A stretch of DNA of 64,000 nucleotides, taken from an uncultured Clostridia bacterium. GTDB lineage: Bacteria; Bacillota; Clostridia; TANB77; CAG-508. A program made the position numbers and the translations under genes. The notes beneath the pieces were generated by a model. The model saw nothing but the letters and a program-made list of their open reading frames with translations. It was not told the origin of the DNA and made no database searches. Position 1 is the stretch's first letter, and every line of letters starts with the position of its first letter. The stretch is from NCBI GenBank assembly GCA_934120675.1, contig CAKOUU010000006.1, positions 23,408-87,407 on the forward strand, written 5' to 3'. This document shows positions 1-64,000 of the stretch, in pieces.

Positions 1-240
1 GAATCTTTTATCTTTTATTAGGGCTTGTCTTAGTTTGCATTTTTTTTCTACAACATCTACTATGTCATATACTATTCTGTTTTCTAGTCCCATTACAACG
101 TCTAAGTTTCTTAGTCCTATGTCTGTATCTATTAAACATACTTTTTTTCCTTCTACTGCTAGGCTTGAGCCTAAATTTGCTGTTGTTGTTGTTTTTCCTA
201 CTCCACCTTTTCCTGATGTTATAACTATTACTTCTCCCAT
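1..240 (-). CDS. minD: Septum site-determining ATPase MinD, N-terminal part (gene runs off the left window edge)
   Basis: Reverse translation from the ATG at 240-238 gives [59 protein letters not shown]. This has the deviant Walker A KGGVGKT and an N-terminus typical of MinD. It is missing from the ORF track because the window edge truncates it. Confidence 0.85.
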
Positions 241-412
241 ATCTTTCCTCCTTAGGATTTTAAAAACACTCATTTTTTTATGTATATATAATACAACGAT
301 TTTCTTAAAAAGTCAATGTATTTGTGGACTTTTAATAATTATTTATTGTTGATATCAAGCAGAAAAACATACTCTATAATTTTAAATAAAGTATGTTTTT
401 TTACTATTATTT

Positions 413-2104
413 TTAAAATAATGTTACTCTAAAAGAGATATTTATATTTTTATTTGTTTTTTCAGTACTTGATCTATATGACATTGCATATGTGTTTTCA
501 GGATTTACTATATTTCCGCCTCTATAAACACTATAACTATTAGAGTCGCCAGCACATTCTAATGTCCATTCTAATTCGTTTCCTGCAAAATCATATATAT
601 TCAATATTTTTGATTTTTCTGATATTCCTGTTGCTTGAAGTTGTTTATAGTTTCCATAGCTTGTACTGTCTGTGGCTATGTCTTCATATTTCAATCCAGC
701 ATTTTTTTCTATGAACTTGCATACCAAGTCCCATTGAATTCCGTACATTAAACTTCCGGTTTTTTCTGATACTGCTAGATTATTTGATATTTCTTGTGCT
801 TGTTCTACCGTAATATAATTATATGGTTTTTGTTCTGCTTGAATAACTGCTTTATTAGTTGTTCCAGTTTCTGTTGTTCTATTCATATTATTTTTGGTTG
901 CAACACTATCTCCTACTTCATATCTTCCTATCCAAAAACCATAATTAGAATATATACTTGATAGCATCTGGTTATATTTTTCTGTGTATGTGTCTGCATC
1001 TTTTATTCCGCATCCATCATACCACTTATCTTCCCATTCTACTTCTTGTGTACTTCCGCCTTTTCTATAGTCTTTTGCATATTCTATTAAATCTGCTTTT
1101 ATATTGTCATAGTCTGTATCTGCTCTGGCTGTTTTAAATATTTTTTCGGGTACTGAAATCCACACCCATTCATTATCATTTTGGTCTTTTATTACAAGCC
1201 CTTGGCTTACAATATTCATTGTTGGTGCTAAACTTATTTTACAGTCTTTTGGTATTGTTATTGTGTCACCTTTTGAGTCTGTATATTGTGTGTCTTTTGT
1301 ATATGTTTCTGACCATTTTGCTTCGTCAATTTTGACATATTGTACTTTTCCCTCTGAGTTTTTAAAATATCCTTTATATGTGTTTACACTTTTTATAAAT
1401 TCATCTTCTTTTTGGTTCTCTTCCAGTGTTACACTTGATGGCTTTTGTTCTATTTCTGAAATTTGTTTTGTCCATATATATTGATTTGTTCTTGTTGTGT
1501 TAACTTCATCTTCCTTATTGTTTGATATTACTAAGCTTTCGTCTTTTGTTGTTCCTATATAATAGTAATTTTCTGGTATTAATATTCCATCAATATATCT
1601 TAAATCCACTGTTGTTTCGTCTGGTTCTGTATAGTCTGTGTAATAGGTTTTTGTTGTATTGTTTTGTGTTATTTTTATTCCTTGTACATAAAAGATATTT
1701 TGGCTGTTTTCGTTTATTATATATACATCTGTATATGTATCTGCATTTTGTTCGTCATTTTTTATTTTTTCATAGTCCTTACCATAATTTAAAGTTATTC
1801 CTTTCATCGCTTCTAGGTCTATTACATAAAAGTCTCCTGTATCATTTTTTGAACTTAATACACTTGATAATTCATCTTTATTTGTGTATTTTACTTTTGC
1901 TGGTATTTTTCCATATTCATTGTAATATTCTGATACTTTCTCTCTTAAAAGTTCTACATCATTGTACAAATTTGTTAATGCTTTTATGTGTACACTATCT
2001 GTGGCGTTATATACTAACATGCTTGTTAATATTAGCAAAATTATTACTGTTATTACTAGTGCTACCATTGTAACACCTTTTTCTTTTTTTATCATATTTT
2101 TCAT
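413..2104 (-). CDS. Membrane-anchored protein with a pilin-like N-terminal hydrophobic segment and a C-terminal FGE/SUMF1-like domain
   Basis: The N-terminus KGVTMVALVITVIILLIL resembles a prepilin leader but lacks Glu+5. The C-terminus has FWIGRYEV, YGIQWDLVCKF, GNELEWTLE and YRGGN, which are like formylglycine-generating-enzyme-type domains. SD aggaga lies upstream. Confidence 0.5.
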   Translation of the reverse strand: MKNMIKKEKGVTMVALVITVIILLILTSMLVYNATDSVHIKALTNLYNDVELLREKVSEYYNEYGKIPAKVKYTNKDELSSVLSSKNDTGDFYVIDLEAMKGITLNYGKDYEKIKNDEQNADTYTDVYIINENSQNIFYVQGIKITQNNTTKTYYTDYTEPDETTVDLRYIDGILIPENYYYIGTTKDESLVISNNKEDEVNTTRTNQYIWTKQISEIEQKPSSVTLEENQKEDEFIKSVNTYKGYFKNSEGKVQYVKIDEAKWSETYTKDTQYTDSKGDTITIPKDCKISLAPTMNIVSQGLVIKDQNDNEWVWISVPEKIFKTARADTDYDNIKADLIEYAKDYRKGGSTQEVEWEDKWYDGCGIKDADTYTEKYNQMLSSIYSNYGFWIGRYEVGDSVATKNNMNRTTETGTTNKAVIQAEQKPYNYITVEQAQEISNNLAVSEKTGSLMYGIQWDLVCKFIEKNAGLKYEDIATDSTSYGNYKQLQATGISEKSKILNIYDFAGNELEWTLECAGDSNSYSVYRGGNIVNPENTYAMSYRSSTEKTNKNINISFRVTLF

Positions 2105-2188
2105 CTTTAGATTCTCCTACTTTTTCTTGTTACTATTAATATTTATAAAAACTTTAAACAGTAACATTTTCTTTAGTATAGTTTACTA

Positions 2189-2845
2189 TTAAATTGTGTT
2201 ATTTTCAAGTAGTTTTTTGTAAATCTCTTGTCTCTTATTATATTTTGTATCTTCTTTTATTATTAAGTACCATAAATATATGTCTATTAATATTATTGCT
2301 ATATTGTGTATATATAACACTGCTATGCTTGATATTATTGTAATTGTTGCTACTGCTATTTTTGATATGATATTTGTGTATTTCTCTGCTTTTCTTTTTC
2401 CGAAGATTATGTATAAAATTCCATTTAAGACTCTTCCACCATCTAATGGGTAAATTGGCAATAAATTAAATATCATTATTAAAAAGTTTGTGTAAATTAT
2501 TATAAGACTTCTGAATATATCTATTTTTAAATTTCCTGCTATTAATATTATTAAAAAGTTTGTAAATGGTCCTGCTAAAGCTACTATGATTTTTTTAATT
2601 TCTAGCTTGTTCGCTTTTTTTATTTTTAGATTGTATTCTTTTGGATTTATTTTAAATGATATTGATACTCCAAATGGCATTATTTCTATTTTTTCTGGTT
2701 TCATTCCAACTATTAGTCCTGCAATAAGATGTCCTAGCTCGTGTATAAATGCAAATATCATTATGTATGCATATACTTCGATTTGTTTTGTTAGCCAAAA
2801 TAATATTATAAAGATAAATATTTTTAAATCAATTCTGAATCGCAT
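2189..2845 (-). CDS. Site-2 protease family (M50) intramembrane metalloprotease, SpoIVFB-like
   Basis: It has the HELGH zinc motif in a TM helix (FIHELGHLIAG) and the LLPIYPLDGGRVL motif, with multiple TM segments. Confidence 0.8.
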   Translation of the reverse strand: MRFRIDLKIFIFIILFWLTKQIEVYAYIMIFAFIHELGHLIAGLIVGMKPEKIEIMPFGVSISFKINPKEYNLKIKKANKLEIKKIIVALAGPFTNFLIILIAGNLKIDIFRSLIIIYTNFLIMIFNLLPIYPLDGGRVLNGILYIIFGKRKAEKYTNIISKIAVATITIISSIAVLYIHNIAIILIDIYLWYLIIKEDTKYNKRQEIYKKLLENNTI

Positions 2846-2944
2846 ATTCTTTTTCCTTATTTTTATTTAGGTTTTATGCACTCCTATAAACTTACTTTTT
2901 ATGTACGCTTTGAAATTTTCTTTGTAAATTTTATTATAAAAGTT

Positions 2945-3847
2945 TTATAGTTCTAATATTTTTTGTGGGTCTACTGTTCTCTCTGATATTCTGATTTCAA
3001 AATGTAAATGTGGTCCTGTTGAATTCCCTGTTGACCCTACTTCTGCAATTTCTTGCCCTTGACTAATTGTGTCTCCTTGTTTTACATATAAGTTGTTGCA
3101 ATGGGCGTATATTATACTGACTTCTCCAATTTGTATTTTTAAATGTTTTCCATAATCTCCTTCTTCTGAGGCTAGTACTACTTCTCCCCCTGTTGATGCT
3201 ACTATTTTTGTTCCCATATTTGCAGCAATATCTACACCTGTATGATTTTTTGGTACTGTGCTTGTTGTTGGCTCTCTTTGTCCAAATTGTGAGCTTATTG
3301 TTCCCTCTACTGGTTTTATAAATGTGGTCGTTGCCTTTATGTTTGCTATGTCTTGTTCTTCTTGTGATAATGTTTGTGTTTGCTCTTCATTTGCTTTACT
3401 CTCATCTGCTGCTGTATCTTCTATGTTCTCCGTATTTTCTGTACTTGTTTCCTCAGTTTTGTTTTCTTCTAATTCATTTTCATTGGCTCCTCCTATTGCT
3501 CCATCATTTGTTTGTTTATCTTTTATTTTTTGTATATTGCTTTCTATGTTTTGCTTTATGTTTTCATACATTTGCCCAAAGTTTATATCATATGATAAAA
3601 GTTCATTTGCTTTTTTTAAAAATTCTTCGGAGAATATGTAATTGTTGTTTTGAATTACATATATTATTAAATATATTACTAGACTTATTGCTATTTGTAT
3701 TATCATTTTTTTTAATAGTTTTACATCTTTTTTGTTGTTATTGTTTATCGGTACTGTTGTTGTTCTTCTTTGTGTTCCTGCTTGTCTTCTTGCATATATT
3801 TCTTCTGCTCTTTTTATTTTATCTTCCACAGACATTGTTCTCTCCAT
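2945..3847 (-). CDS. M23 family metallopeptidase (LytM-type), membrane anchored
   Basis: The C-terminal motifs HTGVDIAA and GSTGNSTGPHLHFEIR are present, with one TM segment and an acidic linker. It sits directly upstream of the M50 protease, as in spoIVFA/FB-type pairs. Confidence 0.85.
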   Translation of the reverse strand: MERTMSVEDKIKRAEEIYARRQAGTQRRTTTVPINNNNKKDVKLLKKMIIQIAISLVIYLIIYVIQNNNYIFSEEFLKKANELLSYDINFGQMYENIKQNIESNIQKIKDKQTNDGAIGGANENELEENKTEETSTENTENIEDTAADESKANEEQTQTLSQEEQDIANIKATTTFIKPVEGTISSQFGQREPTTSTVPKNHTGVDIAANMGTKIVASTGGEVVLASEEGDYGKHLKIQIGEVSIIYAHCNNLYVKQGDTISQGQEIAEVGSTGNSTGPHLHFEIRISERTVDPQKILEL

Positions 3848-4023
3848 ATTTTTTCTTCCTTCCTTGTATTTCGCTTTTTAAAAATCTGAAAGTCTTAAAT
3901 TTTTTTTGTTTATGTTTATTACGATTTTATTTTCTTGTTAAATATATGTAATGAATTTTAGGTTTATGATTTCAAAAAAATAAGCTAGTAGATTTATCTA
4001 CTAACTTATGATTCTTTAATTAT

Positions 4024-4362
4024 CTAAAATATTATAATTATCGCTTGAATAATGCATAACACTGTTGTTGCTATTGCATATTTTTTTAATTTTTCATATC
4101 TATTTTTTTGTTTTTGTGACACATTATCTTTTTTTATATCTTTTATTTCAACCTTTGAAATATAACTATTTACAAGCATTTCCGCTTCTTTTAATATATA
4201 GTCTTTATCTTTCTTTTCTTCTTTATCTAATTGATTATTTTTCTCTATTTTCTGAAGTTTTTTTGCCTTCTTGTTTGTTTTTAATACTATTATGGCTTCG
4301 TCAACAATATTTGATGGTAAGTTTTTTAATACTACCATATTTTTTAAATTACTAGCTTCCAT
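4024..4362 (-). CDS. Hypothetical Lys-rich protein with a C-terminal TM anchor
   Basis: The ORF has normal coding composition, but I recognise no family. Confidence 0.4.
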   Translation of the reverse strand: MEASNLKNMVVLKNLPSNIVDEAIIVLKTNKKAKKLQKIEKNNQLDKEEKKDKDYILKEAEMLVNSYISKVEIKDIKKDNVSQKQKNRYEKLKKYAIATTVLCIIQAIIIIF

Positions 4363-4422
4363 TGTATCCTCCTTGAAATATGTATTTGTTATATTATTTC
4401 CATATTTTTTGAGGTTATACTT

Positions 4423-5154
4423 TTACATTTCTTTATTTTTTACAGATTTTAATACATCTTCTGTTACTTTGTTTTTGTCAAATTTATTAACTATGTATAT
4501 TACTATAAATGTTATTATAAATGTTATCACATATGCCAACACACTTATTTTCCATTGTCCTTTTAATAAATTGTCTCCTGCTATTGTTGATGATATTATT
4601 GATGGAAATCTTAACAATGTTGATAGTGCTAGAAATCTTGACGTTTTTATTGGTAATAGTCCTCCTATATAAACTAATAGGTCTTTGGGTGTTCCTGGTA
4701 TTAAGAATAGCAAGGCCATTACTGTTTCTATTTTTTTTGGGTCTTTAAATAGTTTGCTGTTTTCTAATTTATTTACTTTTTCTTTTGGAAAGAATTCGTA
4801 TATAAAGTCTCTTCCATATTTTTTTACAAAGAAATATATCATTGCTGTTACAATAAAAACTGATATGATTAAAAATATTGTTCCCCATATTGGTCCAAAA
4901 CATATTCCTGCAAGTAGTTCTACTGGTTCTCCTGGCAAAACTGCTAGTACAACTTGTGCAAGTTCTAGTCCAAATAGTATGAGTATTCCTGTTATTCCCG
5001 AATTTGTTATTTTTTCTTTGAATTCTGCTTGGCCTTCTGGTGTGTTTATTTGTTTCATTATTGGTACCATATATATTGTTGCTGTAATTAGTATTACTAT
5101 TGTTATTATTAGTGCTATTAATTTTATTGTTTTTGCTTTGTTTATTTTCTTCAT
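4423..5154 (-). CDS. TVP38/TMEM64 (DedA-related, SNARE-associated) family membrane protein
   Basis: It is multi-TM and carries the signature LPGEPVELLAG. Confidence 0.75.
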   Translation of the reverse strand: MKKINKAKTIKLIALIITIVILITATIYMVPIMKQINTPEGQAEFKEKITNSGITGILILFGLELAQVVLAVLPGEPVELLAGICFGPIWGTIFLIISVFIVTAMIYFFVKKYGRDFIYEFFPKEKVNKLENSKLFKDPKKIETVMALLFLIPGTPKDLLVYIGGLLPIKTSRFLALSTLLRFPSIISSTIAGDNLLKGQWKISVLAYVITFIITFIVIYIVNKFDKNKVTEDVLKSVKNKEM

Positions 5155-5358
5155 TTATTTGCCTTCTTTCAGTTTAGTTATATTTATGTTATTTTATATC
5201 ATTTTTTTGTGAAGTTCAAGTGTACTTTTTATGGTGCAACTATGTATATTATAGTTACATTTGTTTTTTGTCATTTTTTGTCGTTTTTTAATTGACACTT
5301 TTTTTAATTGGTGATAAAATTTTCATAACCAAAAAAATCAAAAAGAGAGGTAATAAGT

Positions 5359-5886
5359 ATGGAAAAAGTAAGTACAATTTCTATCCAAAACATCAGCAAT
5401 GATGAAAGATCATCATTGCATAACTTAATTGAACGGATCAGTCAGGAATTAGAATTGTTCCACCAGAGTGTGGAGCTTGCAAAGAATTCTACTTATAAAG
5501 ATGAAAAAGTAAAATTCTTTGCAGAGGAGCTGTTGAATAAGTATAGTAGCTCAGCTATCCAAATTCTTAATGATTCTTCATTATCAATGGAACGATCACT
5601 TTGGATTTATGCAGACAAGCTCATTGATTTGTCAAAATATGAGGAAGAATTGTCAGCATATTCCATAACGAGTTCAGTTGCGGAATTTGAGGTTGTCAAA
5701 AAAAATTATGCAGTTATAATTCGGAATGCAGTTATTGACTTTGTGGCAGAAGCTTTTAGTCTCATTAATAAAGCAATGAGAAGCTACGAATTCTATTTAA
5801 AAGATATTCTTGTTCGGAATTTTAATTGGAATTCTAAAAATGGAACTTTTTCAGTTCAATTAGAACTGTTAATTGATGTTATGTAG
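5359..5886 (+). CDS. Hypothetical protein with atypical composition
   Basis: SD agagagg precedes the ATG. GC content and codon choice are visibly higher/different than in the neighbours. No recognisable domain. Confidence 0.5.
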   Translation: MEKVSTISIQNISNDERSSLHNLIERISQELELFHQSVELAKNSTYKDEKVKFFAEELLNKYSSSAIQILNDSSLSMERSLWIYADKLIDLSKYEEELSAYSITSSVAEFEVVKKNYAVIIRNAVIDFVAEAFSLINKAMRSYEFYLKDILVRNFNWNSKNGTFSVQLELLIDVM

Positions 5887-5890
5887 AAAA

Positions 5891-5913
5891 AATGACTCCC
5901 AAGAGGAGTCATT
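5891..5913. terminator. Bidirectional intrinsic terminator between convergent genes
   Basis: The 9-bp stem is aatgactcc / ggagtcatt with a 5-nt loop, an A-run before and a T-run after. Confidence 0.6.
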
Positions 5914-5943
5914 TTTTGTTTTTAATATATTAATATCAGCCAA

Positions 5944-6273
5944 TTAGGTTCTTTCACTTTCTTTTTCTTCTTCTCTTTCTAAAAATATTCTTTTATCGAA
6001 GCTTCCTCTTTTTTCTACTTTGTCTATTCTTATTTTTTCGAAGTCTTCTAAAGAAATATTTTTTGATTTTACTATGCTGTAAATCACTTCTACAATATCT
6101 GCTAATTCTTCTGTTTCTTGACTTTCTAGATATTCTTTTACTTCTTCTACTAATTTTTTATTTAATTCCATTTGGTATTCTTTGTCATTTAATGTTCTAC
6201 AAATTGGTACCAAATTGTCTTTTTCTATTATTTCTGGTATTTTGTCTCTTACAAGTTTTTTGTATGTTTTCAT
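5944..6273 (-). CDS. MazG-superfamily / phosphoribosyl-ATP-pyrophosphohydrolase-like NTP pyrophosphatase
   Basis: It has MKTYKKLVRDKIPEII, EELADIVEVIY and FEKIRIDKVEKRG. By eye it is about 65% identical to the product of 50598..50906. Confidence 0.7.
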   Translation of the reverse strand: MKTYKKLVRDKIPEIIEKDNLVPICRTLNDKEYQMELNKKLVEEVKEYLESQETEELADIVEVIYSIVKSKNISLEDFEKIRIDKVEKRGSFDKRIFLEREEEKESERT

Positions 6274-6367
6274 TTTTTCTCCTTTTAAATAGGTATTTTT
6301 TATTTAATATAAAGCCTAATATAAAACAAGAAAATATCGATATTTCAATATTTTCTCGTTTTTCTTT

Positions 6368-6441
6368 TGGAGGCGCCTATCGGAGTCGGACCGATCATCA
6401 GAGTTTTGCAGACTCGTGCCTTACCGCTTGGCTAAGGCGCC
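6368..6441 (-). tRNA. tRNA-Cys (GCA), CCA encoded
   Basis: The minus-strand sequence GGCGCCTTAGCCAAGCGGTAAGGCACGAGTCTGCAAAACTCTGATGATCGGTCCGACTCCGATAGGCGCCTCCA folds as a cloverleaf with anticodon loop CTGCAAA. The T-loop is the unusual TCCGACT, and there is a C-T mismatch at the top of the anticodon stem. Confidence 0.8.
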
Positions 6442-6473
6442 ATATTTAATTTTATGCTTTTTATAAAAATATT

Positions 6474-6547
6474 TGGAGCAGGTAACGGGAATCGGACCCG
6501 TAACTTAACCTTGGCAAGGTTATGTTTTACCACTAAACTATACCTGC
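6474..6547 (-). tRNA. tRNA-Gly (GCC), CCA encoded
   Basis: The minus-strand sequence GCAGGTATAGTTTAGTGGTAAAACATAACCTTGCCAAGGTTAAGTTACGGGTCCGATTCCCGTTACCTGCTCCA forms a clean cloverleaf with anticodon loop TTGCCAA and T-loop TCCGATT. Confidence 0.9.
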
Positions 6548-6679
6548 GTCTTGCTTGTTGCTATATTTAATTATATTCAAAAGCAATTAATATGATACCA
6601 AATATTCTAAATATTGTCAATAGCTTTTAAAAATAAAATTCCGTAAAACAGTTCAATACGTTGCGGTTCAAAATTTTAC

Positions 6680-6706
6680 GGGATTGAAGGTACGTCCCCA
6701 AATCCC
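6680..6706. repeat. GC-rich hairpin unit (GGGATT..GGGGACG..AATCCC) just downstream of the topA stop
   Basis: On the minus strand it reads CGGGATTTGGGGACGTACCTTCAATCCCG followed by TAAAATTTT. It probably serves as the topA terminator and belongs to the same motif family as 8918..8982 and 10425..10497. Confidence 0.55.
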
Positions 6707-6712
6707 GTTTTT

Positions 6713-8810
6713 TTACTTTTTAGCTTTTGCTTTTTTTGCAGTTGTTTTTCTTTTTGTTGTAGTCTTTTTAGTTGCTCTTGTTTTCTTTTCTGTTTCTTTT
6801 TTTACCTCTTCAGCTTCTTCAGGATTCCATTTTTCACCTGGCTTTGGTTTGTTCCAAGAAATATAATCACATGATGCTGGGTTATTTTCGCAAATATAGT
6901 AATTTCTCTTTCTTTTTGTCTTTCTGACTTGAACTGTTGCTCCACATTTTGGGCATGGAACATCAATTGTTTCTATTATTGGTTTTACATTTCTACATTC
7001 TGGGAATCCAGGACATGCTAAGAATTTGCCATATCTTCCATATTTATAAACCATCATTCTTCCACATTTATCACATTGTACATCTGATACTTCATCAACT
7101 AATTGTACATGCTCAAGTTCTTTTTCTGCCTTTTCAAGCTCTTGCTCAAATGGTCCATAGAATTCCCTAATTATTTTTTTCCATTTTTCTTTTCCTTCTG
7201 CAATCTCATCAAATTCATTTTCAATTTTTGCTGTAAATTCCACATTTACAATATCTGCAAAGTTTTCTGTAAGTAGTTTGTTTACTATTTTTCCAAGTTC
7301 TGTTGGTACTAGTTGTCTTTGCTCTTTTTCTATATATCTTCTTTCCAAAATTGTTGTAATTGTTGGTGAATATGTACTTGGTCTTCCTATTCCTTTTTCT
7401 TCTAATGCTTTTACTAAACTTGCTTCTGTATATCTTGCAGGTGGTTCTGTAAAGCTTTGTTTTGGATTTATTTTGATTAATTTTACTTCTTGATTTTCGT
7501 CTAAAGCTGGCAACATTCCTTCTTCTTGTTCTTCTTTTTCGTCTGTTCCTTCAACATATAAAATCATAAATCCTTTGAATTTTAAGTTTTGTCCATTTGC
7601 TTTAAAGTCATAGTCATTTGCTTTGATATTTACTGCCATTGTGTCATAAACTGCTGGTTTCATTTGACTTGCCATAAATCTATTATAAATTAATTTATAT
7701 AATTTATATTGGTCTTTACTTAAGTCGCTTTTTATGTCGTCTGGCTCAATGTCCGAATATGTTGGTCTTATACCTTCGTGAGCATCTTGTGCATCTTTGC
7801 TTGTTTTATAATATCTATTTTCATAGAATTCTTCACCATATGTTGATACTATATGTGTTTTCGCTGCGGCTCTGGCTTCTTCTGAGATTCTTGTAGAGTC
7901 TGTTCTCATATATGTGATTAGACCTACAGTTCCTCTGTCTGCTATTTTTACACCTTCATATAATGTTTGTGCGACAGACATCGTTTTCTTTAATGTGAAT
8001 CCTAATTTTCTTGAAGCCTCTTGTTGCATTGTACTTGTTGTAAATGGTGGTGCTGGATTTCTCTTTTTCTCACCTTTTTTGATTTCTGATACTATGTATT
8101 TTGCTTTTTCTATGTCTTTTAAGATTTGGTCAACTTGTTCTTTTGAGTTGATTTCTTGTTTTTTTCCGTTTTTTTCCATAGAATCTTGCTTCAAATTCTT
8201 TTTTAGATTTCTCGTCTTTTAAGTTTGCATATATGTTCCAATATTCTTGTGGAATAAAGTTTTCGATTTCTGTTTCTCTGTCTACAATTAACTTTACTGC
8301 AACAGATTGAACTCTACCTGCTGATAGTCCTCTTTTTACTTTTTTCCATAATAATGGACTTATTTTATATCCAACTATTCTGTCTAAAACTCTTCTTGCT
8401 TGTTGTGCATCAACAGTATTTAAGTCGATATCTCTTGGTTCTTTTATTGCTTTTTGTACTGCTGATTTTGTAATTTCATTAAAAGTGACTCTTGTTATTT
8501 TGTCTTTGTCATCTTCTAATATTTTTGCTAGGTGCCATGCTATTGCTTCACCCTCACGGTCGGGGTCAGTTGCTAAATAAACTTTTTTTGCCTTTTTAGC
8601 GTCTGTTTTTAAAGATTTTATTAAATCTCCCTTTCCTCTGATATTTATATATTCAGGTTCAAAATCGTGTTCAATGTCTACACCTAATTTTGATTTTGGT
8701 AAATCTCTTATATGTCCCATTGAGGCTACAACTTTTGTACTGCCTCCTAAAAATTTTTTTATTGTGTTTGCCTTTGCTGGTGATTCTACTATTATTAATT
8801 TATCTGCCAT
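6713..8810 (-). CDS. topA: DNA topoisomerase I, reading frame broken by one extra base in a homopolymer
   Basis: The true start is [14 protein letters not shown] at 8810 with SD aggagga. It has a Toprim/Topo IA core and C-terminal Zn-ribbons ([16 protein letters not shown]) plus a Lys-rich tail. Track ORFs 8130..8960 and 6713..8194 are the two halves. Removing one A from the A7 run (plus-strand T run 8169-8175) restores ...[25 protein letters not shown]. Confidence 0.85.
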
Positions 8811-8844
8811 ATTTCCTCCTATGTTTTTCTTATACTCTTTTAGT

Positions 8845-8873
8845 ATTCTAGAACATTTTTTCATATTTTGCAA
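8845..8873 (-). promoter_or_regulatory. Candidate sigma-A promoter of topA
   Basis: On the minus strand: TTGCAA, 17 nt, TAGAAT, about 35 nt upstream of the topA start. Confidence 0.45.
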
Positions 8874-8917
8874 GTTTTTTCTAATAAATATGAAAAATTC
8901 CTCATTTGAATCCGATG

Positions 8918-8982
8918 AACCAGTGGGGACGTTCTTAGATTGGTTCAAAATTTCAACCAATCTAAGAACGTCCCCACTGGTT
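8918..8982. repeat. Perfect 28-bp inverted repeat with a 9-nt loop
   Basis: The arm aaccagtggggacgttcttagattggtt (8918-8945) is the exact reverse complement of 8955-8982. It lies between the stop of 8986..9303 and the topA promoter and contains the GGGGACG core. Confidence 0.9.
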
Positions 8983-8985
8983 GAA

Positions 8986-9303
8986 TTAAAATTTGTTTCT
9001 GAACAAGTCTACTATGACTTCTTCAGAATTAATTGGAGTTACTTGATTTGTTTTAAAAATATTTAAAATTTGATTTGCTTCTATTTCATCATTTGTAACA
9101 TATTTTATTTGTTTATTTTCTACTTTTGTATATTCTGGTTTATATTCTGTTTTTATTATTTCTATTCCATATTTTGGTTTCTGATAAGTGCTTATTTGAT
9201 CTTCATTTATTTGTTTATAGTATTCTAACTTTATTGGATATTTTATTCCTGCTTCCTCAAGTCTCTCTTTTTCGATAAATACGCTGCCAAAAAATGTTTT
9301 CAA
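8986..9303 (-). CDS. Hypothetical small protein (TTG start)
   Basis: The ORF starts at TTG, preceded by aaggggga 8 nt upstream. I recognise no family. Confidence 0.45.
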
Positions 9304-9600
9304 AAAAATCCCCCTTTTCTTTTGTTTTGTGACCTTTTTATATTACTACTAATTTCAGTGGTTTGCAAGGATTTTTCATCGCAATTTTTGACATAAAAAC
9401 AGCTGCTTATTCATATTTTTGTTTTTTTCTTTTTTCTTCGACTTTTACTATTTAAAACAATTTTATTATCTGTCAATTTTCGATGGCTTTCGACTTCTAC
9501 TTTCTGCTATAATATTTTTAAATCAATTAATAATTATATACCTTTTTGCCTTTTATTCTGTCAAATACGTTTTTATATGATTTCAAATCATTATTAAAAA

Positions 9601-9631
9601 GCAGTAATATGTTTTTATACGATATTTCTGC
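9601..9631. terminator. Intrinsic terminator downstream of the LbH-protein gene
   Basis: The stem is gcagtaatat / atatttctgc (10 bp, 1 mismatch), flanked by an A-run and a T-run. Confidence 0.5.
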
Positions 9632-9741
9632 TTTTTTCCTATCTTTTTAGCTAAGTTTTGAATATTGTTAATTATCTTGAGTACTTTTTTATTCTTTTTT
9701 TAGAATATTTTCAAGTATAATTTGTCTCCGACTTTTCTTTT

Positions 9742-10407
9742 CTAAATTTTTTCTACAATTTCATTTTGATTTTTGTATATACTATTTGCAGGTACTACTT
9801 TTCTTACAGATGATAATGGATATATGTTGCTATGACTACCGATTACTGTTCCTGGATTTAAAATTGAACCACATCCAACTTCTACTTCGTCTCCTAGCAT
9901 TGCTCCAAATTTTTTTAGTCCTGTTTCAATTTTTTCTGTATCATTTTTTACCACTACTAATTTTTTGTCTGATTTTACATTTGATGTTATTGAACCTGCT
10001 CCCATATGTGATTTGTATCCTAAAATTGAGTCTCCTACATAATTATAGTGAGGTACTTGAACTTTGTTAAATAAAATTACATTTTTTAATTCTGTTGAAT
10101 TTCCTACCACTGCACCTTCACCAACTATTGCTTTTCCTCTTATAAATGCACAATGTCTTATTTCTGCATTTTTTCCTATTATTGCAGGTCCGTGTATATA
10201 CGCTGTTGGTGCTACTGTGGCAGATTTTGCAATCCATACATCTTCTCCCACTTTATCATATTCTTCTGGATCTAGTGTATTTCCTAATTCTATTATAAAG
10301 TCATTTATTTTTGGTAATACCTCCCATGGGTATGTCACTCCTTCAAATATTTTTTTTGCTATTGTTTCATCTAAATTGTATAAATTCTTTATTTTACATT
10401 CTTCCAT
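9742..10407 (-). CDS. Left-handed beta-helix (hexapeptide repeat) protein, GlmU C-terminal-like sugar-nucleotide acyl/nucleotidyl transferase family
   Basis: It has successive hexapeptide-type repeats (IHGPAIIGKNAEIRHCAFIRGKAIVGEGAVVGNSTELKNVILF...). Confidence 0.65.
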   Translation of the reverse strand: MEECKIKNLYNLDETIAKKIFEGVTYPWEVLPKINDFIIELGNTLDPEEYDKVGEDVWIAKSATVAPTAYIHGPAIIGKNAEIRHCAFIRGKAIVGEGAVVGNSTELKNVILFNKVQVPHYNYVGDSILGYKSHMGAGSITSNVKSDKKLVVVKNDTEKIETGLKKFGAMLGDEVEVGCGSILNPGTVIGSHSNIYPLSSVRKVVPANSIYKNQNEIVEKI

Positions 10408-10424
10408 GTTTTTCTCCTTTTTTA

Positions 10425-10497
10425 GGGATTGGGGGACGGGTCTCTAATCCCTATTTTTTTATATTTTTTCGGGATTAGAGACCCGTCCCCCTATCCC
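10425..10497. repeat. Inverted pair of GC-rich hairpin units (27-bp arms, 1 mismatch, 19-nt loop)
   Basis: The arms are gggattgggggacgggtctctaatccc (10425-10451) and gggattagagacccgtccccctatccc (10471-10497). Each arm is itself self-complementary at its ends (GGGATT/AATCCC). The pair lies between the mgtA stop and the start of the next gene. Confidence 0.85.
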
Positions 10498-10503
10498 GTT
10501 TTT

Positions 10504-13125
10504 TTATAACCACTCACCATTTCTTTTAATATAAACTTTCTTAATACTTTGAACAAGCACAGTATATATTATAAGTAATAATACTACAAACGCATAATAT
10601 TTTCCTGGTAAAATTTCAAAATTAAATGTTCCAACATTGTGTAATAATATCGGTGTAACTATTGTTCCAGCAATAGTAATCAAAGTTGAAATTGTTAAAA
10701 ATTTATTTGCTCTAGATTCTATGAATGGCATTTTTGCAGTTCTAACATAGTGGATTATCATTGTTTCACTTATCAAGCATTCTACAAACCATGCTGTTTG
10801 GAACCAAGATTGTTTGTCTACACTGTTGTAGCCAAATACAAACCAAAATACAACAAATGCTATTACATCTGTTATTGAGCTTGTAATTCCCATTACATTC
10901 ATGAATTTGCCAAGTCCTTTTGTGTCCCATTTTCGTGGTTTTTCCAAAAATTCTTTGTCTACATCATCATATGGTATTGCTATTTGTGATATGTCATATA
11001 AAAAGTCTTGTATCAACATTTGTATTGGCAATAGTGGTAAAAATGGTAAAAAGATACTTGCTATTAGTATGCTGAATACATCTCCAAAGTCTGAACTTAA
11101 TGCCATTTTCATATATTTTATGATGTTTCCATATACTTTTCTACCTTCTATTACGCCATCATATATTACTTGCAAACTTTTTTCAAGTAATATTATATCA
11201 CTTGCCTCTTTTGCTATGTCTGTTGCAGAGTCTACACAAATTCCTACATCTGCTGTATGTAGTGATGGTGCATCATTTACGCCGTCTCCCATATATCCTA
11301 CTACATGGCCGTTTTTCTTGTATGTTTTTACTACTCTTTCTTTTTGCAATGGGTTTAATCTTGCAAAAACATCAATTTCTTCTACTGCTTTTTCTAATTC
11401 TTCGTCTGACATTTGGTCTAATTCTACACCTGTAATTATTCTATCTGACCTTAAGCCTACTGTATTGCATATGTTTTTAGTTGCATATGCATTATCACCT
11501 GTTAGAATTTTTGTTTTTACGCCAATTTTTCTTAAATCATTTATTGTCTTTTTTACATCTTTTTTTGGTGGGTCCAAAAATGCAACATATCCTACAAATG
11601 TCATTTCACTTTCATCATTACTGTTAAATATATTTACACCTGGATACTCTTTTTTTGTTGCTAATGCTATTACTTGCATTCCCATATTTGATAAGTTGTT
11701 TGCATTTACTTCAATTTGCTTTATTAAATCATCTGTTATTGGAATTATCTCGTCCTTATATTTTACTTGTTTGCAACATTTAAGAATTTCTTCTATTGCT
11801 CCCTTTGTTAGCATTCTGTAGCCGTCTTCGCTTTTTACAACAACACTCATTCTTTTTCTTGTATAGTCAAATGGTATTTCGTCTACTTTTTCATATTCTT
11901 TTAGAACTTGCTTGATTTTGTGTTGATTTCCATATGCTATTACTGCTTTGTCAACTAAATTTTTTATTCCTGTTCCATAGTAACTGTTTAGATATGCGTA
12001 TTTTAAGATGTCTAGGTCTTCTTCTCCCATTACATTTATATATTTTTGCAATGTTATTTTATCTTGTGTTAATGTTCCTGTTTTGTCTGTGCATAAGATG
12101 TCAATTGCTCCTAAGTTTTGAATTGACTGTATATTTTTTACTAGTGTTTTCTTTTTTGCTAGTGTTTTGCTTCCTTTTGTTAAGTTTACATTTACTATCA
12201 TTGGCAACATACTTGGCGTTATTCCAACTGCTACTGATAATGCAAATAGCAATGCTTCCATTAGGTCGTGTCTTATGAATGCATATATTACAAATACTGC
12301 TATTGATACTACTACCATATATTTTATTAGTAGTTTTGTGATGTTGTTCATTCCTTTTTCGAAGTTTGTTATCTCTTTTTTGTTGTCTATTTCTTTGCTC
12401 ATTCTTCCTAAATATGTGTCAAATCCAGTTTGTATTACAACTGCTGTTCCTCTTCCACTGACTACACTTGAGCCCATTAAACATATGTTGTTTATATCAA
12501 ATATTCCTTTTGGTTCATTTGGTGTTGTTGTTTTTTCAACTAATACACTTTCTCCTGTGAATACTGATTGGTTCAAGAATAAGTCTTTGCTTTCTATTAG
12601 TATTACGTCTGCTGGTATTATTGATCCTGCATTTAGTTTTATGATGTCTCCTATTGCTATGTTTTCTACTCTTACTTCTTTTTCTTTTCCGCTTCTTACT
12701 ACATTTGTGCTTGAATATATTTGTGCTTTTAGTTTTTGATTGAATTTGTATGTTGAGTAGTTTTGACAGAATTTTATGAATGCACTTACCACTGCTATTC
12801 CTACTATTATTCCTGCTCCTAATTTGTCTGATAGTGCAAAGTCTATTATTGCTAGCAATAGTAATATGTATATGAATTTATCATTGAATGATTTTATAAA
12901 AAATTCCAGCCAACTCTTTTTTTCGTTTTTTACTACTATGTTGGGACCGTTTTGTTCATATCTTTTTTCGTATTCTTTTTGTGTTAATCCTTCTTCTCTT
13001 GTGTTGTATTCTTTTAGAATTTCTTCTTTGCTTTTCTTTGATGTTTCTGTGTATTTTTCTAGTAGTTCTTTGTCTGTGTTTTTCATTTGTTTTACTTTTT
13101 TCTTGATTTCAAATAATTGTATCAT
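10504..13125 (-). CDS. mgtA: Magnesium-translocating P-type ATPase (MgtA/MgtB type)
   Basis: It has the DKTGTLT phosphorylation site, the TGDN and MGDGVNDAPSL motifs, 10 TM-type segments and an MgtA-like N- and C-terminus. The track ORF starts at a GTG (13134); the ATG at 13125 is the more likely start. Confidence 0.85.
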   Translation of the reverse strand: MIQLFEIKKKVKQMKNTDKELLEKYTETSKKSKEEILKEYNTREEGLTQKEYEKRYEQNGPNIVVKNEKKSWLEFFIKSFNDKFIYILLLLAIIDFALSDKLGAGIIVGIAVVSAFIKFCQNYSTYKFNQKLKAQIYSSTNVVRSGKEKEVRVENIAIGDIIKLNAGSIIPADVILIESKDLFLNQSVFTGESVLVEKTTTPNEPKGIFDINNICLMGSSVVSGRGTAVVIQTGFDTYLGRMSKEIDNKKEITNFEKGMNNITKLLIKYMVVVSIAVFVIYAFIRHDLMEALLFALSVAVGITPSMLPMIVNVNLTKGSKTLAKKKTLVKNIQSIQNLGAIDILCTDKTGTLTQDKITLQKYINVMGEEDLDILKYAYLNSYYGTGIKNLVDKAVIAYGNQHKIKQVLKEYEKVDEIPFDYTRKRMSVVVKSEDGYRMLTKGAIEEILKCCKQVKYKDEIIPITDDLIKQIEVNANNLSNMGMQVIALATKKEYPGVNIFNSNDESEMTFVGYVAFLDPPKKDVKKTINDLRKIGVKTKILTGDNAYATKNICNTVGLRSDRIITGVELDQMSDEELEKAVEEIDVFARLNPLQKERVVKTYKKNGHVVGYMGDGVNDAPSLHTADVGICVDSATDIAKEASDIILLEKSLQVIYDGVIEGRKVYGNIIKYMKMALSSDFGDVFSILIASIFLPFLPLLPIQMLIQDFLYDISQIAIPYDDVDKEFLEKPRKWDTKGLGKFMNVMGITSSITDVIAFVVFWFVFGYNSVDKQSWFQTAWFVECLISETMIIHYVRTAKMPFIESRANKFLTISTLITIAGTIVTPILLHNVGTFNFEILPGKYYAFVVLLLIIYTVLVQSIKKVYIKRNGEWL

Positions 13126-13254
13126 TTGTATCACTTTCCTTTTTTGGTTGATTGTGTTTTTTTATTTTTTACGGTTGTATTATATCACTTTTTTGAAATT
13201 TTTAAAGTGTTTTTTCGGTATTATAACTTTTTCTTTATAAATCTAATTTTACTG

Positions 13255-13283
13255 TTGACTTCTTCTATAAGATATTTTAATAT
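13255..13283 (+). promoter_or_regulatory. Candidate sigma-A promoter pointing into the mgtA upstream region (antisense)
   Basis: TTGACT, 17 nt, TAATAT. Confidence 0.4.
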
Positions 13284-13289
13284 ATATAT

Positions 13290-13442
13290 GCCAATTTACT
13301 CAAGTGGTAGGAAGGATGTTTAGTTGTGAAAGACTTGTTTAGATTACTAAAACTTTATTTGATTTACTTAATTGTAAAACATCTAGGGGATTAGCACAGG
13401 AAAAAGACTAGGAATGCTTTGGTAGGCTCCTAGTCTTTTTTT
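13290..13442 (+). ncRNA. Candidate ~150-nt small RNA, antisense to the mgtA 5' leader
   Basis: It is bounded by the promoter at 13255-13283 and the bidirectional terminator at 13405-13436 with a T-run. It has no ORF and I recognise no known family. Confidence 0.25.
13405..13436. terminator. Bidirectional intrinsic terminator in the mgtA / radical-SAM intergenic region
   Basis: The stem is agactagga / tcctagtct with a 14-nt loop, aaaa upstream and ttttttt downstream. Confidence 0.6.
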
Positions 13443-13482
13443 GTTTAATTGTTACTTGACTTGTTTTGTAATTACTAAATAC

Positions 13483-13511
13483 ATATTAGCACATATTTTA
13501 TTATATGTCAA
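13483..13511 (-). promoter_or_regulatory. Candidate sigma-A promoter directed toward mgtA
   Basis: On the minus strand: TTGACA, 17 nt, TAATAT. The terminator hairpin lies only about 40-75 nt downstream of the predicted start site. Confidence 0.45.
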
Positions 13512-13548
13512 ATTTTTAAAAATTATAATAGTGTAAGATTTTTTTAAT

Positions 13549-13577
13549 TTGCATTTACTGCCTTTTTCTGCTATACT
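13549..13577 (+). promoter_or_regulatory. Candidate promoter of the radical SAM gene (would give a near-leaderless mRNA)
   Basis: TTGCAT, 17 nt, TATACT, ending 9 nt before the ATG at 13587. No SD is visible. Confidence 0.4.
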
Positions 13578-13586
13578 GTAACCATT

Positions 13587-14525
13587 ATGGAAGAGAAAGA
13601 AAGATATAAACACTTAAACAAATATTTAAAAGAAAAATTTGGAGAAAGAACATTAAAAATCTGTATCGATGGTGGTTTTACCTGTCCAAATAGAGATGGA
13701 ACTTTATCAACAAAAGGATGCATTTTTTGTAGTGAAAAAGGTTCTGGTGAATTAATACGTTGCGGTTTTGGTGATACTATAACTGAAAAAATTAGTAATC
13801 AAGTAAAAAATTATTTTAATAGTTATCGCAGTGAACGTGCTAATAAGTTTATTGCTTATTTTCAAAATTTTACAAACACATATGCTTCTTTAGATATGCT
13901 GAAAGCTAAATATGATGCTGCTTTAATTGATGATAGAATTGTAGGTTTAGAAGTTGCCACAAGGCCTGACTGTATAAATGCAGATATTGTAAATTTGTTG
14001 AAATCTTACAAGGATAACTATTATGTTTGTGTTGAACTTGGTTTGCAAACTTCTAATGATGATACGGGTATTTTAATTAATCGTGGTTATTCTAGTTGTC
14101 AATTTACAAATGCTGTCAAATTGTTAAATGCTGCTGGAATTGATGTTGTTGCTCATATTATGGTTGGTTTACCAGGCGAAAATTTTAATGATTTAAAAAA
14201 TACTGTTGATTTTATTAACAAGCATAATATTCAAGGTTTGAAAATTCATTCTACTTATGTTGTTAAAAATACAGTTCTTGCTGATATGTTTTTTTCAGGT
14301 CAATATGAGCCTATTACTTTAGAGTATTATTTGGATGCTCTTACTTATGTTGTTACTCATATTTCGCCAGATATTGTTATTCATAGAATTTCTGGTGACG
14401 CTCCTAAGGATTTGTTGGTTGCTCCTGAGTGGAATTTGCATAAGAAGTGGGTTTTGAATGGTTTTGATAGAATTTTAAGAGAACAAAATTTGTGGCAGGG
14501 AAAATATTACAAGACTTCAATTTAA
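13587..14525 (+). CDS. TIGR01212-family radical SAM protein (YtqA-like)
   Basis: It has the N-terminal cluster motif CPNRDGTLSTKGCIFC and a family-typical N-terminus (YKHLNKYLKEKFGERTLKICIDGGF). Confidence 0.85.
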   Translation: MEEKERYKHLNKYLKEKFGERTLKICIDGGFTCPNRDGTLSTKGCIFCSEKGSGELIRCGFGDTITEKISNQVKNYFNSYRSERANKFIAYFQNFTNTYASLDMLKAKYDAALIDDRIVGLEVATRPDCINADIVNLLKSYKDNYYVCVELGLQTSNDDTGILINRGYSSCQFTNAVKLLNAAGIDVVAHIMVGLPGENFNDLKNTVDFINKHNIQGLKIHSTYVVKNTVLADMFFSGQYEPITLEYYLDALTYVVTHISPDIVIHRISGDAPKDLLVAPEWNLHKKWVLNGFDRILREQNLWQGKYYKTSI

Positions 14526-14607
14526 TATTTTGTTAAAATTATTTGTATTATTGGTTGAAATTATTTATATTATAGAAATTTTAGAAAGCCTATTTATGTA
14601 TAAAATG

Positions 14608-14641
14608 AAGGACATAATTTTTTATTTAAAATTATGTCCTT
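14608..14641. terminator. Bidirectional terminator between convergent genes
   Basis: The 13-bp stem is aaggacataattt / aaattatgtcctt, followed by a T-run. Confidence 0.65.
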
Positions 14642-14647
14642 TTTATA

Positions 14648-15262
14648 TTATTCTTGATTCATACTATTTAAAGATTCTTCAACTTCTCTATATCCTGGTA
14701 ATACTGCATCGACAAAAGCATCTTCGTCGCAATCTATATTCCATTTTCCATCTTCTTTTTTCATATTAATAGTAACTTCTGTTGTTACAGTTTCAATGTC
14801 TTCAGAATTATATTGTTCTATAAAATATTGCTTTAACTGTTCATTCATCTCTTCTTCTGTCATTGCACCGAACGCTTGAGAAAAGGCTACAGAGAATGCT
14901 TTTGATATATAGTTTCCAAATACTGTTTTTAAATTTTTATTGCTTATATTTAATTTCATTGTGCATTCATTTATTTTTACGTCTGTTGATACTACCTCAT
15001 AGTTTAGATTTTTTAACATTGCTTTTTCCATATCTTGATTATCTGCTATGTTATCTTCTGATGTTGTATTTTCTTCAATTACATCTCCTATATTGATGTA
15101 TTGTTTTATTTGCTCTTCGTCTCCAGTTTTCAATGCTGTGAACATTTTATCAACTGTTTCTAATGCTTGTTTTTTTGTCATGTTTAGGGCTATAAAGTAC
15201 CCTCCAACTACTAGTACAATTATTAATATTACTATTAATGCAATTTTTAGAATTTTTTTCAT
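14648..15262 (-). CDS. Hypothetical membrane-anchored/secreted protein
   Basis: It has an N-terminal TM segment (ILKIALIVILIIVLVVGGYFIAL). No confident family. Confidence 0.5.
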   Translation of the reverse strand: MKKILKIALIVILIIVLVVGGYFIALNMTKKQALETVDKMFTALKTGDEEQIKQYINIGDVIEENTTSEDNIADNQDMEKAMLKNLNYEVVSTDVKINECTMKLNISNKNLKTVFGNYISKAFSVAFSQAFGAMTEEEMNEQLKQYFIEQYNSEDIETVTTEVTINMKKEDGKWNIDCDEDAFVDAVLPGYREVEESLNSMNQE

Positions 15263-15315
15263 ATTCTTTCCCCCTTTCTTGTGCTTATTAAATCACTTTT
15301 ATGGGGTATTGTCAA

Positions 15316-15852
15316 TTAAAATTCGTATTCTTGTATAACTTTTCCTTCTACATTTTTTAATATTATTTTATTGTCTTCAATTACAATATAGCTATGCTCT
15401 GTATTGCACTTTGGAAGCGAAATTGAGCCTGGGTTTGCAAAGATATATCCTTCTTTTTCTTGAATAAATCCTTGGTGAATGTGGCCATATATCATTATAT
15501 CAAAGTCGTCATATGGTATTTTTTCTATGTTGTATTTATGTCCATGTGTAAAATAAAATTTCTTGCCGTTAATTTCCATTAAAATGTGGTCATGAAATTC
15601 AAATTCTGATATTGTTTCGTCTACTTCTGCATCACAATTTCCTTTTACTACTAGTAATTTGTCTTTTAATGAATTAAGTGTTTGTGCTACTTTCATTGGG
15701 TTGTATTCTTGACTCAAATTATTTCTTGGTCCATGGTAATATAGGTCTCCTAATAATATTATTTTGTCTGGATTTTCTTTTTCATTTATTTCTTTTATTT
15801 TTTCTCCATAGTATCCTGAACCATGGATATCTGATATTACTAACGCTTTCAT
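15316..15852 (-). CDS. YfcE/MJ0936-family metallophosphoesterase
   Basis: Motifs present: ISDIHGS, LGDLYYHG, GNCD, THGH, GHIH. Confidence 0.8.
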   Translation of the reverse strand: MKALVISDIHGSGYYGEKIKEINEKENPDKIILLGDLYYHGPRNNLSQEYNPMKVAQTLNSLKDKLLVVKGNCDAEVDETISEFEFHDHILMEINGKKFYFTHGHKYNIEKIPYDDFDIMIYGHIHQGFIQEKEGYIFANPGSISLPKCNTEHSYIVIEDNKIILKNVEGKVIQEYEF

Positions 15853-15865
15853 TTTCCCTCCTACA

Positions 15866-16291
15866 TTATTGGTCTATGTCTTCTAAATTATTGAAGAATT
15901 CTTCTGTTAATTCTTCTTCATATACATATTCACCATTTTTATATCTCAATATACTATCATTTTGTATTTGATTTTTTAGTTCTTCTGATATTTCTGTTTC
16001 TTCAAATATTTTGTTGTTGTTTTTGTTTAGCAAGAAAACACCTTTTGCACTGAAGTCTACTACCTGATATAGGCAGTTTTCTTCTCTATTTTGTTCTAAA
16101 TTTTCTTGTTGTTCTAGTGAACTTTCTTTTTCAACCTCATTATTATTGTTGATTTCGTCGTTGTTTATTGTGTTCATCTGTTCTTTTTCCTTTGAATTTT
16201 CAATGTATTTTGATAATTCTTGTATAAAATTTTCTACTAAATTATTTTCTTTTATATCATTTGTTAGTTTGTTAAAAATCTCTAATTTCAA
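15866..16291 (-). CDS. Hypothetical acidic protein
   Basis: The ORF is translationally close to the downstream gene. No family recognised. Confidence 0.4.
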   Translation of the reverse strand: MKLEIFNKLTNDIKENNLVENFIQELSKYIENSKEKEQMNTINNDEINNNNEVEKESSLEQQENLEQNREENCLYQVVDFSAKGVFLLNKNNNKIFEETEISEELKNQIQNDSILRYKNGEYVYEEELTEEFFNNLEDIDQ

Positions 16292-16342
16292 TAAATTTTC
16301 TCCTTTTCATATTTTTATGTCCAGAAAAGTTGTGTAACTTCA

Positions 16343-17407
16343 TTAAACATTTTTGTCTTCTATATCTTCTTTTGAAAGTTCCAATAATTCTTTTTCGTCA
16401 TTAATTATTTTTATTAATTCTTCCTTTGAAGGCATATATGTTAAATATTTAGAAGCATAAATATTTTTAACGTCATCTCCAAGTGTCATTTCTACAACTG
16501 CATCATCTTTATCAGCACATAACAATATACCAATCGGCTCATTTTCGCCTTCGATCATCTGAGTTTTTCTATAATAATTTACGTACATTTGCATTTGTCC
16601 TATATCTTGATGTGACAATTTTCCAATTTTTAAGTCTATAATAACAAAACATCTTGCTAAACGATTATAAAATACTAAGTCTGGATAATAATATTCAGCT
16701 CCTATCTTCACTCTTTGTTGACTAGCAACAAAGGAAAATCCTCTCCCTAATTCCAGCAAAAATTCGGTTAAGTGGTTTAATAATGCTTTTTCTAAATCAC
16801 TTTCTAAATAATTTCTATTTTCTTTTAATCCAGCAAATTCAAAAATATATGGACTTTTTAATAACTCTTCTGGTTGTTTTTCTATTGAGCCTTTTTTTGA
16901 TTCTTTCATAATTAAGTTTTTATCTGGTGAAATCAAATATCTATCATATAGTTTAGTATTAATTTGACGTCTTAATTCTCTGCAACCCCAGTTGGATTTT
17001 TTAGATTCATTTTCGTAAAAATTTCTTTCTTCTTTTCTATCTATTCTAATCAGCTCTTGGTAATGAGCCCAAGATAATTCGGTCGACACTGTCGACCAAT
17101 TTGGATAATATTCATAAAATCTACGCATTCTTCTTATCGAAACCGGAGAAAAACCATTCCCAAATTCACTTGTTAATTTTTTAGATAAAGCTTCTATTAT
17201 TCTTTTTCCATATATTCCATCACTTGAACTATTGTATAATTCTGATGTTATTTTACCTACATACCAATAAACTTCTGTCATTGTTGTATCTATTTGTTTT
17301 AACATCTTTGCTCTTGCATTAATAACTTTTTCTTTTATATCTTTGTAAATTATATCTACTTTAGATACTTCATTGTCATTTAATATTAACTCATTACTTT
17401 TTTTCAT
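16343..17407 (-). CDS. DUF1016/YhcG-family PD-(D/E)xK nuclease-domain protein
   Basis: It has the C-terminal YPDLVFYNRLARCFVIIDLKIGKLSHQDIGQMQMYVNYY, typical of YhcG-like proteins. Confidence 0.75.
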   Translation of the reverse strand: MKKSNELILNDNEVSKVDIIYKDIKEKVINARAKMLKQIDTTMTEVYWYVGKITSELYNSSSDGIYGKRIIEALSKKLTSEFGNGFSPVSIRRMRRFYEYYPNWSTVSTELSWAHYQELIRIDRKEERNFYENESKKSNWGCRELRRQINTKLYDRYLISPDKNLIMKESKKGSIEKQPEELLKSPYIFEFAGLKENRNYLESDLEKALLNHLTEFLLELGRGFSFVASQQRVKIGAEYYYPDLVFYNRLARCFVIIDLKIGKLSHQDIGQMQMYVNYYRKTQMIEGENEPIGILLCADKDDAVVEMTLGDDVKNIYASKYLTYMPSKEELIKIINDEKELLELSKEDIEDKNV

Positions 17408-17509
17408 TAACCCTCTCCTTATATAATGTATTTTTTATTATATAAATAATATTCATATTATTGACAGCAAGCAAGTATTACTTACTAAATTTTTATACAA
17501 TACTATCTA

Positions 17510-18304
17510 TTATTTTTTTGAGCTTTCACCTGTTTGATAATTAATTGTTATTCCAGGTTGTACATTATATATATACACATTAAATTGCACTCCTTGTCCG
17601 TTGTCTTCTACAGAATATGCTTCCATTTCTACTCCACTTGCAACTTTATTATCTCCTTTAAAATCTGGTGTTACTCTATAAAGCACATGATTATTATTGT
17701 TTTTATCTATGTATTCTGCTACTTTGTTTTCAAATGGCAACATTCCTTCAACATTGAAATAATTTGTGCCTGTTATTAAATTCAACTCGTTTGCATTCTC
17801 TCCCGCTAATTGATATCCTATTAGATGGCATCTGTTGTATAAAAATTTTCCATCGTATTTTGTTTGTTTCCATCCCGTTGGTTTTACATTGCTGATGTCC
17901 CCTCTTTTTTCTGTTGGCATTATTTCTTTGCATATATTTGCATATGCTACTCCGCATCGTTTTAAAGAATCAAGTTGACTGTAGTTTTCAAATGCTTTTG
18001 TTGTGTGTTCACTTTTTTCAAAGTATGATATGTTGTTATTTATTTCGATATATATTTTGTCCGTGTATTCTGGTATGTTACTTAAATTGTATGTGGTGTT
18101 TGATACCGTATTTTCTGCTGTTTGTGCTTGTTCTGCAGTTATATTTGTTTCATTTTGCTGATTTTCTGTGTTGTTTTCTTGTTTATTTATTACCCAACTT
18201 GCTATTATTAATATTAATATTATTAATGTTGATATTATTTTTTCGGTTTGTTTACTTATATAATTATTTTGTTTTTGTTTTTGTTTTTTCTTTTTCATTT
18301 TCAT
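17510..18304 (-). CDS. Secreted/membrane-anchored DNA/RNA non-specific endonuclease (Endonuclease_NS_2 type)
   Basis: It has an N-terminal TM/signal and the motif RCHLIGYQLAGENANELNLITGT, typical of streptococcal/clostridial extracellular DNases. Confidence 0.7.
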   Translation of the reverse strand: MKMKKKKQKQKQNNYISKQTEKIISTLIILILIIASWVINKQENNTENQQNETNITAEQAQTAENTVSNTTYNLSNIPEYTDKIYIEINNNISYFEKSEHTTKAFENYSQLDSLKRCGVAYANICKEIMPTEKRGDISNVKPTGWKQTKYDGKFLYNRCHLIGYQLAGENANELNLITGTNYFNVEGMLPFENKVAEYIDKNNNNHVLYRVTPDFKGDNKVASGVEMEAYSVEDNGQGVQFNVYIYNVQPGITINYQTGESSKK

Positions 18305-18489
18305 TTTTGTATTCTCCTCTTTTGTTTACCTTTTACACTTTATTGTATTAAGTTTTCCACTATTATATCACAATATGTGGATTATTGTATGAATTTTTTA
18401 AAACTTTTGCTTTTTCACCAAAATATTTTGCTAGTTTTTTATGTATAGATTTTTGTCTTTAATTTCATGTCTTTTTAATTATTGATGTT

Positions 18490-19104
18490 TTATTCTTTGA
18501 TACTTTCCTCTTCAATTATCTTTATTATTCTTTCAATTTTTTCTTTTCTGTTTCCTGATGTATCAAAAAAATCCACATTATATTTTTTGCATTCTTCTGC
18601 GTTTTCCTTACTTTTATTAATAATATGGTTGCATATGAGTTCTAGTCTTACACTCCCTATTCCTCTGGTCCAGTCGTTATTGTCATCATTTATCCTTATT
18701 TGTTTCATTAAATGTTCCACATTTTCGTTTGGCATTCCCATGCAGTAGATATCAAATCCTAATGGTTCAAATTGTTTTTTAGCATTTTCTATGCTTATTT
18801 CGTGGGTTTCAAATATCATTTTCCTATTTGCTTTTCTTAAGTCTATTTCCATTTGATCTACCATTTCATAAAATACCTTTGTAATTACTTCATTTGAAAG
18901 ATTAATTTCTTTGGGGTCTATCTCTAATATTCCATTTTTTTGTTTCATTTGGGAAAGTTTTTTTCTTCGATATAATATTCCTAATGCTAATGAGAATATA
19001 TCTCCTCTCACTAGTTCATAATTTTTATTTCTTTGAAATAATTGATTTGAAATTGTTGATTTACCACATCGTGGTGTTCCTATAATTAAAATATTTTTAC
19101 TTAT
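18490..19104 (-). CDS. P-loop NTPase / small-molecule-kinase-like protein with no canonical start codon
   Basis: The frame is open upstream of the track start and encodes SKNILIIGTPRCGKSTISNQLF (Walker A). The only codon at a proper distance (8 nt) from a strong SD (aaaaggagg) is ATA at 19104-19102. Confidence 0.5.
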   Translation of the reverse strand: MSKNILIIGTPRCGKSTISNQLFQRNKNYELVRGDIFSLALGILYRRKKLSQMKQKNGILEIDPKEINLSNEVITKVFYEMVDQMEIDLRKANRKMIFETHEISIENAKKQFEPLGFDIYCMGMPNENVEHLMKQIRINDDNNDWTRGIGSVRLELICNHIINKSKENAEECKKYNVDFFDTSGNRKEKIERIIKIIEEESIKE

Positions 19105-19404
19105 TTCTTTTTCCTCCTTTTGTATTTGGTGAAATAAGCAAAAGTTTTGTTTATTATACTCTATTTTTTGATATAAGTAAATAGTTTTTATAAATTTTGG
19201 TTAATTTCTTATGTTAATTTTTGATGTGTGATTAAGGTATTGTTTACTCACACATTTTAGAAAGCTCTCGAAATATTAATAGCGGACATTGATAATATTT
19301 GTTTTTTTTCAAATATTTTAAAGTCCGTTTCTTTGTTTATTTTTGAAAATGTTTAGGTTTAAGTACTTGTGAAATAATATTTAATATAGTACCAATTTAT
19401 CTTT

Positions 19405-20379
19405 TTAATTTTGAATTTTGATTTGTTCTTCTTTTATTAATTGATATCTTATAAGTTCTTTACTATCTAGATTTTCCTTATGCATATCAACTGCTGTAAT
19501 TTGATGGTTATCATATGTTGTGTAATAATAGATTCCTTTACTTGCATTACAGCAAGATGTATAAATTGTTATCTCATACTTTCCGTCATCTACCTCACAA
19601 CATCCCCTTTGTTGATCTACTGAATTAAGAATATGGAAGAATTGGCTAACACTTTCATTTTCTGTATCTTTTGAAACTGAGTTCATTTTTACAAAACTTG
19701 CTCTTATAAACCTAGATTGTGAAGATAAATCACCAGGAAGTCCTATTGCTCCCATTCCTCTGCTGTATCTATCTAAATTTATATTTTTTGCAAATTTGTT
19801 TTCAGGTGATTTTGGTGATAAATTCATATAATTGTTTAATGCAAACATTTGCTTATCAAATGGTGGATTATTCGTTAAAATCCCTACTGGATTTTCATAT
19901 ATTTTTATTCCATCTTTCATTGTTTCAACTGTTATGGCTTCTTCTTTGTCTGCTATAATCCAATGCAATTGTGCTAGTGGTAATTGTTCATTAAATGGTT
20001 CATTTAAAAAGTTCATTTTTTCTATTAATTGCTTTGCTTGTTTTACTGTTTCACATTGACTTAAAATCCATGGTATAAATTCGTATTGTGTTATATTATC
20101 TTTTTCTTCTTCTTTTGAGTTGTAGTGTGTGTTTCCTACAAAGTTCAGTCCTGCTATTCCTAAGCCTTTTTCGTTTATTGCGTCATAGTATAGTGGGTAG
20201 TTTTCGGCTACATATGCCATTCCTATTATTGCATAGTGATTTTTTATTGGTTCTTTTTCTTTGAATTTGAATTCGTAATTTCTTGGTGTTATTGTTATTT
20301 CATCTCCATATGAGAATTCATAGTCTAATGTTCTTCCAAAATAGAAGTTTTTTGTTTTATATGTTGCTGCTGTACACAT
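19405..20379 (-). CDS. Choloylglycine (bile salt) hydrolase / linear amide C-N hydrolase, Ntn family
   Basis: The start MCTAATYKTKNFYFGRTLDYE carries the Cys2 nucleophile and is preceded by SD aaaggagg. The track ORF's 25-aa N-terminal extension is unlikely to be real. Confidence 0.85.
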   Translation of the reverse strand: MCTAATYKTKNFYFGRTLDYEFSYGDEITITPRNYEFKFKEKEPIKNHYAIIGMAYVAENYPLYYDAINEKGLGIAGLNFVGNTHYNSKEEEKDNITQYEFIPWILSQCETVKQAKQLIEKMNFLNEPFNEQLPLAQLHWIIADKEEAITVETMKDGIKIYENPVGILTNNPPFDKQMFALNNYMNLSPKSPENKFAKNINLDRYSRGMGAIGLPGDLSSQSRFIRASFVKMNSVSKDTENESVSQFFHILNSVDQQRGCCEVDDGKYEITIYTSCCNASKGIYYYTTYDNHQITAVDMHKENLDSKELIRYQLIKEEQIKIQN

Positions 20380-20492
20380 AATTTTTTCCTCCTTTCGCTT
20401 CACTTCGTTTCGCTCATCGTCATCCAAAATTTTTTTCAAAATTTTGTCTGCCAAATCTTAGAAATTTTGCTCATTTTAATATTTTTTTAATT

Positions 20493-21050
20493 TTAGATAG
20501 CAATTTTTTGTGGTTCTGGATATTCTACTCCAAATGTTTCTACTGTTACTTTTTTCATAACAGGTGGTTCTACTGGTCTATCTTTTCCACCACCAAATGG
20601 ACTTCTTGTAATTACTCTAGATTTTACAATTTTATCTACTACATCCATCCCTTCAATAACACTTCCAAATGCAGCATATTTTCCATCTAAAAATTCTGAG
20701 TCATCTGTTACTATAAAGAATTGAGAACCTGCACTATTAGGCATCATGCTTCTTGCCATTGATACGATTCCTCTTACATGTGATATGTTGTTTTCTACTC
20801 CATTTTCTTTGAATTCTCCTTTTATTCCGTATCCTGGACCTCCCATTCCTGTTCCTTCTGGGTCTCCTCCTTGTGCCATGAATCCTGGAATTGTTCTGTG
20901 GAATATTAGTCCATCATAAAATCCTTTTTGTACTAGATTTACAAAGTTGTTTACTGTTTCTGGTGCTTTGCTTGGGTATAATTCTAATTTTATTATTCCC
21001 CCATCTTCCATTTCTATTGTTACTATTGGTTTCTTTAAATTTTCACTCAT
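20493..21050 (-). CDS. Cyclophilin-type peptidyl-prolyl cis-trans isomerase
   Basis: It has FHRTIPGFMAQGGDP, GSQFFI and AFG. The start could also be at 21065. Confidence 0.9.
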   Translation of the reverse strand: MSENLKKPIVTIEMEDGGIIKLELYPSKAPETVNNFVNLVQKGFYDGLIFHRTIPGFMAQGGDPEGTGMGGPGYGIKGEFKENGVENNISHVRGIVSMARSMMPNSAGSQFFIVTDDSEFLDGKYAAFGSVIEGMDVVDKIVKSRVITRSPFGGGKDRPVEPPVMKKVTVETFGVEYPEPQKIAI

Positions 21051-21086
21051 AATTTTATCTCCCATCTTTTATTCTATCTTAATTTT

Positions 21087-21965
21087 TTATTTCAAAATTT
21101 TTTCTACAAAATCATTATCATTAAATAATGTAATTGATTTTGGTAAAACATCAATTATAAATTTATTTCCTGTTAATTTTTCTCCATCAACATTAAAAGT
21201 AATTTCTTCATCAAGCTCTAATTCTACATGATTTGTTCTAAATTTATGAATTCTTCTTTTCCCTTCATGTTTTCCTTTTTTCAGCCTTAAAATTAATGGA
21301 ATCATTTTTATTTTTGGCATTTCTTCTGCATAATAAACATCTAAAAGTCCATCTGTTAATGTTGATTTTGGTGCAATATTAAAGCCACCGCCATAATATG
21401 CTCCATTGCAAATGCTTAAAATTGTATATTTTGTTTCAATGTTTTTTACACTAGTTTTCAATTTCATTTTTTTATGTTTGAATTTTATAAAGGTATATAC
21501 AATACTTGCATTATAAAGCTGATTTGTTGGTATTATTGTGTTCCTTAATTTGTCAATATTGTTTGCTACTTCAGCATCGATTCCTGTACACGCTACATTT
21601 ATAAAATATTTGTCATTAATTTTTCCTATATCTATCAACGTCTCTTTATTAGGCAGATTTTTTATTGTTCTATATGTATCATTTCCTGAGCCTGATGGAA
21701 TAATACCCAATTTGTTTTTGGTGCCAACTAACGCAGGTAGCACAAGTGTTAGAGTTCCATCTCCTCCTACAACATATATCACACATTCTACATCTTTGTA
21801 TTCTAAGGCAATATCATATCCACTTTTTTCATTTGTTATGTATCTAATTTCAAATTCAATATTTTGATTTTTACATTCGTTTTCTATATTGGGTATGATT
21901 TTTTTGCTTTTTCCTCTTCCAGCACTTTCGTTTACTATAAAAATCCATTTCATATTTAATTTCAA
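21087..21965 (-). CDS. Diacylglycerol kinase-family lipid kinase (YegS/DagK-like)
   Basis: It has the VVGGDGT motif and the family-typical length and layout. Confidence 0.85.
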   Translation of the reverse strand: MKLNMKWIFIVNESAGRGKSKKIIPNIENECKNQNIEFEIRYITNEKSGYDIALEYKDVECVIYVVGGDGTLTLVLPALVGTKNKLGIIPSGSGNDTYRTIKNLPNKETLIDIGKINDKYFINVACTGIDAEVANNIDKLRNTIIPTNQLYNASIVYTFIKFKHKKMKLKTSVKNIETKYTILSICNGAYYGGGFNIAPKSTLTDGLLDVYYAEEMPKIKMIPLILRLKKGKHEGKRRIHKFRTNHVELELDEEITFNVDGEKLTGNKFIIDVLPKSITLFNDNDFVEKILK

Positions 21966-22020
21966 TCCTTCCTCAAGGTAGAAACCCTGTTGGAAAAAAT
22001 TTTCAATTTTCCAACCTTTT

Positions 22021-22596
22021 CTACTTTCTAAGTATGTTTAATACTTCATTCTTAATATAATTATTTGCTTCTTCTATTTCCATTTTACTAACATCTATTG
22101 GTTTTCCAAATTCAATTGATAAACCTTTTCTGAATGGTTTATAGTCTCCTTTTATTGCAAATGGAATTATTGGTGTGTTCGTTTTTTGAGCTATTTTTAC
22201 TGCTCCATATCTGAATTTCAAAAGTTCTTGGTTTGTCCTGTTTCTTGTTCCTTCTGGAAAGATTCCAACTGTTCCCCCTTGTTTAAGCACTCTTTCTGCT
22301 TTTAATATGGCTACAGGATTGCTTTTGTTTCTGTGTACTTTTATAGTTCCGATGCTTTCAAAAATTTTTCCGTGGATTCCCTTGAACAGACTTTCTTTTG
22401 CCATATAATGTACTATTCTGTTTGTGTTTGACATTACCATTATTGGGTCAAATGCGTGCTTGTGGTTTCCTACAAAGATAATTGCTCCTTTTTCTGGTAT
22501 GTTTTCTGTTCCTTTTACTGTTGGTTTATATATTATTTTTAGCATCTTGCTGTATATTGCTTTTGCTATTTTGTATAGTGTTTTGTTTTCTTTCAT
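22021..22596 (-). CDS. plsC: 1-acyl-sn-glycerol-3-phosphate acyltransferase
   Basis: It has the HxxxxD motif (NHKHAFDP) and the FPEGTR motif. Confidence 0.85.
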   Translation of the reverse strand: MKENKTLYKIAKAIYSKMLKIIYKPTVKGTENIPEKGAIIFVGNHKHAFDPIMVMSNTNRIVHYMAKESLFKGIHGKIFESIGTIKVHRNKSNPVAILKAERVLKQGGTVGIFPEGTRNRTNQELLKFRYGAVKIAQKTNTPIIPFAIKGDYKPFRKGLSIEFGKPIDVSKMEIEEANNYIKNEVLNILRK

Positions 22597-22610
22597 TTTT
22601 GTTTCCTTGT

Positions 22611-25600
22611 TTATTTAAAATATTTATCTTCAATATATTTTTTACCTATATTAAATACATCTGCATTTCCATTATCAATTAAAATATTTCTCGCCTTTTC
22701 ACATTGCAAATATATATCATATAAATAATCCCATATTTTTAATTTGTCTCCTATTTTTCTTAATTCTTTGTCTTTAATTATCTCAACAAACTTTAAATCA
22801 TATTCGTTTTCTTCTTTATTATAACACTTTTGATATAAAGTTTTCTGATATATTCCATAATCAAAACGTGTCAAATCTTCGAATATTTCCATTCCTGTAA
22901 CAAACCCTATAAATTCTATATAGAGTTGCCTTCTGCCTATACTTCCTAAGCTTTGAAATGCCATATTAAAAAATATTTCGATATCTGATGAATTAACTAT
23001 TGCTCTGGCCACTTTCATTTTTCCTAATTTATTATATTGGCATTTTATTTCATTGATAAAGTAATTTAGAGCTCCAAATACATAATAATTAAAATGTTTT
23101 CTATCTGTCTCTGAATATAAATAAAATATATTTTGTAATTGGTCTATAATTAGTTCATCCTCATCTTCAAACTCATAGAGCTCTGTCCAATCTAAGATTA
23201 TTTTTAATAGATTTTCTTTTCTTTTTATTAGTTCATTTGTAGCAATATATATATAAATGTAAGTATTTATAAATTTTGTTTCTTCTTCTTTTTGATATAT
23301 AATTCCCGTACTATATAGTTCATCTAGTTCTTTTTTATATTGAGTGATGTATTTTTGCATCTCTTTTTGGTTTATATTAAATTTACCTTTTAAAAAGCTA
23401 TCATATGCAATGTCTATAAGTAGTTTGTAACTTTTATTCGAAATATTAAATTTTTCATGCAATATATAATCTAAAAATCCTCTTGCAAGTCCAGTTACAG
23501 ATTCATCTGTTTCTGTTTTTTTGTCTAAAAATTCTTTATATAATTTTAAATTATTATATTCATATTCATTATTTTCACTGGTAAAACTAAATTTCCACCA
23601 GTTTTCATTTGACCTCAATTTTCTCAATAAATCGTAATATTCATTTTTCTTTTTTTGTACTTTTTTTATTTTTATTCCTTTTTCAAACTTTTCTTTTATT
23701 GCTTTAATTTGCATTTCATCTACTGTTTTATATTTATAATATTCTTGTGCTTTTTGTGCTTTGTCATTTCTTATATCCTCTATAGCATTATCCAACATCT
23801 TTCTATCAACATTTACATCACAATAATTATGCAAATATTTTAATATTTTATTTATATATTTTTTGCTATATAAGTTTTGCAAACTAGGTATTTCTTCCAA
23901 AAATGTATCTTTAATCCAAGTTTGTATTATATCCTCTAATTCTTCTCCTTCAATTATTTCTGTTGCTATCTCTTCTGTAAGTTGTTCATTTATTATATCT
24001 TCTACCTCTTCTGAAATTAAGTTTGTTACAGCATCCGAAAATTGATATATATTGTCAATCATGTATTCTGTATCTTTTTGATAATTGAAAATCTTTACAC
24101 ATGTTTTAAAAAAAGTTTCGCAGTCTAATACATCGCTAAGATAATATACCATATCAATATTGCCATATATTATTATATCATTTTTAAACATTTCCATTGT
24201 ATAATCATATAATATATCTGTTTCATTCCCTAAGATATCAATTACTATTTCTGGATCTTCACAAATAAATTGTTCTTCTATTATTTCTTTTAAAAACTTT
24301 TCCCTTTCTGGATTAATTCTGTTTTTTATTATTCTAAATAATATTGTTTTTTTATTATAGTAAAAATACTTTAATGTTTTAAAATCCTTCTCTGCTTTCT
24401 GTGCTAATTTTTCAGCCATCTCATCTTCGTCTATAATCAAATAAATATAATGCAAAGTTTCAACATATTTTGCACTTTTTATATATCTTTCTACATCTAT
24501 TTCTTTGTAGTTTATTTTGTTAATAATATAGTCAGCAATGCTGTGCTTATTTACTTCTAATTCTCTTTCTTCATTTTTATTAAATGTAGTTTTTATAAAT
24601 GAATCACTTAATACTTTTAATGATTTGGCAAATGTTTCTGAATCTATTAATGTGATATTTTCATTTTTTATTATTTGTTTGAATTGTTCTTTTACATATA
24701 GTTCTGGAACTTTTACACCATATAAAACTATTATTGTTAATATTATTTTTTCATATACTGATAATTTTCTATATTCTTCCTCCCACAGTTTATCTGGGTC
24801 GTCTAATGCTTTTAATATATATTCTTTTACATTTTGTATCTTTTTATTTTTTAGTCTTTCACATAAAAGAGAGATGACACCTGGATTAAAATTATCATTT
24901 GTAATAACATCCACATAAAATTCATCTTCTACAATTTTTTTATGTGTTTCTGTTCCCAGCAAATTATTTATCTTCATATGGTTATATAAAATATTTCCTT
25001 TTTCTTCATAAGTATAATTTGTTACATCTATTAGATATTCATCTTTTATGCTTGTTGATTTATAAAACTTATAAAACAGATTTTTAGCATTATTGTATAT
25101 GTAAGTTCTAGTTGTAAAAATAAGTTTTTTATTTTTGGAATTTTTAAAAATTCCAACTATTTTATCCAATGTGTTATCTGCTATATTTTTTTCTAAGTAT
25201 TCAACATTTGACCCCAAAAAGTCATCTAATAAGCAAATTATTTTTTCATCAATAGCGACTTGTTCTTTTATATTTTGTAAATCATCTACATTTCCATATA
25301 TAAACATATATCCCTGCTCTATATATTCTGATACTAATTTTCTTGCTGTTGTGGTTTTTCCAACCCATGGTTCTCCATGTAAAATAACTATATTTTGTCT
25401 TTCCAGCTTTTCTTTTGCCTCTTTATATGCATTTGTTTCAAAAAATACTTTGTTAGATTTTTTTATTTCTTCTAATTCATATTTTGTATTGTAGTTATAG
25501 CATACTATTTTTTTATCATATACTTCTGTCTGTGGTAGTGTTTTTATTTCTTTATATATATTTAAATTTTTTATAAAGTCTACACATATTGAAACTAATT

Positions 25601-26081
25601 TATTTTCTTTTAACGGTGTAAATTTTATTCTTTTTGTTTTATGACTTTTTATTTTGTTTTCTTCTAATATTTGTTCTATTGTTTTTAGGTCGAATACTTT
25701 GTAATATATTTGTGATTTTTTGTATTCGTCTATTTCTGTGATGAAATAGATTGCTCCAATATTTGATTTTCTGTAGTTTTCTATGTCTGATATTTTTACG
25801 TTGTAGTAGGCTTCGTTTCTTGTTTGTTCTTCTGCTTTTGTGTTTGTTTTTTGCGATATTCTTATTTTGTTTTTTTGTTTTATGTTTTGTCCTTTTACTT
25901 GTACTGGTATTATTCCTACTATGTCTGTTGTTTTATTGCTATCTTTTTTGTATAGTTCTATTTTTCCGTCCCACACTGGTTCTTTGTCTCTTTTTCGTAG
26001 ATTCTCTTGTAGGTTGTCATATTTGTTTATTTCATTTATTATCGCACTTATTGCTATGCTTTCTGTTTTTGAAGAATTCAT
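22611..26081 (-). CDS. Large single-gene STAND-like NTPase with an N-terminal DUF4365 (Mrr/REase-like) domain and a long helical C-terminal region; candidate Avs/nSTAND-type antiphage sensor
   Basis: The likely start is MNSSKTESIA at 26081 (SD aaggaag). The N-terminus has WDGKIELYK...IIPVQVKG (DUF4365-like). Walker A is HGEPWVGKTTTARKL and Walker B is IICLLDDFLG. About 700 aa of repeat-like alpha-helical sequence follow. Confidence 0.6.
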   Translation of the reverse strand: MNSSKTESIAISAIINEINKYDNLQENLRKRDKEPVWDGKIELYKKDSNKTTDIVGIIPVQVKGQNIKQKNKIRISQKTNTKAEEQTRNEAYYNVKISDIENYRKSNIGAIYFITEIDEYKKSQIYYKVFDLKTIEQILEENKIKSHKTKRIKFTPLKENKLVSICVDFIKNLNIYKEIKTLPQTEVYDKKIVCYNYNTKYELEEIKKSNKVFFETNAYKEAKEKLERQNIVILHGEPWVGKTTTARKLVSEYIEQGYMFIYGNVDDLQNIKEQVAIDEKIICLLDDFLGSNVEYLEKNIADNTLDKIVGIFKNSKNKKLIFTTRTYIYNNAKNLFYKFYKSTSIKDEYLIDVTNYTYEEKGNILYNHMKINNLLGTETHKKIVEDEFYVDVITNDNFNPGVISLLCERLKNKKIQNVKEYILKALDDPDKLWEEEYRKLSVYEKIILTIIVLYGVKVPELYVKEQFKQIIKNENITLIDSETFAKSLKVLSDSFIKTTFNKNEERELEVNKHSIADYIINKINYKEIDVERYIKSAKYVETLHYIYLIIDEDEMAEKLAQKAEKDFKTLKYFYYNKKTILFRIIKNRINPEREKFLKEIIEEQFICEDPEIVIDILGNETDILYDYTMEMFKNDIIIYGNIDMVYYLSDVLDCETFFKTCVKIFNYQKDTEYMIDNIYQFSDAVTNLISEEVEDIINEQLTEEIATEIIEGEELEDIIQTWIKDTFLEEIPSLQNLYSKKYINKILKYLHNYCDVNVDRKMLDNAIEDIRNDKAQKAQEYYKYKTVDEMQIKAIKEKFEKGIKIKKVQKKKNEYYDLLRKLRSNENWWKFSFTSENNEYEYNNLKLYKEFLDKKTETDESVTGLARGFLDYILHEKFNISNKSYKLLIDIAYDSFLKGKFNINQKEMQKYITQYKKELDELYSTGIIYQKEEETKFINTYIYIYIATNELIKRKENLLKIILDWTELYEFEDEDELIIDQLQNIFYLYSETDRKHFNYYVFGALNYFINEIKCQYNKLGKMKVARAIVNSSDIEIFFNMAFQSLGSIGRRQLYIEFIGFVTGMEIFEDLTRFDYGIYQKTLYQKCYNKEENEYDLKFVEIIKDKELRKIGDKLKIWDYLYDIYLQCEKARNILIDNGNADVFNIGKKYIEDKYFK

Positions 26082-26317
26082 TGGAGGCTTCCTTTCTTTT
26101 TTTCTTATTTTATTATTTTTTGGGAGATGTGTCAATATTGAGGGAGAAAAGAGGTTTGGGGAGTGTGAATTTTTTCTTAAATAATGTTGATACTTTATTT
26201 TTTAAATTTACATTATAGTATATTTAAACAATTACATAAATGTAGAACTACAAACAGACTGCACTTATATAATGAAAAAGTACAAATTCCTTTTACAACA
26301 GAAATATTGCTAAAAAA

Positions 26318-26673
26318 ATGTATGAAAATGATGTGAAAGTAAAGTATCATCCTCAAAATGGAACTTATAAAGATATGGGAATACATGAGGCAGGACATAT
26401 GGCATTAAATGAAATATAAAAAAAGAAATATATAAAGTAACAGACTGGAATAATAATATAACAGTTCAAAGAATAGTAAATGAAGCATTTGAAAATTTAA
26501 AAATAAATGATATAATACAAAAAAGAAAATCCTTAAAGGAAATATCAACACATGCAGTAAAATATAATTTAAATGAAACTATTGCTGAAGCTTTTGCAGA
26601 TTATTATGCTAATAAACAAAATGCTTCATTATTAAGCAAAAACATAATAGAAGTTATGAAAGGGATGATTTAA
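26318..26673 (+). pseudogene. Frameshifted remnant of a zincin-like (HExxH) domain gene of MGE/polyvalent-protein type
   Basis: Frame 1 reads MYENDVKVKYHPQNGTYKDMGIHEAGHMALNEI*. After an A7 run, another frame continues EIYKVTDWNNNITVQRIVNEAFENL...ETIAEAFADYYANKQNASLLSKNIIEVMKGMI*. Confidence 0.5.
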
Positions 26674-26674
26674 T

Positions 26675-26830
26675 ATGATGCCTATGGAACACCCTTGGAC
26701 GGATTGGCAAATAGATACACTAGGAGAAGAAAAACCTTGGAAATGGAAAGAAAATACACCCAAAAAAATAATAGAACAATATAAAGAGTGGGAAAAATAT
26801 TACAATGAAATGATGAAAATTAAATTTTAG
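26675..26830 (+). CDS. Small hypothetical protein (51 aa), below the track cutoff
   Basis: It reads MMPMEHPWTDWQIDTLGEEKPWKWKENTPKKIIEQYKEWEKYYNEMMKIKF. It starts 1 nt after the preceding stop and is followed by a terminator. Confidence 0.35.
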   Translation: MMPMEHPWTDWQIDTLGEEKPWKWKENTPKKIIEQYKEWEKYYNEMMKIKF

Positions 26831-26860
26831 CACTTACTTTAAAAAGTCAGTGCTTTTTTT
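26829..26860 (+). terminator. Intrinsic terminator
   Basis: The stem is agcacttac / gtcagtgct (1 mismatch), followed by T7. Confidence 0.6.
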
Positions 26861-26869
26861 ATGGAAAGA

Positions 26870-27033
26870 ATTTACATTCTACTATATTTAAATAACTACT
26901 TAAGGATTTAATTTCAATAGTGATTTCAGCGGTAGTATTTATATTCTACTATACTTAAATAACTACGCAATAGTATTACAGATTGGAATAATGCAACTTC
27001 TAAATTTATATTCTACTATATTTAAATAACTGC
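26870..27033 (-). CRISPR. Distal (old-end) part of the CRISPR array: 3 degenerate repeats, 2 spacers of 37 nt
   Basis: The repeats at 26870-26899, 26937-26966 and 27004-27033 each differ from the consensus ATTTATATTCTACTATATTTAAATAACTAC at one position. Confidence 0.9.
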
Positions 27034-29883
27034 TTCGATTATACTTCTATAGTGTTTTCTTATTTTTCCTTCTGGTCTTTCTATCTCATTCCAATTTATA
27101 CTTTCTCCTTGAGTATTGACATTTTCTTTTGTTGGAAGATTTATTTTTGTTTTTACATCTTCTTTAGTTGGTAAATTATATTCTTTTAAATTCTTACCTA
27201 TTCCTTGTTTTTGATAGTTGTTTTCTACAAATTGTTGCCAATCTTTAATTGGTAATGCATACTTTTGTTTACCTTTTTTCAAATTAAAAGAACTTGTATT
27301 ATTTTCAGCCTCTGTTTTAGTCTTGTTTGAATTTATAAGGTCAACTATTCTTTGAACAAACTCTTTATTTGCCTTCTTTCTGTCACCTAAATCATCTAAA
27401 TCATATTTATTATATATATTATCATATATTTTTTCTATATCTTTTGACGTTGTTTTTAGTATTGTATCATTAGGAATCACAACATTTTCTCCATCTATGC
27501 CTTCACCTGTTATTTTTCCTGTAAAAAAGTTCACTTCTGGTGCATCTAAATAATGATGGTCTTTTTCATAATTAAAAAAGAAATCAGCACCATCATCAGA
27601 CAAATCAAAAACTGAGGCTCCATTTGTCACATATCCTTCGTCTAATGCAATTTCCCTCTTTATATTAAGATTTTCTTCATTAGACATGTTATTATATTCT
27701 TCTTGAGTAACACCATATTTCTCTAATAATGGATTTTTTTCTATATAATTATCGTTTTTATCATAAAAACTTTCATAATTATCATTTATTAAATCCTCAA
27801 CCTGCTCTTCCCACATTGAAACACCCGATTTATGTTCTTTTCCCTTAAATTCACCTTTTTTATCGAATCTATAATATATATTATGTTCTTCTTGATTTTT
27901 ATCTATATATTTTGCTTTTCTATCCGAATTAATTTTTATTGAATTATTTTCGTTTTTTTGCATAGAATATTTTTGTAATGGTTTTTTATTGACATTTTGT
28001 TTTGTTGATGATAAACTATTAATAGGTAAGTCGTTTGAACTTCCAATTATAGCTGAACTCTTTTTGGAGTTGGAAGCTAAGGGAAGCAAATCACTACCTA
28101 TTTTTTTTATGTTTGTGATATCATATAAATATTTTTTACCATTAGCATCATTTCTTATTACAATAGTTCCACTATATATTTGTTCTTTTCCTTTATGGTC
28201 AAATGAAAATTTTGTATCATATTTATAAAATCCATATTTTGCATCGATATTATGTTTTATTTTTTGATTTTTTTCATAAATTCTATTTGATGCATTTTCA
28301 ATTATTTCTTTTAAACCGCTACTTGCCCTTCCTTTTGCTAATTTATTAGGTAAAGGTAAGTTTTGACTTGATTTTGAAAAGGCATATTCAGATGGTAAAT
28401 CTTTTCCTAAATAAACTTTTTGACCACTTTCAATTATATTAGCATATTCATTTATATTCTCTTCTAAATAATCTTTAATTGTATTATTTATTGATTTCTG
28501 CTTGTTATTTTCAAATATATCGTCATCTATTTTTACTCTATTAAAACTCCCGTCTTCATTATATATAACAGAATATTTCAAATTACTATCATTTTTACTA
28601 AATTCTTGATTATAAGCTGTTTCAAATTTATTTTTTATATCAGTCCAAAATAATTTTTCATTTTTGCCACCAGTAAATTTATTCAATTTATCAATTACCC
28701 AGTTATATATTTTCTTTGCAACAGATTGATTTTGATTAACAAGTCTATTTACATATTCTTGACTTCCTAGTTCTCTCTGTAAAATACTCATAGTTGCCTT
28801 TTCATCAACTATTTTATTGAAATTTTCATCTGATATTTGTATATTATCATTTTCATATGCCTGTTTATATGTATTTTCTAGTGATTTTCTTGCACTTTCC
28901 CAATTTTCTTTTCTACTAGCATCTTTCAATATCATATTTTGTACTTCATTCAAATCTAAATCATGTCCTAACTCATGTATTGCAAGTTCTTGAACCCTTG
29001 TCTTAGTATCTTGTGCTTTAGGATTAAATACAACCTCTCTTCCTGATATGTTACCTTGCTCATCATATGTTGGTTTCCAAACAGAAAAAGCATCATTATT
29101 ATTTTGAAAAGTATTCTCATCAAAATAAGCATTAATTTTTCTTCTATCAAACATTTGCTTTATTTCTTTTAAATCTTCATTTTGATAATCTATGTTATAT
29201 TGTTTTGCACTTTCATTAAAATCTTTTGTGTTTGTTTTATTCGTGGTATTATTTTCTTTCAGATTAGATTTTGAAGTATTTTCATCTTGTATTGGTATAA
29301 TTTGTTGGTCTTTGGTTTTAAATTGATTTTTAGTTGGTAAATTAAAAGAACTAGATTTTTCTAGTCCTTGATTATTTTTCTCAAGTGTTGAATTGCTTGA
29401 TGTTCTGTCATTATATTCTTGTACTCTATTAAATAGTCTATCATTTGTTGCTGCTGTTCTTTCGTTTCCAAGTTGGTTCCTATTATCATCCATGCTTCCT
29501 TTGAAAAATTCAGTTCTCTCATTAGATTCATTAATTTCTGTTCTGTTTTTGTTATTTTCATTGTAATTATTCTCCCACTTTTTAATACTTTGTTTATCTG
29601 CCTTGTTAATTCCTATATTATTCCAGCTTTCAACAAATTTGACTGGTACTTCTTTTATTCCAAGCTCTTTTGCTATTTGTAATCTATGATTTCCATTTTC
29701 TATTTCAATACTACCATCTTTGTTTTTGAATAATTCTATCGGATTTTTTATTCCATTTTCTTGTATATCTTTTTTCAAGTTTTCCATTTGTTGTTTATCT
29801 CTATATCCGCCATATGTTTTTAATTTAAAAATTTCTTCTGTTGGAACATTTTTAACTTCTCCTAAGGCAATATTATTATACAA
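27022..29883 (-). CDS. ParB/Srx-like nuclease domain plus HExxH zincin-motif protein fragment (polyvalent-protein-like), lying between two CRISPR repeats
   Basis: The N-terminal region has NPIELFKNKDGSIEIENGNHRLQIAKELGIKEVPVKFV, and AIHELGHD lies mid-protein. The frame is open from inside repeat 29953-29982 to a TAA inside repeat 27004-27033. The track start is a TTG without SD. Confidence 0.6.
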   Translation of the reverse strand: MYNNIALGEVKNVPTEEIFKLKTYGGYRDKQQMENLKKDIQENGIKNPIELFKNKDGSIEIENGNHRLQIAKELGIKEVPVKFVESWNNIGINKADKQSIKKWENNYNENNKNRTEINESNERTEFFKGSMDDNRNQLGNERTAATNDRLFNRVQEYNDRTSSNSTLEKNNQGLEKSSSFNLPTKNQFKTKDQQIIPIQDENTSKSNLKENNTTNKTNTKDFNESAKQYNIDYQNEDLKEIKQMFDRRKINAYFDENTFQNNNDAFSVWKPTYDEQGNISGREVVFNPKAQDTKTRVQELAIHELGHDLDLNEVQNMILKDASRKENWESARKSLENTYKQAYENDNIQISDENFNKIVDEKATMSILQRELGSQEYVNRLVNQNQSVAKKIYNWVIDKLNKFTGGKNEKLFWTDIKNKFETAYNQEFSKNDSNLKYSVIYNEDGSFNRVKIDDDIFENNKQKSINNTIKDYLEENINEYANIIESGQKVYLGKDLPSEYAFSKSSQNLPLPNKLAKGRASSGLKEIIENASNRIYEKNQKIKHNIDAKYGFYKYDTKFSFDHKGKEQIYSGTIVIRNDANGKKYLYDITNIKKIGSDLLPLASNSKKSSAIIGSSNDLPINSLSSTKQNVNKKPLQKYSMQKNENNSIKINSDRKAKYIDKNQEEHNIYYRFDKKGEFKGKEHKSGVSMWEEQVEDLINDNYESFYDKNDNYIEKNPLLEKYGVTQEEYNNMSNEENLNIKREIALDEGYVTNGASVFDLSDDGADFFFNYEKDHHYLDAPEVNFFTGKITGEGIDGENVVIPNDTILKTTSKDIEKIYDNIYNKYDLDDLGDRKKANKEFVQRIVDLINSNKTKTEAENNTSSFNLKKGKQKYALPIKDWQQFVENNYQKQGIGKNLKEYNLPTKEDVKTKINLPTKENVNTQGESINWNEIERPEGKIRKHYRSIIEAVI

Positions 29884-29952
29884 TGTTTTTTGATTATTTG
29901 CAATATTATTTATTTGCTTTTTATTTCCATTTTGAGCATTTTTATTTTCAAT

Positions 29953-31683
29953 ATTTATATTCTACTATATTTAAATAACTACATGTTCCTTTCATTTAAT
30001 TATTCTTAACTCTAAATCATTTATATTCTACTATATTTAAATAACTACGGAAACAATGCTTATGCAAGCAACCCTATGTGGTATAAAGAATTTATATTCT
30101 ACTATATTTAAATAACTACATGTTAGAACTGATGGAAGGTACATATTCAAACAAATTTATATTCTACTATATTTAAATAACTACTTCATTTACATTATCA
30201 TTTACATTATTTATATTCTACTATATTTAAATAACTACTTGATAATTACTAGAATTATACATTCCAACTTTATTATTTATATTCTACTATATTTAAATAA
30301 CTACCACTTGCAGGAAATTTACTTGTTACCATAACATAATTTATATTCTACTATATTTAAATAACTACGATTTAAGCAAAACTAACAATTCGATAACAGT
30401 TTCGGAATTTATATTCTACTATATTTAAATAACTACAATTACCTGAACTAGTTCAAGAAAATGATTATAAATTATTTATATTCTACTATATTTAAATAAC
30501 TACTTTTAATAGATATGGAACATTAGATTTATATTTAGAATTTATATTCTACTATATTTAAATAACTACCTGGTGTTAAATGTAATTATGTTGCTTTGAT
30601 GTATATTTAATTCTACTATATTTAAATAACTACATTGATATCTTTTCCAATTGTGATTCTTGCACCCCAATTTATATTCTACTATATTTAAATAACTACC
30701 TAATCTTCCACTCAATGTTTTGGGAATGTTAAAGTATATTTATATTCTACTATATTTAAATAACTACAGATTTTATGATAGAAGAAAATTACGCACAAGG
30801 TTAATTTATATTCTACTATATTTAAATAACTACCCAAGTGGTATTCTATCTCCTTCTAAAACTTTAAGATTTATATTCTACTATATTTAAATAACTACAT
30901 ATTTTCTTTTATTTCTGTATATTCTAAATTTTCATTTATATTCTACTATATTTAAATAACTACGCAGATATTGCACCAAAATTAAAAATGAGTGTCGAAT
31001 TTATATTCTACTATATTTAAATAACTACCAAAAGAAAGTTATATGGCTAATTGCTATAAAGTATTTATATTCTACTATATTTAAATAACTACACCTTCTT
31101 TATTTATAAAAATCTATATAATAAAGAAATTTATATTCTACTATATTTAAATAACTACCGTATAATTTAGTATCTTGTCCAAAATCTTCTTGATAAATTT
31201 ATATTCTACTATATTTAAATAACTACACTGTACTTACACTTCTTAATTGTTCCTCTATTACATTTATATTCTACTATATTTAAATAACTACATAAACTAT
31301 TAATTATAGTAATATCTTCTACATCATTTATATTCTACTATATTTAAATAACTACCTTGATAAATTTGCTCTTGAAGAGGATTTTATTGAAAAATTTATA
31401 TTCTACTATATTTAAATAACTACCTCCTGTTTCTTCATTAACAAGAGGTTCTTTCATATTTATATTCTACTATATTTAAATAACTACGGCAAAACAGTAG
31501 CAGTATATGAGAGAACACAAGCATTTATATTCTACTATATTTAAATAACTACAAGGAGAGTGTAAGATTATGATAAAATCAAGTAAATTTATATTCTACT
31601 ATATTTAAATAACTACAGAATCCAACTCTATATTTTCATAACTTAAAATTTGAATTTATATTCTACTATATTTAAATAACTAC
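29953..31683 (-). CRISPR. Main CRISPR array: 27 repeats of 30 nt, 26 spacers (24-41 nt, mostly 34-38)
   Basis: The repeat is ATTTATATTCTACTATATTTAAATAACTAC on plus, or GTAGTTATTTAAATATAGTAGAATATAAAT in the transcribed minus orientation, which is clostridial I-B-like. The repeat at 30605-30633 has a 1-nt deletion. All others are perfect. Confidence 0.97.
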
Positions 31684-31862
31684 AGGTAAAAAAATGTGCC
31701 TTACTACACGCCAACTCTAATGATATAATCTGTCTATCTATACACATATTACCACGGAAAAAACAAAAATGAAATATCAATTTAATTAAAACTTTATATT
31801 TCAATAAATTTCCTATCTGTCGTTAACCATATATTTCAGCCACATTTCACATCGACAGATAT
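31684..31862 (-). promoter_or_regulatory. CRISPR leader
   Basis: This AT-rich 179-nt non-coding stretch lies between the cas2 stop and the first repeat, in the same orientation as the cas operon. Confidence 0.7.
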
Positions 31863-32147
31863 TTATAAAAAATTATCTGTCACATCATCCTCAATCTTTC
31901 CCCAAAACTCCTTTTCTAACCACCTTTGACTTCTGCTCTTAAAGAAAATAACACTATCCTTATCCTCTCTAATCCATCTATTTAATTCAGACTTTAACTT
32001 TAATGCTTGAGACTCTAATAATTCGCCTTCAAATACTGAATTTTGAATATGTACCAAATATTTTTTGCATGTTTTAAACACTCTTCTTAGGACTCTTTGT
32101 CCTTCTTTATCCTCTAAATTAATATCATACACTAAAATAACATACAT
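31863..32147 (-). CDS. cas2: CRISPR-associated endoribonuclease Cas2
   Basis: It reads MYVILVYDINLEDKEGQRVLRRVFKTCKKYL...; the start at 32147 lies directly after the cas1 stop. Confidence 0.9.
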   Translation of the reverse strand: MYVILVYDINLEDKEGQRVLRRVFKTCKKYLVHIQNSVFEGELLESQALKLKSELNRWIREDKDSVIFFKSRSQRWLEKEFWGKIEDDVTDNFL

Positions 32148-32148
32148 A

Positions 32149-33141
32149 TTACCACCACATTTTAAACCCTTCATACTTTTCATCTTCTAATAAATGTTTG
32201 ATTAGCTTATAAACTTCTAATCTCATTAAATACTCATAACTAACTTCTCTGCCCAATTTTTTATGTTTAATTTTTGTTTGTAGCCTTAAATCAATTTCTC
32301 TTGTAATCTCTTTTCTTGCCTTATCTTTTATATATGTAAAATTCAATCCATCTTCAAAATCCTTTTCCGTTATCTGTTTTTTATTTAACATTGAAAAAAT
32401 CAGTCTATCCGCTATGATTGGTTTAAAGATTTCGGAAATATCTAAGCATAAAGAAAATCTTCTTTCTGATGGTTCATGTAAATAACTTATAGTTGGATTT
32501 AATTGTGTCTTATAAATTTCACTTAATACTCTTGTATATATAATTGTATTGACATATGAAATTAGCGAATTTATTGCATTATCAGGTGGATTTTTTACTC
32601 TTTTTTCAAATGCTATATCTTGATTTATTATTATATTCCATGTATCATAATATACTTTTCTTATATTTCCTTCTATTCCCATCAATTCTGGTACATCTTT
32701 ACACAAATTTATCTGTTTTCTTAAATAGTCTATTTCTTCCATATATTTCTTTAAGTCTTTTCCTCTATTATTGTAATATGTTAAATTTCTGTAAATATTG
32801 TATGATGCAGCTTCTATAAATGCTTTTGCAATGTTTAATCTTTTTTCTTTGTCCTTGTAATGTTCAACTTGTTTTATAAGCAATTTTCCTGAAACAAGTG
32901 ATTCTTTTGGATAATATGTTCCTGTATAAAATCCATAATAATTAAAAAAGTGTATATTTACTCCATATGATGATAAAAAGTTTAATAAACTTGTATTAAA
33001 ATCTAATTCTGTCATTACATATATATCGTCAACTCTTTCTACTGGTATTGATTTCTTTGTATTATCTTTGTATACAATTTCTAAAGTGTTGTCTTTTCTT
33101 TGTAGTCTCCCGCTTCTATATAAATAATAAGATTGTTTCAT
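32149..33141 (-). CDS. cas1: CRISPR-associated endonuclease Cas1 (I-B type)
   Basis: It reads MKQSYYLYRSGRLQRKDNTL... and has Cas1 hallmarks (LNPTISYLHEP, SLCLDISEIFKP). SD aaggagg lies upstream. Confidence 0.9.
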   Translation of the reverse strand: MKQSYYLYRSGRLQRKDNTLEIVYKDNTKKSIPVERVDDIYVMTELDFNTSLLNFLSSYGVNIHFFNYYGFYTGTYYPKESLVSGKLLIKQVEHYKDKEKRLNIAKAFIEAASYNIYRNLTYYNNRGKDLKKYMEEIDYLRKQINLCKDVPELMGIEGNIRKVYYDTWNIIINQDIAFEKRVKNPPDNAINSLISYVNTIIYTRVLSEIYKTQLNPTISYLHEPSERRFSLCLDISEIFKPIIADRLIFSMLNKKQITEKDFEDGLNFTYIKDKARKEITREIDLRLQTKIKHKKLGREVSYEYLMRLEVYKLIKHLLEDEKYEGFKMWW

Positions 33142-33151
33142 GTCTTCCTCC

Positions 33152-33640
33152 TTATACATAACATAAATCATAATATGAACATTTAGTACATATCTTTGAA
33201 TTAATTGTTTTGGGTGGTTTATCCATTTCTACTATTTCTTGTATGTTTTTTATTACATTATCTAATATTTTATTATCTTCATCTTCTAATATTATTTCTT
33301 TTGATTCCCTTAAAAGAGGAAAGTCTATTTTTGCTTGTATATTTTTTACACCTTTGTTTTCTAAATAATACATATAATATTTTATTTGCCATATTCCAGC
33401 ATCTTCAATTGATTTCGTCTTTTTAACTTCATGTAGTACTGCTCCATTTTTTATAAAGTCTATATTTATTGTATTGTCAATTAGAATTTGTTTCTTTTCT
33501 TTGCTATATGTTGTTTCATCAATTATTTTTCCTATTTCTACTAATTCACTATTTTGTTCCATATTGATTTGATTGTCAAAATACCATAATCTTCTATGAC
33601 ATATAAAGTAATAGTATATCATTATTCCTGTAACATTCAT
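33152..33640 (-). CDS. cas4: CRISPR-associated exonuclease Cas4
   Basis: It has an N-terminal Cys (YYYFICHRRLWY) and the C-terminal CTKCSYYDLC cluster of the RecB-like Cas4 family. Confidence 0.85.
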   Translation of the reverse strand: MNVTGIMIYYYFICHRRLWYFDNQINMEQNSELVEIGKIIDETTYSKEKKQILIDNTINIDFIKNGAVLHEVKKTKSIEDAGIWQIKYYMYYLENKGVKNIQAKIDFPLLRESKEIILEDEDNKILDNVIKNIQEIVEMDKPPKTINSKICTKCSYYDLCYV

Positions 33641-33754
33641 TACATCATCTCTTTCTACACAAATTTATTTATTTGATTTACAAATTCTTAAATATACTTG
33701 TTGCAAGCCACATTTTTATTACACTATGAAATAATCTGTGACTTGCAACATATC

Positions 33755-35947
33755 TTACAATTCTCTTGAACTTATTGAATATTCTTCATCATTTTCCAAA
33801 AGTAAACCAATTTCTTTATCATATTTTGTATCAATAATATATTTTCCTTTAATGTATGGACATTCTGTTATGACATTTCCTAATTTCCATTTGTTAGAAC
33901 TATTAATTGATATAAATAGTTTATCTATTCTTCGTTTTAACTCATATTTTTTCTTTTTGTCTGACTCCTTTGAATATTCTTCAAATAAATTTAGATTATC
34001 ATCATAAATAATTTTAGGAATAACATCAATATTATCAATATTTCTCAATATTTTTTGTGCATCCTTTTTACTTGTATCATAATCAATAATGTTATCTAGT
34101 ACTCGAAACGCATCATTGAAATTTTTGTAAAACTCAGTATTTTGTAGCATTTCTTTTGAATATAATTTATCAACTAAAGCTATTTTTGTTTTTTCTTCTA
34201 AAATTTGTCCGCTATGCTCTTGCAATAAATCAATACTTTTTTGATATATTTCTTTATCATATATGTATCCAACACCACTTGTTTCTTTTATATAAATTTT
34301 TACATTTGACTCTTTTCCTTTATATTCTCTACTTCTATAGCATCTTCCAAATCTTTGAAATAAACTGTCTAGTGTGGACATTTCTGTATATAGCATATCA
34401 AAGTCTATGTCTAATGAAGCCTCTACTATTTGTGTTGTTATCCATATTCCTGATTCAGCTTTTTGTTTTGAAAATTCTTTTATGCTTCTTTCTTTTTCAC
34501 TTCTATCTTCTTGTTCAAATCTTGAATGTAATAAATTTACTTTTTCTACTCCATAATTTTTTAATGCTTTATATAATTCTATTGCTTTGTTTATTGTGTT
34601 TACTATTATTAATACTTTTTTATTTTTTGCTTTTTCTTTTATTTCTTCTATTTCTTCATTAATTGATTTATCTATTATTTCAAATTTATGTCTTTTTGTA
34701 TCTTTTATAAATTCATTATATTCAAATTTTATTCCCATTACTTGTAGTTTTTCTCTGTATATTCTAGGAAGTGTTGCTGTTATTACCATAAATTTTCCAT
34801 CTAAGTTGTTTATCATTTGAAGTCCTTTTAATAGTACCGCTACTATTTCTGGTGAATATGCTTGTATCTCATCTATTACGACTTTTGAGTAACTTAGAGT
34901 TGCATATATTTTTTCATATCCTCTGTACTTAAATACAAATGGAAAGATTTGGTCTATTGTACATGTTGTGATTTTTTCATACAAATTTCTAGCTTGTTGT
35001 ATTTTATTAAATTCATTTTCTTCATTTTTTTCGTCTAAATAGTCTAATGCTGTTGAGTGTAATAGTCCAACATGTTTGTATCCTATTGTTTCTTTTATTC
35101 TGTCATATATTGCATTTATGCTTATTCTTAAAGGTAGTGTGAAAAATGTTTTGTCATTTTTGCTCCATAAAAGTGCTCCTTCTGTTTTTCCCATTCCTGT
35201 TGAGCCTATTACTATTACATTTTTGTCTTGATTTTTTTCTGCAAATTGTTGTAAATCGTTTTCTTTGAAGTTTTGCTTTTTCATAAATTCTTCTACAAAA
35301 TCTGCTATTTCTTCTTTTGTTTCGTCTTCTACTGTTATCCATGCTGAACTACAATAGTCTAGTCTATGTAATAGTCCTTTCATTAGGCAATATTCGTTAT
35401 ATAACTCATCTCCTTCTGTTATTCTCGCTTGTCCTTCTACCATTCCTAAATAAAATGTACTTAATTTTGGTATTTCAATTTGTAATTCTTTTTCTATTTT
35501 TTTGATGTTTGGCTCTATATCTTCTTTTATTATTTCTTCTAGTAGTTCACTGTTTATGTGTATTTTATTGTCTCTTTCGTGATGATAATAGATTGCTTGA
35601 TATACTAGTTTTCTTTCTTTTTTTGTCATTTCATATTGTTTGTATGGCACAAACATTGGAGATATTTGTTCATGTTTTATTTCTTGATTGTTAAATTTTG
35701 TTGGTATTAGTTCTTCTCCTATTGCTTCTCTTATTGCATTTTGAAATCCTGAAAATACTTTTCCTGCATCATGATATTTGCATACTATTTTCATTAGTTG
35801 CCAGAATCTTTCTTCTGGCATTTCTATTGATTGTGTTATTTTTTCTCCATATCCCTTTTTTAATATTTCTAAGTTCTCTAATAGTTTATCTGTGTGTTCT
35901 TTTATTGTTTCTATTGGATTTGATTTTGCATAATATTTATACTCCAT
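33755..35947 (-). CDS. cas3: CRISPR-associated helicase/nuclease Cas3 (HD domain fused)
   Basis: HD motifs (KYHDAGK, YYHHERD), helicase motif I GSTGMGKTE and motif II DEIQ are present. The likely start MEYKYYAKSNP overlaps the cas5 end. Confidence 0.9.
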   Translation of the reverse strand: MEYKYYAKSNPIETIKEHTDKLLENLEILKKGYGEKITQSIEMPEERFWQLMKIVCKYHDAGKVFSGFQNAIREAIGEELIPTKFNNQEIKHEQISPMFVPYKQYEMTKKERKLVYQAIYYHHERDNKIHINSELLEEIIKEDIEPNIKKIEKELQIEIPKLSTFYLGMVEGQARITEGDELYNEYCLMKGLLHRLDYCSSAWITVEDETKEEIADFVEEFMKKQNFKENDLQQFAEKNQDKNVIVIGSTGMGKTEGALLWSKNDKTFFTLPLRISINAIYDRIKETIGYKHVGLLHSTALDYLDEKNEENEFNKIQQARNLYEKITTCTIDQIFPFVFKYRGYEKIYATLSYSKVVIDEIQAYSPEIVAVLLKGLQMINNLDGKFMVITATLPRIYREKLQVMGIKFEYNEFIKDTKRHKFEIIDKSINEEIEEIKEKAKNKKVLIIVNTINKAIELYKALKNYGVEKVNLLHSRFEQEDRSEKERSIKEFSKQKAESGIWITTQIVEASLDIDFDMLYTEMSTLDSLFQRFGRCYRSREYKGKESNVKIYIKETSGVGYIYDKEIYQKSIDLLQEHSGQILEEKTKIALVDKLYSKEMLQNTEFYKNFNDAFRVLDNIIDYDTSKKDAQKILRNIDNIDVIPKIIYDDNLNLFEEYSKESDKKKKYELKRRIDKLFISINSSNKWKLGNVITECPYIKGKYIIDTKYDKEIGLLLENDEEYSISSREL

Positions 35948-36602
35948 TTGGCATCCTTTCACTATAAAAATATATATTGTCTCCGTCTTCATCCTGTAAT
36001 ATTTCTTCAATACCTTTATTAGTATATTTTTCTATATATTTTACATTTACTTTGTTCCATTGTCTTATATCATTTTTTATTTTGTATGTAGTATTTAGTT
36101 TGTAATTAATTCCTTCTATTTCGTTATCTATCCATTCCGGTACATATGCATTAATTTCTATTTTCGCTTCATCTATTTCTTTTACCTCTTTTAAAACTTT
36201 AATTTCGTCTATCCTTACAAGGTCTTCGTTTCTTCCTAGTGTGAATGTTTCTGTTCCGTTTATTATGTTTTCATATATTTTGTCTATGACGTCATCTTCT
36301 GCCTGTACATGTATAATTAAATTGACATTTAGTAATTGATGTACATTTCTTGGCATTGATGTTACTTTGTCTTTTCCTTTATACATTCTTAAATTTTGAT
36401 AGTTGCTAAATATTCCTTCATAGTTTCCTTGTATAGAAATGTTCATTGGAAAGTATTCTCCTGGTTGCGCTTGCAAGATTTTATGGAACATTCCTATTAC
36501 TGTTGAGTATGGTGGTAATGGATATGTTTCTGCTACTTTTGTGGCAAATGGCTTTTTATAACATGCTGTTTCTTGGTATAGTTTTAGTTTTAATATTTTC
36601 AT
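35937..36602 (-). CDS. cas5: Type I-B Cas5
   Basis: It has MKILKLKLYQETACYKKPFA..YPLPPYSTVIGM, typical of a Cas5 N-terminus. Confidence 0.85.
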   Translation of the reverse strand: MKILKLKLYQETACYKKPFATKVAETYPLPPYSTVIGMFHKILQAQPGEYFPMNISIQGNYEGIFSNYQNLRMYKGKDKVTSMPRNVHQLLNVNLIIHVQAEDDVIDKIYENIINGTETFTLGRNEDLVRIDEIKVLKEVKEIDEAKIEINAYVPEWIDNEIEGINYKLNTTYKIKNDIRQWNKVNVKYIEKYTNKGIEEILQDEDGDNIYFYSERMPNGV

Positions 36603-36672
36603 TTATACCAATCCTTTCTTTTATGCTTTGTAATATTTTTTCATTTCTTCTATGTTGAAAAATTTATTAAGT

Positions 36673-37581
36673 TTATGCTTTATAGTATTCTTCGACTTTT
36701 TCTTTTAGATTTTTAAAGATTTCTTCTATGTTTGTTGTTTTTCCTTCAAATATTTCTTCTATTTCTTTTTCATTTTTGAATGTGTTTTTTACTATTCCTA
36801 TTTTTGTGTCTTCTGATATTGAGTTTTCTCCTATTGTTAATGTTGCTGTGTCTTTTAACATTTCTGTGTCTATACTGAATTGTCCGTCTTTTCCGTTTAG
36901 TTTTATTCTTCCTAGGAAAAATGGTGAGTTTATGTCATACATTCCTCCTATTACAAATACTGGACTTAAGTTTTCTTCTCTTCCTCTTATTTCTCTGTTT
37001 AGGATTTTTACTATGTCTAGCAATTGGTTGATTCTTTTTGCTTTTTCTTCGTTTGGTAGTTCTATTTCTCCGTCTTTTCCTATTTTTTCTAGGTCTATTG
37101 TTATTGTGTATGTGTAGTAACTTAAGTGTTGTTCGATGTTTGCAAGGTTTGGAAATTCTCCTATTCTGTCTGCTAGTCCTTTATTGTTTAAAAATTCCAT
37201 ATCACTTTTATAGTCTTCTAATGATATTGCATTACTTAGTCTTACTGCTGCACTTCTTATGTTTGAGCCGTCATTTTTCGCTGTCTTCATGTATCCAAAT
37301 AAGTCCATTTCTTCTGAATCTTGTATTGTTAATTTGTCATCAAATTGGATTGTTCCTTTTTCTTTATTTACTACTTGTAAATTCCAATCAAACATTTTAT
37401 TTCCAAGTCTTACTATGTCATATCTTATTGCTTGTCTTGATGCAAATGTGTATACACTTCCGTCTCCTCTTGTTAATTTCTTTAGTTCTGATATATTACC
37501 TATTCCTTCTCCGTAGTTTAAACTTTGGCCTTTAAATATTATTGTTATTGATAATCCTTTTTTATTTTTTATATTCTCCAT
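36673..37581 (-). CDS. cas7: Type I-B Cas7 (Cst2/DevR/Csh2 family)
   Basis: It has LSITIIFKGQSLNYGEG..NISELKK...YTFASRQAIRYDI. Confidence 0.85.
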   Translation of the reverse strand: MENIKNKKGLSITIIFKGQSLNYGEGIGNISELKKLTRGDGSVYTFASRQAIRYDIVRLGNKMFDWNLQVVNKEKGTIQFDDKLTIQDSEEMDLFGYMKTAKNDGSNIRSAAVRLSNAISLEDYKSDMEFLNNKGLADRIGEFPNLANIEQHLSYYTYTITIDLEKIGKDGEIELPNEEKAKRINQLLDIVKILNREIRGREENLSPVFVIGGMYDINSPFFLGRIKLNGKDGQFSIDTEMLKDTATLTIGENSISEDTKIGIVKNTFKNEKEIEEIFEGKTTNIEEIFKNLKEKVEEYYKA

Positions 37582-37639
37582 TTTATTTCCTTCCTTTCTC
37601 TTTTTTGTTCTTCATTGTTATATGATTTTTATTATATTT

Positions 37640-39484
37640 TTATACTTTGGCTTCGCTATCTTCATCTTTTTTCTCGTATTTATTAGAAATTAGACCTGCT
37701 AAAAAGCTATGTGCAATTGATTCAAAATCTAGTCCTTCTGTTTGCATTGTTTCAATAAATATAGGGCTTACATCTTTTCCCATTGACATATGTATTCTTA
37801 TTACAATATCCATAAATTGTTTTTTGTTTCCCGCTTTTATACTGTTTAACATTTTATATGTATATCCATCAATTTTGTTTTCTTCTCCTGTTCTTTTTAA
37901 ATCCTCATGCATTTGTATTCCTAAGTTATACAATACTTTTAATTTGGCATCACTTTTTTTGATTTCTTCCATTTCAATGTCCTCCTTTTTTAATAGATTT
38001 AGTATCATTCTTACTCTTGTTGCTAAGAATGAATTGTATCCATTTGTATTTTCTTTATTTAGCTCATCTCTTAATCTGTCATTTATTATATATTTGATAT
38101 CTTTGTTCTTTAAAATATAGTCTACTATTTGTAGTCTATATCTGTAATCTCTTATTTTTGAAAGTGTTTTGTCTGAATATTCTGTAAAAAATTTTGATAC
38201 ATATCTTTTTATATTGAAGTATTCAATTCTACTATATGCTCCATATTCTGCTTCAAATTCAACTACAAATATATTTTCCAATTGCCATGTACTTACTTGT
38301 TTATCTTGCTCTACTATGTCTAGGATTAGTTCTGTATATGGATTTCCATCTCTGTTCTCATACCTTGATTTGTTACCAAAATTCACATTTGTTTTATATA
38401 ATTTTTCAACACTTGTATCTAGGTTCACAAAACTTAATATTTGTTTTTCTTTATAGTCTCCATTTTCTTTTACTGTTTTGGTTATTGTTGTTATTCCTGC
38501 TGGTATGCAAAATAAAATTAGTTTACATATATCACATATTGGCATTTTTACATTTTGCTCCCAGAAGAAGTTTCGTGCATTATCACTACTTATTGCTAGT
38601 GGTGCAAAATTTCCTTCTGAATAATTTGTTGTTAATCCAATTTCATTTTCACACATTGAGCATCTTTGAATAACCTTTTCTTTTAAATATCTTTGAATTT
38701 CTTCTACTTCTTTATTTTTTCCTATGTAGTCTTTCTCTATTTTTGAGTATATTTTTTCTATTTCTTTTGTTATATTTCCTTCTATTTTTGTTTTTTCTAT
38801 GTATTGTCTTATTTCTTCTATATTATATTTTCCTTTTATAATGTCTTGGATAAATCCTGTTTCTACAATGTTACTAACATAATCTTTGTACATTAATTTT
38901 TCTTGTTCTTCATATGTTAGTCCAGTTTTCACTACATTTAGGAAGCTTGGTTGTCCATAATATGTGTTGCTTAATATACTCTTGAATAGATTCAATGTAA
39001 GTCTTTTATTTATGTTTTCTTTTCTTATTTTTTCTAGTATTTTTTCTTCTATTTCTATTATCCCTTGTTTTGTATTTTCTTTTTCTATTTTGTCATATTG
39101 TTCTTTCATTTCATTGTATGTTTGCTCGTCTATTTTTTTAATTTTGTCTAATTGTTTTTTTACCGTGTCTTTTATGTATTTTTTATTTGTTTTTAATTTG
39201 TCTTTTCTTTGTTTTTCTTCTTCTTTTTCTAATGGCGTTTCTATGTTGTTTTCTAAATATCTAAATGCATTGTTTGTTCTATTTTTTACATTTTCTGCTA
39301 CATTGTATTTATCATAAAAATATTTAAAATAGTATTTATTGAAATCTCTTAAATCTTCTGTATCTATTTCTATATAGTTGTTTCTTTTTGTTGCAAATTG
39401 ATTCTCATTATGTTCTAATATTTTAAGAAAACCAACAACACCACAATTTAAGTACCAATCATTTAAGTATATTTTTGTTTTCAC
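37640..39484 (-). CDS. cas8b: Type I-B large subunit Cas8b
   Basis: Its position between cas6 and cas7, the N-terminus YLNDWYLNCGVVGFLKILEH, and a Cys cluster (CSMCENE...CDICKL) support the call. Confidence 0.8.
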   Translation of the reverse strand: MKTKIYLNDWYLNCGVVGFLKILEHNENQFATKRNNYIEIDTEDLRDFNKYYFKYFYDKYNVAENVKNRTNNAFRYLENNIETPLEKEEEKQRKDKLKTNKKYIKDTVKKQLDKIKKIDEQTYNEMKEQYDKIEKENTKQGIIEIEEKILEKIRKENINKRLTLNLFKSILSNTYYGQPSFLNVVKTGLTYEEQEKLMYKDYVSNIVETGFIQDIIKGKYNIEEIRQYIEKTKIEGNITKEIEKIYSKIEKDYIGKNKEVEEIQRYLKEKVIQRCSMCENEIGLTTNYSEGNFAPLAISSDNARNFFWEQNVKMPICDICKLILFCIPAGITTITKTVKENGDYKEKQILSFVNLDTSVEKLYKTNVNFGNKSRYENRDGNPYTELILDIVEQDKQVSTWQLENIFVVEFEAEYGAYSRIEYFNIKRYVSKFFTEYSDKTLSKIRDYRYRLQIVDYILKNKDIKYIINDRLRDELNKENTNGYNSFLATRVRMILNLLKKEDIEMEEIKKSDAKLKVLYNLGIQMHEDLKRTGEENKIDGYTYKMLNSIKAGNKKQFMDIVIRIHMSMGKDVSPIFIETMQTEGLDFESIAHSFLAGLISNKYEKKDEDSEAKV

Positions 39485-39542
39485 TTTTTATATCACTCCT
39501 CTCTCATACTATAAATTATGTAATTTTTAACAAATTTCTTTT

Positions 39543-40256
39543 TTATAATATTTGGAACATCCCAAATCCCGCACTATGTTTGCTTCCGATTCCTGCTTGA
39601 TATAAATACTTAAGCAATTCTTTATTTCCGCTTATTTCAAATGTTCCTGTTGAACACTCTATACATTTTTCATAAAACTTTATTAATATTTTTTTTGCAT
39701 TTATTGGTTTTATTGTAAACGTGTCTACTTTTTCTGTTGGTATGTTTGTTATTTTTAGTTGTTCTTTGATGTTGATTTTTAGTATTTCTTCAAATTTTTC
39801 GTTTTCATATGAGTAATAGTAGTCTTTGTTGTTTTCTCTTGCTCTTACACATAGTGGTGATTGAAATTTTACTATTATTTTGTCTGTTGTTATTTCTTTT
39901 TCTTTTATCATTGTTATGTTTTCTAAAGTCATTGAGTTACTGTTTAGTGGATATTTTTTGTGTTTTTGTTTGTTAAATGAGTTATATAATATTATTCCTG
40001 TTTCATAGTCTGATGTTGATATGTTTAATTCTAAATTATTGTCTTTTAGTATAATTTTGTCACTTTCTATTTTTCGTTGTTTATAATATGTTGAAAATGT
40101 GTATTGTTTTATTATTGGGTCTTTTCCATTGTAGTATTTTGAATAATACTTTGTGTCATATTTTTCTAGGCAATATTTGAAAAAGCTTATTATTGTTTTT
40201 CTGTATTGTATTGGTATTTCTTCTTTTTCCAGTTCAAAGTATAATTTAAATCTCAT
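39543..40256 (-). CDS. cas6: CRISPR repeat endoribonuclease Cas6
   Basis: It has the C-terminal Gly-rich loop GIGSKHSAGFGMFQIL and is the first gene of the cas operon. Confidence 0.85.
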   Translation of the reverse strand: MRFKLYFELEKEEIPIQYRKTIISFFKYCLEKYDTKYYSKYYNGKDPIIKQYTFSTYYKQRKIESDKIILKDNNLELNISTSDYETGIILYNSFNKQKHKKYPLNSNSMTLENITMIKEKEITTDKIIVKFQSPLCVRARENNKDYYYSYENEKFEEILKINIKEQLKITNIPTEKVDTFTIKPINAKKILIKFYEKCIECSTGTFEISGNKELLKYLYQAGIGSKHSAGFGMFQIL

Positions 40257-40447
40257 TTTTTCACCTTCTTTTTTATTTTTATTTATTATACCATAACTAC
40301 ACTTTTTAAATATAATTATTGGTTTTATTTTTATATTTTGTATTATATATTATTTTTTAAAATTTTATTGTCGAAACTTGTCGAAATATATTTTTTTATG
40401 CCATAAAAAAACTAATGCATTTTTGCATTAGTTTAATTTTCATTATA

Positions 40448-41410
40448 TCACATTAATTGTGGATTATACTTGTTATCCCTTAAAAAAGAGGTGTGATCCA
40501 GTAATTTGGTTTCATATTCTTCATAATATATATTATTATTTTTATATTTTTTTCTATATAAATTATACATTATGTATCTTCCTTTTGAAATTATAATATT
40601 CATTGTTAATCTTAAGTTAAAATAAAATTTTTTTACTATTTCTCCACAATTTTCATAAATACTTACAATTGTTTCTTCTATTATATCTTCTTTATAAATT
40701 TGCCATCCATTTGTTTTATGGTACTTATTTGCTGCATTCCTTAGATACCTTACTATTTTTTCATAATTTTCATTCATAAATTCATTTGATATTCTTATAT
40801 TTTCTCCTATCCACAACCCCTTTTCGCTTTGTTCCATTGCTATTTTGTTAAATTTATAATGACTTTGATTTTTATTATAATATTTTAAAAATTGTTCTAA
40901 TGTTATATTTCTTTCTTTACAAATCTTTTGTAATTTTTCTTTTGAATAATAATCATTTTTGTATTTATTAATATATTTAAAATCCAATTTTATCAATTTC
41001 ACTATGTGCTTTGTCTTTACGTCCGTTACTTTTATTTCATCTAATTCATTATTTTTTATTTTATTATATTTATATATTGATATTCCTAACATTCTTATTA
41101 AAGTATAGTTTTTTACTTTTAATTTTCTTTTTAAATCTAAAAATTCTTCTTTGTTTATTTTTCCTTGTGCTATTATTTTTCTGTTTTTTATTCCTTTGTG
41201 ATTATTAAATTTTAGTTTTGTATATTTTTGTTTTCCATTTTTTAGCTTATATGCTGTATTATATTTTATTTCTAATATATATAATAAGTCTTTTATTTCT
41301 ATTTTTTCTTTTTTTGATATTTCTTTTATTTCGTTAAAACTGATTTTTTTGTTTTCGTGTATATTGTATTTGCTTGTTATTATTTCTAATAGTTCACTTT
41401 TTCTGTACAT
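40448..41410 (-). CDS. Hypothetical Lys/Asn-rich protein, possibly with several HTH-like modules
   Basis: It is a long intact ORF ending in TGA. I can name no confident family. Confidence 0.4.
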   Translation of the reverse strand: MYRKSELLEIITSKYNIHENKKISFNEIKEISKKEKIEIKDLLYILEIKYNTAYKLKNGKQKYTKLKFNNHKGIKNRKIIAQGKINKEEFLDLKRKLKVKNYTLIRMLGISIYKYNKIKNNELDEIKVTDVKTKHIVKLIKLDFKYINKYKNDYYSKEKLQKICKERNITLEQFLKYYNKNQSHYKFNKIAMEQSEKGLWIGENIRISNEFMNENYEKIVRYLRNAANKYHKTNGWQIYKEDIIEETIVSIYENCGEIVKKFYFNLRLTMNIIISKGRYIMYNLYRKKYKNNNIYYEEYETKLLDHTSFLRDNKYNPQLM

Positions 41411-41616
41411 ATTTATTTCCTTATTGTTGTATTTTGGTTTATATTATCATTTTCATATGGTTTGTGTCAATTTAATTCATTTTTATCTCTTATGAATTTA
41501 AGGATAATATTTTGTATCTTATTTGATAATATTTATAATATGCCTTCGGGTTATGAGATGTGCTTGAAACGTTTATGTAATTTAGTGAAATCAAGGGTTT
41601 TAGCTGATATTTCAAT

Positions 41617-41691
41617 AAAAATTGGGGAAATGGTTTTTAGAACCTTTGTGCATTTTTTTGAACTTTTTTGAGGAGTTTTTCCCCAATTTTT
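41617..41691. repeat. 14-bp perfect inverted repeat separated by 47 nt
   Basis: The arms are aaaaattggggaaa (41617-41630) and tttccccaattttt (41678-41691), upstream of tnpV. Confidence 0.8.
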
Positions 41692-41772
41692 TCCCAAGTG
41701 TTTTATACATATGTTCGTATAAAATTTGAATATTTACGGGAGACCTAAACTTTATTTTGGGAGGTTTTATAG

Positions 41773-42129
41773 ATGAATAATAAAATTACATATCACAGAG
41801 AAGGAAATTATTTGATTCCTGATTTGTGTTTGCCTAAACAACCTGATGGACATATTGGAAAATATGGAAGATTAAGATTAAATTATTTAAAGAATTTTGA
41901 TATACCTTTTTATACTGAATTACTTATCAGTGGTACTTTGAAACAACATTTGCTAGATATAGATAATGATGCTAGTAATAAGGTTAGTTTACTTATAAAG
42001 AATTTTGCGAAAGCTGAAAACGTTAATGAATTGTTGAAAGAACATCATCAAATGGAGTGGGTTCAGGCTATGAATAGTTTTAAAAATAAGGCTGAAGAAA
42101 TTGTTTTGAATGAGATTATATATGTGTAG
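41773..42129 (+). CDS. tnpV: TnpV-family protein (accessory protein of clostridial mobilisable transposons)
   Basis: It has ITYHREGNYLIPDL..IGKYGRLRLNYLKN...LISGTLKQHLLDIDNDA...MEWVQAMN..AEEIVLNEIIY, matching the TnpV pattern as I recall it. Confidence 0.7.
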   Translation: MNNKITYHREGNYLIPDLCLPKQPDGHIGKYGRLRLNYLKNFDIPFYTELLISGTLKQHLLDIDNDASNKVSLLIKNFAKAENVNELLKEHHQMEWVQAMNSFKNKAEEIVLNEIIYV

Positions 42130-42142
42130 GAGTATTTTAGAT

Positions 42143-42439
42143 ATGGTTAATTTTAGAGAAGTTAATGAAAATGATATTTTGAAAGAATGGTTAGAATGTA
42201 GAGAAGATACTTTGCTTTGCCAGCTTTCTGATGAAGATTATAAGCATTGTTTGAATTTTGATAAGTTTTGTGAGAGGATTTTGCGTAATGTTTCTAAGGA
42301 TAATAAACAGTTTGTTCAGTCTCAACTTGATAAATTGTATGATGATTTTATGAGGTATCTGGATTATTGGAATGAAAAGTATTATAGAAATGGGTTCGTG
42401 GATGGTTCTCAGTTGGTTATGGGATGTTTTGAGGAATAA
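42143..42439 (+). CDS. Hypothetical protein downstream of tnpV
   Basis: The start MVNFREVNEND is preceded by SD taggag. No family recognised. Confidence 0.45.
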   Translation: MVNFREVNENDILKEWLECREDTLLCQLSDEDYKHCLNFDKFCERILRNVSKDNKQFVQSQLDKLYDDFMRYLDYWNEKYYRNGFVDGSQLVMGCFEE

Positions 42440-42479
42440 TACATGTTTACCATATTTTCCTGTTTTGTAGTAAAATTGT

Positions 42480-42527
42480 AAAAGTGTGAAATTTGACTTT
42501 TTATAAGTCGATTTTCACACTTTTTTA
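42480..42527 (+). terminator. Intrinsic terminator
   Basis: The 12-bp stem is aaaagtgtgaaa / tttcacactttt with a 21-nt loop, followed by a T-run. Confidence 0.6.
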
Positions 42528-42628
42528 TCTCTAAGAATTGTAATTTGTATATATCGTTATACTATAAAATCAAGAGATTATCAACTGACATCTTGATTTT
42601 TATACCTTGTTGTTTATTTTTATAAATA

Positions 42629-42892
42629 TTAGTGTGAAATAGCAAAATCTGATATATATTTATATTCCTCATCAATTCTAAGAATATTTGCTTCAATATA
42701 TATCTGTAGCATTTTTAAAGGATAGATTGATTTAGCAGTAATAATACAACCATTTTCATTAAATGATATTTCATATTGTATATTTTCTTCTTTTGGTTCT
42801 TCGTCAATTTTTGAAACTAATATTTTTTAAAAATCGTTTTCATCATATCCTTCTAAGCAATTATATGTAAGTTTAACCTTTATTTCATTCAT
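42629..42892 (-). pseudogene. Small (87-codon) gene interrupted by an in-frame TAA at codon 22
   Basis: It reads MNEIKVKLTYNCLEGYDENDF*KILVSKIDEEPKEENIQYEISFNENGCIITAKSIYPLKML..., with SD ggagaaaatg upstream. The stop is at 42827-42829. Confidence 0.35.
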
Positions 42893-42974
42893 ACATTTTC
42901 TCCTTATAAAATTATTATTACTATTTATCTTTTCTTTAAAGTAATTTTTTATAACTCCAAGGTACTAATAGAGC

Positions 42975-43709
42975 TTACTCATTACTTAAATTTTCAAAAT
43001 ATTCTTGAATATACATATTAAAATCCTCACATACTTGATAAACTTTTAACAACCATATACGCAAATTAGACATTTCTATTTTAAAATTTTCATCTTTATA
43101 AAATTCTGTGTCTTCTATTTTTTCATTTTGTTCAACATATTTATATGGTACTCCTTGTTTTGTAATTGGATATCTAGGAGCTATAAACGTATATTTATCA
43201 ACAGTATCAATCTTAAACATATCTGCTATTGTTTTTATAAATGTGTGTATCAATTTAAAGTCAGTTTCAAATTTACTAAATTCATTACTTTCCTTTATTT
43301 TTTTGTTTACAACAGTAGATAATTGTAAAATATTATGTCCTTCCCATGTTATGTCTGTATAATTTTCAAAATTATTTTCTAGAAAATATCTTGTTGCCTT
43401 CAGGAAAAGTTCTAATGCATGAATTGTATTAAAGAAAATTGGAAACATCCAGATATCTTTTTTATTGCTAATTCTATTTTTTATGCAATCTTCTAATAAA
43501 AATAAACTTGTTTCAGCATATCCTTCATACATAGATATAAATTGTTCATATATGGTTCCATCCATTCTAAAATTCATAAAAGCTTGATCATTAGAAAATT
43601 CATTTGTATTAAAGAATTTTATTTTATTCTTTTCTTTTAAAAATTCCTTTGATGATATTTTTCTTAATTCATCAAAAGATTCTAAATATTCAATTTCCAA
43701 TTTTTTCAT
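42975..43709 (-). CDS. Hypothetical all-alpha protein, operon partner of Fic (possibly HEPN-like)
   Basis: It starts 22 nt after the fic stop. It contains FFNTIHALELFLKATRY and EGHNILQL helices. This domain guess is weak. Confidence 0.4.
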   Translation of the reverse strand: MKKLEIEYLESFDELRKISSKEFLKEKNKIKFFNTNEFSNDQAFMNFRMDGTIYEQFISMYEGYAETSLFLLEDCIKNRISNKKDIWMFPIFFNTIHALELFLKATRYFLENNFENYTDITWEGHNILQLSTVVNKKIKESNEFSKFETDFKLIHTFIKTIADMFKIDTVDKYTFIAPRYPITKQGVPYKYVEQNEKIEDTEFYKDENFKIEMSNLRIWLLKVYQVCEDFNMYIQEYFENLSNE

Positions 43710-43731
43710 CTCCTATCTCTACAAACTACTA

Positions 43732-44790
43732 TTACTCGTTCACTATCCATTCTCCATTTTTTTTGCCATTTTTTCTTTCTATTATACCCTTTTCTTGCAT
43801 TTCTGCCATATATGTTTTGACAGTTCTTACAGATTTATTAATTTGTTTTGCAATTTCTTCTTGGTTTGTTGCTGGATTTACTTTTAATATATTTATAATT
43901 GCTTGTTCTTCTAAAGTGCAATTATTGCCCTTTAATTTATTTTTATTTGCACTTTGAATATTATCTATATGTGTATATCTATTCTTTAATTCATAGTTAC
44001 TATTTGTTAATAAATTATAAAAGAATTTTTCTAAAAATGAAGTATCCTCGAATACATTTTTTTCAAAATTTTTGTAATTAGCTCTTACTAATGAATTTCT
44101 AAAATACCATGAATTTTCAGCAAATACTTCATCATTAATATTAAATCCAAAAGTTCTTAGATATTTTATAATAAATACTGCTGTTGTTCTTGTATTTCCT
44201 TCGCAAAATGGATGTACTTGCCATATATTTGATGTAAATCTACATAGATGTTTAATAGATTCATCTAAACTTAATCCTTTATATAAAAAATTTTTTTCTT
44301 GGTCGAAGTCATATTCTAATGTTTCTTTTATTGTATCAAATGGTGCATATATTACTGTATCTCCATTTAACACCCATTCTTTTTTAGTAAAGTTATAATC
44401 CCTATATACTCCTGCTCCATCAAATACCTCTTTAAATAATCTTTTATGAATATTTAATAATTCTGTTGGTGAAAAATTAAATGCTTTTTCACTTAATATT
44501 TCTGTAATCCTTACTGCAACTTTATCAGCTTCCTCGCTCTCTTTTTCAAAGTTTTTTCTACTACCTTGAACTTCATAATATTCATCTATTCTTGTTTTTG
44601 CTTCTTCAATATCTATTGTTCCTTCAATGTGTTCCTTAGCTGTCTTTATCAAGTATTTTGAAGGCTTTAATCCATCTACATCTTGCAAACCAATTGCTGT
44701 TTCCCATGTTTTGGTTTTTTCTACTTGATTTGGTTCACCTTGTTTAATATATTCTGATAATTCTAAATTCCAATCTTCTTTTTTATTCAT
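43732..44790 (-). CDS. Fic/DOC family protein with a C-terminal winged-HTH
   Basis: It has the Fic motif HPFCEGNTRTTAVF, an N-terminal VbhA-like helix region, and the C-terminal EEIAKQINKSVRTVKTYMAEMQEKGIIER. Confidence 0.85.
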   Translation of the reverse strand: MNKKEDWNLELSEYIKQGEPNQVEKTKTWETAIGLQDVDGLKPSKYLIKTAKEHIEGTIDIEEAKTRIDEYYEVQGSRKNFEKESEEADKVAVRITEILSEKAFNFSPTELLNIHKRLFKEVFDGAGVYRDYNFTKKEWVLNGDTVIYAPFDTIKETLEYDFDQEKNFLYKGLSLDESIKHLCRFTSNIWQVHPFCEGNTRTTAVFIIKYLRTFGFNINDEVFAENSWYFRNSLVRANYKNFEKNVFEDTSFLEKFFYNLLTNSNYELKNRYTHIDNIQSANKNKLKGNNCTLEEQAIINILKVNPATNQEEIAKQINKSVRTVKTYMAEMQEKGIIERKNGKKNGEWIVNE

Positions 44791-44812
44791 TAGAAATACC
44801 TCCTACATATAT

Positions 44813-44841
44813 ATTATATCAGTTATCTGATATAATATCAA
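44813..44841 (-). promoter_or_regulatory. Candidate promoter of the fic operon
   Basis: On the minus strand: TTGATA, 17 nt, TATAAT. The -35 box overlaps the operator arm. Confidence 0.5.
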
Positions 44842-44898
44842 TATTTAAAGTGCAATTTTTGCACTTTAAATAGCAAAAGTTGCACTTTAAATATTGAT
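44837..44898. promoter_or_regulatory. Nested palindromic operator (three copies of the half-site TTGCACTTTAAATA)
   Basis: The arm tatttaaagtgcaa (44842-44855), 3 nt, then ttgcactttaaata (44859-44872), with a third identical 14-mer at 44880-44893. The outer 19-bp arms 44837-44855 and 44880-44898 are exact reverse complements. Confidence 0.75.
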
Positions 44899-44958
44899 CT
44901 ATACTTTTTAATAAAAATTAAGATGTTAATATTAACCAATCAGTATCTTAATACTTTT

Positions 44959-45804
44959 TTATTGTCTCCAATAATCTTTTATCATTTCATCTTTATATTG
45001 CTTATATCTATCTGTATATTTTTGCTTAAATTCTTTGACTGTTTCTCTCTTCATTGGATATTTTTCTTTAATTTTTTTACAATTAGGTCTTTCTTCATTA
45101 TTTTTTAGTAGTCTAATCAGTCCATGTATCGAAGTATTTGTTTTATAAAATGGATAAACTAATTGATTATAAACATTTTCGTAAGAAAATATCTCATATG
45201 ATGAAACCAATTTATCTGGTATAAACAATATTTCGTCATTCTCTATACATGGTACTAGTATTTCTTTTTTATGCCATTCTTGTATATCTACATCAAATAT
45301 CCATTTTTTCTTCTTTTTCAATTCAATGTTTATGTCGTATTTAGCTATTATTCCTATTGTAAATTCAAGTAATTCTTCATATATTATATTTGTCGTTAAA
45401 TCAGATACTTTATCTGGTCCGACATTTTCCGCTAGCACAAGTATATCTGGCATGTCCTCTATGTAGTCTTTGATTTTAATTGCTTCATCGAATATAACTA
45501 ATAGATCTCTTTGGCAGAACCCTTTACCCTTTGGTTTATCGTTTCTATTAGTATATCCTAACTTTATTGCATTTATTTCGTGTAAATGCTCTCCCATTTT
45601 TGCAGCATTATCTCTTAAATTGTGTTCCACTGAATAAAAGAACAAATCAAAGTATTTTAATATTTTTTCTTTTGCTCTCTTTAGCAATTCACTTCTTGTT
45701 TCATCTATCCTATATGGATCTATGAATAATTTATTATCATGTTCAAAATCTAATTGAACAATTTCTTGTATTTTCTCTATTTTATCTTTTAATTCTTTGT
45801 TCAT
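44959..45804 (-). CDS. Hypothetical protein (281 aa), operon partner of a small HNH nuclease
   Basis: The start MNKELKDKIEKIQ has SD aggag and lies 13 nt after the HNH stop. No family recognised. Confidence 0.45.
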   Translation of the reverse strand: MNKELKDKIEKIQEIVQLDFEHDNKLFIDPYRIDETRSELLKRAKEKILKYFDLFFYSVEHNLRDNAAKMGEHLHEINAIKLGYTNRNDKPKGKGFCQRDLLVIFDEAIKIKDYIEDMPDILVLAENVGPDKVSDLTTNIIYEELLEFTIGIIAKYDINIELKKKKKWIFDVDIQEWHKKEILVPCIENDEILFIPDKLVSSYEIFSYENVYNQLVYPFYKTNTSIHGLIRLLKNNEERPNCKKIKEKYPMKRETVKEFKQKYTDRYKQYKDEMIKDYWRQ

Positions 45805-45817
45805 CTTCTTCTCCTTT

Positions 45818-46069
45818 CTATCCTTTGTATGGATATTTATCACTCTTTTGTCTATTTTCTTTCCATTGCACAGCATGTAAATTATTAGAATTATCTGTTC
45901 CTCCCTTTGATATTGGATGTTTATGGTCTATTTCCCATCCCATATCACTTTGTCTTCCATATGATGATTTATACATAATATTTCCATAATCATCCTTTCT
46001 ATATACATTTGGATTCTTTCCTCTAATTTTATGTGCATTGTTCCATGCTTCTTCAACTTTTCTATTCAT
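45818..46069 (-). CDS. Small stand-alone HNH endonuclease
   Basis: It has WEIDHKHPISKGGTDNSNNLHAVQWKENRQK (H-N-H). Confidence 0.75.
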   Translation of the reverse strand: MNRKVEEAWNNAHKIRGKNPNVYRKDDYGNIMYKSSYGRQSDMGWEIDHKHPISKGGTDNSNNLHAVQWKENRQKSDKYPYKG

Positions 46070-46253
46070 TTTAATTTCCTCCTATTTAATTTTTTATTAT
46101 AAAATTAAATTACAAGTTTCTCTTTTTTCCTTTCTGCCCTCTTGTAATTTTAAGAAGAAATTGTTATAATTGAATAAATAAAAGATTCGCAAAGTCTTTT
46201 TCTATTCGTTCAATGTTTAACATTGGGCGATTTTTCTTCTTATTTATATACTA

Positions 46254-46991
46254 CTAATAATCCTTAACTTGTATTAATACTAATTTCATATTATATTTCT
46301 TCAATTCAAATATAACTTGATATGCTGTTCCCTGAAAACTCTCATCTAGCCAATTGTTTAATGTGTCTTTAACATATTTTTCAGGTTCATCATTTAGTAT
46401 TTCTCCATCATATATTTCAAATTTAAAATCATCAAAAACCTTATATTGCCACTTTTGTTTATTATTTTCATAGCATAATAATGCCATAATTTCTGAATTT
46501 ATATCTACATATTTGCATAACAATGATGTTAATGAAACTTGATATCTTTGTGCTAATTCTTGTAATTGTCTAAAATTTCTAAGTGAAATTCTTTCTAATT
46601 CAGAATTAATATATTGGCTAGGCATAATTAATTCAGCCGCAAATTTGTCAACATCAGTTTCTATTTTCTTTCTTTCATTTTTGTACATATAATCTGTTCT
46701 AGTATACATATCGTCTATTTTCTCTAAATGATTTGGTAAAAAATAATGTCCCAATTCGTGTGCAATAGTAAATTTTTCTTTTTCAGTACCAACGATTGAA
46801 TTACTTAAAAAAATCACTTTTCTACCTTTGCGTATTCTAAAATATGCATAAGCATTTTTTAAATCAGCTTTCACAATTTCAATATTAAATATTTTACACA
46901 ATTCATATAAGTCTATTGGAGGCTTTAATTCTAACTTTTCAATTAAATCATTTGCATATATTGCATTTATATCCATATTAATTTTCCTCAA
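46254..46991 (-). CDS. ImmA/IrrE-family (M78) metallopeptidase
   Basis: It has FTIAHELGHYFLPNH and AAELIMP. Confidence 0.8.
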   Translation of the reverse strand: MRKINMDINAIYANDLIEKLELKPPIDLYELCKIFNIEIVKADLKNAYAYFRIRKGRKVIFLSNSIVGTEKEKFTIAHELGHYFLPNHLEKIDDMYTRTDYMYKNERKKIETDVDKFAAELIMPSQYINSELERISLRNFRQLQELAQRYQVSLTSLLCKYVDINSEIMALLCYENNKQKWQYKVFDDFKFEIYDGEILNDEPEKYVKDTLNNWLDESFQGTAYQVIFELKKYNMKLVLIQVKDY

Positions 46992-47448
46992 AATATTTAT
47001 TCATAATATCTTCATCCGAATTATTTGTGTTTTTTAATCCTCTTGCTGCTAATAATTCATTTTCTTCCCCTAGCAAACTTTGAATATCTTTTTTCATGAA
47101 TCTCCATTCTTTACCAATTTTTATAGGTTTTAATCTTCCATCTTTAATCATATTATAGATAGTTTGATTTGATACTCTCAATGCTTCTGCTAGTTCTGAT
47201 ACATTTAAATTTATTTCCGATTCATTTGTTTTAGTTTCTGACATTGCCAAACACAACTTTTCCATCATTTTTATATCATTAGAATTGTAAACAATTTGAC
47301 CACAGTTTGGACAAACATATGCTTTTATACCATTTAATTTTAATGTATACCCATTTCTCGAAATTTCTAATTCTCTAATTTCTTCTTTCATTTTAGAATT
47401 ACATTCAAAACATATTCTTTCCATAGTATTCATATCTAATTTATTCAT
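46978..47448 (-). CDS. YgiT/MqsA-type zinc-finger plus excisionase/MerR-type HTH DNA-binding protein (putative antitoxin)
   Basis: It has CFECNSKM...CPNCGQIVY, then LNVSELAEALRVSNQTIYNMIKDGRLKPIKIGKEWRF. Confidence 0.7.
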   Translation of the reverse strand: MNKLDMNTMERICFECNSKMKEEIRELEISRNGYTLKLNGIKAYVCPNCGQIVYNSNDIKMMEKLCLAMSETKTNESEINLNVSELAEALRVSNQTIYNMIKDGRLKPIKIGKEWRFMKKDIQSLLGEENELLAARGLKNTNNSDEDIMNKYFEEN

Positions 47449-47449
47449 T

Positions 47450-47728
47450 TTAACTCCCTCCTTTAATAACAGTTACTATTACTGGAATTATCATTCCAGT
47501 TCCAAGTGCTACTATTATTTTATCCTTTGTACTAGTATAAAATTCATATCTTTCATTGTTTCCTTCATCTTTCGCAAGTTTATATTGGTGGTTTAATATT
47601 ATGTCTTCAAGTTCCTCAAAACTCATATTACGTTCGTTCATTCTCTGATTTGCATGTGGTGAAATGTCATACATTTCATTTTTTACCATGTTTCTTATAT
47701 ATTCTGCTTCTTTAACAATGTCTGGCAC
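47450..47728 (-). CDS. DUF4258-family putative toxin (GTG start)
   Basis: It has ISPHANQRMNERNMSFEELEDIIL. GTG is preceded by aaggagg at 7 nt. Confidence 0.6.
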   Translation of the reverse strand: MPDIVKEAEYIRNMVKNEMYDISPHANQRMNERNMSFEELEDIILNHQYKLAKDEGNNERYEFYTSTKDKIIVALGTGMIIPVIVTVIKGGS

Positions 47729-47782
47729 TTGCTTAACCTCCTTTTTATAAATTATTATAAAATATTATAAATTGTTATAAAT

Positions 47783-47811
47783 ATAATAAACCATTATTTT
47801 GCACTTGTCAA
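47783..47811 (-). promoter_or_regulatory. Candidate promoter of the three-gene toxin/HTH/ImmA operon
   Basis: On the minus strand: TTGACA, 17 nt, TATTAT. The 5' UTR (47746-47790) carries four TTATAAA direct repeats that could be an operator. Confidence 0.5.
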
Positions 47812-47874
47812 TATTTCTTTTAAAATTTTAAATAAAAAAGCAAAAACTAATATTGTTTTCACTTTTTTATCATT

Positions 47875-49836
47875 TTATTCATATCTATATTCTTCGCTAT
47901 CTTCAGCGACCATAATATTATCTCTATTTTCTTCATGATCTATTGAATATATAATTTCATCTTTTTGATTTAATCTTTTCTTTAAATACTCTGATAATTC
48001 TTTATCTGTACAATAAATATAGCATCCTTTTTGTCCTCTTGTCATTAATGTTCTATAAGTATTTTTTATTATCTCATCTGCTACTTTTTCTGCATGTTCG
48101 AAGTCTTGCTGAGCCATTTTATATATTCCCTTTATTGATTGGTCTGTCTTTGCTCTTTCTGTAACATCTGTAACTATTTTATTATCCTCATATCTTAAAT
48201 CATTACCTATAATTACACCTACATAGTCAAATTCTAGTCCTTGACAAGTATGTATACATCCTACTTCATTTACTGAATTAGGGTCTATTGCCCATGTTTG
48301 ACTATTACCTAAATTCCAACTCATTGCAAAATTATATTCAGGAATTGTTATATCGAATACGTCTGATTTATTTTTTCCATCTTTTATCCAATTCCAGCAA
48401 TATCCTGCAAGTAATCTGGCTTTATTATTGATTTTATTTTTTTCAAAAATTATATCTCTTACTTCATTAGGATCATCACATATCTTAATATCATAATCCA
48501 AATCAAATCCCTCATTATTAGCTGTTTTTCTAATATCTAGCACAGCATCTAACCATGCAATATATCCATCTGATCCATTACATCTAAATTGTGATTCTAA
48601 TTCCATTACTTCTGATTTTGCATTTGCTTGTCCAATATACTTTTGTATTTCTTCAACACTTCCAATATCTTTTAAAGTTACCCTTTGAGATTCATCTATA
48701 AAAAATATTGAAAATTTAGAAACTTTTATAATTTCTTTTATTTGATTTTCTCCTAAATTTTGAAACATTCCTGATTTTGCGTTTAATCTATGTGCTTCAT
48801 CAATAATTAATACATCAAATTCATTCTCAGATGATTCAACAAAAGAACCTGATCCTTTAAATAAATTATTTATTCTTGTTTTTCTAAAATCTCCACTCAA
48901 TTTTGTTGCATATACATTTCTTGGTGCTGCATTCTTTGTTACATATGAGCAAACCATATTTTCATTTGTTAATTTCACTAACAAATTAATTGCTAATACT
49001 GATTTTCCTGTACCTGGTCCCCCTTTAACAATTAATACTCTTTTATTTCCGTCTCTATATGATTTTCTAGCCATTTCTAATGCTGTTTCATATACAAGTT
49101 TTTGATCATCAATCATAATAAATTCTTCATTGCCTTGTAACATACTTGATAAAGCATCTTGTAATGATTTAGATGGTCTAATTTTTCCATTTTCAATCAT
49201 ATATAGTGTTTCTTTATCATCACCATATTTAATATACTTATTTATAAAATCTCTTAATTTTTCTACATCACCTTTTATAAAAGCAGGTGCTTTTTCTAAA
49301 TAATATTTATAATTATCTGATAGTAATGTTGGAGGTGTTACAGTTAGATAATTATGAAGATATGCACATGGATGTAAATCAATTTGTCTATCTTGTACAG
49401 TTTCATTATAATCTTCTATTGTTGTTGCATACGACCATGCTTGATACGATGGATGAGCTACTTCTCTTAACGCATGCCCTGTAAATGCTTGTACTATTCC
49501 GTCTTTTCCATTTACAATGTTTGCTTCAGTCCATTGTTTTAATTCAACGATAATAGCTGTATTTTTTAGTTGTCCGTCTTTACCTGTAATTATAAAATCA
49601 ACTCTTTTAGAAGTATTTGGTATTTTAAATTCAATAGCTATTCCTACATTTCCAGGTATATTATTATCTATTAAAACTTTCATCATGTATTGCATAGAAT
49701 TATTCCATGCTTTTCTTTCGGACTGAGATGTATGATATCCCATCTTTTCATAGAATTTTCTATCTATATTTTCTTCAATTCTATCTTGTACAACATCTTC
49801 TACAAATAGTTGCTTTGTTGCTTCATATACTATCAT
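47875..49836 (-). CDS. DUF2075-family nuclease-helicase (PD-(D/E)xK-like N-domain plus SF1-like P-loop ATPase), possibly Nhi-like
   Basis: The N-domain has RVDFIITG...AIIVELKQW. Walker A is VKGGPGTGKSVLAINLL and Walker B is VLIIDEAHRL. Confidence 0.65.
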   Translation of the reverse strand: MIVYEATKQLFVEDVVQDRIEENIDRKFYEKMGYHTSQSERKAWNNSMQYMMKVLIDNNIPGNVGIAIEFKIPNTSKRVDFIITGKDGQLKNTAIIVELKQWTEANIVNGKDGIVQAFTGHALREVAHPSYQAWSYATTIEDYNETVQDRQIDLHPCAYLHNYLTVTPPTLLSDNYKYYLEKAPAFIKGDVEKLRDFINKYIKYGDDKETLYMIENGKIRPSKSLQDALSSMLQGNEEFIMIDDQKLVYETALEMARKSYRDGNKRVLIVKGGPGTGKSVLAINLLVKLTNENMVCSYVTKNAAPRNVYATKLSGDFRKTRINNLFKGSGSFVESSENEFDVLIIDEAHRLNAKSGMFQNLGENQIKEIIKVSKFSIFFIDESQRVTLKDIGSVEEIQKYIGQANAKSEVMELESQFRCNGSDGYIAWLDAVLDIRKTANNEGFDLDYDIKICDDPNEVRDIIFEKNKINNKARLLAGYCWNWIKDGKNKSDVFDITIPEYNFAMSWNLGNSQTWAIDPNSVNEVGCIHTCQGLEFDYVGVIIGNDLRYEDNKIVTDVTERAKTDQSIKGIYKMAQQDFEHAEKVADEIIKNTYRTLMTRGQKGCYIYCTDKELSEYLKKRLNQKDEIIYSIDHEENRDNIMVAEDSEEYRYE

Positions 49837-49851
49837 TTTTATCTCCTATAT

Positions 49852-50274
49852 TTAAATTTTTCTAATTAATGTTATAACTTTTCCTATTATTTTAATTGTT
49901 TTATTTAACTCTTCCTCTTTATATACTGTAGTATCATATTCTCTATTTAATGGTTCTAATAATATATATCCATTAGATTTTGAAATTCTTCTAACTATTG
50001 CTTCTTCATTTGCTATTCTTACAACGCATATATCCAAATTAGAAAATACTTCTTCTTTTTCAAAAATAATAATATCATTCTTAGATATTTTGGGTTCCAT
50101 AGTATCATTTTTAATTTTATATGCATAAAATTTTTTAGGTTTATAACTATTATTTATATCATTATAATAAATTACATCAAAATCATGCAATTCTCCGTTT
50201 TCAATTCGTTTTATACTTTCAACACTTTTAATTAATGGAATCTTAATATATTTTTCTTTTTCATTCATAAACAT
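49852..50274 (-). CDS. S24 (LexA/UmuD)-like domain protein with substituted catalytic dyad
   Basis: NDTMEPKISKNDIIIF aligns with the GDSMEP motif (Ser to Thr). AIVRRISK aligns with VKRL (Lys to Arg). There is no HTH domain. Confidence 0.5.
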   Translation of the reverse strand: MFMNEKEKYIKIPLIKSVESIKRIENGELHDFDVIYYNDINNSYKPKKFYAYKIKNDTMEPKISKNDIIIFEKEEVFSNLDICVVRIANEEAIVRRISKSNGYILLEPLNREYDTTVYKEEELNKTIKIIGKVITLIRKI

Positions 50275-50280
50275 TTCCCT

Positions 50281-50598
50281 TTATAACTTATTGTATTTTG
50301 TACTTACTCCTTTTGCTTTATCTATTGGATATTTTTTCTTTGTCTTCTCTAATTTATTTAATATAATATCTTCAGGATTTACATTTAATTTCATAGCCAT
50401 TTGAATGCAATAAGTAAAAACATCCGCTAATTCTTCGCAAACCTCTTCTTTATTATAATTATCACTATTCCATTGAAAACACTCTAATAATTCACCTGAT
50501 TCAATCGCAATTGACTTAGCAAGATTTTCTGGAGAATGAAATTGATCCCAGTCTCTTTCTTCATTGAATTGTTTTATTTCTTGCATTAACTTATCCAT
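50281..50598 (-). CDS. MazG-type nucleotide pyrophosphohydrolase (small dimeric type)
   Basis: It has FNEERDWDQFHSPENLAKSIAIESGELLECFQW and EELADVFTYCIQMA. Confidence 0.8.
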   Translation of the reverse strand: MDKLMQEIKQFNEERDWDQFHSPENLAKSIAIESGELLECFQWNSDNYNKEEVCEELADVFTYCIQMAMKLNVNPEDIILNKLEKTKKKYPIDKAKGVSTKYNKL

Positions 50599-50906
50599 TA
50601 TTCTGCCTCCTCTAAATAAATCTTTTTCTCAAACGCTCCTCTTTTTTCTTGTTTATTTATTCTTATTTTTTCAAATTCTTTGATTGAAATATCCATAGAA
50701 TTTAATATTCCATAAATAACTTCAACTATATCTGCTAATTCTTCAACATTGTTATCTTCTAAATATTCTTTTACTTCTTCTTGTAACTTTTTATTTAATT
50801 CTTGTCTATATTCATTGTCATCTAATATTCTGTATCTGGCTATTCTTCCATCTGTTTCGATAATATCTGTTATTTTATCTCTAACAAGTTTGTTATATAT
50901 TTTCAT
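50598..50906 (-). CDS. MazG-superfamily / PRA-PH-like NTP pyrophosphatase, paralogue of 5944..6273
   Basis: It has MKIYNKLVRDKITDII and EELADIVEVIY. It shares 1-nt TAATG overlaps with both neighbours. Confidence 0.7.
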   Translation of the reverse strand: MKIYNKLVRDKITDIIETDGRIARYRILDDNEYRQELNKKLQEEVKEYLEDNNVEELADIVEVIYGILNSMDISIKEFEKIRINKQEKRGAFEKKIYLEEAE

Positions 50907-51919
50907 TATTTTCCTCCTATCCTACAAGTATAATTTGTTGCTTGTAGTTTTTCTCTATTTATAGCTCCTTTTATAATCTTTAGATCTGCAGACATCGTTT
51001 TTGTATTAAAATTATAAACTCTATATAAATAATATTTATCTTTATATTGTTCAGAAAATTCAACTTCGTTTTCTGATATATGAAATATATTATTTAATCC
51101 TCCTTTAGTTGTTTTTACTTCTATATATTTCTCGTTTCCATCTTTATCATATGAAAGCACATCAAATCTTTCAGCATTTCCTGCAATTTCTCTTGTTGTA
51201 AAAACTTTATCTGCTAGATCTTCCCTTCCTTCTAATATAAGTCTAGTTTTTTCATATTCTACAACGACATCTTCGCCTTTTTTTCCTAATTTTGTATTCT
51301 TTTTTATTTCTCCCTCGAAATTGATATTCTTATTGCTATAAAATTCATTTGTATTTTTTCCTTTTCTACTTTCATATTTATATGAATACTCTGTTTCTTC
51401 TTCATTTAATTCCAATGTAAATTTTTTAGTGTCAAGCTTTTCAATATCATATGTATTTATTTTTTTGTCATTTATTAATCGATTTGAATTGTCTTCATTC
51501 CAGTCTAAAATCTGCCACTTGAAATAAACTGGTTTTTCTCTTTGGTTATCATGATCTACATATGCTAATAGCCCCATATATGTATAATCTTCTTTATCAG
51601 ATGTTCTTAAAAATAGGTATATATTATTTTTTAAATAATCATGATTTATAAAGTCAATTATTCTTGATTCATTTAAAGTTTGAGAAGGTTGTGATTGCCA
51701 TGTTAAAATTCCGTTCTCATCTATATTTTCATCAAATTCATGACCAGATTGTTTCTTTCCATATGTTACTAGAAATATATAATCATGTTGTGTTCCTGGA
51801 ACTCTTATTATTCCATGTAGTCCCCAGGATCCTGTTTGTGGTGTAAAATTTGTATCTGGCGAAAAAACATCATGTATATCTTTTCTTGAATATTTCTCAT
51901 ATCTAACTAATTCTCTCAT
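50906..51919 (-). CDS. DUF3427-like N-domain fused to a DUF3883-type restriction-endonuclease-fold domain
   Basis: The N-domain has GSWGLHGIIRV...YIFLVTYGK...ILTWQSQ...IYLFLRT..YTYMGLL. The C-domain has GKKGEDVVVEYE...FDVLSYDKDGNEKYIEVKTTKG...FHISENEV. Confidence 0.55.
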   Translation of the reverse strand: MRELVRYEKYSRKDIHDVFSPDTNFTPQTGSWGLHGIIRVPGTQHDYIFLVTYGKKQSGHEFDENIDENGILTWQSQPSQTLNESRIIDFINHDYLKNNIYLFLRTSDKEDYTYMGLLAYVDHDNQREKPVYFKWQILDWNEDNSNRLINDKKINTYDIEKLDTKKFTLELNEEETEYSYKYESRKGKNTNEFYSNKNINFEGEIKKNTKLGKKGEDVVVEYEKTRLILEGREDLADKVFTTREIAGNAERFDVLSYDKDGNEKYIEVKTTKGGLNNIFHISENEVEFSEQYKDKYYLYRVYNFNTKTMSADLKIIKGAINREKLQATNYTCRIGGK

Positions 51920-51927
51920 TTTTCCTC

Positions 51928-52299
51928 CTATATCAAATCAAATACTACTTTATCTGCTCCTGCAAATTCAAATTTATCTTTTTCATCTTTTGTTATCCAT
52001 TTACAACTTTCATGTTCTAACAATTCTACTTTTTCACTCAATAATTTTGCTTTATAAAAAATTAATTTTATATCTTTTTCAGGATAATGATGTATGCTTT
52101 CTCCTATATATTCATTTACTTCTATATCCGCATTAAGTTCTTCCTTTATTTCTCTCATCAATGCACTTTCATAAGATTCATTTTTTTCTACTTTTCCTCC
52201 TGGAAATTCCCATAATCCACCCTGAGCCTTTTTTAAATTTCTTTGTGCTATTAAAAACTTATTATTTTTATAGATTACTCCAGCAACTACTTCTATCAT
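51928..52299 (-). CDS. NUDIX hydrolase, MutT-like (d)NTP pyrophosphohydrolase
   Basis: The Nudix box is GGLWEFPGGKVEKNESYESALMREIKEELN. Confidence 0.85.
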   Translation of the reverse strand: MIEVVAGVIYKNNKFLIAQRNLKKAQGGLWEFPGGKVEKNESYESALMREIKEELNADIEVNEYIGESIHHYPEKDIKLIFYKAKLLSEKVELLEHESCKWITKDEKDKFEFAGADKVVFDLI

Positions 52300-52405
52300 T
52301 TTTTCTCCTAAATTCCATTTTTTACAAATATATCACAAAATCTTAATTTTCTCAACAAAATGCTCTTTATTTCTACAAAAAAATAGAAGTATTTCTACTT
52401 CCATT

Positions 52406-54832
52406 TTAGATGTATTTGTTTATCTCAAATTTTAAAAAGTCATCCAATGTATCTCTATATTCTTTAAATTTATCATTTATAATAATATTGTTGTATTGAT
52501 CAAATGATAAATTTTCAATTTGATTATCATTTTCAAATTTATTTATTAAATTATATGTCAAACCTTTTTTCATCAAATTTAATTTTTTCTTATCATTTGT
52601 TCCATATACAATTTCATTATATTCTTCTTGACTAATAAACTCCATTTTTAACATAGCCTGAAGAAACCCATTTATTTTATAATTTATAAAATCATCTTCT
52701 ATCTTTAATTTAACTATAGCTAAATTAAGTAATTCTTTATCAGTTTTAGTATCCAATTTAATATACACTTTATTAAAATTATTTTTATAATCGTCTGTTA
52801 TTTTTGCTATTTCTCCATAGCTCTTTCCTATATAAAATTCATTTTTTTCATTGTTATACTGAATACTTTTAAAATATCCATATTGGTTTTTAATCCTATC
52901 TTTTAATTGAAATTTTTGCATCTTAATAAAATTTTTGTAAAAATCTTTAGTTTCTATATATTTTAATCTCTTTATTTCATAATCATTAATAGATATAATA
53001 GAATCTATAAAAATATAACAAATTTTATCTATTATATTTAAATCTTTCCATTTTAGATCTTCTATTATTTCTTTTTTTACTTTTTTAATTCTTTCTATTA
53101 CTTCTGTTATATTATCATAATATGAATCTATTCCACATTCTATCATTATTTTTTCTATAGTTGCATCTTCTGAATCATCATCTGAAAATAATTTACTTTC
53201 TTTTTCAATAATTCCTCGATTTTTTTCTTTTTTATCATCAGATATCTTTAATTTATTTTCATTATATTCAACTAGTATAGGATTTTCAACCCTATCATCT
53301 ACATCAAAACTTCTCAACTTTTCTATAGTATTAGACATATTAGAATCTTTTCTGTTATATTCTTCTGTGTTTATAAAATGGATTTGAGGTAACAATTTAT
53401 CTAAGTTATTGGTATCTGGTGTAAAAACATCATTTAATCTATTTACTCTTCCAATTAAATTAACTATTTGTTTAGTATTCAAAGAATTTACTGTCATTAT
53501 ATATAAATTATCAATGGGTAAATTTATACCTTCTAATATTACATGATTTGCAATTAAATATCTTAGTTCCTTTATTGTCTTATATTTATATTCTAAATAA
53601 TCTTTAATTTGATCTGGCATCTTTCCATGAATATATACAATTCCATGTTTTATCAAATCTATTACATTAAAATCTTCATGAACATATTTTTTCAAAGTAT
53701 CTGCTAATAAATTTAATTCATCATTATTTGTTTCTAACTCTTTATGTTCCTTTATCTCCTTTGCAAATTTTTCAATTTTTACTGGTCTTGCTATAAAAAT
53801 AAAATTTTTATTCTTTTCATTATTTCTAATATAATCTATAACACTATAATTGTCTGATAAAATATAAAATTCATTCATAAATCGATTATATTTTAAAACT
53901 TCGCCATCTAGTCTTAACTCGAATATCTCTGGTTCTTTCAGGTTGAAATTTATTTTATATTCATCTATATTGCCTTCATTATATGATTTTAAATTTTTAC
54001 TATTATCCACTAGAGGTGAAAGATATACAATCTTTTGATTAGGATTCTTTGAATAATTTTTGTTAATTAATCTTGATAAAAGAATACTTCTTTCATCATC
54101 TAATAATAAATTATGTGCTTCATCTACAAATATTTGCTCAAAATAAAAATTATTTCTTTCAAGTAATCTTAAACCTCTTTCTTGAGTTATGATTGCAATA
54201 AATTTTTCATCATCATCTTCATACATTTCATCAAACATTATAATTTTATAGTTTAATATTTGTTGTTTTATAAAATTATATGTTTGATTAATCAATGACT
54301 TTGTCGGAACTATAATTCCAATTTTATTGTGTCTATCTGTTAAGATTTTCTCCGATATAATTGAACTTTTCCCATAAGATGTAGGTGCAATATACGCAAT
54401 TTCATTATTGTTGCTATGTATAAATTTATCTTGATTATATTTTTGCTCATATGTCTCCACAATATCTTTTTTCTTAAATTTATTTATTCCATTTTTAATA
54501 ATTATATCATCTATTGAATCCATCTGTATCAAATTTAACTTCGTAATTGTATTAGATATAGGATAGTAACCGAAATTAATAGAAAAATCATATAATGGCT
54601 TGTAATCATTATATTTAATTGAATATTTAAGTATAATATAATATGCAAATTCCAAATATCCTGTATATTCTTTATTTAATTCATACTCTTTAGTCAATAT
54701 AATAGCACTAGCTAGTAAATATTCTTTTTCTTGCTCAGTTAATACTTCGTTTAAATTTAACTTTTTAACTGTTTTTCTAAAAATTTCGATATTTTTTAAA
54801 CTTGATAATTTTCTCTTTTCTTTACTATCCAT
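52406..54832 (-). CDS. hamB: SF2 DEAD/DEAH-box helicase, HamB-like (Hachiman)
   Basis: Motif I is IAPTSYGKSS, motif II is FVDEAHNLL and motif VI is LIGRVNRL. It starts 4 nt after the upstream small nuclease-like gene. Confidence 0.55.
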   Translation of the reverse strand: MDSKEKRKLSSLKNIEIFRKTVKKLNLNEVLTEQEKEYLLASAIILTKEYELNKEYTGYLEFAYYIILKYSIKYNDYKPLYDFSINFGYYPISNTITKLNLIQMDSIDDIIIKNGINKFKKKDIVETYEQKYNQDKFIHSNNNEIAYIAPTSYGKSSIISEKILTDRHNKIGIIVPTKSLINQTYNFIKQQILNYKIIMFDEMYEDDDEKFIAIITQERGLRLLERNNFYFEQIFVDEAHNLLLDDERSILLSRLINKNYSKNPNQKIVYLSPLVDNSKNLKSYNEGNIDEYKINFNLKEPEIFELRLDGEVLKYNRFMNEFYILSDNYSVIDYIRNNEKNKNFIFIARPVKIEKFAKEIKEHKELETNNDELNLLADTLKKYVHEDFNVIDLIKHGIVYIHGKMPDQIKDYLEYKYKTIKELRYLIANHVILEGINLPIDNLYIMTVNSLNTKQIVNLIGRVNRLNDVFTPDTNNLDKLLPQIHFINTEEYNRKDSNMSNTIEKLRSFDVDDRVENPILVEYNENKLKISDDKKEKNRGIIEKESKLFSDDDSEDATIEKIMIECGIDSYYDNITEVIERIKKVKKEIIEDLKWKDLNIIDKICYIFIDSIISINDYEIKRLKYIETKDFYKNFIKMQKFQLKDRIKNQYGYFKSIQYNNEKNEFYIGKSYGEIAKITDDYKNNFNKVYIKLDTKTDKELLNLAIVKLKIEDDFINYKINGFLQAMLKMEFISQEEYNEIVYGTNDKKKLNLMKKGLTYNLINKFENDNQIENLSFDQYNNIIINDKFKEYRDTLDDFLKFEINKYI

Positions 54833-54836
54833 ATAA

Positions 54837-55589
54837 TTAACTCCTTAAATATTCCATAAACAATTTTTCTGCTTCATTATTCATACAAATCACTGAAATT
54901 TTATTAAATTCAAATGAATTTATTTTTTCTAAAACAGTATTATGCACAGCATCAGACTTTTCTATATCTTTTTCTTCTATAAACTTTGTAGAACATGGAA
55001 TTATATTATATTCTGATAATTTGTGAAACTTATCATCAATAAAATTCTTAGATAATATATCTAACTGTTTTCTAACATTGTCGGGAACCGATATATTTAT
55101 ATTACAAGCATGGTGATATGCATTTTTCCATGGATTATTAGGTGTTTTTCCTCTTACTTTATTATTTAGATCATTGTATGCTTCACTGATTTTTGTATGA
55201 TGTTTTATTGAACTATCTTCTGTTGATTTACTTTCAACAATCCATTCTTCATTATTTAACGAAAAATATCCATCAAATCCTTTTTTAAACGAATTTTCTT
55301 CTAAGTTTTGAAAAAGGCAATACGGTGTATATCCCTTGTAATTTAAGAATAAATGAACAAAAAATTCCGCAATAGCACCAATTTGCTTGCTCCTATCTTT
55401 TTTATCTATATATTCTAAAATTTCCTTTTTGACATGCTTAATATCGTTCTCGTTTTGTCCTGCCCAAATTCTACAAATATATTTATCTATTTGTTTTCTT
55501 AGTTCATCAGTAATTTCTTTTATGGTTACAATAATAATATTTCTCTCATCATCAATTTTATATAATTCTATTTGCATACCATCTTCCAT
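54837..55589 (-). CDS. hamA: HamA-like (DUF1837-type) PD-(D/E)xK protein (Hachiman)
   Basis: It is a 250-aa protein directly upstream of the helicase, with FDGYF...EWIVESKS (D...ExK). The family assignment rests on architecture, not on a verified match. Confidence 0.45.
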   Translation of the reverse strand: MEDGMQIELYKIDDERNIIIVTIKEITDELRKQIDKYICRIWAGQNENDIKHVKKEILEYIDKKDRSKQIGAIAEFFVHLFLNYKGYTPYCLFQNLEENSFKKGFDGYFSLNNEEWIVESKSTEDSSIKHHTKISEAYNDLNNKVRGKTPNNPWKNAYHHACNINISVPDNVRKQLDILSKNFIDDKFHKLSEYNIIPCSTKFIEEKDIEKSDAVHNTVLEKINSFEFNKISVICMNNEAEKLFMEYLRS

Positions 55590-55693
55590 ATTTTCCCCCT
55601 TATTAAATATTATACAACAAAATCAGCTTTTTTTCCACAAAATTCCTTTTTTAGTTACATATTTAATAAATCATATACATTTCTGTGCCTACT

Positions 55694-57097
55694 TTACCTA
55701 TCATACCTTCTATCTTTTTTCTTCTTCTCTTTTAATTTTTTCTCTTGTTCTTTTTCCTTTATCTTCTGCTTTTCTTTATCATCTAGTTCTTTTATTTGTT
55801 CCTTCATCCTTGGCACATTATCATAAATTTCATCGCACAACTTAATCTCTTTTCTAACCTTTGCTAAACCAGAAGTAACATCGATTATTTCTTTAGAAAC
55901 ACTATCTTTTTCAATTTCACTGTCTAACTTTTGTCTCTTATAATACAGTCTATTCCTAATATTCAAAATTTTCTGCAATTCTTCCTTTTTCTGTTCTTTA
56001 ATATTATCAACATCGCTCATAGTCTCAATCTTATACTTGCATAAAAATCTAATTCTTTCCGAATACTCATCCATCTTCTTTACTTCCGCCCTCATTTCAG
56101 GAGTTAATTTATACTGTATATTATTTCTAGTATATAACTTTAGCAAATATTTATAGTAGTAATATAAAGCAACAATTCCCTTAGGTTTGTACTTTTTTCT
56201 TAGCTTATCTCTTGTTATAAAATGTCTATACACCATCACCTTGTAAGGAATTATTCTTTCTTGTTTTATTTAGTCATTTTCTAATATTCTTCTTTTAATA
56301 TCTTCCAATGAATATTTTTCTCCAAACGCTCTTTCAACTCTTATATTTCTTTTGTATGGCTCTCTTCTCACACTTAATTTTTCTGTTCTATAACAATAAT
56401 TATATCCCATTGATACTAACATCTGTTCAAATTGTTTTAAAGTATATGATCGTTTTATAGCATAATCTATATCTTCTTTTGCAAATTTATAATAGTCTGA
56501 ATCTCTCATAGATTTCTTATAAAAATTTTCAAAATTTATTCCTGATTTACATGTCTTTTCTGTTAAAACACTTAAGCCATATTCTTCACATATTTCATCT
56601 GATGTTTTTCTTAGCAATGCTGTATTCGTTAAATTGCTATAATACTTTTTTCCATCTTTAAATGAAACCGAATTGATTACAAAATGATTATGAAGATGTT
56701 CTGTATTTAAGTGTGTAGATACAACAACTTGAAACCTGTCTCCCCACATTTCATTTGCAAGTTTTACTCCAATTTCATGTGCTATTTCTGGAGTAACTTC
56801 TCCTTCATTAAAAGATTGATAAGCATGAAATGCTAATATTCCATTTTCTTTTCCATATATCATTTTTACAAGTTGCATTTGTTTAACTGAATCTTTTACT
56901 TCACAATTTATGCCTGTTGTATAAAATTGTTTTTCTGTTTTATCTGGATTAGCTGCATATGTCATTACTTGTCTGATACTATCAAATCTATCCATTCCAT
57001 ATCCATTAGAATTTTTTCTTGTCTTTTCTTCATTTGTTGCATAATCAATTACATGATCTAATCTCTTTTGTACTTTTCAAATTTTTGTTGTTGCCAT
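55694..57097 (-). pseudogene. MobA/VirD2-family relaxase interrupted by two in-frame stop codons
   Basis: From the ATG at 57097 (SD aggaga) it reads MATTKI*KVQKRLDHVIDYATNEEKT...AFHAYQSF...STHLNTEHLHNHFVINSV...ILEND*IKQERII...MVYRHF.... The TGA is at 57077-57079 and the TAA at 56270-56272. All three segments are in the same frame. Confidence 0.7.
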
Positions 57098-57252
57098 TTG
57101 CTTTCTCCTCTCATCTTAAAAGGGGATTGGAGAATTTCCCCATTTAGAATTTCGAGCTGACGAAATTCATTGCTTTTTAGGACAATAATGCACTCTTTTT
57201 TAGTACTAAAACCATTACTTTTTCTATCAAATACACACAATATTTTGAAAAA

Positions 57253-57282
57253 TACTTGGACTTTTATTTTAAAATCCAAGTA
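57253..57282. terminator. Bidirectional terminator after the DnaC-like gene
   Basis: The stem is tacttgga / tccaagta with a 14-nt loop, flanked by an A-run and a T-run. Confidence 0.55.
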
Positions 57283-57371
57283 CTTTTTTCTTTCATTTTC
57301 TATTTACTTTTTTATATTTTTGTACTACAATAATTGTATAAAGATTTGGGTTAGTATTTTAGTTTTGCGGC

Positions 57372-58190
57372 TTATACTAACTCTTTTTCTTTTATATTTT
57401 TTAGCGTTATTCCATAACACATTTGATACAGTTTTGATATTATTGCATCTACCAATTGTCTATCTTGACTTTGACTAAATCTTTCTATTAGTCCTTGTTT
57501 ATCAAACCTTGTTGTAATTATTATTGGTAATCCATTTTCATTTCTATTTTGAATTATTGTATACAATTTTTCTAATGCCCACTGACTTATTTTTTCTGTT
57601 CCAAGATCATCAATTATAATAATATCTACATTTGAATATAATTCTATTAATTCATTCTCTGACTTTGTATTGTCTCTAAATGTTTCCTTAATCATGTCCA
57701 ATAACATTGTTAATCTTCCCATTAAAACGATCTTATCATTTTCAATTAATTTGTTAGCAATTGATGCTGCTAAATGTGTTTTTCCAAGTCCTGACTCGTC
57801 CGTTATTATCAGTCCTTCACTTTGCATTTTTTCTATACTTTTATTGGTATAGTCTTTAGCAACTTTTACTGCCATTTTATTCTCTGAATTAATATTAAAA
57901 TTTTCAAAGTTTTGTTCTTGAAATTTTCTTTCAACATAATTCTTCTTGTAAATTTTATTTATGATACTCTTATAATGTTTTCTTTTTTCTATTTCATATT
58001 CTTGCTTATCTACATTATTCCAGTATTCTTGTGCCTCATTGCAATTACATCTTTCGTATTTAATTGCATCTGGAGAAATATTAGCATATAAATAATCGAG
58101 TCCTATTGGTGTTAATTCTTTGCCACAAAATCCACACTTTTTGAACTCTTTGTGAATAATTTTATTAGATTTTGTATTGTCTAAATCCAT
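57372..58190 (-). CDS. DnaC/IstB-like AAA+ helicase-loader ATPase with an N-terminal Cys-rich region
   Basis: Walker A is ESGLGKTHLAASIANKL and Walker B is IIIIDDLGTE. CGFCGKEL...CNC lies at the N-terminus. Confidence 0.75.
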   Translation of the reverse strand: MDLDNTKSNKIIHKEFKKCGFCGKELTPIGLDYLYANISPDAIKYERCNCNEAQEYWNNVDKQEYEIEKRKHYKSIINKIYKKNYVERKFQEQNFENFNINSENKMAVKVAKDYTNKSIEKMQSEGLIITDESGLGKTHLAASIANKLIENDKIVLMGRLTMLLDMIKETFRDNTKSENELIELYSNVDIIIIDDLGTEKISQWALEKLYTIIQNRNENGLPIIITTRFDKQGLIERFSQSQDRQLVDAIISKLYQMCYGITLKNIKEKELV

Positions 58191-58683
58191 TCTCGTTCTC
58201 CTCTCTTATATTTTTTTCTTTCTTATCTTCTAAATCTTTTTTGTTTTCTTCTTCTCCGTTACCTAATGCTTGGATAACGTTACTTTTTTCAATTTCACTT
58301 TTATGCTTTTCACGATATTTTCTTTGTCTTTCTCTGTTTTGTATTTGATATTTTTCATACTTTTCAATACTTTGATATTTGTCCCAATTTTTTATTAAAA
58401 ATGTTTCTCCTTCTTTTTTTAACATTCCTAATTCTAGAAACTTTTTCAAAATTTTTTCAATTTTTTTATTAGATTTTCCCATAATCTTTGAAAAATTTTG
58501 AATTGTCATTGGATTGTTTTCTCCAACTTCTAATCTTCCTTTATTATTGCATTCAACTGCTAATGCGATTAACTGTATCCATACTCTAAAATAAGTGTCT
58601 CCTTCAGGAAGTTTTAGAATTATTTGAATTTTCCTGTTTGAAAATATTGTAGTTTCTGTTTTGAACCACGGTATTTCATACAT
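58165..58683 (-). CDS. Phage/ICE replisome organiser N-terminal-domain protein
   Basis: It has IPWFKTETTIFSNRKIQIILKLPEGDTYFRVWIQLIALA. Confidence 0.65.
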   Translation of the reverse strand: MYEIPWFKTETTIFSNRKIQIILKLPEGDTYFRVWIQLIALAVECNNKGRLEVGENNPMTIQNFSKIMGKSNKKIEKILKKFLELGMLKKEGETFLIKNWDKYQSIEKYEKYQIQNRERQRKYREKHKSEIEKSNVIQALGNGEEENKKDLEDKKEKNIREENENGFRQYKI

Positions 58684-58709
58684 AGCCTCCTTTCCTCGCT
58701 TTCTTTCAA

Positions 58710-58910
58710 TTAATCTTTAATTGATTCTTTTTCTTTCTTACTTAGATATTCGTCTAATACTTGAATTCTAAATAGAAATTTTCCACCAACTTTTGAGCAT
58801 GGTATTTGTTTTCTTCTTACTAATTGATTTATTAGTCAATAAGAGATTCCTAAATATTCTGCTGCTTCTTTCATTGTTAGTGTTGTTCTTTGTACTTTTG
58901 GTAGTTCCAT
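58710..58910 (-). pseudogene. Excisionase-family HTH gene with an in-frame TGA at codon 25
   Basis: It reads MELPKVQRTTLTMKEAAEYLGISY*LINQLVRRKQIPCSKVGGKFLFRIQVLDEYL, with SD aggagg upstream. The TGA is at 58836-58838. Confidence 0.6.
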
Positions 58911-58942
58911 TAAATCACCTCCTATTTTTTTGTATTTAACTA

Positions 58943-58971
58943 TTGACCTTTGTTAACAATTGAATTATAAT
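58943..58971 (+). promoter_or_regulatory. Near-consensus sigma-A promoter of the divergent cargo operon
   Basis: TTGACC, 17 nt, TATAAT. The spacer contains the 10-bp palindrome TTGTTAACAA. Confidence 0.6.
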
Positions 58972-59066
58972 ATCAATAGTTAGTTTTGTAAAGTCAATTT
59001 ATAAATGTTTGAAAACAATCATTTTTATATATTTAAAACTAATAAATTGTTAAATCGGGGGGAATT

Positions 59067-60374
59067 ATGAAAATTTCAGATTTTGATAAAAAAATAAAAA
59101 TTACGCCTTTATCTAATAACAATATTTTAGCATTTGAATTAAAGTCAATTTTATATACTCCAAATAAATATAGAATTCCCGTTGCATTTGCTGACACAAC
59201 AAATTCAATAAATGATACAGAAAAATATATAGCTGAAAATTATACTATAGAAGATCAAAAAAAATTAAAACATAATGATACAATAACTAATAAATTTTTA
59301 GCTGAACTAGCTAAATTAAATTCTGATTCTGATGATGAAGTAAAAAAACTCATAAAAAAATATAAAACTCAATTACTTGATGTAGCTTATAAAGCTCCTA
59401 ATAAATTAAGATGTTTAAGTGCTAGTGATAATATAGAAGATATGAAAGGATATTTTGTTATTGACTCAAATGCTATTATTGGTAGTAATGGAGAATTGCT
59501 ATCTAACTTTTTAAATTTAGACTTCAATAAATTTAACCATTTCTTTATGTTTTTTACAAAATATTTTGGAATGTTTATAGATTGCTTTGAAGAAAAAGAT
59601 TTAGAAGGCTTGAAAATTGATGAATTAACAGATCTAACATTAATAATTTCACTTGCAAATAAGATTTATAATTCTTCAAAAGATTATATTATTAACATTC
59701 AAAATTTATTTAGAGATTTTGTTGATTTGCTATATGGATATGATAATAACAAAGCTATATATTCTCTTACTTTAAAACAAAAATTTTACATTTTTCATGA
59801 CAAGCATCAAGATGAATTACAAGCTTTTTCAGAGAGATATCAACATTATGGACTATTTAATTTCAATTATGTACATAGTGACTTAATTCATTTAAAACAT
59901 AATAACACTTCTGAATTAATATTAAAGCTTAAGAAGTTTGATCCAGATGGTTCAAAAATTTTTAATAGCTACAGTATTGTTACAGATAATATATACACTG
60001 TATTATATATTTCTTTATATAATTTAGTTTTAAACAATACTGCTATGATTAGACAGTGCAAAAACTGTCATAGATATTTTTTAACTAACAAATCTAACAC
60101 TTATTATTGTGATAATATATATTATGAAGATAAAACTTGTAAAGATGTTGGAAATCAACTGTCTCAAAAAAGAAAAGAAAATAAAGAACCTGTCTATGGT
60201 AAATATAGAAGTATCTATGCAAATAAAGCTACTTTACTAAAAAGATATCCTGATATATATTCACAAGATGATTATGATAAATGGAAAAAAGAAGCTAAAC
60301 AATTCATGAATGATATTAGACATGGTGAAAAAACTTATGACGAATTTGATAAATGGTTAAATAAAAATAAGTAA
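59067..60374 (+). CDS. Hypothetical protein with a C-terminal Cys-rich motif
   Basis: It has CKNCHRYFLTNKSNTYYCDNIYYEDKTCKDVG. SD gggggg/aatt precedes the ATG. The family is not confidently recognised. Confidence 0.5.
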   Translation: MKISDFDKKIKITPLSNNNILAFELKSILYTPNKYRIPVAFADTTNSINDTEKYIAENYTIEDQKKLKHNDTITNKFLAELAKLNSDSDDEVKKLIKKYKTQLLDVAYKAPNKLRCLSASDNIEDMKGYFVIDSNAIIGSNGELLSNFLNLDFNKFNHFFMFFTKYFGMFIDCFEEKDLEGLKIDELTDLTLIISLANKIYNSSKDYIINIQNLFRDFVDLLYGYDNNKAIYSLTLKQKFYIFHDKHQDELQAFSERYQHYGLFNFNYVHSDLIHLKHNNTSELILKLKKFDPDGSKIFNSYSIVTDNIYTVLYISLYNLVLNNTAMIRQCKNCHRYFLTNKSNTYYCDNIYYEDKTCKDVGNQLSQKRKENKEPVYGKYRSIYANKATLLKRYPDIYSQDDYDKWKKEAKQFMNDIRHGEKTYDEFDKWLNKNK

Positions 60375-60387
60375 AGGAGGAGCTATA

Positions 60388-61524
60388 ATGTCAAATAACG
60401 AAAATAGTAATAAAATGACCTTGAAAAATCAATCATCTAAAAAAAGAGAATATTATGCAATTTCTAACAATATAGATAGCATTACTACTTTTAATAACTT
60501 AAACAAAATAAATTATGATGTCTTAAATGAAAAATTAAACTCTGCTTTTAACAGTTTAAATCAGATTAATTATAATGCTTTAAACGAAAAGCTAAACTCT
60601 GCCTTTAATAATTTAAGCCAGATTAATTACAATGCTTTAAATAAAAAGTTAAACTCTGCTTTTAATAGCTTAAATCAGATTAATTATAATGCTTTAAACG
60701 AAAAGCTAAACTCTGCTTTTAATAGCTTAAATCAGATTAATTATAATGCTTTAAACGAAAAGTTAAACTCTGCTTTTAACAGCTTAAATCAGATTAATTA
60801 TAATGCTTTAAACGAAAAGTTAAGCTCTGCTTTTAATAGTTTAAATCAAATTAATTATAATGTTTTAAATGAAAAGTTAATATCTGCTTTTGATAAACTT
60901 AACAATAGTACACTCTATTCATGGGTTGATAATATATATGATCATTTAGACAAAAATTCATATAGTACATTTACAGAAAATATTCAAAATATTGCACCAG
61001 CCATTACATTAGAGGATTTTGAAATAGATGATAACACTTTGATAAATGATTCTGCAACTCATCTATCAGATAGTTTTATTGCTAAGCTATTTACTGGAAC
61101 TCTATCATATGATGATGATATAAAAAATAATAAATTAGCAGCATTTATATTAATTATTGCATTTTGGTTTGTATCAAACTTAATTTCATTTATTTTAGAA
61201 GACGGTTATACTTATGCAAAAAATTATTTAAAAAATAATTTTTTAAATGAGAAAGAAGTAATAACTGTAGAAGATTATAAAAATTATAGAATTGTTATTA
61301 CTGATATTCTTAATGTAAGAAAACAACCATCAACAAATTCAGATATTATAGGAAAGCTTTATTATCTAAATGTTATAAAAATTATAGACTCAAAACCATA
61401 TTGGTTAAAAGTTGAATATATAGATACAGAAAATAACGTTCATTTAACTGGTTGGATATCTAAAAAATATACTAAAGACTTTTCAGAAGAAACAGAAAAA
61501 TTATTAAATATTAATAACAACTAG
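60388..61524 (+). CDS. Repeat-containing membrane protein with a C-terminal bacterial SH3 domain
   Basis: It has seven 19-aa repeats, a TM segment (LAAFILIIAFWFVSNLISFIL), and the SH3b-like ILNVRKQPSTNSDIIGKLYYLNVIKIID..WLKVEY...GWISKKY. Confidence 0.65.
   Translation: MSNNENSNKMTLKNQSSKKREYYAISNNIDSITTFNNLNKINYDVLNEKLNSAFNSLNQINYNALNEKLNSAFNNLSQINYNALNKKLNSAFNSLNQINYNALNEKLNSAFNSLNQINYNALNEKLNSAFNSLNQINYNALNEKLSSAFNSLNQINYNVLNEKLISAFDKLNNSTLYSWVDNIYDHLDKNSYSTFTENIQNIAPAITLEDFEIDDNTLINDSATHLSDSFIAKLFTGTLSYDDDIKNNKLAAFILIIAFWFVSNLISFILEDGYTYAKNYLKNNFLNEKEVITVEDYKNYRIVITDILNVRKQPSTNSDIIGKLYYLNVIKIIDSKPYWLKVEYIDTENNVHLTGWISKKYTKDFSEETEKLLNINNN
60493..60891 (+). repeat. Seven tandem 57-nt coding repeats
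   Basis: The units encode N(S/N)LNQINYNALNEKLNSAF. The central copies are nearly identical at the DNA level. Confidence 0.9.
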
Positions 61525-61598
61525 TAAATTTTATCCTCTCCCACTCATAGTTATGCCTGAAAGGAGGTGTATGGAGAAAATTGAGTGTTTATATGATG

Positions 61599-61626
61599 AT
61601 AGCCTAGATGGTGGAATCTAGGCTAT
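61599..61626. terminator. Bidirectional terminator between convergent genes
   Basis: The stem is atagcctaga / tctaggctat with an 8-nt loop. Confidence 0.55.
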
Positions 61627-61631
61627 TTCTA

Positions 61632-61946
61632 TTATATTTCTAATTCTTCTTCTATTTTTATTTTTTCTTTAACTTTTTCTCTAACGCAATCTTGAATTGA
61701 TGCTAGTAATAGTGTAATTTCTGTTTCCACTTTTTCTAAATCTTCTTCTTTTACTTTTCCACTTTCAATAGCACTAATTCTCTTAACTGCCTCTAATGAT
61801 AATTCTTTAGAATTATACTTATTCAAATCCTCTATAAAATTCTTATATTTAGGTTCTTTTATTAACTCTTCTAAATAATCTTTTTCTGCTTTTAAGAATG
61901 TATCTCTTAAAAAAGCGATTTTTCCATTTATATTATTTTCATTCAT
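61632..61946 (-). CDS. Hypothetical coiled-coil-like small protein
   Basis: An SD (ggagg) lies upstream. No family recognised. Confidence 0.45.
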   Translation of the reverse strand: MNENNINGKIAFLRDTFLKAEKDYLEELIKEPKYKNFIEDLNKYNSKELSLEAVKRISAIESGKVKEEDLEKVETEITLLLASIQDCVREKVKEKIKIEEELEI

Positions 61947-61979
61947 ATTCTATTCCTCCAATTAATTTATTTATATGTT

Positions 61980-62108
61980 TTATCTTATCCACTCTTCTAT
62001 TATTTCTTTTGAAATATTTAAGTTGCCTCTACCTACACCCACTTCAATGTCTGGTTTTGAACTTCCATGATAATCACTTCCACCACTGATATATAGATTA
62101 TTCTTTCT
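61980..62108 (-). pseudogene. C-terminal remnant of a PHP-domain phosphoesterase gene
   Basis: It reads RKNNLYISGGSDYHGSSKPDIEVGVGRGNLNISKEIIEEWIR*. It has no start codon, and its 5' end abuts or overlaps the stop of the methyltransferase gene in another frame. Confidence 0.45.
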
Positions 62109-62790
62109 AAAATTTTGATTTTCTTGCAATTATAGTAAATTCATTTGTTCCTACTAAATTTTCTCCTACTGCTGATTCATCAAACATTTTATTATCATAT
62201 ATTTTTTCTATTGTATAATTATTAACTGTAAAATAATCAATAAAAAATTGCTTTGAATACCTATTAAAGTATGTTTTGTATTTAGGATTAAATGGCTCTG
62301 GTATAAATATTTCTTTTTCTTCATTATTACATTCCATAACATTTATAGCAATTATTCCTTTATCTTTCAATAATTCACTAAATTTATCTAATACTCTTAA
62401 ACAAGTTTTATCATCTACATGAATCAAAGCAGCAAAACAAATTATTGCATCAAAATTGTCTTTATCAAATGTTATATTTCTAATGTCCATCAATTTAAAT
62501 TTAGCTTTTGGTGCATTTTTTTTTGCTTTTCTCAACATATTTTCTGATGTATCAATACCTATTACATTAAAATTTTTATCACATTTTTCTGTTAAAAATT
62601 TAGGATAATCTCCAATTGCTGTTCCTGCATCTAAGATCGTTGCATTGTCATTCAGTTGTGAAATTAAATAATCTATTTCTTTTTGAAATTGAACATTTCC
62701 ATTTAAGTCTTTTGACTTATAGTAATCTACATATTCCTCAACGATATTGTTATATGTTTCAATAGTTATTTTGATTTTATCTATCTCCAT
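62107..62790 (-). CDS. Class I SAM-dependent methyltransferase
   Basis: The motif I-like sequence is ILDAGTAIGDY, with a typical fold length. Confidence 0.75.
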   Translation of the reverse strand: MEIDKIKITIETYNNIVEEYVDYYKSKDLNGNVQFQKEIDYLISQLNDNATILDAGTAIGDYPKFLTEKCDKNFNVIGIDTSENMLRKAKKNAPKAKFKLMDIRNITFDKDNFDAIICFAALIHVDDKTCLRVLDKFSELLKDKGIIAINVMECNNEEKEIFIPEPFNPKYKTYFNRYSKQFFIDYFTVNNYTIEKIYDNKMFDESAVGENLVGTNEFTIIARKSKF

Positions 62791-62808
62791 TATTATATTC
62801 TCCTAAGT

Positions 62809-63525
62809 TTAATAATTTTTTATATTTCTTACTTCTATACTAGGAATAGTTATTTCATGTGGCAAATCAAACAAAAATTTAACAGTATTAGCAACATCTT
62901 TTGGTGTTAGCCCTGTATTCATTACATTTTCTGGTAATTCATTTTTTGCTCTTTTATAAAAATCAGTTTGTATTAGTCCTGGGCATACATCTGTTATCTT
63001 AATATTGTTATGTGCTAAATCATTTTGAATAGCTTTTCTAAATGCATTCGCTCCTGTCTTTGATGCATTATATATAGGAAATGGTGGTTCACACATTACT
63101 CCACTTTGAGAATTAATATTAATTATTTGTCCATATCCTTGTTTTTTCATAATCGGAAAAATGCTCTTTATCATTGCTACTGTTCCAAATACATTTGTAT
63201 CAATAACCTTTTTTATTCTACCTAATTCATTCATTTCATCATATATTGGCTGGTCTAATTTTGATATATCTCCAGAAATCCACATTCCTGCACAATTTAT
63301 TAAGCAATCAATTTTTTCGTAATTCCTATTTATATCATTAATTACATTAGCTATCTGTTTATCATCTGAAATATCACAAATATAATATTTTGATTTTGTT
63401 TCTTCTGCTACTTGTTTTAAGTTATTTTCATCAATATCAATTAATATTAATTTTTCTTCTTTTAATACATTTGCTATAGCTTTACCTACACCATTGGCAG
63501 AGCCTGTAATTATAACATTTTTCAT
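62809..63525 (-). CDS. Short-chain dehydrogenase/reductase (SDR)
   Basis: It has ITGSANGVGKAIA (TGxxxGxG) and YNASK (YxxxK). Confidence 0.85.
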   Translation of the reverse strand: MKNVIITGSANGVGKAIANVLKEEKLILIDIDENNLKQVAEETKSKYYICDISDDKQIANVINDINRNYEKIDCLINCAGMWISGDISKLDQPIYDEMNELGRIKKVIDTNVFGTVAMIKSIFPIMKKQGYGQIININSQSGVMCEPPFPIYNASKTGANAFRKAIQNDLAHNNIKITDVCPGLIQTDFYKRAKNELPENVMNTGLTPKDVANTVKFLFDLPHEITIPSIEVRNIKNY

Positions 63526-63544
63526 ATTCTCCTCCTTAAATTTT

Positions 63545-63913
63545 TTAATTTTCTAATATCTCTTTTTGAACTTTTTTAGAAAAACTTTTTATCACCTCAT
63601 CATAAGAGTGGTCTATCATTTCAAAAATTAATTTATCATCAACTGTCTTATTGATATATACTGTATTTCTATAAATTGCTTGCATAGGTGGGCAATGATA
63701 ACCTCTTACTATATCGTTTGTATATTGTTTTCTATATAATTCTGCAAGAAGCGCATCACACTTTAAATTTATTTTATAATCATTATCTAATGGATATAAT
63801 TCAGCAAATATTTTCTTATTGACTTTGAAACATATTGGGATATCCCCGAATGGATAATCTATATATGCTTTATTCTTATTTAAGCAATATTCTATAATTT
63901 CATCTTTTGACAT
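63545..63913 (-). CDS. MmcQ/YjbR-family protein
   Basis: It has EYCLNKNKAYIDYPFGDIPICFKVNKKIFAELY, typical of the YjbR family. Confidence 0.7.
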   Translation of the reverse strand: MSKDEIIEYCLNKNKAYIDYPFGDIPICFKVNKKIFAELYPLDNDYKINLKCDALLAELYRKQYTNDIVRGYHCPPMQAIYRNTVYINKTVDDKLIFEMIDHSYDEVIKSFSKKVQKEILEN

Positions 63914-64000
63914 AATTTTTCCTTATAAAATTTATTATCTTTTATCATCTTTTTCTATTATAAATCCTTCTTTTTCTAACTCATATATTTCCTAATTCAT

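What the first reader, a model, noticed from the sequence alone, without database searches (positions are those of the whole stretch)
26870..29982. A 2.9-kb continuous reading frame occupies a spacer position inside the type I-B CRISPR array
**What the sequence shows.** Between the perfect repeat at 29953-29982 and the next repeat at 27004-27033 there is no 34-41-nt spacer. Instead there are 2,919 nt (27034-29952, exactly 973 codons). They form one uninterrupted reading frame on the strand from which the array is transcribed.
- The frame opens at a TAG inside the upstream repeat.
- It closes at a TAA inside the downstream repeat. The last codons GCA GTT ATT TAA are repeat sequence.
- There is no ATG or SD at the 5' end. 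The track start is a TTG, and the first ATG would cut into the ParB-like domain.

So this looks like an internal slice of a much larger gene whose two ends coincide with repeat boundaries.

**What it encodes.** The product has a ParB/Srx-like nuclease domain and a HExxH motif, a composition typical of giant polyvalent proteins of phages and conjugative elements.

**Why the insert is internal to the array.** Distal to the insert are three repeats with one mismatch each. That is the normal degenerate array terminus, so the insert lies inside a once-continuous array.

**Possible explanations:**
- an aberrant giant protospacer integrated by Cas1-Cas2;
- recombination between the host array and an MGE-borne mini-array or solitary repeat (an anti-CRISPR decoy type);
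- a metagenomic or short-read misassembly at the repeats.

If the arrangement is real, Cas6 processing of the pre-crRNA would release a 2.9-kb RNA flanked by crRNA handles.
Basis: partly seen in the sequence, partly recalled or inferred. Interest (0 to 1): 0.85.

Follow-up and report, generated by a model that had tools for sequence, protein, structure and literature searches.

The report
Kilobase phage gene slice as spacer
A 2.9-kb internal piece of a phage gene sits exactly where a 36-nt spacer belongs in a gut Clostridia CRISPR array; it is real and inherited, and with a second case in a related species it suggests that CRISPR memory loci occasionally capture kilobase-sized pieces of phage DNA.

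Summary
Between the perfect repeat at 29953-29982 and the repeat at 27004-27033 lie 2,919 nt. They form one open frame on the crRNA-sense (minus) strand.

- **What it is.** An internal slice of a ~1,600-1,700-aa phage polyvalent-protein gene. Homology to phage genes runs to within 0-4 nt of both repeat borders.
- **Not a misassembly.** Four independent metagenome contigs carry the identical insert. Some have five extra leader-side spacers and a diverged cas3-cas4 region.
- **Same phage family.** The array's own spacers give a 5'-CCW PAM. The two spacers just leader-side of the insert target the phage family that carries this gene.
- **PAM inside the insert.** A CCA lies 39 nt before the insert's 3' end.
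- **Second case.** A related species (L043) has a 585-nt phage slice between perfect repeats. In a 97%-identical phage, that slice's 5' end directly follows a CCT PAM, and a CCG lies 35 nt before its 3' end.

Both ends therefore look like protospacer boundaries. My preferred mechanism is homology-directed replacement between two neighbouring spacers and their phage targets (about 0.4). Aberrant Cas4-Cas1-Cas2 integration of long DNA is close behind (about 0.35). The insert is probably a non-coding relic. One partial precedent exists, an 899-bp plasmid fragment in Sulfolobus.

The parts
31866..40256 (-). Type I-B cas operon: cas6, cas8b1, cas7, cas5, cas3, cas4, cas1, cas2.
   Evidence: Pfam and NCBIfam hits above the curated cut-offs.
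31684..31865 (-). Leader, between the cas2 stop codon and the first repeat.
   Evidence: Defined by position. L001 adds five spacers at this end.
29953..31683 (-). Leader-side block of the array: 27 repeats and 26 spacers of 24-41 nt.
   Evidence: Spacers #25 (30049-30089) and #26 (29983-30018) match IMG/VR phages with a CCA PAM.
29953..29982 (-). Upstream junction repeat, a 30/30 match to the consensus.
27034..29952 (-). Giant spacer: 2,919 nt, 973 sense codons, an internal slice of a phage polyvalent-protein gene.
   Evidence: It is 100% identical in L001 and L002.
29917..29952 (-). Putative former spacer S1, the first ~36 nt of the insert. This is an inference.
   Evidence: Predicted by the two-spacer model. 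A PAM in the parent phage could not be tested.
29641..29799 (-). ParB_N-like nuclease domain.
   Evidence: Pfam PF02195 at 21.6 bits, below the cut-off. phrog_1033 at E=3.5e-5. Homologs carry ParB_N.
28963..28977 (-). HELGH (HExxH) motif inside a module shared with phage homologs.
   Evidence: The module is 89-92% identical at nucleotide level to L006-L022.
27073..27075 (-). Internal CCA, a canonical PAM, 39 nt before the insert's 3' end.
   Evidence: The PAM was defined as CCW from the array's own spacers.
27034..27072 (-). Putative former spacer S2, the last 39 nt of the insert. This is an inference.
   Evidence: Identical to phage L009 over the last 34 nt.
27004..27033 (-). Downstream junction repeat, GCAG... 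(T2C). It supplies the codons AVI and the TAA stop.
26870..27003 (-). Two old spacers (37 nt each) and two repeats with one mismatch each.
   Evidence: No protospacers were found for either spacer.
26206..26869 (-). A 634-nt stretch with decayed plus-strand gene remnants (an HEAGH peptidase-like fragment and a 51-aa ORF), followed by a 5-mismatch repeat at 26206-26235.

Best explanation
The 2.9-kb unit is a 'giant spacer': a relic slice of a phage polyvalent-protein gene held in a spacer position of an active type I-B array.

**Robust part (about 0.85).** A process tied to CRISPR memory installed it, because its borders are protospacer-type borders and not random breakpoints.

**Specific mechanism I commit to (about 0.4).**
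1. The ancestral array carried two neighbouring same-strand spacers against this gene. S2 was the older one: CCA PAM, now the last 39 nt of the insert. S1 was newer and lay 2.9 kb upstream on the phage. Primed adaptation produces such pairs.
2. During a later infection, phage DNA spanning both protospacers recombined with S1 and S2. This was either one gene-conversion or recombineering-like event, or integration at S1 followed by deletion at S2.
3. The repeat between S1 and S2 was replaced by the intervening phage DNA.

**Likely consequences.**
- The unit is transcribed within the pre-crRNA.
- It has no start signal of its own and is probably not translated.
- It may still give a 5'-handle+S1 crRNA after trimming.
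- It probably cuts expression of the units downstream, whose three repeats have each picked up a mutation.

**Shown:** structure, phage origin, inheritance, the PAM, and the second case.
**Inferred:** S1 and S2 as former spacers, the recombination step, and the RNA consequences.
For: **Junctions.** Exact to the nucleotide at both repeat borders.

**Origin.** The insert is an internal slice of phage genes. The rest of the gene is absent from the window.

**Real and inherited.** The same insert is found in four independent contigs, with extra leader-side spacers and a diverged cas3-cas4 region.

**PAM and target family.**
- The array's own spacers define a CCW PAM.
- Spacers #25 and #26, next to the insert, hit the phage family that carries the gene. 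Contig 3300045988_120268 holds both protospacer #25 and a polyvalent gene.

**PAM at ruler distance.** A CCA lies 39 nt before the 3' end. The chance of a CCW anywhere in the 34-41-nt window is about 0.08.

**Independent second case (L043).**
- A 585-nt phage slice sits between perfect repeats.
- Its 5' end directly follows CCT in a 97%-identical phage (L117). CCW frequency there is 0.0087 per nt.
- A CCG lies 35 nt before its 3' end.
- CCG is an over-represented alternative PAM in C. difficile I-B (PMC4556805).

**From my own knowledge.**
- Recombination between spacers and their phage targets was shown in staphylococci (Varble et al. 2019, not read here).
- Homology arms of 35-50 nt are enough for recombineering.
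Against: - No array with S1 and S2 as ordinary spacers was found. Every contig with an identical Cas2 already carries the insert.
- The parent phage's 5' junction was not found for the window's insert. The two nearest relatives have CAA there, not CCW, though the region is a variable linker.
- 39 nt is outside the usual 34-38-nt range of this array, although a 41-nt spacer exists.
- CCG in L043 is non-canonical.
- Two adaptation complexes acting on one DNA molecule would give the same two-PAM signature without any recombination.
- L059's 4.2-kb insert and the window's 634-nt stretch show no PAM at ruler distance.
Confidence: 0.4

Rival explanations
1. Aberrant integrase-mediated acquisition. 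Cas4-Cas1-Cas2 integrated a kilobase-long DNA at the then leader-proximal repeat.

Two variants are possible:
- A PAM-selected prespacer (S1) kept an untrimmed non-PAM 3' tail, and the far end of that tail was joined to the repeat.
- Two adaptation complexes sat on one phage DNA molecule at protospacers PS1 and PS2. One integrated the non-PAM end of S2 and the other the PAM end of S1.

The repeat was duplicated as in normal acquisition. Later spacers were added upstream.
For: - Both junctions sit exactly where Cas1 cuts, and full repeats flank the insert.
- L043's 5' end abuts a canonical CCT PAM in the near-parent phage.
- The next two acquisitions, #26 and #25, come from the same phage family, as in one infection or priming episode.
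- The array shows other length errors: a 24-nt and a 41-nt spacer.
- Two or three cases among the ~75 related species whose loci held an array suggest a clade-specific property of the adaptation module.
- All cases lie 1-3 spacers from the trailer end. That fits events that were tolerated only when few spacers lay downstream.
- From my own knowledge: casposases, which are Cas1 homologs, integrate kilobase-long DNA.
Against: - The Cas1-Cas2 ruler normally fixes spacer length to within a few nucleotides (my own knowledge). No in vivo kilobase integration is known to me, and the literature search found none.
- The single-complex variant does not predict the CCA at 39 nt or the CCG at 35 nt from the 3' ends.
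- The T2C change in the downstream repeat must then have arisen after the event.
Confidence: 0.35
2. Recombination between host repeats and repeats carried by the phage (solitary repeat units, mini-arrays or Racr-type decoys) moved the DNA lying between two phage-borne repeats into the array.
For: - Phage solitary repeats and mini-arrays exist (PMC10651486, abstract only, listed).
- Downstream of the 3' junction, phages read AGTAGTAAT, a weak resemblance to the repeat start GTAGTTAT.
Against: - No repeat-like sequence with 8 or fewer mismatches occurs in 24 related phage loci, apart from one chance 8-mismatch hit. None is found at the homologous junctions.
- A repeat inside the gene would put stop codons into the reading frame.
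- L117, the near-parent of the L043 insert, has no repeat at either junction.
Confidence: 0.05
3. Two separate arrays flank ordinary DNA, or a mobile element (prophage, IS or Tn7-like) inserted and later decayed to leave this remnant.
For: - Related loci L081 and L084 do have two arrays with different repeat variants 5.2 kb apart. L059 has complete genes between perfect repeats.
- Prophages and Tn7-like elements that target CRISPR repeats are known (10.1101/2020.10.09.333658; PMC11837452).
Against: - The insert is a gene slice with no start, stop, promoter, integrase or transposase.
- Neither flanking repeat is interrupted.
- No leader-like sequence precedes the distal repeats.
- Decay by deletion would not place both breakpoints on repeat borders to the nucleotide.
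Confidence: 0.04
4. Assembly chimera at the repeats.
For: Repeats are classic sites of misjoins in short-read assemblies.
Against: - The identical structure occurs in 23 contigs read out of 44 index blocks.
- Four distinct samples and assemblers are involved, on contigs of 52-100 kb.
- The leader-side spacers and the cas3-cas4 sequence differ between these contigs.
Confidence: 0.01
5. The slice is a domesticated gene. It would be expressed from the array transcript as a ParB-nuclease/HExxH protein with a host function.
For: - A 973-codon frame is intact in a 26% G+C genome.
- Gene callers predict a 953-aa product, P0001.
Against: - There is no ATG or Shine-Dalgarno sequence. The stop codon comes from the repeat.
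- Both ends cut through conserved modules.
- All copies are identical, so purifying selection cannot be measured. An intact frame is equally well explained by a young age.
Confidence: 0.03

Closest known systems
899-bp fragment of a pNOB8-like plasmid between two repeats in CRISPR locus F of Sulfolobus solfataricus (Lillestol et al. 2009, as cited in PMC4390879, section 4.5)
   Same: A piece of mobile-element DNA much longer than a spacer lies between two repeats of an otherwise regular array. It was reported as a rare structural irregularity.
   Different: - That case is archaeal type I-A, in a leaderless and inactive locus. No mechanism, PAM or junction analysis appears in the text I read.
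- Here the host is bacterial with type I-B, and the array is still acquiring spacers.
- The insert is 2.9 kb with an intact reading frame.
- There is a second case in a related species, with PAM evidence.
Recombination between spacers and phage protospacers (Varble et al. 2019, staphylococcal type III-A and II-A; cited from my own knowledge, not read here)
   Same: Spacers of 30-40 bp act as homology for recombination between phage DNA and the array.
   Different: - Those were single crossovers that joined whole phage genomes to CRISPR loci and led to transduction.
- Here the proposed product is a stable replacement between two spacers that leaves only the interval.
Prophage integration into CRISPR repeats (PhiAP1.1, Streptococcus pyogenes; 10.1101/2020.10.09.333658)
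   Same: Phage DNA ends up inside a CRISPR array and alters its output.
   Different: - There a whole prophage enters by integrase at an 8-bp attB inside the repeat, and the repeat is split.
- Here there is no integrase, both repeats are intact, and only a gene slice is present.
Canonical Cas4-Cas1-Cas2 spacer acquisition in type I-B (C. difficile, CCW PAM; PMC4556805)
   Same: - The same PAM: CCA/CCT, with CCG and TCA as alternatives.
- The same junction positions.
- The same source: phages that the array targets.
   Different: The length is about 80 times the ruler length.
Polyvalent proteins of phages and conjugative elements (Iyer et al. 2017, cited from my own knowledge; Pfam LPD, ART-PolyVal and PBECR families)
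   Same: The encoded modules (ParB_N, the HExxH module and the linkers) match those of 1,600-1,700-aa polyvalent proteins. These proteins also carry LPD23, LPD38, LPD3, ART-PolyVal or PBECR3 domains.
   Different: The insert covers only about residues 430-1400 of such a protein. It lacks the N-terminal region, the conserved C-terminal half, and any start or stop of its own.

Membership tests
Type I-B CRISPR-Cas locus | A Cas8b signature protein together with Cas7, Cas5, Cas3, Cas4, Cas1, Cas2 and Cas6. | tested here: met
   TIGR01908 Cas8b1/Cst1, TIGR02585 Cas7/Cst2, TIGR01895 Cas5t, Cas3' and Cas3'', Cas4 and Cas6 all score above their cut-offs. Cas1 and Cas2 are found by Pfam.
CRISPR spacer (unit of an array) | Flanked on both sides by complete repeats, with junctions at the repeat borders. 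| tested here: met
   The upstream repeat matches 30/30 and the downstream repeat 29/30. Phage homology ends at the last base before the repeat.
CRISPR spacer (unit of an array) | Length within the range set by the Cas1-Cas2 ruler (here 34-41 nt). | tested here: not met
   2,919 nt, against 24-41 nt for the other 28 spacers that lie between array repeats.
CRISPR spacer (unit of an array) | The protospacer in the source is preceded by the system's PAM (5'-CCW). | tested here: inconclusive
   - The PAM CCW was established from the array's own spacers.
- No parent was found for the window's 5' end. Relatives have CAA there.
- The feature is met for the analogous L043 insert, with CCT in L117.
Product of spacer-protospacer homologous replacement | The 3'-terminal ~34-41 nt are preceded, inside the insert, by a PAM in the same orientation. 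| tested here: met
   CCA lies 39 nt from the 3' end in the window. CCG lies 35 nt from the 3' end in L043. Each is only modestly unlikely by chance (about 0.08 and about 0.03-0.05).
Product of spacer-protospacer homologous replacement | Related arrays carry S1 and S2 as ordinary neighbouring spacers. | tested here: inconclusive
   All contigs with an identical Cas2 already hold the insert. None of 1,372 spacers from related species matches it. Read-level data are not available here.
Polyvalent protein gene (complete) | Its own start and stop codons and the full multi-domain architecture of about 1,600 aa. | tested here: not met
   The slice aligns to about residues 430-1400 of homologs. Its only stop codon comes from the repeat. 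The rest of the gene is absent from the window.
Prophage, IS or transposon insertion in an array | An integrase or transposase, terminal repeats or att sites, and an interrupted repeat or spacer. | tested here: not met
   Pfam and PHROG find no such gene in the insert. Neither flanking repeat is interrupted.
MGE-borne solitary repeat or mini-array exchange | Host-type repeats present in the source element at the junction positions. | tested here: not met
   None in 24 phage loci or at the aligned junctions.

The most novel reading that the evidence does not exclude
Type I-B adaptation complexes (Cas4-Cas1-Cas2) can, in vivo, integrate PAM-defined DNA hundreds to thousands of bases long at the leader-proximal repeat, much as a casposase does. 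'Giant spacers' would then be a recurrent class that array-detection software overlooks. They would also be a route by which CRISPR arrays capture and archive gene-sized pieces of phage genomes.
Probability: 0.3. Interest if true: 0.85.

Novelty: new variant of a known kind. Interest (0 to 1): 0.66.

Why it matters
- **Spacer length is not absolute.** Length is treated as a hard output of the Cas1-Cas2 ruler. Here kilobase units have spacer-exact borders, at least one PAM-defined end, stable inheritance, and a second occurrence in a related species. Nature therefore sometimes bypasses the ruler, either through the integrase itself or through spacer-guided recombination.
- **A testable and possibly useful reaction.** Either route amounts to a natural way of placing long DNA at a defined CRISPR site.
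- **Software blind spot.** Array finders split arrays at such units, so their true frequency is unknown.
- **New phage-host recombination substrate.** The unit gives incoming phages 2.9 kb of homology inside the host's immune locus. That could promote phage-CRISPR recombination and silence the older spacers downstream.

Tried and rejected
**Searches that found nothing.**
- Nucleotide search of the insert against GenBank phages and PLSDB plasmids.
- All array spacers against GenBank phages.
- The parental 5' junction: exact 27-mer in IMG/VR, exact 30-mer with non-array context in JGI metagenomes, ParB-module protein in JGI metagenomes, and a dedicated protein search with the first 215 aa, which returned only a 58% hit. 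The window's 5' PAM therefore stays untested.
- Protospacers for the two spacers distal to the insert, #28 and #29, in IMG/VR.
- An exact search and a protein search for the L043 source in IMG/VR. A protein search then found the source.

**Comparisons that gave nothing.**
- Spacers shared between the window's array and 80 related loci, and spacers of other species matching the insert: none.
- Leader-like sequence upstream of the distal repeats: none. The window's leader segment in that test was offset by 29 nt, which does not change the result.
- L059's 4.2-kb insert: no informative homolog elsewhere.

**Ideas considered and set aside.**
- Microhomology-mediated junction. Phages read GAA|AGTAGTAAT and the repeat starts GTAGTTAT, but the observed GAA|GCAGTTATT needs an extra deletion plus a substitution. 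L043 shows no such similarity.
- Size equal to a whole number of repeat-spacer units, as noted for Sulfolobus. 2949/65.7 = 44.9, but the test has no power.

**Literature.** Searches for 'giant', 'oversized' or 'long' spacers returned nothing relevant.

Full report
**1.

The minus strand carries a complete type I-B cas operon at 40256-31866: cas6, cas8b1, cas7, cas5, cas3, cas4, cas1, cas2. A 182-nt leader and an array follow. In crRNA sense the repeat is GTAGTTATTTAAATATAGTAGAATATAAAT.

- There are 27 repeats (31683-29953) with spacers of 24-41 nt; 26 are perfect and one (the 17th) has a 1-nt deletion.
- Then comes a 2,919-nt unit at 29952-27034.
- Three repeats with one private mismatch each follow, at 27033-27004, 26966-26937 and 26899-26870. 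They enclose two 37-nt spacers.
- After a further 634 nt there is a 5-mismatch repeat at 26206-26235.

The 2,919 nt form one open frame. It opens after a TAG in the upstream repeat and closes at a TAA in the downstream repeat. Given the insert's composition, the chance of 973 stop-free codons is 1.6e-45. The other five frames hold 37-178 stops. The only early start codon is a TTG with no Shine-Dalgarno sequence. The first in-frame ATG is codon 56, inside the ParB-like region.

**2. What the insert is.**

The translation matches 33 proteins, most of them 1,430-1,710 aa long. Their Pfam domains are those defined for polyvalent proteins: LPD23, LPD38, LPD3, ART-PolyVal, PBECR3 and ParB_N.

- The insert is colinear with an internal part of such proteins.
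- Its 5' end aligns to about residue 430 of P0016 and P0018 ('...NKTAQNGN..QINNNLANN..TLYNDIALGETKNVP').
- Its 3' end aligns to '...GKIRKHYKSIIE|SSNTTKEAK...' of P0003.
- At nucleotide level, patches are 82-94% identical to IMG/VR viral contigs and to phage-like metagenome contigs. Every alignment that reaches the 3' end stops at the last base of the insert. The best 5' alignment starts at insert base 5.
- Neighbouring genes on those contigs include capsid, portal and terminase genes.
- The remainder of the gene is not in the window.

The insert is therefore a slice of a phage gene and not a gene in its own right.

**3. It is not an artefact, and it is inherited.**

The 953-aa ORF product is indexed in 44 blocks of the assembly collection. 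The contigs read come from several samples and assemblers and reach 100 kb.

- L001 (Hadza) carries the same array and the identical insert, plus five extra leader-side spacers.
- All long contigs with an identical Cas2 carry the insert.
- Strains L027 and L029 differ from the window by 3-4% across the cas operon, and by up to about 6% in the cas3-cas4 part. The array, insert and downstream genes are 99.96-99.98% identical.

So the array is active, and the insert predates at least 26-31 acquisitions. The host is an uncultured gut Clostridia lineage. Its Cas1 is 99% identical to a Hadza MAG and 96% to Clostridium sp. CAG:389.

**4. PAM and target phage.**

- Window spacer #25 (30049-30089) matches six IMG/VR contigs 41/41, with CCA upstream.
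- Five of the six normal-length spacers with hits (#25 among them) are preceded by CCA or CCT; the sixth has TCA.
- Spacers of related arrays give the same motif.
- The PAM is therefore 5'-CCW, as in C. difficile I-B, where CCC, CCG and TCA are the common alternatives (PMC4556805).
- Spacers #25 and #26 are the two units just leader-side of the insert. They hit sites about 150 nt apart on opposite strands.
- One target contig (3300045988_120268) also carries a polyvalent-gene homolog.

The insert and the next acquisitions thus come from one phage family. No spacer in the array targets the insert itself.

**5. A second, independent case.**

I scanned 80 cas1-linked loci from related species.

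- **L043** has a 585-nt unit between two perfect repeats, in an array of 26 perfect repeats. The unit encodes the C-terminal two-thirds of a phrog_9479 protein, an intergenic region, and the N-terminal part of a small terminase subunit.
- A phage contig (L117) matches this unit at 96.9% over its full length. The alignment ends exactly at the unit's last base and starts at its first (one chance-matching repeat base aside).
- In the phage, the three bases before the 5' end are CCT. CCW frequency there is 0.0087 per nt.
- A CCG lies 35 nt before the 3' end.
- **L059** has 4,203 nt with complete regulator and membrane-protein genes between perfect repeats. It shows no PAM signature, and I leave it unexplained.
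- All three units lie 1-3 spacers from the trailer end.

**6. Mechanism.**

Borders exact to the nucleotide, plus a canonical PAM at the one 5' end that could be tested, show that protospacer-type boundaries define these units. That excludes random illegitimate recombination and decay of an inserted element. Phage-borne repeats are also excluded, because none occur at the junctions or elsewhere in 24 phage loci. No leader precedes the distal repeats.

Two models remain.

- **(B) Homology-directed replacement.**
  - The array once held two same-strand neighbouring spacers, S1 (newer) and S2 (older).
  - Phage DNA spanning both protospacers recombined with them and replaced the intervening repeat.
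  - This predicts a PAM before the 5' end in the phage. That is seen for L043 and is untestable for the window.
  - It also predicts a PAM retained inside the insert at spacer distance from the 3' end. That is seen: CCA at 39 nt in the window and CCG at 35 nt in L043.
  - The chance values are modest, about 0.08 and about 0.03-0.05.
- **(A) Integrase-mediated capture of long DNA.**
  - One form is a prespacer with an untrimmed tail. The other is two complexes acting on one DNA molecule.
  - The first form does not predict the internal PAM. The second does.

I prefer B (about 0.4) because each of its steps has a documented counterpart. A stands at about 0.35. What would separate them is the parent phage's 5' junction, ancestral arrays, or genetics.

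**7. Consequences (inferred).**

- The unit is co-transcribed with the array. A terminator-like hairpin lies about 580 nt into it (a consensus match only).
- Cas6 cleavage at the flanking repeats would release a ~2.95-kb RNA.
- A 5'-handle+S1 crRNA could survive 3' trimming.
- Units downstream would lose expression. That fits the pattern that all three downstream repeats are mutated while, of the 27 upstream, 26 match the consensus exactly and one has a 1-nt deletion.
- Translation is unlikely, because there is no start context and the stop codon is borrowed from the repeat.

**8. Relation to what is known.**

- One partial precedent exists: an 899-bp plasmid fragment between two repeats in S. 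solfataricus locus F. It was noted as an irregularity, without a mechanism (PMC4390879).
- Prophage integration into repeats and Tn7-like elements that target repeats differ in every junction feature.
- Searches for reports of giant or long spacers found nothing.

I rate this a new variant of a known but barely described kind. It is moderately to highly interesting, because it makes a ruler-bypassing capture reaction testable.

Noticed in passing
L043:12872-13456: A 585-nt phage slice lies between two perfect repeats in a related species' I-B array. It holds the C-terminal part of a phrog_9479 protein, an intergenic region and the start of a small terminase subunit. A 97%-identical phage (L117) has CCT directly before its 5' end.
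   Followed up: yes
L059:14717-18919: 4,203 nt lie between perfect repeats, one spacer from the trailer end. They carry complete AraC/GyrI-like, TetR, CPBP-protease and XRE-type genes. There is no PAM signature, no leader and no homolog in the other loci. The origin is unexplained.
   Followed up: partly
L081:12095-17296 and L084:11631-16835: Two arrays with different repeat variants are separated by about 5.2 kb downstream of one cas operon. The content of the gap was not examined.
   Followed up: no
window 33400-36400 compared with L027 and L029: Strains with near-identical arrays (99.96-99.98%) differ by up to about 6% in cas3-cas4, while cas7-cas8b and cas2 are identical. This suggests recombination within the cas operon.
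   Followed up: partly
window 22611-26135 (-): A 1,174-aa protein with an nSTAND3 NTPase domain (Pfam E=2.4e-36) lies directly downstream of the array. It is a likely defence-island neighbour.
   Followed up: no
window 26236-26869: A 634-nt stretch lies between the last array repeat and a 5-mismatch repeat. It carries decayed plus-strand remnants: an HEAGH peptidase-like fragment and a 51-aa ORF that is called as a gene in other assemblies. It may be an older captured fragment or simply trailer DNA.
   Followed up: partly
window 30603-30632 (repeat 17) and 30184-30207 (spacer #23): One repeat has a 1-nt deletion that is shared by all strains. One spacer is only 24 nt long and is itself a short tandem repeat (AATGTAAATGAT-like). 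It matches a tandem-repeat region of phage L111.
   Followed up: partly
L116:7450-7485: The protospacer of one window spacer (#8 in the window, sp13 in L001 numbering) has TCA in place of CCW, plus 4 mismatches. This could be a phage escape variant or an alternative PAM.
   Followed up: no
P0014-P0032; L023 and L024 near the ParB module: Short linker motifs recur between modules of the polyvalent proteins: '..(N/K)xAQNGN(M/I)EQ..' and 'KDWQQFVE(N/D)NYQKQGTG'. Both ends of the insert fall in or next to such conserved linker or module-start sequences.
   Followed up: no

Follow-up and report, generated by a model that had tools for sequence, protein, structure and literature searches.

The minus strand of the 64-kb stretch of DNA analyzed here (hereafter, the window) carries six closely spaced open reading frames, p1-p6, in which predicted nucleotide pyrophosphatases adjoin nucleases and an S24-like protein, and the question is whether these genes make up one undescribed defense system, as the original prediction held, or an assembly of smaller units. 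The ORFs, the gaps between them (8, -1, -1, 6 and 15 nt from p1 to p6) and the TAATG stop/start overlaps at 50906 and 50598 were found on the sequence exactly as predicted, and the domain assignments hold for five of the six proteins (p1, p2, p4, p5, and p6; Table 1). Five of the six start codons follow an AGGAG or GGAGG ribosome-binding site; the site before p5 is weaker, and gene callers place the p5 start 6 nt later (138 aa). The promoter-like site upstream of p1 is a candidate start of the transcription unit; this site and the one downstream of the block are the best on the minus strand, in an AT-rich region where such matches are not enriched over shuffles. A terminator-like hairpin, missed by the terminator scan (fewer than three G-C pairs in the stem) and found by reading the sequence, separates Hachiman from the block, and the scan of the minus strand called no terminator inside the block. 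Layout and signals are consistent with a single transcription unit without proving it.

Table 1. Genes and putative transcription signals of the six-gene block (window coordinates).
Feature	Coordinates	Strand	Length	Evidence and remarks
Terminator-like hairpin, GAAGTA-GAAA-TACTTC then TATTTTTTT	52377..52401	-		just 3' of HamB stop; low-GC
Promoter-like site (TTGAGA, 17 nt, TG-TATATT), 5' of p1	52327..52355	-		10/12 matches, extended -10 TG; consensus match only
p1, NUDIX hydrolase, MutT/NudG type	51928..52299	-	123 aa	Pfam NUDIX_4 9.6e-20, 70.9 bits; Nudix box intact
p2, DUF3427 + DUF3883/NOV_C PD-(D/E)xK nuclease	50906..51919	-	337 aa	Pfam DUF3427 56 bits, NOV_C/DUF3883 67 bits
p3, helical protein	50598..50906	-	102 aa	overlaps p2 stop codon (TAATG); PRA-PH sub-threshold
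p4, MazG-like all-alpha NTP pyrophosphatase, DCTPP1/RS21-C6-like	50281..50598	-	105 aa	Pfam MazG-like 4e-19, 69 bits
p5, stand-alone S24 (LexA/UmuD-type) domain	49852..50274	-	140 aa	Pfam Peptidase_S24 1.7e-19, 70 bits
p6, DUF2075/Schlafen-group-3 SF1-type helicase	47875..49836	-		Pfam SLFN-g3_helicase 1.3e-107, 360 bits; Walker A GPGTGKS, DEAH
Promoter-like site 3' of block	47811-47783	-		

All six genes occur together only in copies at least 93% identical, which belong to one family of gut-Clostridia mobilizable elements and were seen in several independent metagenomes. The usual form comprises five genes, without p5, and because it recurs in hundreds of metagenome assemblies, the arrangement is not a matter of chance; a single p3 sequence turns up in 782 indexed collection blocks. 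The NUDIX gene, p2 and p3 are missing from most DUF2075 loci, and sub-blocks occur separately. Given that the six genes are not found together outside near-identical copies and that the S24 slot changes its occupant, the proposed single six-gene system is not borne out: the six families are not conserved as a set, whereas pairs of them are. The block is a stack, specific to one lineage, of smaller anti-phage modules that are partly known and can be separated in evolution. Within this stack, each nuclease or helicase is teamed with a small nucleotide pyrophosphatase, and the linkage of pyrophosphatases to nucleases that had been predicted proved to be non-random. The gene order, domain identities, conserved catalytic residues and pairwise linkages described here were all determined in this analysis.

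The most variable position is that of p5. In an alignment with LexA (3k2z), the catalytic dyad is replaced (Ser to Thr, Lys to Arg) and the Ala-Gly cleavage site is absent, and p5 is predicted to be a catalytically dead S24-fold protein. It was found in about four of the 20 close cassettes and in one of the 80 DUF2075 genome loci, a set that was fetched with p6-derived peptide patterns and is hence biased to relatives at least 60% identical. Thus, p5 is an optional occupant of a variable insertion slot between the MazG and DUF2075 genes; the other occupants are unrelated, defense-type genes (AspBHI-like type IV enzyme, HNH, GIY-YIG, T5orf172, HEPN-AbiU2, DUF4145, and SauUSI-like protein with NUDIX), and this intergenic space is a hotspot for co-directional insertions.

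The genes on the two sides of this slot form a pair with a broad distribution. The p4 protein matches DCTPP1 in the PDB (about 1e-16), with motifs in common, and E33-x-x-E36 ... E56-x-x-D59 are invariant across 54 family members. In p6, the predicted DUF2075 helicase stands, whereas the nuclease part of that call has a narrower basis: the N-terminal domain (260 aa) contains a PD-(D/E)xK-like motif with invariant residues (E69...D80...E98-x-K100) and matches HSDR_N_2 at E=0.11, a PDB search with this region yielded no match, and the AF2 model (pLDDT 39.7) is unusable, so that the motif and the HSDR_N_2 match make the N-terminus a putative PD-(D/E)xK nuclease. The PADLOC matches of p6 are all partial (PDC-S41, 4.4e-20; AbiO, 2.8e-15; Nhi, 1.2e-14); its domain organization is shared with Nhi-like proteins (N-terminal nuclease plus DUF2075), which have been validated as single-gene defense (Millman preprint). 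A MazG gene is located upstream of the DUF2075 gene in 53 of 76 genome loci, abutting it in 29, and the identities of the two proteins co-vary (Spearman 0.88, n=56). The range of the pair includes Bacteroidota, Actinomycetota and haloarchaeal plasmids; it is present on plasmids of the Bacillus cereus group, Priestia, Marivirga, and Nocardiopsis, and on a Halalkalicoccus plasmid, where 5 nt separate the two genes. The p4-like MazG genes are also found in unrelated plasmid contexts and are solitary in 73 of 80 viral contigs. In the biased DUF2075 set, 16 of the 80 loci contain a gene from any of three families that resemble 5mC-dependent restriction enzymes in architecture.

The architecture and size of p2 are the same as those of McaZI (338 aa) and BwiMMI (336 aa) (PMC6765204), which points to a type IV, modification-dependent restriction enzyme of the McaZI group, with DUF3427 as the putative modified-cytosine reader. 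The nuclease motif D253...E267-x-K269 is invariant among homologues with identity down to 39%, and PADLOC reports matches to PDC-S36 (1.6e-35) and PD-T4-1 (1.2e-18). Proteins of the McaZI group have been shown to bind DNA containing 5mC or 5hmC and, in vivo, to restrict T4gt; little cleavage was seen in vitro, and their adjacency to DUF2075 was already recorded in 2019 (PMC6765204). At greater distance, p2 homologues stand alone, and a pyrophosphatase neighbor is missing for many p2 homologues.

Upstream of p2, p1 matches the PADLOC candidate PDC-S07 over its full length (6e-44), NudG CTP pyrophosphohydrolase in the PDB (2rrk, 6.7e-19) and the pyrimidine (d)NTP diphosphatase family PRK10546 of NCBIfam (3e-29, under the family cut-off). 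Because its NCBIfam score (101.5 bits) is below the NudG equivalog cut-off of 156 bits, cytosine specificity of p1 is a lead only. A DUF3427 protein, either p2 or a PLD-helicase-DUF3427 protein, adjoins the NUDIX gene in 10 of 13 cases, and in two loci (L117, L118) NUDIX abuts a p2-like gene in another gene order at 41% identity. A link between NUDIX genes and DUF3427 enzymes (SauUSI) was reported in 2011, with its function left unresolved there (PMC3141236). Deletion of the SauUSI-linked nudix gene was viable and left restriction of plasmid transformation unaffected, which fits an accessory role and also no role in defense.

Downstream of p2, p3 had been taken for a PRA-PH/MazG pyrophosphatase; its PRA-PH match (17 bits) is below the cut-off of 21.3 bits, and the same sub-threshold match is given by 10 of 10 family members; E43, E44, E47 ... 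E55, E56, and D59 are invariant. Comparison with the p4 family by hhalign gave a probability of 38% only, Foldseek returned no match for the AF2 model (pLDDT 64.5), and the sources assign p3 to the MazG superfamily as an NTP pyrophosphohydrolase. It is probably an NTP pyrophosphatase-like protein of the MazG/PRA-PH superfamily, with a putative fold. Instead of the three distinct pyrophosphatase folds predicted, the block contains two, NUDIX and all-alpha MazG-type. At 60-68% identity p3 remains with p2, in two loci (L102, L103) where the pair lies beside a PLD-helicase without DUF3427, a split-SauUSI arrangement; more distant relatives of p3 are paired with a PLD-helicase or an HNH nuclease.

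We favor, at even odds (probability of about 0.5), the reading that the block is a composite modified-cytosine-directed restriction cassette with accessory pool-sanitizing enzymes, carried as cargo of a gut-Clostridia mobilizable element. One module would consist of the McaZI-type p2 flanked by the NudG-like p1 upstream and p3 downstream, and the other, a widespread two-gene unit, of the DCTPP1-like MazG protein p4 and the Nhi-like nuclease-helicase p6 (DUF2075/Schlafen type). The DUF3427 domain of p2 would read 5mC/5hmC-type modified DNA, with DUF3883 acting as the PD-(D/E)xK nuclease, and this recognition would lead to cutting or degradation, to which p6 may contribute ATP-driven helicase-nuclease activity analogous to that of the PLD-helicase in SauUSI. 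The pyrophosphatases would hydrolyze 5-substituted dCTPs (5-methyl-dCTP, 5-hydroxymethyl-dCTP or similar), either keeping such bases out of host DNA and so preventing self-restriction, or starving phages that build cytosine-modified genomes. The NudG and DCTPP1 (RS21-C6) families, which p1 and p4 respectively resemble, have been named specific 5-methyl-dCTP hydrolases (PMC10742078, PMC3744803). The mechanism suggested at the outset, in which clearing of modified dNTPs is linked with attack on modified DNA, is still the best supported, now narrowed to modified cytosine. We infer what p1, p3, and p4 hydrolyze, that p2 and p6 cooperate physically or functionally, and any function of p5. The McaZI-DUF2075 adjacency, the SauUSI-NUDIX linkage and Nhi-like proteins are already published; in the literature, no description was found of the MazG-DUF2075 pairing, the pairing of p3 with nucleases, or the likeness of p1 and p4 to the two 5-methyl-dCTP hydrolase families.

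Alternatively, the pyrophosphatases could themselves be the effectors of conditional dNTP depletion, in which DUF3427 of p2 acts as a modified-base sensor, possibly binding modified mononucleotides freed in infection, and switches them on, whereupon the pools are drained and infection is aborted, much as in the PUA-Calcineurin-HAD system. We consider this unlikely, even though a 2026 preprint describes a PUA-like m6-dAMP sensor that triggers dNTP depletion and rare variants with a MazG-like enzyme in place of the effector, Lutz et al. noted PUA-like secondary-structure elements in DUF3427 (PMC6765204), DefensePredictor flags MazG as a predicted defense domain, and both the p2/p3 codon overlap and the contrast between T4gt restriction in vivo and little cleavage in vitro would fit. 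The retained D...ExK motif of p2 argues for DNA cleavage, however; p1, p3, and p4 each consist of one minimal enzyme domain and show no evident regulatory one, a HAD or kinase partner is absent from the block, the relatives DCTPP1 and NudG carry out house-cleaning constitutively (PMC10742078, PMC3744803), and many p2 homologues lack a pyrophosphatase neighbor. A role of the pyrophosphatases in destroying a nucleotide signal, or in restraining the nucleases before infection as antitoxin-like brakes, appears highly improbable. The NUDIX and MazG folds can hydrolyze signaling nucleotides, and each pyrophosphatase is encoded directly 5' of a potentially toxic nuclease, but neither the block nor the conserved pairs include a cyclase or other signal-making enzyme, a domain search of the nuclease/helicase partners detected no nucleotide-signal sensor domain, and loss of the nudix gene beside SauUSI was tolerated with restriction unchanged.

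The two remaining explanations concern the unity of the block. Independent single-gene defense or house-cleaning genes might simply have been packed together on a mobile element by defense-island dynamics, with no cooperation: the window is extremely rich in defense genes, PADLOC lists relatives of p1, p2, and p6 as single-gene candidates, Nhi-like proteins function as single genes (Millman preprint), slot contents swap freely, and the six-gene set is confined to one lineage. Such juxtaposition is nevertheless improbable, given that the pairwise links recur over varied divergence, gene orders, phyla and domains, that MazG and DUF2075 co-diverge, that overlapping stop and start codons and spacings of 5-13 nt point to co-expression, and that three pyrophosphatase-type families of two unrelated folds, each beside a nuclease or helicase, are hard to obtain by chance. 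At the other extreme, an integrated system requiring all six proteins, including the pseudo-S24, would agree with the tight coupling of the ORFs, the lack of a called internal terminator and the recurrence of the six-gene form in independent metagenomes; the fact that 16 of 20 close cassettes, like the common form, lack p5, its replacement by alternative genes, the lack of NUDIX, p2, and p3 in most DUF2075 loci, and the separate existence of sub-blocks make this very unlikely.

The composite cassette that we prefer is a tightly coupled, co-directional, defense-type block within a defense island, in agreement with the original prediction, and its neighbors are Hachiman on one flank (HamB, 9e-41, PADLOC) and a pair of HTH protein and M78 peptidase on the other (capP-like, 8.6e-38, PADLOC). 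Generic defense-island packing could account for part of the clustering. The window as a whole is very defense-dense, with CRISPR-Cas, nSTAND3/PDC-S73, Hachiman, Fic/PDC-S72 and the M78/HTH pair.

The block consists of six minus-strand open reading frames, p1 to p6, located where the original prediction had placed them (see the table below), and reading the sequence reproduced both the gaps between them (8, -1, -1, 6 and 15 nt) and the TAATG overlaps of stop and start codons at positions 50906 and 50598; AGGAG or GGAGG sites can be read 5' of five of the six starts. Given that the transcription signals flank the block and that a signal scan found no minus-strand terminator inside it, a single transcription unit is plausible. 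The block is flanked by Hachiman upstream and by an HTH and M78-peptidase pair downstream, and five of the domain calls are borne out by Pfam, namely NUDIX_4 (p1), DUF3427 plus NOV_C/DUF3883 (p2), MazG-like (p4), Peptidase_S24 (p5) and SLFN-g3_helicase/DUF2075 (p6).

The conservation of the block was assessed from two sides. Using p6 as the query (60-95% identity), 80 loci were retrieved from species-representative genomes, including those of Clostridia, Bacilli, Mycoplasmatota-type MAGs, Bacillaceae isolates and one Methanosphaera MAG; these loci were searched with all six proteins and the neighboring genes were clustered. Of 82 loci, just three (L001, L002 and L032) have all six genes, and the first two are copies of the window itself; in the p6-retrieved set, three loci encompass five genes without the S24 gene, and one combines p2, p3, MazG and DUF2075. 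From the p2 side, represented by 47 metagenome loci, NUDIX and DUF2075 genes are found in all 20 loci with p2 of at least 83% identity and enough flanking sequence, p3 with an adjacent MazG gene in 19 of these, and the S24 gene in just 4. All six-gene copies, including those 4, are at least 93% identical, and p2 homologs below approximately 50% identity are mostly solitary, as they are on two plasmids. The original prediction interpreted the block as a single six-gene defense system and took the co-occurrence of the genes elsewhere as the measure of its reality; by that measure, the six-gene unit is not conserved, the six families being found together in the near-identical copies and not in divergent genomes. 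Rather than a categorically new system of six genes, the block is a stack of modules, known or candidate, that is specific to its lineage. The underlying observation stands, and its interpretation is supported in part. One locus (L119) that resembled a diverged five-gene copy (60-76% identity) was discarded as evidence because its open reading frames are fragmented, by either assembly errors or decay.

With regard to known systems, relatives of p1, p2 and p6 are single-gene candidates in PADLOC, and no PADLOC model matched p3, p4 or p5. The p1 protein, a member of the NUDIX superfamily according to Pfam that is encoded 8 nt upstream of p2, matches PDC-S07 over its full length (6e-44; residues 1-120 against positions 6-125 of 135); PDC-S07 is a candidate listed in defense surveys, with no test reported there. 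The best characterized relatives of p1 are the NUDIX enzymes NudG/Orf135 of E. coli, although p1 falls below the cut-off of the NudG equivalog model (NCBIfam PRK10546; 101.5 bits, 3.2e-29, against 156) and scores still lower, again below the cut-off, with the E. coli MutT model (71.2 bits, 7.1e-20). The NUDIX gene adjoins a gene for a DUF3427 protein in 10 of 13 cases, the partner being either p2 or a protein of the SauUSI architecture (PLD, SF2 helicase and DUF3427). Specifically, the p1-type NUDIX cluster abuts SauUSI-like genes in six loci (L012, L016, L029, L059, L066 and L074), and in L117 and L118 a NUDIX gene is located directly 3' of a p2-like gene with 41% identity.

The p2 protein (337 aa) lacks PLD and helicase domains and consists of an N-terminal DUF3427 domain (PF11907, 56.1 bits against a cut-off of 27.7), in which residues 3-135 match the C-terminal half of the model, and a C-terminal DUF3883/NOV_C domain (PF13020, 67.2 bits against 22.1), in which D253, E267 and K269 (D...ExK) are invariant among 18 homologs down to 39% identity. 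In its two-domain architecture, size and conserved D...ExK motif, p2 resembles the McaZI group, with which it was matched on these features and not by direct alignment. The members of this group (McaZI, BwiMMI and EfaL9I) are DUF3427-DUF3883 fusions of 336-338 aa that bind 5mC/5hmC DNA and restrict T4gt in vivo, with poor cleavage in vitro. In one of the three gene organizations described for them (organization 3) the gene adjoins a predicted NTPase (DUF2075), and the authors suggested that the two are coupled (Lutz et al., 2019, PMC6765204). The block shares with organization 3 its location in a defense island and a nearby DUF2075 NTPase; however, the DUF2075 gene is adjacent in organization 3 and three genes away from p2 in the block, and the same paper mentions neither a NUDIX gene upstream nor a small MazG-like gene downstream. 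The second relevant comparison is with SauUSI, which, along with at least 60 SauUSI-like genes, is linked to a conserved MutT/NUDIX gene of unknown function (Xu et al., 2011, PMC3141236), deletion of which left restriction intact (Monk et al., 2012, PMC3312211). In both SauUSI and the block, a putative modified-cytosine reader, DUF3427, is linked to a MutT/NUDIX gene. In SauUSI, PLD, SF2 helicase and DUF3427 form a single protein, whereas in the block the reader domain is part of a separate PD-(D/E)xK protein, the helicase-nuclease partner is a DUF2075 protein of the SF1 type instead of PLD plus SF2, and two further MazG-type genes are present. The SauUSI architecture itself is absent from the window and occurs in one cluster (c7) of the related loci. 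Altogether, in 16 of the 80 loci the MazG/DUF2075 frame contains or adjoins a member of three families with the build of 5mC/5hmC-dependent restriction enzymes (McaZI-like, SauUSI-like and AspBHI-like), and modified cytosine is the recurring theme of the block and its relatives.

The assignment of p3 (102 aa) to PRA-PH/MazG held only in part: the PRA-PH similarity is below the Pfam threshold (17 bits against 21.3) but recurs in 10 of 10 relatives. Given that this similarity is only sub-threshold, we count two pyrophosphatase folds in the block, not the three originally claimed. An hhalign comparison with the p4 family yielded a probability of 38%, a profile search of the PDB gave nothing better than E ~0.13, and an AF2 model with four helices (pLDDT 64.5) found no match in Foldseek at that model quality. 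The acidic motifs are invariant, and the family is very large (approximately 8000 clusters) and carries source annotations as MazG-superfamily NTP pyrophosphohydrolase. Provisionally, p3 can be considered a MazG-superfamily protein. In L102 and L103, p2 and p3 homologs (60-68% identity) adjoin a PLD-helicase lacking DUF3427, a split form of SauUSI, and distant p3-like genes abut either a PLD-helicase (L079) or a gene for a 330-aa HNH endonuclease (L016 and L035). This pairing of p3 with nucleases appears to be new. The HNH endonuclease of approximately 330 aa contains an unannotated N-terminal domain and is encoded directly after the p3-like genes (L016, 4875-6165; L035, 16913-18345); an enzyme of the same type adjoins a p2-like gene on a Priestia plasmid (L144, 5458-6468). 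The HNH enzyme could represent a further reader-nuclease that has a small pyrophosphatase as its partner.

The MazG-like protein p4 (PF12643, 69.1 bits against a cut-off of 27) is similar to DCTPP1 and RS21-C6 (~1e-16), the all-alpha mammalian enzymes that are its best characterized relatives and have motifs in common with it, and the metal-binding tetrad ExxE...ExxD (E33, E36, E56, D59) is invariant in 54 sequences of the family. The p5 protein has the S24 fold (PF00717, 70 bits against 23.3), and its designation as a pseudo-S24 protein proved correct: in the alignment with LexA (3k2z), the catalytic dyad is replaced, Ser by Thr (NDTM against GESM) and Lys by Arg, and the Ala-Gly self-cleavage site is missing. 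A search for p5 on plasmids produced only distant LexA-type matches, with no informative context. The DUF2075 core of p6 matches the full-length PF09848 model (1.3e-107), with Walker A (GPGTGKS) and DEAH motifs readable from the translation. The N-terminal region of 260 aa contains the invariant residues E69, D80 and E98-x-K100; Pfam at E up to 10 retrieved for it just HSDR_N_2 (E=0.11), a PDB profile search returned nothing relevant, and the AF2 model (pLDDT 39.7) was left out of the fold search. This failure of fold assignment is probably due to the alignment, which was limited to near-identical homologs (at least 90% identical over the domain). Among validated systems, p6 can be compared with Nhi (S. 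epidermidis SERP2475) and the Nhi-like single-gene defense (Bari et al.; Millman et al., 2022), which, like p6, combine an N-terminal nuclease-like domain, putative in p6, with a DUF2075 helicase. However, the PADLOC models for Nhi (1.2e-14) and AbiO (2.8e-15) cover just the P-loop region of p6 (residues 174-422), the match to PDC-S41 (4.4e-20) is partial, and the N-terminal domain of p6 has no family match; furthermore, a MazG partner is usual in the p6 clade and is not mentioned in the Nhi and Millman preprints.

A p4-type gene is located 5' of the DUF2075 gene in 53 of the 76 loci with enough upstream sequence; 29 of these pairs abut (gap of at most 32 nt), 4 are divergently oriented, and in approximately 20 co-directional genes are inserted between the two. 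The identities of the MazG and DUF2075 proteins co-vary (Spearman 0.88, n=56). The pair is encoded in many megaplasmids of the Bacillus cereus group, where DUF2075 is only ~28% identical, and on plasmids of Priestia, Marivirga (Bacteroidota) and Nocardiopsis (Actinomycetota). Relatives of p6 with 53-64% identity are present in archaea, namely Methanosphaera (L060 and L135) and a plasmid of the haloarchaeon Halalkalicoccus jeotgali (L136), in which the MazG gene is located 5 nt upstream of DUF2075. The archaeal relatives of p6, together with the haloarchaeal MazG partner, indicate that the pair has been passed between domains. The link is asymmetric: just 7 of the 80 viral-contig genes of the p4-like type lie beside a DUF2075 gene. 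Accordingly, the possibility that the p4 MazG family is specific to DUF2075 was dropped, given that the viral copies are mostly solitary and some plasmid copies occur in unrelated contexts. The DCTPP1-like MazG genes are common in viral and prophage contigs (L146-L225, IMG/VR; 33-66% identity).

Insertions are frequent between MazG and DUF2075, a space that acts as a hotspot for them. Among the genes found there are the S24 gene, an unannotated pair of genes, a type IV enzyme resembling AspBHI, HNH nucleases, GIY-YIG, T5orf172, HEPN-AbiU2, DUF4145, DUF2075 paralogs and SauUSI-like genes with NUDIX; every inserted gene is co-directional (L003-L082, L083-L105), and the gaps measure approximately 13, 445, 607, 780, 1180 and 1880 nt even among cassettes that are at least 94% identical. 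Because the slot content differs even among such cassettes, p5 is best considered an optional insertion, and for the same reason a fixed three-gene system of MazG, S24 and DUF2075 was rejected. Two tandem DUF2075 paralogs follow a single MazG gene in L019, L028 and L044. The literature search, with most subscription-journal papers outside its reach, retrieved no paper combining DUF2075 or Nhi-like proteins with MazG, an absence that is suggestive; the widespread MazG-DUF2075 pair with its insertion slot appears to be new.

NudG/Orf135 and DCTPP1/RS21-C6 have been named as specific 5-methyl-dCTP hydrolases (PMC10742078, PMC3744803), and a preference for dCTP and 5-substituted dCTP is known only for DCTPP1 and RS21-C6. 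These are housekeeping genes, in contrast to p1 and p4, which reside in a defense island. Judged from sequence similarity, the accessory enzymes seem to converge on families of 5-methyl-dCTP hydrolases, a convergence that appears to be new. We infer the substrates of the pyrophosphatases, the cooperation between p2 and p6 and any role of p5. Under the favored scenario, p2 would recognize modified-cytosine DNA and nick or cut it, p6 may contribute unwinding and degradation driven by ATP, as the PLD-helicase does in SauUSI, and the pyrophosphatases would remove 5-substituted dCTPs, which could either keep the host from restricting its own DNA or starve phages whose DNA is made with modified cytosine. 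An accessory role of the NUDIX gene fits the retention of restriction upon its deletion. A bolder reading, in two parts, is that a MazG gene with DUF2075 after it constitutes a two-gene defense module, undescribed and widely mobile in Bacteria and Archaea, in which the DCTPP1-like pyrophosphatase and the Schlafen-type nuclease-helicase act together and the intergenic space accepts interchangeable nuclease or sensor genes as plug-ins, and moreover that hydrolysis of modified dNTPs by NUDIX and MazG enzymes is an unrecognized second arm of modification-dependent (type IV) restriction, directed at the pool of precursors, the polymer being the target of the nucleases. We put the probability of this bolder reading at about 0.3.

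Two alternatives, both unlikely, have to be considered. One, the main rival, is conditional dNTP depletion triggered by a sensor of modified nucleotides, as in PUA-Calcineurin-HAD (2026 preprint, 10.64898/2026.01.15.699771), a dNTP-depleting defense that, like the block, combines a modified-base reader, putative in the block, with nucleotide-hydrolyzing enzymes and that has rare variants with a MazG-like effector. The block differs from it in lacking Calcineurin-CE and HAD and in having its reader fused to a nuclease. The other is simple packing of genes in a defense island without cooperation. The block is the cargo of a very defense-dense element, a point in favor of such packing; nevertheless, NUDIX and MazG are unrelated folds and yet both adjoin a nuclease, which argues that the pyrophosphatase activity itself was probably selected, and we consider mere packing a doubtful explanation.

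If the pyrophosphatases hydrolyze 5-substituted dCTPs, type IV restriction would gain a precursor-pool arm that would guard cytosine-methylating cells from self-restriction or hit phages with hydroxymethylated or hypermodified cytosine. This would explain the linkage of MutT/NUDIX genes to SauUSI-like enzymes, a question since 2011. Taken together, the three features that appear to be new suggest why SauUSI-type enzymes have a NUDIX partner, long a puzzle, and do so in a form that can be tested. It would also assign a function to MazG domains flagged as defense-associated by machine-learning surveys, such as DefensePredictor (2026), where MazG is among the predicted, unvalidated defense domains. 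The MazG-DUF2075 pair ties a nucleotide-sanitizing enzyme to the prokaryotic relatives of the Schlafen antiviral helicases. Annotation tools score PDC-S07, PDC-S36 and PDC-S41 as separate single-gene candidates and miss these pairings.

Features of the block and of the neighboring defense genes (window positions)
Feature	Position	Strand	Remarks
nSTAND3 NTPase, 1174 aa	22611-26135		PADLOC candidate PDC-S73, 1.8e-64
CRISPR array	30155-31552		30-nt repeat ATTTATATTCTACTATATTTAAATAACTAC, ~65-nt period; adjoins type I cas operon
Type I cas operon	31863-39484		
Cas1	32149-33171		
Cas3	33755-36010		
Cas8b-type CXXC protein	37640-39484		
Fic-domain protein	43732-44790		PDC-S72, 7e-125; weak SoFic match
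DUF8370 / weak PDC-M36A protein	44959-45876		
Best promoter-like sites	52355-52327 and 47811-47783	minus	flank the block
p6, DUF2075 protein	47875-49836	minus	
p5, S24-like protein	49852-50274	minus	
p4, MazG-like pyrophosphatase	50281-50598	minus	
p3, MazG/PRA-PH-like protein	50598-50906	minus	
p2, DUF3427-DUF3883 protein	50906-51919	minus	
p1, NUDIX hydrolase	51928-52299	minus	
Low-GC hairpin with T-run	52401-52377		after the HamB stop codon; read from sequence

Identical or near-identical copies of the block are found in human-gut metagenome contigs assigned to Clostridia, directly 3' of mobile-element genes (DUF6076, HTH_17, Phage_rep_org_N, an IstB/DnaA-like ATPase, and MobC or a relaxase). 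Within the window, an open reading frame of 953 aa (27022-29883) that adjoins the nSTAND3 gene has no match in Pfam or PADLOC. The Fic and DUF8370 proteins encoded downstream of the block (42975-45876) are further defense candidates. In the sister elements L139-L143 (8639-12309), Dodola (DolA, 1.6e-58; DolB, 5.4e-126) comes after the five-gene block, together with a gene that has a faint QueC match.
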